DNA of 45,404 nucleotides, the filler included, from Craspedostauros australis (Eukaryota): assembly GCA_030167865.1 (NCBI GenBank). It is 6 parts of 6 records of this genome, joined end to end, with 100 filler letters (N's around TTAATTAATTAA, not from the genome) between each part and the next. Parts side by side here need not be neighbours in the genome. Positions count along the whole stretch, not along the records: positions 24,103 to 42,621 come from JALAGF010006732.1; 5 more parts are not named here. One strand, written 5' to 3'. The notes under the pieces are model-generated. The model had not been told where the DNA came from. It saw only the letters and a list, made by a program, of their open reading frames with translations, and ran no database searches. The translations under genes and the position numbers were made by a program. Of this stretch, positions 1 to 45,404 are shown one piece after another. The number at the start of each line of letters is the position of its first letter. Position 1 is the first letter of the stretch.

Positions 1-2155
1 TCACAGCTGCAGCAATATCAAACCGTCCCAATGTGATGCACCATTGAAGGGCGCCGATGAGTGATTGGAATTGTCGGGTTTCTATTGGATTTAACTCGCG
101 TGATGTGTCTAGCTCGGGGGCGTCGTTGTGTTCCATGGGACTGGTGTAGGTCCGTGGAAGCTCCCCATGCACCTGTTCGTAATTCGCCAGCATCCGTTTG
201 ATGTAGGATTGCGGACTCATAGTCAGGGTTCCGTCTTTGTCTCGGTCGAAGTCTGCGCCGAGGTGATACTTGATTGGTCCTATACCTTTCAACTTGTACT
301 CGTACTTGTTGATGAGCGTGTCGAAGAATGACTGTGGGTCTTCCATGACGGCCATCAGATCATCTACGTACACACAGATGTATTCCCAGCATCTACCAGC
401 ATCCCTCATCCACACATCCGGGTCAGCATTGCACTGAAAGAACTTCATGTCGCGGAGTGTGTCGGCCAGAGACTCGTGGAATCGTGCACCAGACGTGCGC
501 AGTCCATAGAGCGCTTTCACAATGATCATCATGTGACCAGCAAACTCTTGGAACTCAGGACCAGCTACGAAACAGATATTTTCTTTTGTGTATGCTTCTA
601 GATAGGCATTACCAATATCACCCACCATGGGCTTGAGGTTGTTGAGTTCTGCAGCAAGCAGTGCAATCCTGAATGATCTGAGATTGACTACTCCAGCATA
701 TGCCATATCCTTACACGGGTCTGTCAAGTGGCCTCCTGCTACGCATCTTGCCTTGTGCCGAAGGTCGTGCTTCACATCGTACACCCAGAGGAGCTTGATT
801 TGCTTGTATCCATCTGGTTTCCGAGCGTTCTTTCCGAGATCCTTGAACGTGCCGTACTCGTGGAGCTGATCCATTTCTTTTCTCTCAGCATCTACCCACT
901 TGGAGTTGCCGTTCTTCTCATCAAGTTGGCGTGCTTCTTTTCCGTTCCGTGGAACTTGAACACCAAACTTGAAGATAGGACCTTGTGCACGAGCTTTGCG
1001 TTTACTAGCATTGATGAGACGATTGAGTTTCTTCTTCCTCTTTGCTAATTTACGGAATCGCTTCCAGCCAGGCAGACCGAGGAGGTTGTTGTCTGCGGCG
1101 TACTTTGCACAGGATACAGGGTCGTCTTTGGCTATCACGTCCAGTGGTTCCATTGTCACACTGCCGTCTTCCCATTGTACCTTCACATTGTAGGAGGAGC
1201 CGTTGTACTTGCTGTGACTGGAGTGGAATGGGCCTTCATGACCGGTGATGGCTTTGAAAACGCACATCTCCCCATCGCCAATCTCCTGCTCGTGCTGCTG
1301 TTCGATGATGTCAGCTAGATCCGTGTACGCGATGAGCTCTTTGGTGTCATCATCGCCGTATGTGATGAGTATCTTGATGTTGTCATGGTTGGCTGCGTCA
1401 CCGTCCTTGATCTTGCGGATCACTCGAGCTCTCCATTTGAGTCCATCCTGTTGGTGAAGGAAGGTCATTCCAAGCAACTCGTCATGACTGAATTTGGGGA
1501 CTTTGACTACACCAGGGTCTGATTCTCCATGTGATGTGGCTACCAGGTCAGATAGTGCATGCACAACGGGTTGTCTAGGTTTAGGTGTGCTGTCACTGTC
1601 GAAATCATCTGGATTTCCGTTTTCGCTAGCTTCGTCATCCACGCTACCATCCTCCCCAGAAGCAGGCAGGGGGTAGTCTGCCCATAGGTTTCGCGCGTCA
1701 TCAGACACACGTCGGATGCTTGAGCGTGGCAACAGCCGTTGTGTCGCGTCATCTAGAACCCAGAACGTCAGTTCATCACCCTTGTGCTCGCATGGTCCAG
1801 CCCAGCGTCCACGCCGTTCCTGCGTGGTGCCTGGGAAGGCAGCGTTCCCGACCTTGTAGTACACTGGCTCCCACCAGTGGAAGCTGAGGTACTTGCTGAC
1901 ATCAGGGCGCTGGCCTGTGGCGGCTTGGATGGGCGTGATGTGGCCAGCCGTGGACTGCGACAGATGGTTGAACAGCCCCACGACGTACAAGGTGCAGATG
2001 AGCCAGAACCTGGCAGGGGTGCCAGTTCGGTCCATGATGCCGTTGGTGGTGCGCTTCACATCCTGGATGCATCGCTCGACAGGATTCTGATGTTGGTGGT
2101 GTGGTTCGGACTGGTGGTCTGCGATGCAGTACTGCCGGAGGATGTCCTTCATCTT
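1..2155 (-). CDS. pol: Copia pol, partial: integrase C-half, chromodomain-like region, reverse transcriptase (runs off the window edge)
   Basis: Hand translation from 2155 gives KMKDILRQYCIADHQSEPHHQHQNPVER. The same frame gives YNVKVQWEDGSVTMEPL (about 1142-1192) and YVDD (359-370). Probably absent from the ORF track because no stop occurs before the edge; I spot-checked the frame rather than reading every codon. Confidence 0.88.
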
Positions 2156-2205
2156 NNNNNNNNNNNNNNNNNNNNNNNNNNNNNNNNNNNNNNNNNNNNN
2201 NNNNN

Positions 2206-4538
2206 GTGGCGTTGTCGGACATCAACACGTCCATGGCACCATGCTCCCGAATGAAGTCCTGCACAACATGGGGAACATGGGATTCGCTTGCCAGAGGGTA
2301 CGCCGCTGTGAGGCGCGTGTTGGATCCTACAAACACCTGNNNNNNNNNNNNNNNNNNNNNNNNNNNNNNNNNNNNNNNNNNNNNNNNNNNNNNNGAGAAC
2401 AACGTGTCCATGGAAACAACATCGTGTAGTCGGTTGACATTGGCTGCGGGGAATCTAGACTTATAGTGCTTACGCATGGGAGAACGCTCAGACATGCGAT
2501 ACCATTGGGTAGTACATGCAAGAGTGTCACGCACGCGGTCTGCTGGAATCCATCCGAAGTACGGCCGTAGTGCATGGAAGTTGGGCGCTTTACCCACGAT
2601 GTTGCGTGGCCCGGCCTTGATTGCCTTCTCCCCATCCCCGATCGTTGCAGCGGATTGAACGTACTGAACGCACTTGGAGATGGTGATGTCGATGTCGTCG
2701 TCNNNNNNNNNNNNNNNNNNNNNNNNNNNNNNNNNNNNNNNNNNNNNNNNNNNNNNNNNNNNNNNNNNNNNNNNNNNNNNNNNNNNNNNNNNNNNNNNNN
2801 NNNNNNNNNNNNNNNNNNNNNNNNNNNNNNNNNNNNTGTGCATGTCCATGTATGCGAGGCCTTGACGCACGGTGAGCGGGATGACGAATCCGTCTGGCGT
2901 GACGATGGTCTGCCGACCGCCAGGGAGGTTCTTGGGTCTCTCGTTGACATCCAGTCCAAACGCCGCGAGTTGATTGGCAGAATGGATGGTGCGTCCTCTC
3001 CCGTAGTTGGCGTACTGATGGAACCAACCAATCACCGGTCCTGAGGTGNNNNNNNNNNNNNNNNNNNNNNNNNNNNNNNNNNNNNNNNNNNNNNNNNNGA
3101 TTGCCTTCTCCCCATCCCCGATCGTTGCAGCGGATTGAACGTACTGAACGCACTTGGAGATGGTGATGTCGATGTCGTCGTCGTCGTCGTCCTCGCCGCG
3201 TTCGGTTGCAGGAATGTTGTCCAGATCAGCCTCTCCGTCCAGGACAGATGGGTCCCACTCTTGGTCGGAGGTGAAGAACACGTGTGGCAGATCGTCTAGC
3301 TCTGCCTGAGTTGGCTTGTGCATNNNNNNNNNNNCGAGGCCTTGACGCACGGTGAGCGGGATGACGAATCCGTCTGGCGTGACGATGGTCTGCCGACCGC
3401 CAGGGAGGTTCTTGGGTCTCTCGTTGACATCCAGTCCAAACGCCGCGAGTTGATTGGCAGAATGGATGGTGCGTCCTCTCCCGTAGTTGGCGTACTGATG
3501 GAACCAACCAATCACCGGTCCTGAGGTGGTCTGGATGACTGCGGTGGCCGTGACCAGCGCCAGATCCTTGATCTCTGCGTCGCCGATTCCAGAAACATCA
3601 GCACGGTTGGACGTGGATTCCATCACCAGCATGTCATCACCAACGAGACCGCCGTTGGCACCTCCATCCACCAACGCGCCTTGCACAGTCACGTTCGTGT
3701 TGTTGAACTTGTACGATACGTTCGTGTGAGACAGGGTGTAGGTGCGACCGTCAATGACGAGGGTAGTCGGCGCGCCCCCGGACGCGCTAGACATGGCATT
3801 GGAAAGCATACGGTTGATTGCTGTGCCAGCGGTAGAACTAGATTCGTTATTGTTACTACCATTGTCATTGGTCTGGGTGTCCTGTTGGTCGTTCTGGTTG
3901 GATGTGGATCCACTGCGGTTGGTGTTGTTGGCGGAACGCCTAGGCTTGTCCTTCTTNNNNNNNNNNNNNNNNNNNNNNNNNNNNNNNNNNNNNNNNNNNN
4001 NNNNNNNNNNNNNNNNNNNNNNNNNNNNNNNNNNNGGCAGCCGTTCTCGTGTCTCCTTGCTGTAGTCCTTGTTGGGCTTCCAGAGATTGGGTCCGTCGTC
4101 CTTATCCTTCCCACGTTGCTTGCGCTGGTCGGTGTTGTTGGCTTGGCGCGGCGGCTTTGGCTTGTTGGCGTCGTGACCATCGAGCTGGACAGCGTAGGAT
4201 CGAACGAGCTCAACGAGGGTATCGAACTCCATGGTGGTCGTGGACGTGCCGGGTGAATAGGCCAGGATCGCGGTCTGCAGGTAGTCAGTCTGGAAGATAG
4301 ACTGGTACAGAGCCTTGTCTGCCTCGATGGCGTTGGTCAACCACTCCTTCTTCGTCGCGTCGTCGATNGGATCATCACGCAATGCCTCAAGTTCGTGTAC
4401 CTTGTGTTGCCACAGGTCCAGGAACTGCTCACGAGTCTTGCGCCACTGCTTATCCAGCTTGAACTTGATGATGTCGTTGCGGATGCGTCGGATGGTGTTG
4501 ACAGCAGTAGCACCAGTGGTGTACTCGCGAACCAGCAT
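2206..4538 (-). CDS. Copia gag-protease-integrase N-half (gapped; one segment duplicated across a 50-N gap)
   Basis: ORF 1902..4538: gag helical region, LVDGGANGG protease, RPYFGW...TTQW and DVVSMDTLF integrase start. Confidence 0.88.
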
Positions 4539-4661
4539 GCAGTAGACGGCTTGGCCGTCACAGATCGACTCGTATGGATGTCGAGATGTACATGTGAGTA
4601 TATATCAAGATGTACGTGTATATGTGCATCGTTCACCCGCTATTCTCTCATACGCACTTGG

Positions 4662-4761
4662 NNNNNNNNNNNNNNNNNNNNNNNNNNNNNNNNNNNNNNN
4701 NNNNNTTAATTAATTAANNNNNNNNNNNNNNNNNNNNNNNNNNNNNNNNNNNNNNNNNNNN
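4662..4761. other. Artificial scaffold linker N44-TTAATTAATTAA-N44
   Basis: 12-mer with stops in all six frames at 4706-4717, between two 44-N runs. Confidence 0.98.
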
Positions 4762-4762
4762 G

Positions 4763-5950
4763 ATGCCTGCATGGCTCTCTGACAGTGTGCGTAAGGCCTA
4801 CCGCGAGCTGGCACAGAAATCTAACTTGGACCCAGATGCTAACCCTGTGAAGCGAGTCTGCCTCTACGTTGGCAACGTGCGTGGTGCACTCAAGATTGCA
4901 GAGGGTCCACGTCCGAGCATCGATCAAGCGGCTGGTATGGATGGCAATCCATTCCAGGATTACCACCACACCAACGGGCTCGCAGAGGTTGCGGTCGACA
5001 GGTTGGANNNNNNNNNNNNNNNNNNNNNNNNNNNNNNNNNNNNNNNNNNNNNNNNNNNNNNNNNNNNNNNNNNNNNNNNNNNNNNNNNNNNNNNNNNNNN
5101 NNNNNNNNNNNNNNNNNNNNNNNNNNNNNNNNNNNNNNNNNNNNNNAAGCTCGACGCCCTCTTCGATCTTCTTACGAAGAACAGCAACCATCAACCTCCC
5201 ATCATCGATCCGGTACCAGCAGCAACTGTGCCAATCAATGTGCCTGTGCCAATCAATGCGACTGTGCCAATCAATGCGACTGTGCCAATCAATGTGCCCG
5301 TGCCAATCAATGTGCCTGTGCCAACCGCAGAACCTGAACCAGCACCACCCACACCACCCACAGAACCTGCACCAACCGCAACATTCGCGCCAATGGAGGT
5401 CGAAACAGAACCATCCAAGGTGGAGCGAGCAGAGGCTGAAGCGCAACTCCAAGAACAGAGATTGGAGCGAATTCTTGCAGAGGCTGCAGAGCAGAAGCGA
5501 ATCGCAAAGGAAGCGAGAGCCAGAGCAAGGACGATCGCAAAGCAGACGGAGAAGCCTGCTCCAGGGCAAGCAGTCCTCACTAGACAAATCCGCACGTTGG
5601 AGCGGCTTTGGGAGGAGTACTTCGTGGGGATGAGGGGGTTGATTCCGGCGAAGNNNNNNNNNNNNNNNNNNNNNNNNNNNNNNAATAAGTCCACCTTCGG
5701 GCGTCGCAGGTACATTTGGGAGGAGTTCGACCGTCTCGCTGAGAGAGGCATCGTCGGAGAACAAGACGTTTGTCTCCACATCCGCAACGAGTTCGGCAAC
5801 AAGGTCACCATGGGCCAATTGAACTCCCTCATTCTTGAGAGGGAGAGAGACGTGGGAAACAAACCAACCCGACAAAGCAAAGCGAGACAAGCAATCAAAG
5901 CAACCAAAGCTGCCAACGACAGCAACAGCGTCAACAGGATGGAGCTTTGA
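4763..5950 (+). CDS. C-terminal part of a Crypton-like (tyrosine recombinase transposon) protein with a GCR1_C-like domain
   Basis: TLERLWEEYFVGMRGLIPAK...KSTFGRRRYIWEEFDRL fits the GCR1_C pattern (LWxEY/WxxG...F.RR..IW) that ends CryptonF-type proteins. The 5' part, including any YR catalytic residues, is cut off by the linker. Confidence 0.6.
   Translation: MPAWLSDSVRKAYRELAQKSNLDPDANPVKRVCLYVGNVRGALKIAEGPRPSIDQAAGMDGNPFQDYHHTNGLAEVAVDRLXXXXXXXXXXXXXXXXXXXXXXXXXXXXXXXXXXXXXXXXXXXXXXXKLDALFDLLTKNSNHQPPIIDPVPAATVPINVPVPINATVPINATVPINVPVPINVPVPTAEPEPAPPTPPTEPAPTATFAPMEVETEPSKVERAEAEAQLQEQRLERILAEAAEQKRIAKEARARARTIAKQTEKPAPGQAVLTRQIRTLERLWEEYFVGMRGLIPAKXXXXXXXXXXNKSTFGRRRYIWEEFDRLAERGIVGEQDVCLHIRNEFGNKVTMGQLNSLILERERDVGNKPTRQSKARQAIKATKAANDSNSVNRMEL
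5228..5324 (+). repeat. 18-bp coding minisatellite (VPINVP/VPINAT) x5.4
   Basis: gtgccaatcaatg(t/c)g(c/a)c(t/c) repeated in tandem. Confidence 0.95.
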
Positions 5951-6392
5951 GAGAATGAACATCAGGATCCATGATGAACTACAGCCCGTATTGGGCGTAG
6001 AGTAGTCATGGATCATTCTAGTAAACGTACAATATAGCAATTGTGATACAGTGAATTCTGCTGTGTCTCGCGTGGTGTTTNNNNNNNNNNNNNNNNNNNN
6101 NNNNNNNNNNNNNNNNNNNNNNNNNNNNNNGCAGTGATTCGAATCGTGTGTCGACTTTCGGTCCAAAACAGAAACGATCGGGGGTGTGATCAGAATCAAG
6201 GAGAGCGAGGATGTTCGCGGCGATCGGAGAAACTTTTGTTGCGGATTGGACATGCATTTTTGATTCCGTCATCTTGGCCGTTCGCACGGATCGGCCATGG
6301 TCGATCCCTGAATCGACGAGGATGAGGATACACACTGTGATCACAAAACTTCGATGACGATTCGATTCGGAGTACTTCGCACAAACAAAAAA

Positions 6393-9300
6393 GCATGATG
6401 CGCACAGCCATCACAGAGCGTTTTCGCGACTGCTCACCACAACATCATCGCTATTGTACTGATAACACTATGCTACTATAATAGTATTATACTATATAAT
6501 ACTATAGTATATTATTATACTACGGTACTCCACCACGACGCTACTACACTACTACACTACTACACTACTACACTACTACACGATCGATGTGATTTCAATG
6601 ATGTCCAACTCATCCTCGTCACCACATCATCGTGATGTGATGCGCAATACCATGGCATAACGAATACGAGGAGAGTGCACTTTTATGTTATAACATATAA
6701 TTCAGACAATCATAGTATGATACCTGTTAGGAATGGTATTCTCCCATGGTCGTGTGCTTTCTCTGCTTTGGATTGTATTCCATGCGACAGGAATCGGCCA
6801 TGATGTCCCAGAACTGAGGAGAGTGAGGATGCGCACGGCGATTGGAGGAGTTTTGTTGTGGATCCGATCCGAGTTTTGTGTGTCGCCGTCGTCTCTTGTT
6901 TCCGTCATCTTTCGCCCATGGGTCGACTCCAGAAAATGGCGGACAAAAGCATGACGCGCACAGCCATCACAGAGCGTTTTCGCGACTGCTCACCACAACA
7001 TCATCGCTATTGTACTGATAACACTATGCTACTATACTAAGGTACTCCACCACGACGCTACTACACTACTACGCTACTACGCTACTACGCTACTACACGA
7101 CTACACTACTACACTACTACACGATCGATGTGTTTTCAATGATGTCCAACTCATCCTCGTCACCACATCATCACGATGTGATGCGCAATACGATGGCATA
7201 ACGAATACGAGGAGAGTNNNNNNNNNNNNNNNNNNNNNNNNNNNNNNNNNNNNNNNNNNNNNNNNNNAATACTATAGTATATTATTATACTACGGTACTC
7301 CACCACGATGCTACTACACTACTACGCTACTACACTACTACACTACTACACGATCGAGGTGATTTCAATGATGTCCAACTCATCCTCGTCACCACATCAT
7401 CGTGATGTGATGCGCAATACCATGGCATAATGAATACGAGGAGAGTGCACTTTTATGTTATAACATATAATTCAGACAATCATAGTATGATGCCTGTTAG
7501 GAATGGTATTTCTCTCATGGTCGTGTGCTTTCTCTGCTTTGGATTGTATTCCATGCGACGGGAATCGGCCATGATGTCCCAGAACTGAGGAGAGTGAGGA
7601 TGCGCACGGCGATTGGAGGAGTTTTGTTGTGGATCCGGTTCGAGTTTTGTGTGTCGCCGTCGTCTCTTTTTTCCGTCATCGTTCGTCCATGGGTCGACTC
7701 CAGAAAATGGCCGACAAAAGCATGACGCGCACAGCCATCACAGAGCGTTTTCGCGACTGCTCACCACAACACCATCGCTATTGTACTGATAACACTATGC
7801 TACTATACTAAGGTACTACGCTCCCACGCGACTACGCTCCCACGCTACTACACTACTACACTACTACACGATCGAGGTGATTTCAATGATGTCCAACTCA
7901 TCCTCGTCACCACATCATCACGATGTGATGCGCAATACGATGGCATAACGAATACGAGGAGAACGCACTTTTATGTTATAACATATAATTCAGACAATCA
8001 TAGTATGGTGCCTGTTAGGAATGGTATTTCTCTCATGGTCGTGTGATTTCTCTGCTTTGGATTGTGTTACATGCGACAGGAATCGGCCATGATGTCCCAG
8101 AACTGAGGAGAGTGAGGATGCGCACNGCGATTGGAGGAGTTTTGTTGTGGATCCGATTCGAGTTTTGTGTGTCGCCGTCGTCCCTTTTTTCCGTCATCGT
8201 TCGCCCATGAGTCGACTCCAGAAAGTGGTCGACTGCTGTGTGGGGAGTAGAGCAGGACGAAAAGGAGACACCAATCGAGCGGAGCACCGATACGACCGAC
8301 ATATCAGCGCTGCTCCAAGCGCAATGGATTGTGTCGTACCCCATTGTACATAATTGAGCGGATCAGCTACAGTGTAGGCAGACAGATGAGACTTGACCAG
8401 AGTGGAATGAGGATGCGAACGAGCAGGGCGACCCATGTATGGGTAGTGCCATCATCGAACATGATTGTTACCTTTGATCATTTGCNNNNNNNNNNNNNNN
8501 NNNNNNNNNNNNNNNNNNNNNNNNNNNNNNNNNNNGCCATCACAGAGCGTTTTCGCGACTGCTCACCACAACATCATCGCTATTGTACTGAAAACACTAT
8601 GCTACTATACTAAGGTACTACGCTCCCACGCGACTACGCTCCCACGCTACTACGCTACTACACTACCACACGATCGAGGTGATTTCAATGATGTCCAACT
8701 CATCCTCATCACCACATCATCGTGATGTGATGCGCAATACGATGGCATAACGAATACGAGGAGAGCGCACTTTTATGTTATAACATATAATTCAGACAAT
8801 CATAGTATGATGCCTGTTAGGAATGGTATTACTCTCATGGTCGTGTGATTTCTCTGCTTTGGATTGTGTTACATGCGACGGGAATCGGCCATGATGTCCC
8901 AGAACTGAGTAGAGTGAGGATGCGCACGGCGATTGGAGGAGTTTTGTTGTGGATCCGATCCGAGTTTTGTGTGTCGCCGTCGTCTCTTTTTTCCGTCATC
9001 GTTCGTCCATGGGTCGACTCCAGAAAATGGACGACTGCAGTGTGGGGAGTAGAGCAGGACGAAAAGGAGACACCAATCGAGCGGAGCGCCGATACGACCG
9101 ACATATCAGTGCTGATCCAAGCGCAATGGATTGAGTCGTACCCCATTGTACATAATTGAGCGGGTCAGCTACAGTGTAGGCAGACAGATGAGACTTGACC
9201 AGAGTGGAATGAGGACGCGAACGAGCAGGGCGACCCATGTATGGGTAGNNNNNNNNNNNNNNNNNNNNNNNNNNNNNNNNNNNNNNNNNNNNNNNNNNTG

Positions 9301-9745
9301 TGATTTCTCTGCTTTGGATTGTGTTACATGCGACAGGAATCGGCCATGATGTCCCAGAACTGAGGAGAGTGAGGATGCGCACAGCGATTGGAGGAGTTTT
9401 GTTGTGGATCCGATTCGAGTTTTGTGTGTCGCCGTCGTCCCTTTTTTCCGTCATCGTTCGCCCATGAGTCGACTCCAGAAAGTGGTCGACTGCTGTGTGG
9501 GGAGTAGAGCAGGACGAAAAGGAGACACCAATCGAGCGGAGCACCGATACGACCGACATATCAGCGCTGCTCCAAGCGCAATGGATTGTGTCGTACCCCA
9601 TTGTACATAATTGAGCGGATCAGCTACAGTGTAGGCAGACAGATGAGACTTGACCAGAGTGGAATGAGGATGCGAACGAGCAGGGCGACCCATGTATGGG
9701 TAGTGCCATCATCGAACATGATTGTTACCTTTGATCATTTGCGGT
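6393..9745. repeat. Tandem repeat with a ~556-bp unit containing a variable (CACTACTA/CGCTACTA)n octamer tract; later copies partly duplicated across gaps
   Basis: Anchor cagccatcacagagcgttttcgcgac at 6405, 6961, 7732 and (partial) 8536. 6405 to 6961 is 556 bp with no gap. The terminal extension (gactgc...tggggagtagagcagg) recurs at about 8231, 9033 and 9488. Confidence 0.9.
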
Positions 9746-9859
9746 CGGGCTATTGGCCATTTCCAGAGGGCGCACATCATCAGGAATCCGTAGTGGGAGC
9801 AGGATGATTGATTGGAATGGCGAATTTGAACGAATGTGGTGGCGGTCGCCAGTATGCGC

Positions 9860-10900
9860 GTGATCGGTGGCATGTGAAAGAGAGATGATCGCAGCGTAGT
9901 ATCGCAGGTATTCAGATGGTCGATCATCGCATTGGAACGACGATGTCGACAAAATGGCGGGAGCGGAGCAGGGACGGAACGGTCCGGGGCGTGACGAGGA
10001 ACTGCATGGAGATGAGTGGTCAGTGTGGATAGGGGGAGAGAAGACTTGCGCGAGCACGAAGGATACTCTGTGGGAACACATGCAGTGGCAGAAAACCGAG
10101 CAGTGGCAGAGCAGGACAGGCAAAATGGACTGGGAGGAGATGGCTGACGTCGACGGCCATTCTATACGAGCGGCGATGCATGGGCTGGAGAATGGAAGGC
10201 GACGATGGGTGGTGAAGCACGCGGCGCATTTCGGAGCGGTCGGCAGGAACATGCGGAAGTGGAAATTCTGGAGCGATGGCCTATGCCTGGTATGCAAAAC
10301 AGAGGAAGAGATGACGGCGCATGTGATGCAGTGTCAGCATCCTGCTGCGATGCAAGTGAGGCATGCCGCTTTGGAGAAGTGGGCGCGCGCGATGAGAATG
10401 AACGAGGGGGATCCGCAAATGGTACAAGAGATCGTGCGGCAGGTGCGAATGTGGACAGAACAGCGCGAGGCAGAACCGCAAGGGTGGTCTGATGTGCACA
10501 GAGCATCGATGGCGCAAGGCAAGATTGGATAGGACAAGATGGTGCTGGGGAGGTGGTCTTGGCAGTGGCGGCGAGTACGGACTGAAACGATGCGGCGAAG
10601 TGGCANNNNNNNNNNNNNNACGCATTGGATTAGCCAAGCGATTCGAGGCCTGTGGGAAGTACGATGGGTGGCGTGGAAAGCATGAAATCAGGCACTGCAC
10701 GAGGATGAGCTTTGGAGCAAATAGACAGAGAAGGTCCAGCAGGCGCAAGAGAAGGTGGAAGTGGTGTAGCAGTGAGGGAGTAGAGGATTATTCTGGAGGG
10801 ACGCGGGGCTGCTGGAGAACACGAGCAAGGAGCAGGTCCAGAGAATGCCAGTGGATGAGCAACTTGCGCGGGTACGGCATGTGGAGGCGGCCAGAGTAGG
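9860..10900 (+). pseudogene. Degenerate non-LTR retrotransposon (LINE, Ambal-like) C-terminal region: RNase H end plus CCHC zinc finger
   Basis: WHVK...WNDDVDKMA resembles an RNase H C-terminus. ORF 9954-10532 has VD..SIRAAM...RRRWVVKH...GRNMRKWKFW..GLCLVC...EMTAHVMQC (CxxC..E...H...C). Stops and frameshifts follow. Confidence 0.7.
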
Positions 10901-11174
10901 AACAGCGGCAAGNNNNNNNNNNNNNNNNNNNNNNAGGACAGGAGCAGCAACGCCCACCATGGGTGACAGGCAACGAAGAGGGCGCCAAAGGGAGGATTAT
11001 GGCATCAGGAGGGGCAGAAGAGGAAGTGCGCGAGCAGGCTCCGGTCAAGGAGGGCAGAGCGTGAACAAGCGAGGCGGAGACGCGGGAATACATGATATGG
11101 GTGAAGTGCACGGCGGATGTGGAATCGGGTGCCCAGTGCGGTATGTTCTATGTGATTTATGGAGATGGCAATCT

Positions 11175-11274
11175 NNNNNNNNNNNNNNNNNNNNNNNNNN
11201 NNNNNNNNNNNNNNNNNNTTAATTAATTAANNNNNNNNNNNNNNNNNNNNNNNNNNNNNNNNNNNNNNNNNNNN
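11175..11274. other. Artificial scaffold linker
   Basis: TTAATTAATTAA at 11219-11230 between 44-N runs. Confidence 0.98.
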
Positions 11275-13048
11275 CGGGTTCTGTTGCTGGTTGTGCGGTT
11301 CTGTCAGCCTTGATTTGATGTGGAGGTCCCTAAGAAGCTTGAGGACCTTCTCTCCGGTATATTCCTTCGCGTTGTCGCTGTGGAAGGCCCATGGTGCCCC
11401 CTCTGTCCTGATGAAATCCTGGAAGGCGACGAAAACTCCTTCTTTCTTCTTCAGGCCGTACGCGTTGATCATGTGGGAGGATGTCCCGTAGAAGATTTGC
11501 GCCATGGAGTATCCGTCTCCAAAAGACTTGACGTTGGAGAATATGGTGCCCGTCGCCACGATCTCCCGGATTCGTTGTCGTCGCATCCACTCGAATCTGG
11601 ACTTCTTGTGCCTTCGCATAGGGTAGGTGATCACTGCCCGCATGAGTTGTGTGGTTCTGGCAAGGGTCTGCTTGATCACATGCGTGGGCAGGTACCCGAG
11701 GTACGGTCGGATCTTGTGAAGATCGATGGACTTCCATTTGGCTCGGAAAGGAAACCCTTGGTGGCTGTACTCGGTCATAGCTTCCGCAGGGTGTCGGTCC
11801 ATGGTGTCCATTGGATTGTCCTTTCCCGGATCATCAATCCCAATGGGGTTCTCGCCCTTGGTGTGCCCGTGGTATTCAGGTGCGCTTCGCGGGTCTCCCC
11901 GGTGGGTGTCAACACGTGTTGCCTTGGTCACGCCGATTTCGTTGGGGATGCGAAATGTTTCCCGATTTCTCTGGAACGCCGGTTCAGATCCTACCGAGTG
12001 TAAGGATGAGATGACGCTGTCTGCCTCGTCATCCGGATCTGATACCTTTGTCGATGGAACGTTGGTTGACTCGGTGTATCCCTTTTGGTCCATTCCTACC
12101 GCGTTGGCTTCGCGATCGATGCCCAGCTCCCTGTATAGGTGGTCGATGTCTCCCGCGGAGAGATTGTCCACCATGTCGAAAAGGGTGCCTTGGATCGAGN
12201 TGGCAGTGTCGGTAGCCGATTTCNCNAATGTTACCGTGTCAATTGCATGTGACATTCCGATGAGCTCCTCGAGACTTAGGGTGTCAAGGAATGCGTCCAC
12301 CTTGGGGTACTCCTGGTGCACACGGTTGGATCCTCCTGTGGCGTGCTCATCTGGGTGACGGGCGTTGGGGTCCATGGGTTCTCGTCCCTCCATGGGATTA
12401 TCCGGGGTACCGTCCTTGGCCTGGCGTGTCCTGGGTTCCATGGGATCCTTCAATGCGTTGTGGGCGCTTGGATCCATTGCTCCAGCGTCATGCGGTGCAT
12501 CAGGTTGGTCATCCCAGTCGACTACCTTGTCTCCTCCGATTGGGTCCCTGGTAAGGTAGCAACCCATGGGCACGTTGCATACGTGTCCTCCTTGGTGATC
12601 CGAAGGGTTCCATCCTTGCTTTGGGGTGATGTCATAGGTGGGCAGATCCTCATCGTCCTCCATGATGGGGAAGACGTCGAACGTCATCAGCGCGTCTTGC
12701 ATCTCCAAGTTGATCGTCGTGTCTTCGTCAGGCATTAGGCATTGTCGGCCTGTGCCTGGTGTCGAGAACGATGCCCGGTGTTCCGACGAAACCGTATCGA
12801 GGACGGTTCCACTGGCCCGAATTTGGTGGTCGGATAGCAGCGTCACCCGACTGTCGACGTTCAGAGCGGCTTCGTAAATCCGGAGGATCACTTCATTGCC
12901 TTCCCTGGTCCTGGCCTTGATACTTGCGTCTACCACCGCGAGGTTGTTCTTCCTCATCGTGCTGGCCACGGCACCGACAATGTTGTACGTCCGATGCGGA
13001 TAGATGTAGTCAATCTTCCAGACCCGGTCCTTGTTCCCGATAACGCAG
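11275..13048 (-). pseudogene. Copia (CoDi-like) pol fragment: protease C-half, long linker, integrase core
   Basis: CVIG...LLSDHQIR (protease region), RPYLGY...TTQL, REIVATGTIFS (first catalytic Asp read as Gly at 11548-11550), FHSDNAKE, TEPHNQQQNP. The track ORF extends into the inserted element only by chance. Confidence 0.88.
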
Positions 13049-13220
13049 CAAGACACGGGAATTTCGCTGAAACTCGATGCCGTTTGCGTTCGACCACATG
13101 GACTAATCCCCCAATGCCCCAAACGAAATCTGGGTGGACTCAATGGACCACCATTGAATTTGTAGTTTAACGTATTTAACGCCTTTTGGTTTGAATACCG
13201 AACACCTCCCAACGAACACA

Positions 13221-13377
13221 AGTTCGATGAAAGTACCACCAGTTCGATGAAAGTACCATCACTTCGATGAAAGTACCACCAGTTCGATGAAAGTACCACC
13301 TGTTCGATGAAAGTACCACCAGTTCGATGAAAGTACCACCAGTTCGATGAAACTACGACCAGTTCGATGAAAGTACC
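13221..13377 (+). repeat. Left subterminal 20-bp tandem array x8 (AGTTCGATGAAAGTACCACC)
   Basis: Eight consecutive 20-bp units counted directly. Confidence 0.97.
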
Positions 13378-13819
13378 TTAGTCCGACAAAGGTCCTGCGA
13401 GTCCAATGAAAGCGGACACTCTGCAACGCGCGCCACAACGGTTCAAGAAACCAACTCGTGTCCAAACAGCCATTCTGTTGCAACAAGACCCAATGACAAA
13501 AACAAGAGCCCGAAACCCCGTGCCAATCTGTGTCACTCCGCATGACAGAGGAAGAACTCAGCAATCAGCCAACCAATTGGCACACCAACATTCACCAACA
13601 AGAGGAAGCAAAGGCAGCAGGGAATTTGGAGTGTTCCAGACAGAATTGCAGTGCAGCTGGAAAGAGCGTAGCCTGTGGCGTGGGATAATGGTGAACGTGT
13701 GATGATCGGCAGACGCGACGGGTGTGCGTTGTGTGTGCACTCTGACTGTCTCAGCAGACGCAGCGGGCAGGAGAATTTGCCGCCGCTCCGTCCGTCATCA
13801 GACCGTCGACCAACGCGAC

Positions 13820-14260
13820 TCAAAACGTCGAAATGTCCACGCGACATTCCATGGACACGGAGATTTCGCATCGACCTCCAAGGCTAGTGTATCAATGTAG
13901 ACCACCTGTATCACACGGGAAAAGTACAAGCCACATCATACATGTTTATCACAATTGTAGCATTGTGACATTAATAAGTTCCTATCAACACACATTATCT
14001 AATGAAGGGATAAATGCCTACTTCAGTTGTAGATATGTGCATCATCCATCTGTTTGCTCCAATTCTGTACATCGTGGATCGTATTCTGACCAAAGCTTCA
14101 TAGGAAAGGATAACAGATTAAACTTTAACAAGAATAGCGCATCCCAAGCATTCCAATGGGTATACTGCCAGCTAGCAAGTGTATTTATCCATCTGGAAGA
14201 GATGCTGATATCCAAATCTATGAACCTCGTCATACTCAGTGCTACGCTCGACGCTGCACA
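13820..14260 (+). repeat. Left arm of a diverged long internal inverted repeat
   Basis: 13856-13947 (cacggagatttcgcatcgacctccaagg...gtacaagccacatcatacatgttt) matches the reverse complement of 17131-17221. Similarity continues through atccatctggaaga at about 14190. Confidence 0.85.
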
Positions 14261-14436
14261 ATCTTCTGCATGTCTACGCATTCCTCAGGCCATTTTGTGA
14301 AATCCGACCGGCGGCACCACTCCAATCACACTCTAAAGAGTACGGCCATGGAGTTTGAAGTCCTTGATTTGCCTGGAAGGGATGTTGGCAAGTTCCGCAC
14401 ACGGATGGCCTTGGCATTGCTGACGATGGTGTTGGT

Positions 14437-15000
14437 TGTTACAATACTCTCGTTAGTTCATTACGTTGCTACTCCAATACTCTCGGTATCTCTTCGATGC
14501 TCTTGAAATCTCTTGTCTACCCAATGCTCTCAGTGGTTCGTCCATCCAACTATGAGTTGGCATGTGAGATGCTCTCTTGCTGTTACTCATATTCTCTCTC
14601 TATGTTGATATTGCGTGTTAGTACCACGCATGATAGCGTGTATTCGACGCAATTTTGATCTTCCTCCTTCTACTAGTCCACTACTTCACATGTAGTAGTC
14701 AGTGCCATGCATTCTCTGCACCTTGCACCTTTCACAATGGCCATGATACTTCAATCATAAGATTCCGAACCAGCTGTCAGTTCGAATGGCATGGACTTTG
14801 GAGTCAATGTCAGTCATCGTCATTCTATGGATGTGCTGATTCCATATTCCATTGATGATGCTGGAGGAGTATCAGGTTGGTGTCATTTGAGGTTTAGTTG
14901 GGAAACATACCGATCCAGTATCGATATCATAGGTTTCTGGATGAGTGGGCAGATCGAACATCTGATACTCTCAGATTTCCTGTCTCATGTCTGTCCGACA
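14437..15000. mobile_element. Possible solo LTR (564 bp)
   Basis: TGT...ACA ends with flanks TTGGT/TTGGG (4 of 5 match). It interrupts the modular foldback and has no counterpart in the other arm. Boundaries are tentative. Confidence 0.35.
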
Positions 15001-16089
15001 TTGGGCACAAAAGTGGCGTGCATAATTTTGGTTCGTGATTCACACAACCGTTGATGGCCAATGATGCAAATGTCAATGCTGCTCAGCGTGCGTGGGGTGA
15101 AAGAACAATGGGTGAGCGATGCACATACACATATACATCCCAACAACGGGATCTAATTCTACTGATGCTGATGTCCTGCAGTACTGAAACATACGCATCA
15201 TGCTGCTCAGCGTCCTGAGCAGATGTGCACAGAAAATGTCAATCATATTCAATGTAGCACCTTGGCAAGTCCAAACACACTCCATGGAGGGCAGTCATGG
15301 AGTTTGAAGCTGCACATCCGCTAGCAAGGCACATCAACATGCCCTCAGGTGAACCTCATGTCACAACGCTGCTGAGCGCTGCTTGATGTCAGCATCAGTA
15401 GAATTAGATCTCTTCCAAATGGACCAAGGACTTCGAACTCCACAGCCATAGCCATTGAAGTCTACTTGGAGTGTTCAGCAGTTGCATGTCTCAAGACAGC
15501 CGACCAAAGGCATAGATGTGTGGAATACTGCGCAAGGCAATGCCTACCGTAGAGATGCGTCCCAGGCAGTACTGCATGATAACAGCATCTTTAAGACTGG
15601 ATCCCATACAGATGAACCTTGCATTTCCACCACCATTTGTGTACTCTTCAGATTGCATGCGGAGTGACTGAAGTGTTTGTGTGGAGTATGATCGATGCTG
15701 TCTATGCACATATGCGCAGAACACTGTACAACGCGAGGCGTATCTTTCAGCACCACGTGATATGAGCATCCATGAAATTGGATCCCTTCCTGACGGATCT
15801 AGGGGCTTCCAACTCCATGCCCGTATTCTGTGATGTATGGTTGGAGTGGTTGTAGCGTTGGATCAGAATACGATGGACAGTTCCTATGCGCAAATATCCA
15901 AATCACTGCCCAGTGCGACACGTACTGTTTAGTACTGCGTGATATCAGCATCTGTAGAATTAGATCCCTTCCAAATGGAGCTAAGACTTCAAACTCCATG
16001 ACTGTACTCTTTGGAGCGTGTTTGAAGCTACGCAGTTGATCATATCTCTCAAAACAGCTTGCCAAATGCATAGATATGCATAATGCAGT

Positions 16090-16628
16090 GGCCCGACGCA
16101 TATGGAGAATAGCGTGGGAACAATGGCGGCTTCGAAACCATGACATGTTCAACGAAGCCGAGTCAGCCGAGCNNNNNNNNNNNNNNNNNNNNNNNNNNNN
16201 NNNNNNNNNNNNNNNNNNNNNNTGGAAGCCATGCGCGACAGGTCGGAAGACCTGGCAAGCATGCTCCAAGCCGACAATGCCGTCCATAAGCGTGTGCTGG
16301 CAGTACGTCCAGGATGCGAGTCCGACGCTGCAAGCGTGGCGCTGTGGATGGAGCAGGCGGCGAGACTGCTGCGAACCAACCTAGCCACAGGCCCTCTGCT
16401 CAAGTGGATGCAAGTCCACTCGAAGACGGGGTTCCAATTGCACCGCAGGACCGAGCCCAACAAGTGAGAACGAAATCGACACAAGCAAACAAGTGCTGAG
16501 CACCCATACTTCAGATTCCGTACCCCCTCCAGGTGTTCCACCTGGAGTTGAAAGGAGGCGGAGAAAAGCATCGCCGACGCAGTCGCAGCATAAGACCGAC
16601 TAATCTATGAGTTATTTATTTATTTATT
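16090..16628 (+). mobile_element. 5'-truncated LINE 3' end with (TATT)n tail and 15-bp TSD
   Basis: Direct repeat TATGCATAATGCAGT at 16075-16089 and 16629-16643. Coding remnant RRIWRIAWEQWRLRNH resembles LINE ORF C-termini. Tail ttatttatttatttatt at 16612-16628. Confidence 0.85.
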
Positions 16629-16644
16629 TATGCATAATGCAGTA

Positions 16645-17248
16645 CAGAGTCAAGCGTACCACACAGTATGCCGAGGTTCATAGATTTGGATACCAGGATT
16701 CCTTCCAGACGGATCCAGATACTTGGAAACCACCCCCATACCCATTGAAGCACTTTCACTATGACGAGGTTGGTAGAATTGCAGATGTTGGATCTTTCAT
16801 ATGAAGGTTTGGTCAAAACCCTGCATACTGCGCAGAGTCGCCGTGCGGTATCATGTGATTTGATTGCGTAGAATGTGCAACATCTTCTAGATGGATCCAG
16901 TCACTCGCAAGCTGGTAGTATACCCATTGGAATGATTTCAATGTTCTGATCTTGTTTAGATGGAATATGTTTATACTTTTCAATGAAGACTTGGTCAGAA
17001 TACGATCCACAACGCACAGAATTGGAGCAAACAGGTGAATGATGCACATATCTACAACTATAGTAGGCATTCATTCCTTTCATTAGATGATGTATGTTCA
17101 TATGTACTGGTTAATGTTGCCAGTATGACAAACATGTATGGTGTGGCTTGTACTTTCCCTGTGTGATACAGGTGGTCTACATTTATATTCTGGCCTTGGA
17201 GGTCGATGTGAAATCTCTGTGTTCATGAGATGTCACTCACACGTTTTG
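16645..17248 (-). repeat. Right arm of the diverged long internal inverted repeat
   Basis: Reverse complement of 13820-14260. The short ORFs mirror each other (NAY[FY]SCRYVHH; FQWVY.QLAS..IHLE; SKSMNL.IL). Confidence 0.85.
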
Positions 17249-17418
17249 TGCAACTGAGTGCTGTGAAAATCGACTGGTTGGTGGAATTCGGGACTCCAAA
17301 AGGGCTGGTTCGTGGATTTCCTCGTGAACCAACAGAATAACACGACTCACAGCTTCGCACAACATTGGTTGGTGGCGTTTCGACGAAAGTACGCACGCGC
17401 CAATGCTGGTCGCAACCA

Positions 17419-17634
17419 TTCGATGAAAGTAACACAGGTTCGATGAAACTAATGTCACTTCGATGAAAGTAACACCACTTCGATGAAAGTAATGTCACTT
17501 CGATGAAAGTAACACCACTTCGATGAAAGTAACACCACTTCGATGAAAGTAACAGGACTTCGATGAAAGTAACACCACTTCGATGAAAGTAACACCACTT
17601 CGATGAAAGTAACAGGACTTCGATGAAAGTAACA
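17419..17634 (+). repeat. Right subterminal 20-bp tandem array x11 (TTCGATGAAAGTAACACCAC)
   Basis: Units start every 20 bp from 17419 to 17619, plus a degenerate copy at 17379. Same core as the left array. Confidence 0.97.
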
Positions 17635-17798
17635 ATACTACTGTTAACGTCTATAACGTCTAATTAACGTCGTGACACACGGGCTCGGTCTCCCCGTCCG
17701 ACTCATTGGGGTTTTGACGTGGTTGTGAACGGGACCGGACTGATTGGAGTCTTGCGCTTGTGGTCTCCGCGAACTTTCGGCGAAATTCCCGTGTCTTG

Positions 17799-18272
17799 CA
17801 GCATTGTGCGCCTCCGTCACATACCGCGTATGATTGCGGAGAGAAGGTCGCCAGGTTGATCAGCTGTTCGGGTACTGATTGGCATTGTTTGGATTCTGGC
17901 GGGTCGACGGGGCTTGTGGCGTCAGATGAATCACTCATCGTGATCATCTTCACGAGCCGGTCGTTGCCGTTCTCCTCGTGTCCTCCATAATCGACCAGGA
18001 ACTTGGCAAGCTCCGAAGCGTCAATCGAGGATAGATCCGAGCCATTCTCGTCCTGGGAATTGGATCCTTCGGTGGATCCTGTGGTGTACCTGGCCAGGTT
18101 CGCGTGGGTGACACCTCCATACTGCTTGTGTGGCTTGGTTTCCTCCCCTTTCTCTGGGGGCTTCACGCTGGCAGGTGGTTGGGGTTCTTCCTGCTCCTTC
18201 TTGCTCTCGACGCGGGTGAATCCGGATCCGTTCCGGTCATTGTTGCGGCGGGCCCAGCGGAGGGAGCTGCGG
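17799..18272 (-). pseudogene. Copia gag C-terminus / protease N-half, continuation of 11275-13048
   Basis: ...SPQSYAVCDGGAQC ends exactly at the TIR junction. Confidence 0.85.
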
Positions 18273-18372
18273 NNNNNNNNNNNNNNNNNNNNNNNNNNNN
18301 NNNNNNNNNNNNNNNNTTAATTAATTAANNNNNNNNNNNNNNNNNNNNNNNNNNNNNNNNNNNNNNNNNNNN
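18273..18372. other. Artificial scaffold linker
   Basis: TTAATTAATTAA at 18317-18328. Confidence 0.98.
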
Positions 18373-19410
18373 CTGAACCTGTGAGTTGTCCGAGATGAGT
18401 AGATCCGGTGCCCCGACCTGCACAATGAATTCCGTCAGCGCCCCTGGCGCCATCGCCTCTCTGCGGAGCGGTTTGGCCCAGATGAACTTGGATTCGCTGT
18501 GAGTGAAGAGTTGGATGCACTTGTATTGTCGGATAGATGGGACCGTGGAGAAAAATGGATCCGTGTCCACCCTTCCCTTGATTCGGTGTGGTTGCAGCGC
18601 ACCTGCTCGCTGTGCTCGATACTGCCTCGGGATGAGTCTTGACTCGGCCTCGATGGGTGTGTCGGCCAGCTGGGTGGATGCTTCCTTGGTCTTCGCCACC
18701 ACTTGTGGTGGGAGATGCTGGAATACTTTGTCGAAGTCGACATGTGTGTGTGATTGCCTGAGGCGTCGGTGCCTGTCGCATATCGTGATGTGCGCGGCTT
18801 GGGTGAGCTCGTGAGCTGTTGGTTTGCGGACTGGGATGCGTAGGGTATTGCCGTCATGGTTCGCCAGCGGGATGCTGACGTCTCCAGACGATATCCGTTG
18901 CTGCCCATCGTGTTGTCGAAGTCTGTCGTAGACGCGAACCCCGGAAGCGCGCATGTGATGCGTGTTGAATAGCGACTCCATCTGCCGTGGATGCTTATCG
19001 AGAGCCACAAAGAATGCCTTGATGAGAATCACTCCGCCTTGCGGTGAATCGTATGCAGTCACTGCGTCAACCATTGCAAACGCTTCGACCGGTGAATCCA
19101 CGGTCGCGCCGCGAGCGTGGAACTTCTGCGTATGCTGTCGGGTCACTTCCCATCCAGACTCGTGTACAATGTCGCCGTCCGCCCCTGAGTCTAGAATGAT
19201 ATAGCCGTGGCTACTATTCGTTACTCTTGCCCGTCGAATCGTGTGCTCTGTATTAGGGTGGGTTGTGCTGTGACGCGACACCTGTAGCGTATCCGGGGCC
19301 CTGGCCGCCGGCTTACTCTCCGCAGTATCATTCTCCAGCTCGGTGGTCTCCCGATCCTTGATACGAATGCTGACTTCCGATTGACGGCGTGTGACGGCCG
19401 CCGGTGGTTG
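18373..19410 (-). CDS. pol: Copia pol (protease plus integrase N-half), in frame with gag after a single TGA
   Basis: Open from the codon after the gag stop (QPPAAVTRRQSEV...). PR IILDSGADGD; INT GRVDTDPFFS and LISDNSQ. Confidence 0.88.
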
Positions 19411-20790
19411 TCAGGTACTGTTGTCGCACGGTCCGTACTTCTTGACACGATCGGTCTTGTTGCCGAATCTCGCGCGCTTGGTAGGCTTGCGCTGAGCTTG
19501 TTGCTCTTGGGTTTTGGCGAACTCGGCAGGCTTGGCGCGTTTGAGTGCAGCCTCGCCCATGAGCTCTCCGGTGCTGCGGAAGTGGCGTGAAGACTCCACC
19601 ACGAGCACTTGTGCTGCGGATGGAAGACTCCGGAACACCACGTCCGGCAGACGGTAATGGGAGGACTTCTTGCGGTCACCGGATGCCTTGTCGAATGATT
19701 GCTTGCGGTCAGGACGACTGTCCTTCTGGTGCATGCGGCGGCTGCGTCCTGGAGACTTGTCGAGGTCGGCGTTGGCGAGGATCTTGTCATGGCGCATGAG
19801 CGTCTCGCGGACCCAGGAGAAGGACTCCTTCATCTGCTGTAGGCTTGTGATCACGCTGGCAAATCGCTCGTCGCGGATGTTACGGAAGAATCTTGCGATC
19901 TTCTCTTGGTCGTTCATGGGCTTGCCGTTGTCCTCGATTGCGTGGAGGGACATCGAGAAGTCATTTACGAAAGTCCCAAATGCACCGTTGCCATCGTAGA
20001 TGAGCTTGGAGAGTCTTGCCTCCTCCTCTGCCACGATGCCGGCCTGGTTCTCGGCAGACTCGTAAATGCGAATGAGAGATCGGAAAGCGGCGTAACCGCT
20101 GGGTTCTTCTGCTGTGACAATGTACTGCGCGTCTCCCTTGCAGGTTTTGGACCTGAGGACTGCGTAGAACTGAGCGTCCACTGATGCGCGATAGTGCGCT
20201 GGCTTCTCATCCAGCATGTAGTCTGCGAACTTGGATGTGACCAGCTGTCGCATGAAGTCCGTCTTCCATTGGTACCACTCGATGTTGAGACCGCTGAATG
20301 TCTCAGCTTCCGGCATGGTGATCTTATTGTATTTCCATCCGGTTGGCGTCGATGGTGATCGATTGAGATCCTGGTTGCGTTGTGGCGAGTGCACCACGAC
20401 CTCACGGCTTGCAGCCTCAGTGAGCTCGCGGCTTGCTGCCTTCATGTCTGCCTCCAATTGGAGCTGGATGGCTTTGAGTGCGACAGGAGTCTCAATGATA
20501 GGCACTGTGTATCCAGAGGACTTGATGTACTCGTCGATGGCGTCCCAATCAGTCGCCTGATCGATTTGTCGCTCTTTTGCGAAAGCGAAGATGCGAAGGA
20601 TGTTTTCGATGTTGATCGCGGTGAGGGTTGTTGAGAGGGACAAGGCCTGAATGATGTTCTGATCCGGACTCTGGATGGCACGTTCAATCCTGCCAAGCTT
20701 CTTGCGGATGAACTCCATGTCAGCGTCTTCGAGCTCAACGAGCTCCTTGATGACGGTCGTCCAGGTACGGTTGTTGATTGGTCTCGCCAT
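19411..20790 (-). CDS. gag: Copia gag
   Basis: MARPINN start. FSG..IEWYQWK, FYAVLRSKTCKGDA...SGYAAF and Y.G...F..FV motifs resemble Copia capsid regions. Lies directly upstream of PR-INT. Confidence 0.85.
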   Translation of the reverse strand: MARPINNRTWTTVIKELVELEDADMEFIRKKLGRIERAIQSPDQNIIQALSLSTTLTAINIENILRIFAFAKERQIDQATDWDAIDEYIKSSGYTVPIIETPVALKAIQLQLEADMKAASRELTEAASREVVVHSPQRNQDLNRSPSTPTGWKYNKITMPEAETFSGLNIEWYQWKTDFMRQLVTSKFADYMLDEKPAHYRASVDAQFYAVLRSKTCKGDAQYIVTAEEPSGYAAFRSLIRIYESAENQAGIVAEEEARLSKLIYDGNGAFGTFVNDFSMSLHAIEDNGKPMNDQEKIARFFRNIRDERFASVITSLQQMKESFSWVRETLMRHDKILANADLDKSPGRSRRMHQKDSRPDRKQSFDKASGDRKKSSHYRLPDVVFRSLPSAAQVLVVESSRHFRSTGELMGEAALKRAKPAEFAKTQEQQAQRKPTKRARFGNKTDRVKKYGPCDNST

Positions 20791-21954
20791 GGTGGTTGGT
20801 GTTGTAACGTGATAAGCTTGGTGGTAGATCACGACTCTTAATCTGTCAAAGTGCACAAGTAACTACTGTAGACGTATTGGCCCGTTGTTGCGTGCCCTGG
20901 TCGGAGCTCTTGTTCTTTATTTGTGAGTTGTCCGAAGACAAACCCCCGACCAGTATTTGTGACTAATATGATTAGTAGAGAGGTAAGAAGGTACAGAGAA
21001 AGTTGTCAGCATTCATGAATGAGCCATGTTGTATCGATGGCGTCGAGTCTGTCTATTGGCAACAAACGACATTCATCACTAAATGGTGGGCATGCAAAGC
21101 GCAGCCATCAGACAAGGCACAAGAACACAAACGTGCACGGCGGAGGGAGGAACAGGCTGCGCAAATCAACATAAACGCACGCACCACAACAAACAACGAA
21201 GATCACAACAATGACGATGCTGAAAAGGTAGTCGACATGCCTCCACAAATATCTCAGCTGCACATCAGGCGACACATTGGCTGCCACCATCATGGAACCC
21301 TCCACTGAGGAAGTAGCATGCAAAGGTGGCNGGGCCCAGGATCTTCTTCTCGTTTGTTTGGAGGCACGGATCCAAGCTTTGCGTATTGCNAAGGTCGCGA
21401 GCGGATGCCAAACTTCATCATGCTGTCGTCGACGTCTGCGCCGATTATTCATCATGAAGTTGATTCGACAATATTTACGATGAGTCGCTGCTTGCGCTCG
21501 CAGTGAGTACCAGCGTAGTGTCGGAAGCAAGGCGAGAAGAGCGTACCTCTCTTGAATGCTATGGGCGGCGCCACCGCAATATCTGTTATGCGCAGAAGTG
21601 ATCTAGATATGGATGTGAATGTGGATACAACCGACTNNNNNNNNNNNNNNNNNNNNNNNGTAGTATGGCGTGAAGACGCTCGCGATTCGTGCCTGTTCCT
21701 GTTCCAGAAGTGCGCAGATGGAGAATGGAGTGTTGTAGAGAGATCTGGCGACGACCATGTCGCACGACGAGTTCACGAGTATGGAGCTGCGAGTATAGTG
21801 CGAATATAGTATGGTGCGATTATAGTATGGATATGATACGAGAAGGGAGCGACTACGACGTGAGTAGAGAACACCACCAGAGTATATCCACGGAGAACGT
21901 TTAGAAGCAGAATGCGATAGTAGAATGGTACATTCCTTGTTTCTGGACATTATT

Positions 21955-23993
21955 CTATTCTGCGGAGGACTCGGTGTTCTTCTCGCCACTTCTCAGAAAC
22001 GATTTGAAGAAGGAGGCTTGGATTGACACCCTCTGCTCCCAATCATACTTCATCACCCTTTCCATCAACCATTCATACAAAGCATANNNNNNNNNNNNNN
22101 NNNNNNNNNNNNNNNNNNNNNNNNNNNNNNNNNNNGCAGCTTTTCGGACCTTTTCAGATAGCTGTGGTGTCTTCTTCTTCTTTGTGGGCGACATCATCCT
22201 GATTTTTTGTTCGGATGCCCACAATGGTTTGGATTCCGAAGAGGACGACGCATTGGGGTGTGTCACGGTTGATTTGGCAGGTGGCTTCGATGACAATTTC
22301 ACAGTTGGCGATGCTGATCCAGATGATGCCGCCGATGATGACNNNNNNNNNNNNNNNNNNNNNNNNNNNNNNNNNNNNNNNNNNNNNNNNNNTTGGATTG
22401 ACACCCTCTGCTCCCAATCATACTTCATCACCCTTTCCATCAACCATTCATACAAAGCATATGAGGTGATCCTGTCGGTTCTGTCTTTGCTTTCTTCGGT
22501 TGCCTCGCACGCAGCTTTTCGGACCTTTTCAGATAGCTGTGGTGTCTTCTTCTTCTTTGTGGGCGACATCATCCTGATTTTTTGTTCGGATGCCCACAAT
22601 GGTTTGGATTCCGAAGAGGACGACGCATTGGGNTGTGTCACGGTTGATTTGGCAGGTGGCTTCGATGACAATTTCACAGTTGGCGATGCTGATCCAGATG
22701 ATGCCGCCGATGATGACACCAATGATGACGATGAATTTGCAGTTGCTTTCCTGGATGCTGTCTTCGTGGATGCTTTCATACTCGCCTTTTTGGTGTACGT
22801 GATTGCCCAACCCGATTCGACAAAGTCAGGAGCCTCGGCCTTCTGCTCAACTGTGATGGTGTTGGCTTCGTCGCCAGGGCGTGGCTGTGAGATGAAATCG
22901 AAGACCCAATTTGTGACGAGATCGCGGAGAACGGCACTTTTTGGAGTATCAGGCTTGCCGCGAGCGCGTGACGTGCGTGTTGTGTATGTTGGCGGAGACT
23001 TGGCTTCGCCTGGCGTCTTCACAAAGGCAGGCTCGATCTCTTTGATTTCGTCGCTTTCGAAGTGTATTTGCAGATCTTGGATGTCGTAGCTGTCCAGCTT
23101 TTCTTGATCGATGATCTCTGGCTCGGTGATACCAGAGGATGCTGTGAGTACAGCACTGTCGTCACGAAAGTCCACCTGATGCACACCTCGACAGGGAATC
23201 TCTTCTGTTCGAAATGGCTTGTTTTCGAGTCCATCGGATTGCATGACGNNNNNNNNNNNNNNNNNNNNNNNNNNNNNNNNNNNNNNNNNNNNNNNNNNNN
23301 NNNNNNNNNNNNNNNNNNNNNNNNNNNNNNNNNNNNNNNNNNNNNNNNNNNNNNNNNNNNNNNNNNNNNNNNNNNNNNNNNNNNNNNNNNNNNNNNNNNN
23401 NNNNNNNNNNNNNNNNNNNNNNNTGCGCCCTTTGTGCGGTTGATGGCTCGTCTCAGAACGTTGCCCACAATACCAAAGTGGCCATCCACTGGACTCTTGC
23501 CGGTCTGGGCTTGTGTGAACAGCCACTGCGTGATTTTGGGTAAGTTTGATGGTGGCGTTGATCCGTGATTCTTGGTGGCTAGTTCCTCACTTTTTCGCTT
23601 CGCGAACAAAAACGCGTTGGATTTGATGCGTCTGTGTTTTGCTCTCTGCGCCATTCTCTTTGCTCGCGCTTTCTGTTCCGGAGTTTTCGCGACAGACTTC
23701 CTTCCCACAGCCCTCTTCACCTTNCNTNCACATTTGGCCTTGATTGGGCNTTTNGTNCTCTTTTTGACCTTGGTNATGNTGCCAACAGTTGTCCTCNTGG
23801 TTGCCTNGGTACCGCAAGCTGTACTTNCAGATGTGGNTATTGCGGTAGCAGCAGTGTCATCAGCTGTACTTGTAGATGTGGTAGTTGTGACAGCGTCGAT
23901 GCTATTGACAGCGATTGTCGTGCTGCTTTCGGTTTTGGACTTGGATTTGAGCTTGATAGCAGCAATGGGATGCTTCTTATCATACCCCTTCAT
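21955..23993 (-). pseudogene. Possible DDE transposase C-terminal remnant (Sola-like motif) with low-complexity S/T/K tracts
   Basis: WLFTQAQTGKSPVDGHF resembles the F.E.(H/Q)GK...D motif near the last catalytic residue of Sola2/Sola3-type transposases. Gapped, many ambiguous bases, and one segment duplicated across a gap. Confidence 0.35.
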
Positions 23994-24002
23994 GTCGAAT
24001 GC

Positions 24003-24102
24003 NNNNNNNNNNNNNNNNNNNNNNNNNNNNNNNNNNNNNNNNNNNNTTAATTAATTAANNNNNNNNNNNNNNNNNNNNNNNNNNNNNNNNNNNNNNNNNN
24101 NN
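24003..24102. other. Artificial scaffold linker
   Basis: TTAATTAATTAA at 24047-24058. Confidence 0.98.
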
Positions 24103-27100
24103 ACGCGGAGAACGGTATGTCAACATGGGCCTCTCCACCCGCCACGCATCAACAGTCCCCCTGGTGTTGTCACCACGGACAGGATCCATCACTCCGCAAT
24201 TTCACGTCGTTTTTGACGATTGGTTCGCAACCATCGCAACCAACCCAAGCGACCTTCCCGACTACAACACTAGTGAGTGGACCCACATGTTCGGCGATAC
24301 AACCTACCAGATTCCTTTCGACGACGAAGACATCATCGCCATGGAAGAAAGAGACATCGAACGTGAAGACGCAAACGATCATCGACGGTTTCACTCAATC
24401 AACGATGTGCCGATGCCACCGCCGTCATCAGGCGCGCAACAAGCACCCACGCGAACTCCGATCGACACGGATCCACCAGCTCACATTTTGAGGCAGCCAT
24501 CGGAACCGGAAGTGAACAACGACGCAACACCGATCGATCAAGTGCAACCACCTCAACCAACCTCTCAACCATTGGACACTGTTCACAACGACACACTCAC
24601 GTCACCAGTGCCACAAACAGAGGGAGCTGAGGAGCTACCGGAACGCATCACCACGACCTCGCCGAGCCTGTTGTCACCAACAGAGGGAGCGACAAACGAC
24701 GACGAAAGTGGTGTCATGCCGATCTCAAGTGATTCTCCTCCAGCTTCGCCACCTCGTGAACCCATCCACGCGCCAACGAAAAGAGACAAGGCCAAACCAA
24801 CCAGGCCGCCTCCACTTCGCCGCTCGGAGCGTATCAACAAGCGAGAGCCAAGAGAACGCAAAACCGTCGAGCGGCTCACCTACGACAAGCTAGGGGGCAA
24901 AGTCGTGTGGGCAGATGAAGACACGCTACCCATCGAAGCTAGCGCGAACGTGACAACTCAACACACAGGCAACCCCAGCAAGACCCAAGCGGTGCAGGCC
25001 ATGAAGAAGGTCCTACTGGAGTGCCGTCAGTCGCTCATGGAGTTCACAGAGCACCCTGACGACCAGGTAACACAAAAAGCCAAGGTCCTGGTCCGTGACG
25101 CGGAATCCATGCTCCGAAATTTGAANACCATCGATACCNAAGAGCTACAAAAGGACGAACGGCGTTGGGCGCAGGGCGACCTCGAGATGGAACGGATGCT
25201 ACGTGCAAGACAGCTCGAGATCCGGGCCGAGATGCGTAGGGAACAAGAGGAGGCAGCGGCCGATGAAGCAACATCGCCGCATGAACACCACATCCTCATG
25301 ATGAGCAACCAATCCGGCTCGTCCTCAGAGGACGACGACTCATTCCCCGGTCACCCCATGGACCCCATCGACATCGGTCACCTGTGGCCACACCACGTCA
25401 ACATCACTCGGCACATCCGCCACTACTTTGACCATGTGGTGCAGTTCCGATTCCCGACGGAGGCCGCAAGGAGCCAGTGCATCTACTACGCCATCCGTAG
25501 GTTCGTTGACGCCGTCGACGAAATGCTCGAAACAGGTGAGTATCACCTCCCCGTCTCGTACTTCGGATTCATACCAAGAACACAAGGCCAGCGGTATACT
25601 CTGGAGCGAGCCATTGCGGCCATGGAGAACGGTCTACGGCCACCGGACGAAGATGAACGGGTACAAGACTTCATGCGACGAGCAGGCTTCGCGTGGCATC
25701 TCATCACGCATGACGAGCGATTTGAGATCGGAATACTTCACCTGCACATCCAACTCGGAGTCGCACCCGAGGTACCACCAACGATCATGGCCCCACCGAG
25801 CGAATTCGAACCGGCCGAACAGCACGCTTCGGCATCAACTCACTACGCCCACCGACCACCGCAGCATGACGATGAAACCGACGAACACTACGCGATGGCA
25901 GCAGCGGTCGAACACGACGACAACGACGACCACAGTGCCCTCATCGCATACGACTTGCTCAGCTTCTTCACCAGCGGCGGTGACCTCGATATCGCAGATC
26001 GTCACTACAGCTACAAGGCATCAAAAGCTGACCCTGACACCCTTTCCTTCAACGAGGCAATGAATGACGACAACAAAAGCGAATGGATGGCCGCCGCGCA
26101 CAAGGAAATTCACGACCTCACCAACAAAGGAACGTGGATTGAGGTGCCAAAATCCTCCACCACCGATCGCATCTTCCCGGGGACATGGGTATTCCGACGC
26201 AAGCGAATGCCCGACGGCACGGTCAAGAAATACAAAGGCCGATGGTGCTGCAGAGGCGATATGATGACCGAAACGGAAGCGACCTACGCTCCGGTCGTCG
26301 CATGGTCGTCCGTTCGCGTCTTTCTCATCCTTTCCATTTTGCTCCGCTGGGTTACGACATCGATCGATTTTTCGAACGCGTTCGTCCAAGCCGACATCCA
26401 CCGACCTGTCTACTTACACCTCCCTCGCGGTTTCCGATCAACAAATGGACCTGACACATGCCTCAAGCTGATTAAAAGCCTTTATGGTCTCACCATAGCT
26501 CCCAAGCTATGGTATCAGCATCTCGTGCGCGCACTCCTTGCGGAAGGGTTTCACGCGTGTGATCAAGAGAAGTGCCTGTTCATGCGCGACGGCATGATGA
26601 TCGTTCTCTACGTGGACGACGCTGGCATCGCTTCGCGTACGGAAGAANNNNNNNNNNNNNNNNNNNNNNNNNNNNNNNNNNNNNNNNNNNNNNNNNNNNN
26701 NNNNNNNNNNNNNNNNNNNNNNNNNNNNNNNNNNNNNNNNNNNCGCAAACGCGGATTTGATCTCACACGCGAAGGCACGTTCACGGAATTTCTGGGAATA
26801 TCACTGCACCGAGACCCCAAAAACAACACCATCCACCTCAAGCAAACCGGGCAAATCAACAAGATCATCGAGGCCACCGGCATGCAACACTGCAAACCAA
26901 ACGTGACACCAACAACACAACTCGCCCTTGGCGCCTCAACCGACCAACCGCCAATGAAGGAAGCATGGAACTACCGCTCCATCGTCGGCATGCTGCTCTA
27001 CCTAACTACGAACACACGCCCCGACTTGGCCTTCGCCGTCTCTCAAGTGGCCCGATTCAGCAACGATCCTCGCCAACCGCACGCAAAGGCTATCAAGATG

Positions 27101-28323
27101 ATCGTGCGATACCTCCGCCACACCAACACCATGGGCACCATCGTACGACCAACGGGCCAACTCAACCTGGAATGCTACGTCGATGCCGATTTTGCTGGTC
27201 TATACAAGCGCGAGTCCGACGATTCCCCCAACGCAGTACGCTCACGTACCGGCTATGTCATCATCCTCGGTGGCTGCCCGCTCGTGTGGAAATCGAAGCT
27301 GCAGACGGAGATCGCCTTATCGACAATGGAGTCGGAATACGCCGCGTTGTCTCTTGCCATGCGCGCCCTCATCCCCATGCAACAACTCATCAACGAAGTG
27401 AATGCATCAACACACCTCAACCAACCGCTGCAAACCAACATTCAATGCACCGTTTTTGAAGACAACGAGGCGTGCATCTCACTGGCAACAAACCACAAGG
27501 TCACGGCGCGAACCAAACACTTTCTCNNNNNNNNNNNNNNNNNNNNNNNNNNNNNNNNNNNNNNNNNNNNNNNNNNGGCGCCTCAACCGACCAACCGCCA
27601 ATGAAGGAAGCATGGAACTACCGCTCCATCGTCGGCATGCTGCTCTACCTAACTACGAACACACGCCCCGACTTGGCCTTCGCCGTCTCTCAAGTGGCCC
27701 GATTCAGCAACGATCCTCGCCAACCGCACGCAAAGGCTATCAAGATGATCGTGCGATACCTCCGCCACACCAACACCATGGGCACCATCGTACGACCAAC
27801 GGGCCAACTCAACCTGGAATGCTACGTCGATGCCGATTTTGCTGGTCTGTACAAGCGCGAGTCCGACGATTCCCCCAACGCAGTACGCTCACGTACCGGC
27901 TACGTCATCATCCTCGGTGGCTGCCCGCTCGTGTGGAAATCGAAGCTGCAGATGGAGATCGCCTTATCGACGATGGAGTCGGAATACGCCGCGCTGTCTC
28001 TTGCCATGCGCGCCCTCATCCCCATGCAACAACTCATCAACGAAGTGAATGCATCAATACACCTCAACCAACCACTGCAAACCAACATCCAATGCACCGT
28101 TTTTGAAGACAACGAGGCGTGCATCTCACTGGCAACAAACCACAAGGTCACGGCGCGAACCAAACACTTTCTCACCAAATGGCACTTCTTCTGGCACTGG
28201 GTCAAGGAAGGCTTCATCCGAATCCTACACGTACCGCCACCACATCAGGTCGCTGACATCTTCACCAAGGGCCTTGCGCGGGATGCATTCGAGCACCTGC
28301 GACGAATGCTCATGGGATGGTGA
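24103..28323 (+). CDS. pol: Copia pol C-half: integrase C-terminus, long insert, RT, RNase H (a second Copia lineage)
   Basis: HASTVPLVL...ITPQFHVVFDDWF; ADPDTLSFNEAM; GTWVFRRKR; IDFSNAFVQA; LYVDD; YVDADFAG; FEDNEAC; ADIFTK...LMGW stop at 28321-28323. 26930-27526 is repeated at 27577-28173 across a 50-N gap. Confidence 0.95.
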
Positions 28324-28438
28324 TGGCACCACAAATTGTGAACTGTTGATCGAACGATGGAGGTTTTTACACCGGGGACATGCTTCGCNNNNNNNNNNNN
28401 NNNNNNNNNNNNNNNNNNNNNNNNNNNNNNNNNNNNNN

Positions 28439-29020
28439 CTTGTACATGTCGAATAGCGCCTTGATGCTTTTGCCTCCACGATCAAAGACCGGAACTTTCT
28501 CGAATACGACTCCTTCCCACTCAACTGCGTGGCACAAGCCAGCCTTGTACGTGGTCGTAGTGCAGAGAAACGACACCATACCAGACAAAGCACATGCAGT
28601 CACACGGTATTGGAGAATTTTGGGCGGAATGGTTTCCCCATCACTCAACATGTCGTAGTAGCGCTGCAATGTCTTCTGTTGGCTTTTAGTGATGGTTTGT
28701 CGATTGCTATGTACATGCANGCGTTCTTCCTCCGGCAATCCATNGGCGTATCCAGTGAGAATATCTGTGCATGCTTTTGGAGATGCAGACTCTGCGAGAA
28801 CGGCTCTCGCACAGAGGTGCATCAGTTTGCTCCCTCCAACACATATGCGGAGTTGGGACAGACTAGCTCCGGGACTGACTCGGGACTTGACTGTCCATTC
28901 CGCGTACACGGTATTCGGTACCCAAGACCGATACTGTGATGAAAGGCTACCACACACACGATGTGTAGTTGAACTGCAATCCATGCGTTGCTCACCCTCC
29001 AGCTCATGCACCCCTGCCAC
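28439..29020 (-). CDS. Hypothetical protein fragment, possibly degenerate
   Basis: 217-aa ORF with globular composition. No recognised motif. Confidence 0.25.
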
Positions 29021-29256
29021 CTGTCCAGCTCGTCACTCTGCCGAACATGCACCCATCTTGAAGCATATCCATGTGAATGGATCAGCTGCTGCTCTATGGG
29101 TGATGATACTGGAAGACTGTATGTGTGCAGGATCACCACGGCATGCTGCTGCGCAACAAAGAACGGCTGAAGTACGACAGCACAAACCCCACCTTTTTAC
29201 TCGATCGTCCTATCAATAGTTAGCTTAACACATAAAACAAGCAATCAGAAACAATC

Positions 29257-30573
29257 CTACCAGCTTACTTCCAAGTCTACTACAGTTACATCATCGTCTG
29301 ATACAGCTTTGTTCTCAACATCAAACGGCGTCAAAACCGGTTGAAGGACAAACCATCCTCTTGACAACGTGCAAAAGACACGGAATACTAACTTGCGGTA
29401 CAAATTTGGTGCAAGTGTCAGTGGTGGCAGTGCTTGCCCTGCCTGGACAAATTGCACCACCTCATGCATCTGGCCAGTTGGTGTCGCTTCTTTTGGGAGC
29501 AACACATCCCAGAGCGCAGAAGCAATTGGCGCCCACANCCGTTTGATGTTGCACCAGACTTGCTTGTTGTGGGATCCACCAAGTGTGAATCCCGTCTTCG
29601 GCATGGAGTTGAACACTTTTGGAGGTAGCCCAGACTTAACCAACCCTGCAACGCGGACCAACGCATCGCGACGCCATCCTCTCACCGTTTTCTGGATGAG
29701 TCTGTTACGGCCTGTTCGCTTCTTCCTGCGATCACGGCCATCCACGTAGTCGTCGTCGCTGTCAACATCAACTTGCTTGGAAGCGCCTCCAGCGACAGCG
29801 TTTGCGTGTCGTGCAGTGCTTGCGCGGGTAGTTGGTTTGGCAGGAGACTCAACAGGAGGTGGCACGTTCACACNNNNNNNNNNNNNNNNNNNNNNNNNNN
29901 NNNNNNNNNNNNNNGTACGCAGTGTGACCGTTGGTGTATCAAAGATGACACCAGCCGCACTGGACAGGCGCACGTCAACGCGCAAGTTAGCGGCATCGAC
30001 ATGCGCCAAAGTTGGAACAAGGTTGCTGTCCACTGGAAGCATCGGCTTCACCTCGATCGCGTGAATGATGTCGGTGGGCTTCCGCAATCCAGTAGACAGC
30101 TTGTCAGGCAACAGCTGCTCACGAGTAGGTGCCAAGTTGCCATCCGAATNNNNNNNNNNNNNNNNNNNNNNNNNNNNNNNNNNNNNNNNNNNNNNNNNNC
30201 TGATGTCTACCACTGTGATAGCACCGACACCTTGTCCAACTGTACGCAGTGTGACCGTTGGTGTATCAAAGATGACACCAGCCGCACTGGACAGGCGCAC
30301 GTCAACGCGCAAGTTAGCGGCATCGACATGNNNNNNNNNNNNNNNNNNNNNNNNNNNNNNNNNNNNNNNNNNNNNNNNNNNNNNNNNNNNNNNNNNNNNN
30401 NNNNNNNNNNNNNNNNNNNNNNNNNNNNNNNNAGGCAACAGCTGCTCACGAGTAGGTGCCAAGTTGCCATCCGAATCAAAAGGAGAATCGAGAGGGGCAG
30501 CACAGGAACGAGGCTTCTTACAAGGAGATGGGTTTTCGCCCTTGATTGTTGCTATGGCGGGGATGGAGGACAT
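29257..30573 (-). CDS. Hypothetical protein (MSSIPAIATIK...), gapped with an internal gap-flanking duplication
   Basis: Long open frame with a plausible ATG just after a (TCAA)n tract and a basic NLS-like RDRRKKR. No family recognised. Confidence 0.45.
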   Translation of the reverse strand: MSSIPAIATIKGENPSPCKKPRSCAAPLDSPFDSDGNLAPTREQLLPXXXXXXXXXXXXXXXXXXXXXXXXXXXXXXXXXXHVDAANLRVDVRLSSAAGVIFDTPTVTLRTVGQGVGAITVVDIXXXXXXXXXXXXXXXXXXSDGNLAPTREQLLPDKLSTGLRKPTDIIHAIEVKPMLPVDSNLVPTLAHVDAANLRVDVRLSSAAGVIFDTPTVTLRXXXXXXXXXXXXXXXVNVPPPVESPAKPTTRASTARHANAVAGGASKQVDVDSDDDYVDGRDRRKKRTGRNRLIQKTVRGWRRDALVRVAGLVKSGLPPKVFNSMPKTGFTLGGSHNKQVWCNIKRXWAPIASALWDVLLPKEATPTGQMHEVVQFVQAGQALPPLTLAPNLYRKLVFRVFCTLSRGWFVLQPVLTPFDVENKAVSDDDVTVVDLEVSW

Positions 30574-30596
30574 GGTGTTGATGGTAGCAAAGGAGG

Positions 30597-30637
30597 TTGA
30601 TTGATTGATTGATTGATTGATCGATTGATTGATTGAT
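30597..30637. repeat. (TTGA)n microsatellite
   Basis: ttgattgattga...tcga...ttga directly upstream of the 30573 ATG. Confidence 0.95.
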
Positions 30638-31215
30638 CGATGAACGGCACTGTAGAACGCGGAACCAAAGCGAGTGGAGGAGGTGATGCCGATAGAGGTG
30701 TTGGAGGCAGCAGCGAGAACAACAACCGCCAATGTCACTAGTGCTCTCACTGCTCATACTACAACCGCAGCACAACAGATACAACGAGCATCGCATCGGC
30801 GGAGGCACCTTTGGAATGAAGCCAAAAATGTGACGGTTTTTGTGTCGGCGTGGCGACGATGTGTCCGTGCGCATGTGATGATGTGTGTGATGTCACAAGT
30901 GGAAAATGTCAATCGATTCCGGAGCAGCTAACGGTGTGTAACGTGTTCCAAACGAACGAGAACGAAGGAAAAAGCTGGAGACACAAACGTGAATGGACAT
31001 CAATCGTTATTAACTCGGAATAGCAAAGAACCTTCGAAAAAACTACATCGTGGAATGCTACGTTTGACCCCTACGACTCCAAATATTTGATGGTCCGTAA
31101 AACTTAAACTATGAACTTTAAATTTCTGGGTAATTTTCCTGTTGCTATGGAGACTATAATAAGTTGGTTTATATGCTTGGTTGGGTTGAAATCGAAGAAA
31201 AATTGCCACTCTACT

Positions 31216-33873
31216 TTACCAAAGGTTGGTCGACTCACTCACCTGGGTCATATGAAGTCGACTTATGTCTTCTGTTGTTTCTGTTGTTGCTGTTTCTGTT
31301 GTTGCTGTTTCTGTTGTTGCTGTTTCTGTTGTTTCTGTTGTTTCTGTTGTTTCTGTTGTTTCTGTTGTTTCTGTTGTTGCTGTTGTTGCTGTTGTTGCTG
31401 TTGTTGCTGTTGTTGCTGTTCTTGCTGTTCTTGCTGTTCTTGCTGTTCTTGCTGTTCTTGCTGCTCTTGCTGTTCTTGCTGTTCTTGCTGCTGTTGCTGT
31501 TGCTGTTGCTGTCAGCACACAACCGGTTGTTTTGTTGCTTGGTTCCTTGTTGAGCCTATCTTTTCGTTTGACTCGTTTGACTCGTTTGACTCTAATGCTG
31601 TTGCCATCCCGTCGTGACGTCACACCTTCGTCTGGTTTCGCTCCAATACGCCCCTTCATGACGGGATGTGGATCATCGGATATGTCCTGGTGGTGTATGG
31701 CGACATAAGCACTTCGTCGCATCTTGTTCTCTGCAGGGATGGATGTCTGAGTCTTGGTGGTTTCTGCTTGCGTTGGTGCTTCTGGCTGGTTGTCTGCGGG
31801 TTGCTGTTTGCCGGACTTGGCAGCATTCAGGTGAGGAGGGTCACGGAACAGTGAGAGCTTGGTCAGCTGGTAGAAGGTCGCTTTCGATACTGACTTGGTG
31901 AGGATATCTGCTTCATTATCATGGGATGAGATGTGAACGAATCGAAGGATTTTGGCTGCAATGGCTTCTCTGATGCGATGATAGGCGATGCCGCAGTGCT
32001 TCTTCTTGAGTACACTCGACGGGATATAGGTGTTTAGCACGACCGACTTGTTGTCGCCCAGGAGCACAGCTGGACCGTCCAAAGGAACACCCATTGATCG
32101 TAGCGCATTCCATAGCTCGATGATCATGTCGACGGCGATGCGGGCAGCGACGAGCTCAGATCCATATGTGGAGGATTCCACGGTTCGTTGCCGCTTGGAG
32201 TATGTGCGAACAACCATGCCGTTGACTTTTGCGATGATCCCGGTGACGGATCGGTGGGTGACGATGTCATGGGCATGATCTGCATCAACGTATACCATGA
32301 GTGTTGCCTTGGCTCCCTTGGGTGTGATAGTCTTGTATGGAAGCGTCTCTTGTGCGTCAGGATAATACTCGTTCCATTGACTGGCATAGCCACAGGGAAG
32401 GTGGTGATGAGATGGTGTGTGTGGATCGCACAACAAGCGCCCCTGTTTGCGGTGTTTCAGGTAGCCGAAAACTCGTTTCATCGCTCGTAGATGCACTTCG
32501 TGAGGTGCCATGCTGAACCTGGAGAGTGCCATGACCGCGAACTGTACATCGTACCGCCCAAGAGTGATGATCCAGTTGGCGCTGCCGATGAGAGAGCGAT
32601 ATTTGCTCGCGTTCGAAGGACTGGGCAAGGGAGATTCATCCGTTTCGGCATGATACGACTCGGCCATGGGGACTTGTGTGTTGGGAAATGTGCAGTCCAG
32701 CATCTTCTCGAGCTTGGCGGTTGCGTTGTTGATGTAGGCGTTGGCAGAGAGGGCGGTGAAGATGTCATGTTGTTGCCGTTCTGCATCGAGGGATTCCACA
32801 TTTCCACCCAGGTAATACTCAGGTGCTCCAATGCCTTTGAGGTTGTAGTGTTGCTTGAGCTTGTTGATGATGATCATGGGCTTCCGGCTGAAGACGAGTA
32901 CGTCGTCGACATACGTCGCAACGAGTTCGTAGTGATCATTGCGCTCCTTGATCCATAGGTCAGAATCATACAGTGATGGCATGAATCCCATCTTGCGGAA
33001 TCGATGTGCAAGGTGCTCATGGAAGCAAGCGCTGGACGTGCGAAGTCCATACAGTCCCTTGTGGATGATCAACTTTTGTCCTTCCAGTTCCTTGAACTCG
33101 GGTCCTGCAACGATGTATCGCTTCTCTTTGGTCTTTGCATACAGAAAGGCGTTCCCCACATCAGCTGCACACACCTGGAGCTTGTTCATGGCTGCAATCG
33201 CAAAAGCGATGCGGATGGTTTCAATGGCCACCACGCCAGAGTAGACATCCTCTCCGGAAGGCTCACATATGTTGCCATTGGCAACGAGACGTGCTTTGCG
33301 TCGCAAGTCGAACTTCACATCGAAGATGATGTGGTATGGGATTCGTTGATACTCATCCATGTTGTCCTCAGCGGTGGGAAGTCGAAATGTGTTGTGGTCG
33401 TTGATCTGTTTCAGTTCCATCTGAATCGCATCAGCCAATGTGGTGTCACCACTGATTCGGTCGATGAATAGGGCATGCTTCACGGATTGGGGTACAAGCA
33501 CTCCGAACTTGTAGCGATGTTTGAATCGGTCTGCCTTCTTTGCAGCATTCACCATCATGGTATGCATGTTGTGGAGCATTGGATGGACCCATTGGAATTG
33601 CGGCTGTTGTAGGAGGTTGGATGTACGTGCATATTTGTCAGGAATCGGGTGTCCTGAAACACCGAATTGCCGCACCTCCCAAGAGCCAGGAGTTGAATGT
33701 CATGATATGCTACATTACCGCAACTCCCACCTTTGGATCTTTGTGACAGAAAAATGTGAGCTGCACGTAACTCGCGGTGGAGAACGCCACGTGCCGAATG
33801 CGAACCGTACTTTGGCGTTCATGACTCCAGTGCAGGAATGCCAATCACACGTGGATGTCGCAGGGGGCAGGGA
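31216..33873 (-). pseudogene. Copia (CoDi-like) RT-RNase H, degenerate at the 5' end and interrupted by a younger Copia at 33874
   Basis: YKFGVLVP, IFDVKFDLRRKARLVA, ADVGNAFL, TYVDD, YVDADHAHD, ESSTYGSE, LGDNKSV, ADILTK. The ORF continues into a low-complexity tract. Confidence 0.92.
31271..31511. repeat. Compound 9/15-bp microsatellite (TGTTTCTGT, TGTTGCTGT, TGTTCTTGC)
   Basis: Successive blocks of related 9-mers, open in several frames. Confidence 0.95.
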
Positions 33874-34429
33874 TGTTGGAATCGTGACCAACATCACGAT
33901 ACACGCAACTATGGCCCTCATGTCGCATCCAATGAGAAAAGAGTAATGGAGGAAGGTCGATGTCACGAAGTGTGAGATGGCCTGTGAACGAACCTGAGAT
34001 GAGGAACATCCAGGAAGCCGGTGAAGTGATCGGAGAAGTAAGCAGAGATGATCGGAGATGTGTAATGATGAGGAGCTGAGAAAGCCCTCATGCAAGGTAT
34101 CCCTGAAACGAATGGGAGACCGTGATCCGATCGAATGGACCGAGCTGTATGATGCCTACGACTCGGCGATGTCTAAGGCATCGAAACTATCAGCAGAGGA
34201 CAACGTGCTGTAGTGCACGGACATGGGGCACTAGGTGGTGCATGCATGTCCATTATGAATTTGCAATGAATGCAAGATGGATGCCTGCTAGACCAACAGA
34301 GGGACCCATGGTGATCCCAGGAGGAGATCGAACTTTGCAATTGAGAGCAATGAAGAGCTCACAGTTCAGAGAAGCAGATTCTAACAAACGATTAGCTTTC
34401 TACTATCACACCACCCCGGATTTCCAACA
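33874..34429 (+). mobile_element. 5' LTR (556 bp) of the plus-strand Copia
   Basis: Ends TGTTGGAA...TTCCAACA form a perfect 8-bp inverted repeat. The LTR ends 75 bp before the gag ATG at 34505. Confidence 0.75.
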
Positions 34430-34504
34430 CGTTTCGAAACGTTACAATTGAAATCCTACGTTTCACCCCGCACCAACAAGCCATCATCCACCTTCATCAT
34501 CATC

Positions 34505-37500
34505 ATGAGTACCTACGAGTCCAAGTCCAACCGCATCGTCTACTTCGACGGTAAAAAGGAGAACTGGAAGTTCTGGCATGCCAAGTTCCTCTGTCGCGCT
34601 AACCGCAAGGGTTACCGCGACATGCTCTTGAAGCCCTACTCTGATGCGAAGGTGACTGCTCCCTCCGCTGCAGCCAAGTCCCTGGCAGCAACCATCAAGT
34701 CTGATCCAGGCGCCAAACTCAAGCCGAGTGCCAAGTCCGGTACCAAACCGAGTGCTGCGGATCTAGCGGATTGCAAGGAAGCAATGGCGAAGTTCGCCTT
34801 TGAGGAACTGACCATGGCGATGAACCATGATTCGAAGGAAGGAAAGATTGCCTTCAAGGCGGTGTGGGGATGCGAGGGCATGCTGAATGGGGGAGGAGAC
34901 CCTCATGCAGCTTGGGTGGCCCTCGGGCGCATCTACGAGCAACGCACTGCGCCTATGAAGGCAAAGTTGCTGGCGGAGCTCAACGCGATGCGATTGAAGA
35001 AGGGAGAGAATCCGGATCTCTTCTTGACAGACATGGAGGTCCTTCGCAACTGACTGATCGACCAGGAGGTGATCGTTGACGTCGAGCAGCTTAACATGCT
35101 TGTGCTCAACGCGCTTGGCCGCGAGTACGAGATGGATGTGAAGCTACTCGAACTCAAGTTCCACAGAAAGGAAAGAGAGATGACCGTGGGCGACATCCGC
35201 GAAGCTGTGAGCCTTACCTACGACCGCCACCATCTCAAACATGGTTATAAGCGCGCAGGCAACAGCAGCAATGAGGAGCTCGCTCTGTTCGGAGCTGGAC
35301 AGTTCAAGGGAAACTGTCGCAGCTGCGGAGCCTACAGGCACAAAAAGGCGGACTGTTGTGCGCCAGCCAAGGGAGGCAACAACAAGAGAGGCGGTGGGTC
35401 CAAGAAGAAGGGCAACCATGCCGATGCCAAGGGCGGATCCAAGAAAGGTGGATTCAACGGCAAGTGCAACTACTGTGGAAAGGCAGGGCACAAAATCATC
35501 CAATGCTTCAAGCTGAAGGCAGCAATGAAGGAAGCAGAGAGCGCCAACATGGCGATGGATGGCGACGACGCGATGGACGATATGGCACTCGTCATCGCAG
35601 ACAGTGGTTTCGTTGAGATTGACGATCTCGATGAGATCGAACTCGAGGATGGACTCGAAGAGGATCTCTTCGAAATCATGGAGTCGTACCCTTCGACCAA
35701 GAGAGTCGAACCACCAACCAACCAAGACATTCGCGACCTCATGAACGATGACCTGCTCGAATCAGACGAGAGCATCGGAGTCACGGAAGTCGCAATGCCA
35801 GGCGTCGATGTCAACAATGCGCCACCTACGCAAGAGGAGGAAGCAACAGCTACTCGGATGAGCAGCGCCATCGACTACCTCCTACGTAACGAGATCGATC
35901 GCGTATGTGAGCGCAACAGAACGGATGCATGGTGTCCAATCTGTCTCGCGTGTGGAGCGATGTACTCGTGGTGCACAGGATGCACCGAATTCGACGTGTT
36001 CAAGATTCGAGCACGCTGGGCGTTCAGAGACATCCCAACGACCACCGAACCTGAAAGGATTCGCTGTCGAGCAATCCTGAGCCGATTCGATTGCGTGGAA
36101 GACGCGGTCAGGGTTTCTCTATCCAACGTATTGGAAGCCAACGATGTGCGTGTTAATGACGCTGTCTTCTGCTTCGATGTGAGAAAGAAATCCATCGAAG
36201 ATGGAAGCAACTGCATGGGAAGCAGGGAGCTCTACTACATGCTCACACAGATTGGCCTCAACGGAGTGTTCGACGTATCATGCAAGATTGTGGTCATCAA
36301 CGAGCTGCTCGAGGAAAGACAGCTGCCACTGCTCCCCAAACACTTAATGATGAGGATGAGCAGGATGGCCGCATCACAGCTCATGTGGATGCACAACTGG
36401 GAGGACACCGAAGTGCGCGACGGGATGGAATGCCCAGAACTCCCCAAGACCAAACCACTTGTGGGAAGTCCTCAACATCAAGTTGAGATGATGGAACGCC
36501 TTAATGCAGCAAGATTCGGACACGAAATGGCCATGGTGATCGAGGATCACGAGTTGAATGAGAACAACCGCGAGCTGGTTGCACCAGACCAACATGAAGC
36601 TAACCCATGGTTGGGGGATACCGGCGCATCATGTCACTTAACGAACAATGATGAAGGTATGACCAATGTGCGCCTCTCGAATTTCTCTGTGAAGGTGGGA
36701 AGCGAAAAATTCCTCTGCGCCACCAAGGTCGGTGACCTACGCATGAGAGTGATGCAGAAGGACGGCAAGAGCGCCATCATCCTGAAGGGAGTGCGCTACG
36801 TGCCTAAGCTCTGGGTCAACCTACTCAGCATCGGCAAGGCGCTCCATAACAGATTCAATATCAGCAACAAGGGAGTCATCATCGCACTGGATAAGAATGG
36901 ACAGCGCATCCGATTCGATTGGATCATGGCAACTCACAGCGGATTCGTGCTTGGTGTGAACATGGTGCCTGCCCCTAAGAGCGAAGAGATGGCGAATGTC
37001 GGGTTTGATACAAAGAAGCCCATGGATGTGAATAAGCTCCATAAAATGCTAGGCCACGTTGACTCTTACACGATCTCCAGGACGGCGAGACAATATGGAT
37101 GGAATGTCACTGGAACTCTCAATCCATGCGAGGACTGCGCAATCGGAAAGGCGAAGCAAAAACGCCTGACCAAAACTCTCCAACCACGGGCGAAGAAGGT
37201 CGGAGAACGACTCTTCATGGACACTTCAAGTGTCCAAGCAACAAGCTTCGGACATGGGAAGTACTGGCTCCTGGTCATTGATGACTACAGCGACTACTGC
37301 TGGGGCTACTTTGTTAAGGAAAAGAGCAAGGTTGGTCCCAAACTACTATCCTTGTTGAAGTGGCTATCAGGCAATCAACAAGTGACAGTGAAGAATGTCA
37401 GATGTGACAATGCCGGAGAAAATTACAGCGCCGAGGCATTACTGCTGAGGGCAGGCTTCGCCCCAACCTTCGAATACACCGCCGCATCAACTCCTCAACA

Positions 37501-37937
37501 GAACGGAAGAGTGGAACGGAAATTCGCGGTTCTCTACGGTAAGGTCAGGTCAATACTGAACCAGGCGCACCTACCAAGACAACTGCGCGGCAAGCTATGG
37601 GCAGAGGCAGCAAGGAATGCAACGCAGATTGAGAACATCATCGAGACCAAATCGAGGGATCCTGCGTGTCTACTACTCAACGGACAGACCCCAGCCTACG
37701 CAAAGGGACTGCATATCTTCGGGGAGATCGGAATGGTCTACATCGGCAGTCGCGCAATCAAAGCGAAACTGGATGACAGATCCAAGCCAACCATGTTCGT
37801 CGGATACGGACAGTCTCATGCGAATGGTGTATACCGCATGATGAACCTGGCAACCACGAGAATCCTAATCACCAGAGACGTGACATGGATGAACCATTCG
37901 TATGGGCAATTCAAGGGTATTGAGAATGCCAACAGAA
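34505..37937 (+). pseudogene. Copia gag-PR-INT with an in-frame TGA inside gag (35051-35053), truncated by a DNA element at 37938
   Basis: FDGKKENWKFW; two knuckles CRSCGAYRHKKADC and CNYCGKAGHKIIQC; WLGDTGASCH; LHKMLGH...CEDC; LFMDT, RCDNAGE, QQNGRVER; KLDDRSKPTMFVGY...TRDVTW. Confidence 0.93.
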
Positions 37938-38215
37938 CACAATGTATTAGCGCAACGCTATATTCCTAACAATAGCGACACCCGTCGACCAATCAGAAAT
38001 CTTCTCTTTTCTTACCTTTTCCGTTCCGAACGGAAATTCTGGTCAAAATTCCGTTGTGTCAATTTTGTGTCGCATTTCGCGTCGCAAGAACCGTTTTCCC
38101 GTCAATCCCAGTTCCAACATGTCGCGGAAATGAATTTCTTGCCAAGATGAACCACTCTGCCCAATCAGGACAGACTTGGTCTTGGGTCCGATAAATATCC
38201 ACAAGGAGAAAACCC

Positions 38216-38288
38216 TTGCGTCAGGACGCAAAAACGGCTTTTCTTGCGTCCTGACGCAACCCCAAAATAAGTTTGCGTCAGGGCGCAA
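38216..38288. promoter_or_regulatory. Three phased 16-bp palindromic sites TTGCGTC-NN-GACGCAA
   Basis: 38216-38231, 38244-38259 and 38273-38288 (one mismatch in the third). Spacing is 28 and 29 bp. The regulatory role is inferred. Confidence 0.6.
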
Positions 38289-38591
38289 CCCGTGTTGTTT
38301 AACCCGCGTAGAATCCAATCGAATTTTCTTTTTAGACTAATACGACTGGTCGGTCCAATTCTTCCTCTCCCAGCACACTCCAGTTCGCTCTGGTTCCCTC
38401 TTGTTTTGGGTGTTGCGACCGTTGGCTTTTCTGCTCTATTGAGTATCGTCGACATGCGGCTTTCCGATGCCGAAGTTGACGTCTGTGTGTTTGTTGGTGT
38501 TGGTTTGCATGTTGTATTCACATCTTCTGCACAACCAAAGACTTTCAGCTGGCTCTTCTCCTTGTCAACCAACATCTATCTACATGCAAAC

Positions 38592-41500
38592 ATGGACTCT
38601 CTCTTAGAAGCAATTTCTGGCGTAGAATCCGCCAACGTCGTCGACGTCCCGATGCTTTCCGAGGCTGGTGGGTTGGATGATGGTGACGACGCAGCTCCTG
38701 AGCCTGGGTCCGCTCATGCCACAGGCAGATCCCCTGAGGCATGGGATGCCAACTTGGATACTGCCAATGTTGGAGTATCCGACAACAACAACGTTGCATA
38801 CATGCGGAGCGACGATGAAGGCGCTGTGGAAAATCCCAATGTCCACCCACATTCAGAGGACTTCGGTGCTTTCCCTTCCGCCAAGTTCGGCGTGAGCCAG
38901 GACGTTTGTCTGCCCTCCAGCATTGGTGACTCCGACAAGGTCTTGAACTGGTTGGTGTTGTGCCCAGAGGTGCATCAAACAAAGGTCTCTGTCTCCGCGG
39001 CCCACGACTTCGCTCTCCACAATGCGAGCCATGAGATCCGCAGGGCAAGAGCTGCTGTGTTGCAGCTCTTCCGAAAAGCTGCCCCTGGTTGCCAACCTTT
39101 CGTTCCCACCCATCACCATCTGGTGGATTACTTACTTGGCCGCTCCTCCTCCATCTACACCAATGCATTCGGTCCAGGCGGATTGGGGTTCGAGTACCTG
39201 GACTATGTTCAGTTCCTTTATGGTTTCTGCGAGCAGATGATTCAAAACGTGACCGTGAAGCGCGTCTACGACTCTGGGGCTGCGACGTACTTGCCCCACT
39301 TTCCAACGAAGGCAACGTACTTGTCATTGTGGTCCACAATCAGGGACAACGGCGAATCTGGCAACACTGTTGGCCATTGTTTCCTGTGGTCCGATTTGGA
39401 GGCGGCAATCAACACGCCCTTTCAAAAAATCTTCCTCCGCGGCACCAACTCCCATCGTGTGGTCACGCTGGACGACGACAAAGTTCATTGTCGTAGCTCT
39501 GCCGAGAGCAGTTGCTTGCTCAACATGCGCCACACGCAGGCGAACCGCGAAGGGTAAGACTGACAGGATGTATGCGCGTCTTCCAGCATGACTGGATGTG
39601 TCATTGCTGTTTCTCCAGATCACTCACTCACCTTCGCCTTCCATTTCTACATGAATCCATTCAGTATGACTGTCAACACTTTGGTACAGACAGCATCAGG
39701 GCTTGTTGTGGGGGTTGCTGCGTCTTGCGACGGGATCGACAACGACAACCGTCAGCTCCTTGCACAGCTCGCCCAGACCGACGGCCGTCTCCGCCATACA
39801 ACACTGATGGCCGACCGAGGCTATCTCAACGAGTCCATCACTCGTGAGTTATTGTCCAAGAGCGCAGACATCGAGGGCACACACATGCGCAGCGGCCATC
39901 TCCCATTCACCTTCAATCAGTACAATGGAAGCAGCAAACGGCAGATTGATGTTGGCAAGCCAGGCCCAAGACGCTTGTCCATCGCGACGACCACAAGCAT
40001 GTCTGGACGCCAATTAGGACTGTATGCATACCGAAACAAACAAAAGGCTGTCCTTGCAATGTCCACAGATACTCCTTCCTTTGCTTGGGACATCAATCTC
40101 AAGAGCTCACAAGAGCAACAAATGTACCAAGACATGACTAAGAGGAAGGAAGGAGATGATCCAAGATCAGCAACATATCCTCGTTTCTTTCGGCAATGCC
40201 TCCCCTTGCAGGAGTGTTCATCANNNNNNNNNNNNNNNNNNNNNNNNNNNNNNNNNNNNNNNNNNNNNNNNNNCCGACCGAGGCTATCTCAACGAGTCCA
40301 TCACTCGTGAGTTATTGTCCAAGAGCGCAGACATCGAGGGCACACACATGCGCAGCGGCCATCTCCCATTCACCTTCAATCAGTACAATGGAAGCAGCAA
40401 ACGGCAGATTGATGTTGGCAAGCCAGGCCCAAGACGCTTGTCCATCGCGACGACCACAAGCATGTCTGGACGCCAATTAGGACTGTATGCATACCGAAAC
40501 AAACAAAAGGCTGTCCTTGCAATGTCCACAGATACTCCTTCCTTTGCTTGGGACATCAATCTCAAGAGCTCACAAGAGCAACAAATGTACCAAGACATGA
40601 CNAAGAGGAAGGAAGGAGATGATCCAAGATCAGCAACATATCCTCGTTTCTTTCGGCAATGCCTCCCCTTGCAGGAGTGTTCATCAACATACCGGACAGC
40701 GTCATGTCGTGCCCACAGTGGTACTCCTGGCACACCATCCCCTTCCTCGAATATTCCAGCAGCACCTCCAACTGCTGCACTCGCGAATGATATTCCTGCC
40801 ACACGCCGGCTCCAGAAATCTTCCACGCCTTCTCGGATCACAAACACAACAAATGAAGACGAGACCTGCTTGGCATGGGAAGAGAAGCTGTGGAGTCTGG
40901 AGGTTGATGGATTGACATGCGAACAAGGAGACCATCTCTGGTTCGTGCATAGGAGGTACTCATTCACATCGACGTCAACGTTTGCCATGATCCAGGAGGT
41001 CCTCAAGAGTGGTGAGTGGAGCAGCCCAGACAGCGGCCATGTCTTCAACCGAGAAGCGTGGGAAGACGTCGGGCGGTACATGGGATTCGATATCGCCGGG
41101 ACGAAAGAAGCATACACAGTGGATGTAGCTCAGCAGAAACATGGATTAGTAGCGTCCAAGTTTCACACGAAGCTGACCAATCCTACGTATGACTCCCAAG
41201 ATTTGGAACAATACATGCGTACCGTCGTCGACGAACCAGACGGTGATGATGAAGTGATGCCCATTGAAGTGCTCACCGCCATGATGCACTTATTCTATGG
41301 AAGTCGGAACAGGCGCAAACCCTCCACCCTGAGAGCGATGCTTGGAAACATCCTGGACGAACCAGACAAGCTCAGGCGGAGATTCATGGCCATGAACACG
41401 GTGACTTTGAAGAGGCAGCTAAGTCTGCGCTTCCCAACACAGACGGAAACCGACGCATCAAACGAACGAATGATTGACCGGCTGATCGCAGCGACAATGA

Positions 41501-42621
41501 ATAAGCCAAACTCAAAGGAAGAGAGAGCAACACTAGTTTCTAACAACGAAGCTGACACACCCTGGATGTCGTCATTGAAGACTTCGTTGGCGTCGACCAT
41601 GCTACGAACCTGGTTCATGACGCCACNNNNNNNNNNNNNNNNNNNNNNNNNNNNNNNNNNNNNNNNNNNNNNNNNNTGAGTGGAGCAGCCCAGACAGCGG
41701 CCATGTCTTCAACCGAGAAGCGTGGGAAGACGTCGGGCGGTACATGGGATTCGATATCGCTGGGACGAAAGAAGCATACACAGTGGATGTAGCTCAGCAG
41801 AAACACGGATTAGTAGCGTCCAAGTTTCACACGAAGCTGACCGATCCTACGTATGACTCCCAAGATTTGGAACAATACATGCGTACCGTCGTCGACGAAC
41901 CAGACGGTGATGATGAAGTGATGCCCATTGAAGTGCTCACCGCCATGATGCACTTATTCTATGGAAGTCGGAACAGGCGCAAACCCTCCACCCTGAGAGC
42001 GATGCTTGGAAACATCCTGGACGAACCAGACAAGCTCAGGCAGAGATTCATGGCCATGAACACAGTGACTTTGAAGAGACAGCTAAGTCTGCGCTTCCCA
42101 ACACAGACAGAAACCGACGCATCAAACGAACAAATGATTGACCGGCTGATCGCAGCGACAATGAATAAGCCAAACTCAAAGGAAGAGAGAGCAACACCAG
42201 TTTCTGACAACGAAGCTGACACACCCTGGATGTNNNNNNNNNNNNNNNNNNNNNNNTCGACCATGCTACGAACCTGGTTCATGACGCCACTTCGCGGGAA
42301 AGCAGCGAAAGATGCAAAACTGGGCCACAACAATGAGTTGCCGTTGATACGGAAAGCAATGGAGACCATGAAAGTGGATGGCGAGCGTTCTCGAATCAAG
42401 GCAGCATATCGGTCAGGGCTGGTATGCAGGAAAGATGCCAGGTACGCCCGTGCTTCGGTAGACTTCCTGGCTGTGGTGGGAGACCCGGGCAGCAGCACTA
42501 CAGATGAAGTATTTGTGGTTGAGGTGAAAACCAGAACCAACACCACAACGCAAGACATGGAAACAGCACACCAGCAGGGCGCGCGGGTGCGTGGTGATCT
42601 CGGAGAAGGGAATCATGTGTT
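38592..42621 (+). CDS. Putative transposase (piggyBac-like DD[D] core) fused to SAP-like and YqaJ/lambda-exonuclease PD-(D/E)XK domains; 3' partial
   Basis: VTLDDDK (39471-39479), LMADRGY (39810-39824), EGTH, AYRNKQKAVLAMST; EQGDHLWFVHRRYSFTST (40921-40980); SAP-like MNTVTLKRQL...MIDRL; LGHNNE, RSGLV, ASVD, VEVKTR. One intron and two gap-flanking duplications. Confidence 0.7.
39554..39664 (+). other. Predicted 111-bp spliceosomal intron
   Basis: GG|GTAAGA donor, CACTCAC branch-like motif at about 39621-39631, TTCAG|T acceptor. Splicing removes the TAA at 39555 and joins ANREG to MTVNTL in frame. Confidence 0.8.
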
Positions 42622-42721
42622 NNNNNNNNNNNNNNNNNNNNNNNNNNNNNNNNNNNNNNNNNNNNTTAATTAATTAANNNNNNNNNNNNNNNNNNNNNNN
42701 NNNNNNNNNNNNNNNNNNNNN
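42622..42721. other. Artificial scaffold linker
   Basis: TTAATTAATTAA at 42666-42677. Confidence 0.98.
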
Positions 42722-45404
42722 CTCGATTCCATTCTGCTTCTTGCTGTACCATAAGATGGGTGAGGAATTCAAGAAAAGTAAAACACCTGTTCGAGATCGT
42801 CGTGTATATTGATCTCCTGCATGATCGGCATCAACAAAACACGTCATCTGGACTTCTCTGCCTCTTGGTTTGGGCATGTCATGTGGTATCAATTCGCGTG
42901 CGTCGGGGTAGAAGGATGCCCAATCTGGTGTTGGAATGGTGTTCTTCTTGACGTATGCATCGTCNAACACCAAACGTGATCGGTCATGTGAGTTGAGATA
43001 GGCAAACATATGGAAAAGCACACGCAAATGCCCTGTTCTGGGGGCAGCACAGTATGAAGACATCATGCTTGTTTCGCAGCATATGTCGATCCGCCCCAAC
43101 TCGACGATCCACCTCAGGATCCCAATCAGCTGTTGATAATAGTTCATCTCCTCTGGATCNCAAAGGGCNGTGGCGTCAAGCTCTGGACGGTANCCGTTTG
43201 GTATNACGCTTTTCGCGCTGGTACGGAATTTACCGCCACGGGCCTCAAGCCATTTCTGTGCCATCTTCGTGACCTCTCGGACGTATCGCTGGGATCCCAT
43301 GCTCCACTTTGGCCGCTCCGGTTCTGCTGTGAGATGGAATGGAGCGATTGTAGAGCCGAGGTATGTTGTTGGTGGACCGATTGAGGCGGGTTTAAGAAAG
43401 AAGTAAGAACCAATGTGTGAGAGTATCGCGCTGGGATCTTTGGAGATCGCCAGAATGTCATCAGTGTACACGAGGATGTACTCNNNNNNNNNNNNNNNNN
43501 NNNNNNNNNNNNNNNNNNNNNNNNNNNNNNNNNNNNNNNNNNNNNNNNNNNNNNNNNNNNNNNNNNNNNNNNNNNNNNNNNNNNNNNNNNNNNNNNNNNN
43601 NNNNNNNNNNNNNNNNNNNNNNNNNNNNNNNNNNNNNNNNNNNNNNNNNNNNCCTGCGTCTGCCCCGAACTCAGGTCCACATGTTGTGTAGACGCGTTCG
43701 CGGCATGGCGCGTTGAGGTATGCGTTCATCACATCTGCCGCAAGCACATCGAGGTCGTTCAGCGCTGCCAAGAGGAATGCGATTCGAACACTCTCGCGTG
43801 TCACCACACTGGCATATGTTATGCTGGATGGTGCTTCAGTCATGTGACCACCTGCCACAAGTCGCGCCTTTCGTGTGAGGTCGACTTTGATATCGAAGAT
43901 CATGTGACATGCAATGTAGGTGTATCCGACTGGTGGCTTCGTGTCTTCGGTCTTGATGTCGAATGCTGGTCGAACGTTCTTCATCTCCTTCTCTAATGCT
44001 TTGCGCCAGAAGTCGGTTCCTGTCTCCTCGTCGATAGCAAGAGCTCGTTCGACGCTCTTTGGTAGTTCGAGACCATATTTCTCGTTGCGTCGGAAGTATC
44101 GTTTGCGGTTAGCCATCAGGATGCGGTTGCGCCGCTTCATTGTGTATGGAACCCACCATCGAAAGGCAGGCTCATTGGTGAGTTGGTTGTTGGTTGCGTA
44201 TTCGGCTGTCTTCACAGGATCAGCCTCCTTGGCATCTCGTAAATGAATCCATGATGTAGATCCGTCTNNNNNNNNNNNNNNNNNNNNNNNNNNNNNNNNN
44301 NNNNNNNNNNNNNNNNNGCGCCAGAAGTCGGTTCCTGTCTCCTCGTCGATCGCAAGAGCACGTTGGACGCTCTTCGGTAGTTCGAGACCATATTTCTCAT
44401 TGCGTCGGAAGTATCGTTTGCGGTTGGCCATCAAGATGCGGTTGCGCCGCTTCATTGTGTATGGAACCCACCATCGAAAGGCAGGCTCATTGGTTAGCTG
44501 GTTGTTGGTTGCGTATTCGGCTGTCTTCACAGGATCAGCCTCCTTGGCATCTCGTAAATGAATCCATGATGTAGATCCGTCTTTCCATAACACACACAGC
44601 TTCCATCCCTTGGTCGTCTTCGTGGTCGTCTTGTCATCAGCGGTTGCTGCGGTTGGGAGTCGCTTATGGTCGATGATGTCCTCCATCAGAAGTGTTGTGT
44701 ATCCGTCGTCGTCTGTTCGCGCATAGATATTTTCTGCGATCTGATTCGCATTGAACACTTCGCTGTGCCCGTCAACAAATTCAACCTCATACATGGACGT
44801 GTCAAGAAGTGGATTTGAATGTGAGTGACCAATCAGCTTCCCGCTCGCATCGCGCTTTNNNNNNNNNNNNNNNNNNNNNNNNNNNNNNNNNNNNNNNNNN
44901 NNNNNNNNNNNNNNNNNNNNNNNNNNNNNNNNNNNNNNNNNNNNNNNNNNNNNNNNNNNNNNNNNNNNNNNAATCAAAGGTTCCAATGATGTAGTCTGTT
45001 CCAGGAATGCAATGTCTTCGGCTGTGTCGTCGACGTCGTCTCCGTCGTCCCCTGGTTTGATGCCTTCCATTCGATCTTTCCATTTGTTTCGTAGATTGGA
45101 CATGAAGTCGGATTGTTGTTGCTTGACTGCTTCACTGTTGAGGTCGACATCGGATAAAGGAATGACAGAGGATTTAGAAACAACAGCGCCAGAAGATGTG
45201 AGAATGTACGAGCACATCGCNTCACCCACGGCCTTNGACGGACCGAGGTAGCGACCAAGATGTTTTGTGTTCATGTTTGCTCCCTGGAGATTCATGTACC
45301 ACACAAAGTCGAACCACCCAAATTCTGAAATGTGTGAGATGTCGGTGGTGTCGCCAGTCAGGATTGTAGTTGGTGTCTGGCCATGTAGATCATATATCTG
45401 AAGT
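42722..45404 (-). CDS. pol: Copia (CoDi-like) pol, partial: integrase C-terminus, chromodomain-like region, RT (YTDD), RNase H start
   Basis: FGWFDFVWY..LGRYLGP; IIDHKR...GWKLCVLWKDGSTSWIHL; KYGLELP; HMIFDIK..KARLVAGGH; ADVMNAYL; EYILVYTDD; FVDADHAGD. Confidence 0.95.

Follow-up and report, generated by a model that had tools for sequence, protein, structure and literature searches.

A probable piggyBac-like transposon gene of Craspedostauros australis with a YqaJ-type nuclease nested in its transposase

The window, i.e., the whole stretch of 45,404 nt of Craspedostauros australis DNA that was analysed, probably includes an autonomous cut-and-paste DNA transposon that sits inside a Copia element and of which the left two-thirds are present. 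Its one spliced gene seems to encode a transposase that belongs to the piggyBac/IS4 clan and resembles piggyBac most; a nuclease of the YqaJ/λ exonuclease type would be nested in this transposase, the nuclease being split in turn by two SAP-like motifs. The window copy is open throughout and is incomplete solely because of the scaffold end. The pairing of a DDE transposase with a λ exonuclease-like nuclease is already known from KolobokE and ISL2EU. No description of a nuclease with SAP motifs inside a piggyBac-type catalytic domain was found in the literature searched.

Gene structure and the interrupted Copia frame

The window consists of six scaffolds joined by an N-rich spacer that is present five times, and the reading frame of the element is halted at 42621 by a scaffold end. 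The scaffold is rich in gaps and duplications. The stretch 39811–40223 is repeated as 40274–40686 across a gap of 50 N (413 positions, the sole mismatch being an N), while 41013–41626 and 41677–42290, also separated by 50 N, differ by 10 transitions among the positions without N masking. Five of the 10 transitions alter a residue when the two translations are compared, and the second version may be either a second allele or a second element copy. The preliminary description had proposed a single ORF of more than 900 aa after one GT-AG intron and the collapse of two duplications. Indeed, removing the intron and both gap duplications turns 38592–42621 into one frame of 930 aa with no stop (Table 1), and excision of the intron leaves flanks that fit the family consensus RH..DNR.G...HT with no gap.

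All of the motifs listed in that description were recovered in the collapsed frame. They include VTLDDDK, with the first Asp motif LDDDK at codons 39471–39479 of exon 1, ADRGY with the second catalytic Asp at 39813–39815, GTH, AYRNKQKAVLAMST, nuclease motif I EQGDHLWFVHRRYSFTSTS (40921–40980), GHNNE (Glu 42335–42337), GLV, ASVD (Asp 42461–42463) and EVKTR (Glu 42521–42523, Lys 42527–42529). Two putative SAP-like helix-extension-helix motifs occupy positions 41257–41493.

Table 1. Features of the element and its surroundings, in window coordinates
Feature	Position	Strand	Basis or remark
Copia gag-pol frame, 971 codons, open; interrupted by the element	35054–37969	+	ORF, Pfam matches
Left non-coding part of the element	37938–38591	+	Left end within 37898–37970 or at 38303
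Threefold 16-nt palindrome (TTGCGTCAGGACGCAA and related forms), spacing 28–29 nt	38216–38291		Inverted pairs
TTAA-CCC, another candidate left end, of canonical piggyBac type	38299–38305	+	
Exon 1: N-terminal helical (DDBD-like) region and first catalytic Asp motif	38592–39553	+	ATG at 38592
Intron, 111 nt, GT...AG, with in-frame stop TAA	39554–39664	+	Gapless fit to the family on removal
Exon 2, first stretch: ADRGY, GTHMR, beta insertion-domain motif AYRNKQKAVLAMST	39665–40223	+	
Assembly artefact: 50-N gap and exact repeat of 39811–40223	40224–40686		
Exon 2, continued: low-complexity linker, nuclease motif I, two SAP-like motifs	40687–41626	+	
50-N gap and second, slightly different copy of 41013–41626	41627–42290		
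C-terminal part of the nuclease: GHNNE, GLV, ASVD, EVK; cut by the scaffold end	42291–42621	+	Weak PD-(D/E)XK matches
Scaffold spacer N44-TTAATTAATTAA-N44	42622–42721		Different scaffold after the spacer

The frame to the left of the element had been described as a Copia frame ending abruptly at CACAATG (37938). The Copia identity was borne out by Pfam matches to Pol_BBD (E 3.5e-14) and SH3_retrovirus (E 3.2e-10, ending near 37898) and by a weak match to rve; no reverse transcriptase was found downstream of the frame, where two more stops follow in the same frame beyond 37969. The exact boundary is less certain: with the end of the SH3 match near 37898 and a Copia frame open to 37969, position 37938 is a guess within about 30–40 nt. 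The G+C content drops from 0.52 to 0.43 at the left part of the element. The related claim that the left flank is not TTAA is right for the junction at 37938, with no TTAA in 37898–37975, but it is firm only if this boundary is correct, as the sole TTAA of 37500–38700 sits at 38299, is followed by CCC and would place the end 361 nt inward. The 16-nt palindromes are possible protein-binding sites.

Transposase core and position of the third catalytic aspartate

The only transposase match of the window in Pfam was to DDE_Tnp_1, weak and exactly at the cut-off (E 7.7e-5), and the same model gave E 0.093 for the relative P0002. The piggyBac model DDE_Tnp_1_7 (PF13843) matched none of the window pieces or the proteins P0001–P0010 at E up to 1–10, and profile and single-sequence searches of PDB sequences gave no match. 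The fold was approached with an AlphaFold model of the relative P0010 (residues 128–1327), which stands in for the protein of the window. The two AlphaFold models are of low overall confidence (mean pLDDT 49.1, with the nuclease and C-terminal parts below 50), and neither shows the nuclease fold or a C-terminal helix that closes the RNase H fold. The first 320 residues of the P0010 model have mean pLDDT values of mostly 54–91 per block of 10 residues, with two blocks at 43–45 and three at 38–45.

With this model, the best Foldseek match was piggyBac (6x67_C, E 1.6e-5), followed by Tn5 (E 7.2e-4). The VIA comparison also placed 6x67_C first (Z 10.2, rmsd 5.2, 263 aligned residues, model 9–330 to chain 117–431), with piggyBat at Z 9.3 and Tn5 chains at Z 8.6–9.6, the latter value belonging to the Tn5 inhibitor 1b7e. 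A Z difference within 1 counts as a tie, and piggyBac and 1b7e are thus tied for the core. Through the match to 6x67_C, the model shares with Trichoplusia ni piggyBac and with piggyBat (9c0f) an N-terminal helical DNA-binding and dimerisation domain (DDBD), an RNase H-like core and a beta insertion domain. The piggyBac-like core that had been proposed from motifs is supported by both structural searches, the Tn5 tie on Z notwithstanding.

A transposase of the IS4/Tn5-like lineage, or of a separate superfamily of that clan, which gained its nuclease independently, is nevertheless an alternative, though an unlikely one. It would agree with the IS4-type DDE_Tnp_1 being the sole Pfam transposase match, with Tn5 chains lying within or near 1 of the piggyBac Z score and with the lack of TTAA at the proposed left end. 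Against it stand the first rank of piggyBac in both searches and the extent of that match, which covers the N-terminal helical domain (117–263), called structurally unique in the available part of PMC7351741. Two further points are the third acidic residue, which in two relatives is an Asp in a piggyBac G-G-x-D setting, and the Cys-rich end of P0010, which resembles that of piggyBac. This C-terminus is Cys/His-rich, gives zf-B_box at E 0.51 and is modelled with pLDDT below 50.

In piggyBac, the catalytic triad consists of D268, D346 and D447, and the last of them lies in a motif made up of Y439, N440, G444, G445 and D447 (available part of PMC7351741). The pattern [YWF]N...[GS]G.D was found once in P0007 and once in P0010, in both cases after the nuclease, and the spacing of W-N-x3-(G/S)-G-x-D in these proteins equals that of the piggyBac motif. 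The likeness to piggyBac would extend to a DDD triad whose third Asp is taken from relatives. P0007 and P0010 are the only relatives extending past the nuclease, and the third-Asp motif rests on these two. None of 90,804 six-frame positions of the window carries the pattern, and the scaffold ends before that region. Because the motif follows the nuclease in both relatives, the nuclease appears to be nested in the catalytic domain, in agreement with the earlier placement of the exonuclease inside the transposase after the second Asp. The third Asp had been considered either lost or located beyond the scaffold end; the latter option fits P0007 and P0010.

It could also be supposed that the third catalytic residue precedes the nuclease, being the acidic residue of a W-D stretch or another one 8 positions on, and that the nuclease is merely appended, as in KolobokE. 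W-[DE] is conserved in 11/11 rows, each of the 11 rows listed also has the later acidic residue, the distance from the second Asp is about 95–103 residues versus 101 in piggyBac, and two short helices are predicted at the W-D stretch in the P0010 model. However, the VIA alignment sets this stretch opposite piggyBac 425–431, inside the insertion domain, and the aromatic-N-x3-G-G-x-D motif with exact spacing was seen solely after the nuclease. We regard this arrangement as improbable and retain the nested one.

The nuclease and the family

The domain had been assigned to YqaJ nucleases, and this assignment was supported by profile comparison. λ exonuclease itself matches the Pfam YqaJ model PF09588 at E 2.7e-30. 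No member of the transposase family matched that model at E up to 1–10. When the SAP insert was removed, with the columns chosen by the analyst, hhalign against 10 phage YqaJ/λ exonuclease proteins gave a probability of 92.7% (P 4.3e-7, 121 columns), versus P 0.087–0.82 for one reversed and 10 shuffled controls; with the insert kept, motif I alone was aligned (P 7e-4, 26% probability). The alignment pairs the S.D of the family with the SPD of λ and E.K with ELK, at which places the window has ASVD and EVK, and the catalytic Asp, Glu and Lys of PD-(D/E)XK enzymes are present. The motif order Q..W...R...TxS, G..E, GL, SxD, ExK agrees with that of λ exonuclease/YqaJ column for column. Among Atlas clusters that bear a name, 27 of the nearest 30 also have PF09588. 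Foldseek and VIA yielded no usable fold match for the nuclease domain, which has pLDDT below 50 in the models. λ exonuclease is a ring-shaped trimer. The nuclease of the present family is built into another enzyme and is split by an insert of about 170–200 residues in which the two SAP-like motifs lie.

Pfam gave no match to the SAP domain PF02037. The SAP-like helix pair noticed before is consistent with weak VIA matches of two adjacent segments to the SAP domain of PIAS1 (Z 4.7, rmsd 2.0–2.5), the C-terminal domain of Ku70 (5.0), SLX4 (5.0) and the LEM domain of emerin (4.5), and PF02037 occurs on 20% of the nearest Atlas cluster.

Only four proteins with E≤1e-3 were found among 1.84 billion representatives, and 7 of 7998 scored candidates around P0002 belong to the family, the query P0002 included. 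Pattern searches assigned to it 5 of 279 matches in metagenome contigs, none of the 295 from viral contigs and none of the 55 from prokaryotic ones. Three metagenome members (L003–L005) show a frame switch near GTRKR.KG that is read as a putative intron, and they are therefore considered eukaryotic. The family is rare and, within the collections searched, restricted to eukaryotic sequences; the nearest Atlas cluster points to oomycetes. The order of motifs (DDDK, DR[AG]Y, AYRN..., nuclease motif I, SAP region, GH.NE, GLV, S.D, E.K) is constant in P0002, P0005, P0006, P0007, P0010, L001 and the window. The first Asp (DDDK) is kept in 9/9 rows and the second (DR[AG]Y) in 10/10, S.D of the nuclease in 7/8 and E.K in 7/9, the two misses of E.K being the tails of the truncated models P0001 and P0004.

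The element breaks an otherwise open Copia frame of 971 codons, which was counted toward mobility together with the second version 10 transitions apart. It is very improbable that the sequence is a domesticated host gene or a dead relic, or that the fusion arose as an assembly or gene-model artefact. Such readings would draw on the gap- and duplication-filled scaffold and on the fact that neither inverted ends nor a target duplication nor a complete second copy was found in the window for the element, whose right end lies beyond the scaffold. They are opposed by the location within a Copia pol frame, by a frame open over 930 codons and by the same transposase–nuclease fusion, which recurs in a metagenome contig and in no fewer than five database proteins that are independent of each other.

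Comparison with known systems and possible mechanism

The closest precedent in the literature for a DDD/E transposase and a λ exonuclease-like PD-(D/E)XK nuclease in one element is KolobokE, where the nuclease is described as following the transposase domain (Kojima and Bao 2022, PMC9587614). ISL2EU of the PHIS superfamily is a eukaryotic cut-and-paste transposon with a YqaJ exonuclease domain of unexplained role; according to the available parts of PMC4482050 and PMC4122938, YqaJ is a second gene there, accompanying a Harbinger-like transposase that bears a THAP domain. Both groups are described with this type of nuclease (PMC9587614 sections 3 and 10; available parts of PMC4482050 and PMC4122938), and Kolobok is reported from diatoms among others, but membership of the present element in either of them is hardly to be expected. 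The Kolobok signature C/DxxH between the second Asp and the last catalytic residue (PMC9587614 section 3) has no counterpart, as [CD] with H at +3 is kept in at least 60% of rows at 0 positions. The CCHC zinc finger downstream of the first Asp (PMC9587614 section 10) is ruled out by the presence of only 0–2 Cys between the first and second Asp in the rows of 8 relatives. The structural matches are to piggyBac and Tn5, with no hAT-like structure among the 50 Foldseek matches listed or the VIA matches listed. In addition, Pfam gave no DDE_Tnp_4, Plant_tran or THAP match for the window and relatives, and the nuclease is nested in the transposase frame of one fused gene, whereas that of KolobokE lies downstream and that of ISL2EU, in the available descriptions, is separate.

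The piggyBac-like reading would involve about 570 residues inserted in the loop that joins the last beta strand of the insertion domain to the third-Asp helix, opposite piggyBac loop 420–433. The insert would comprise a linker and the YqaJ/λ exonuclease-type PD-(D/E)XK nuclease, split by two SAP-like putative DNA-binding motifs. This insert distinguishes the family from piggyBac, as do the missing PF13843 match and the absence of TTAA at the proposed left end. The DDD site would nick and join 3′ ends in a piggyBac-like way, and the nuclease would work on the 5′ strands. In piggyBac and Tn5, the second-strand cut goes via a hairpin. It can be suggested tentatively that the nuclease carries out 5′–3′ resection, either at the donor break or at the excised element's ends, feeding homology-directed repair. 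More doubtfully, by analogy with TnsA of Tn7, it might make the second-strand cut; the remaining probability falls to another catalytic role or none. The TnsA/TnsB pair of Tn7 unites a PD-(D/E)XK nuclease with a DDE enzyme in one transposition machine and serves as a model for second-strand cleavage, but these are two separate bacterial proteins and the nuclease is of another PD-(D/E)XK family. TnsA is listed as a PD-(D/E)XK transposase (PMC3424549).

The family may possibly represent an undescribed branch of piggyBac with a λ-type exonuclease built in beside the hairpin-handling insertion domain, processing its own 5′ strands instead of or besides the hairpin, and perhaps lacking TTAA targeting. 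If true, this eukaryotic family would parallel, in a single chain, the two-nuclease logic of Tn7. piggyBac is a major tool of genome engineering whose seamless excision relies on the hairpins formed at the ends of the transposon. A natural relative in which the catalytic domain incorporates a second, intact nuclease site would show another route to second-strand processing or donor repair. The family would also offer an approach to the YqaJ/λ exonuclease genes of ISL2EU and KolobokE, whose presence is unexplained, because its own nuclease is unable to act separately from the transposase.

Gene structure and left boundary of the element

The presence of five identical N44-TTAATTAATTAA-N44 spacers indicates that the window consists of six scaffolds placed end to end, and features are not readable from one of these separate scaffolds into the next. 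The element lies at the far end of its scaffold and contains two assembly gaps, each followed by a repetition of the bases preceding it. The first repetition is exact, while the second has 10 differences over 614 bases, all of them transitions, counted outside a 23-N patch. Five of the ten are G-to-A in the direction from the first to the second version, and five alter a residue. This pattern suggests either a second allele or another copy of the element. The repeats across the 50-N gaps look like a systematic assembly artefact.

Removal of a 111-nt intron, which starts with GT, ends with AG and contains an in-frame stop, together with the collapse of both repeats, gives a single open frame of 930 codons running to the scaffold end. 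The frame contains all the motifs quoted in the preliminary description, which had proposed a spliced single ORF; that observation is confirmed, and its interpretation as a piggyBac-like core fused to a nuclease is supported. The splice junction RHTQANREG-MTVNT matches the family pattern RH..DNR.G...HT without gaps and thus provides independent support for the intron. It falls between the first and the second Asp, and there is no intron at the GTRKR.KG position.

Features of the window related to the element and its surroundings
Feature	Position	Strand	Remarks
Inter-scaffold spacers	4662-4761; 11175-11274; 18273-18372; 24003-24102; 42622-42721
Copia-type pol frame	11275-13377	-	RVT_2 or rve match
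Scaffold with the element	24103-42621
Copia-type pol frame	24104-27604	+	RVT_2 or rve match
Copia-type pol frame	31216-33696	-	RVT_2 or rve match
Copia gag-pol ORF	35054-37969		Upstream of element; Pol_BBD, rve and SH3_retrovirus matches; 971 codons open, then stop
Palindromes	38216-38291		Three of 16 nt, TTGCGTCAGGACGCAA and variants, spacing 28-29 nt
TTAA-CCC	38299		CCC directly behind TTAA
Direct repeat	38306-38316; 38620-38630		Exact, 11 nt, GCGTAGAATCC; one copy right behind TTAA-CCC, the other within the coding region
Start codon of element gene	38592		ATG
Intron	39554-39664
50-N gap	40224-40273		Preceding 413 bases recur behind it (39811/40274)
Gap	41627-41676		41013-41626 recurs as 41677-42290
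Copia-type pol frame	42674-45403	-	Copia-type
Repeat on both sides of a 50-N gap	44003/44318		Touches the Copia element of the last scaffold

The element interrupts a Copia gag-pol ORF, downstream of which no reverse transcriptase was found. The SH3 match finishes near 37898, two further stops occur in the Copia frame between its end and 38300, and the G+C content drops from 0.52 to 0.43 at the transition. Since the frame is intact over 2.9 kb and coding is lost directly behind it, a junction near 37938, where the preliminary description had placed it, is favoured; the position is approximate, because the window contains no second copy of the interrupted Copia or of the element. The interrupted Copia shows no similarity to the other Copia copies of the window, which are too diverged to align.

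There is no TTAA in 37898-37975, and the only one within 37500-38700 is that followed by CCC. If 37938-38298 were a separate piece, this TTAA-CCC would be a canonical piggyBac-type end; the outer boundary near 37938 is nevertheless the likelier of the two. All three palindromes precede the start codon. According to PMC7351741, the Cys-rich domain of piggyBac binds to a palindromic internal repeat.

Transposase fold and probable position of the third Asp

The only transposase match of Pfam on the window was DDE_Tnp_1, at the cut-off (E 7.7e-5), and the piggyBac model matched neither the window pieces nor the family proteins. PDB sequence searches with the nuclease piece, profile A1 and the long database relative P0010 yielded 0 matches each at E up to 10. 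An AlphaFold model of P0010 128-1327, built from a 21-row alignment, was poor on average (mean pLDDT 49.1), with approximately the first 320 residues usable. Its best Foldseek match was the piggyBac transposase 6x67_C (E 1.6e-5, probability 1.00), followed by Tn5 (E 7.2e-4), with no others at E<=0.001. The VIA comparison with 991 chains gave 6x67_C a Z of 10.2 (rmsd 5.2, 263 aligned, model 9-330 against chain 117-431), the Tn5 inhibitor 1b7e 9.6, piggyBat 9c0f_D 9.3 and Tn5 chains 8.6-8.8, after which the next match falls to 5.8. By Z alone, piggyBac and Tn5 are tied on this model. The piggyBac match is longer than that of Tn5 and also takes in the helical domain 117-263, described in PMC7351741 as structurally unique. 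It ends at piggyBac 431, equivalent to P0010 457, where the beta insertion domain finishes.

For the surroundings of piggyBac's last catalytic residue, PMC7351741 names Y439, N440, G444, G445 and D447. Each of the two long relatives has a single instance of the corresponding pattern, aromatic-N-x3-[GS]-G-x-D, namely WNSMKGGSD from residue 936 of P0007 and WNALKSGSD from residue 1044 of P0010, in both cases C-terminal of the nuclease. It is absent from the other eight proteins, all of which end earlier, and has 0 occurrences in the window's 90,804 six-frame positions. Alternatively, the third catalytic residue could precede the nuclease, being either a conserved W-D or an acidic residue 8 positions on; both stand N-terminal of the nuclease, and the W-D is conserved. 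Given the motif that P0007 and P0010 carry after the nuclease, the best reading is that the third Asp of the element lies beyond the scaffold end, one of two possibilities previously considered. The downstream position of this motif also implies that about 570 residues replace the piggyBac loop 420-433.

Nuclease and SAP-like helix pair

The Pfam YqaJ model had no match on the window or the family proteins, and the C-terminal part of the nuclease gave only weak PD-(D/E)XK matches (Endonuc_Holl, E 0.012). Compared with lambda exonuclease alone by hhalign, the family gave an insignificant result (P 0.14). The template was then lambda exonuclease (PF09588, E 2.7e-30) aligned with nine diverse phage relatives. 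With the whole region, motif I alone was aligned (P 7e-4, probability 26%); with the SAP insert and the presumed retained intron columns removed, 121 columns were paired with template 11-136 (92.7%, P 4.3e-7), a result weakened by the hand-picking of these columns from the family alignment. One reversed and ten column-shuffled control templates gave P 0.087-0.82. The family motif Q..W...R...TSS was paired with phage Q..W...R...TAS, GH.NE with G..E, GLV with the corresponding strand, S.D with SPD and E.K with ELK. The catalytic Asp, Glu and Lys of the nuclease are conserved in all rows truly extending to them. Independently of hhalign, P0010 735-1005, a segment without motif I, was compared with the Atlas, and 27 of the 30 nearest named matches were PF09588 clusters (score 0.94, 161 shared features). 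An odd unconserved stretch within the C-terminal part of the nuclease (P0010 911-941, P0007 about 800-835) looks like an intron retained in the gene models.

A second AlphaFold model, of P0010 510-1005, was poor, with residues 100-220 its sole confident part; Foldseek and VIA found no nuclease match with it, the nuclease part having pLDDT <50. VIA on residues 100-220 gave weak matches (Z 4.2-5.4), in which two adjoining segments resembled helix-extension-helix modules (PIAS1 SAP, the Ku70 C-terminal domain, SLX4, the emerin LEM domain, the Rho N-terminal domain and other SAP domains), mixed with unrelated chains of similar Z. These model-based matches and the Atlas SAP label support, without proving, the SAP-like helix pair noted earlier in the element protein.

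Family, relation to known systems and proposed activity

A HMMER search of 1.84 billion representatives, for which the query was the sequence starting at ADRGY (window 40276-41625), recovered 4 proteins at E<=1e-3. In a word-seeded search with one of these four, P0002, 7 of 7998 scored candidates matched, including P0002 itself, P0007 (972 aa) and P0010 (1327 aa). An exon 1 protein search allowing longer lengths scored 0 of 5135 candidates, and P0010 at whole length matched only itself among 7999. Metagenome contigs gave 5 loci from 279 pattern matches, short (1.3-2.9 kb) and with no usable element ends. Three of them switch reading frame near GTRKR.KG (L003 at about 655-683, L004 at about 762-799, L005 at about 504-522), which is read as an intron at one common position. 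None of the 295 pattern matches in viral contigs or the 55 in prokaryotic contigs belongs to the family. The closest ESM Atlas cluster comprises 56 proteins, each about 1206 aa long and without exception eukaryotic, with oomycetes the most frequent label and a SAP label on 20% of members. All sufficiently long members have the same motif order as the window, which indicates that the fusion is not an artefact of the assembly of this scaffold.

Kolobok does not fit, since its C/DxxH signature has no conserved position in the family and the 0-2 Cys present behind the first Asp are too few for a CCHC finger; nor does ISL2EU, as there was no Harbinger or THAP match. Nuclease-bearing cut-and-paste transposons as such are known: according to PMC4482050 and PMC4122938, ISL2EU carries YqaJ as a separate gene, whereas in the element the nuclease is fused to the transposase in one frame. 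In the papers searched, no transposase of piggyBac type was found described as having a nuclease nested in it, and a term search of PMC13461360 gave 0 matches for nuclease or stramenopile terms.

Both active sites are conserved across proteins just 22-34% identical, so both are probably in use. If the DDD site works as it does in piggyBac, nicking and joining of the 3' ends would be its task. The 5' strands would be the substrate of the nuclease, which is tethered next to the insertion domain that handles the hairpin in piggyBac and Tn5, and the putative SAP-like motifs would hold duplex DNA. In Tn7, the second-strand cut is made by TnsA, and the nuclease may perform such a cut. It may otherwise carry out 5'-3' resection, as the related phage enzymes do, and the donor site would then more readily be repaired from a sister copy.
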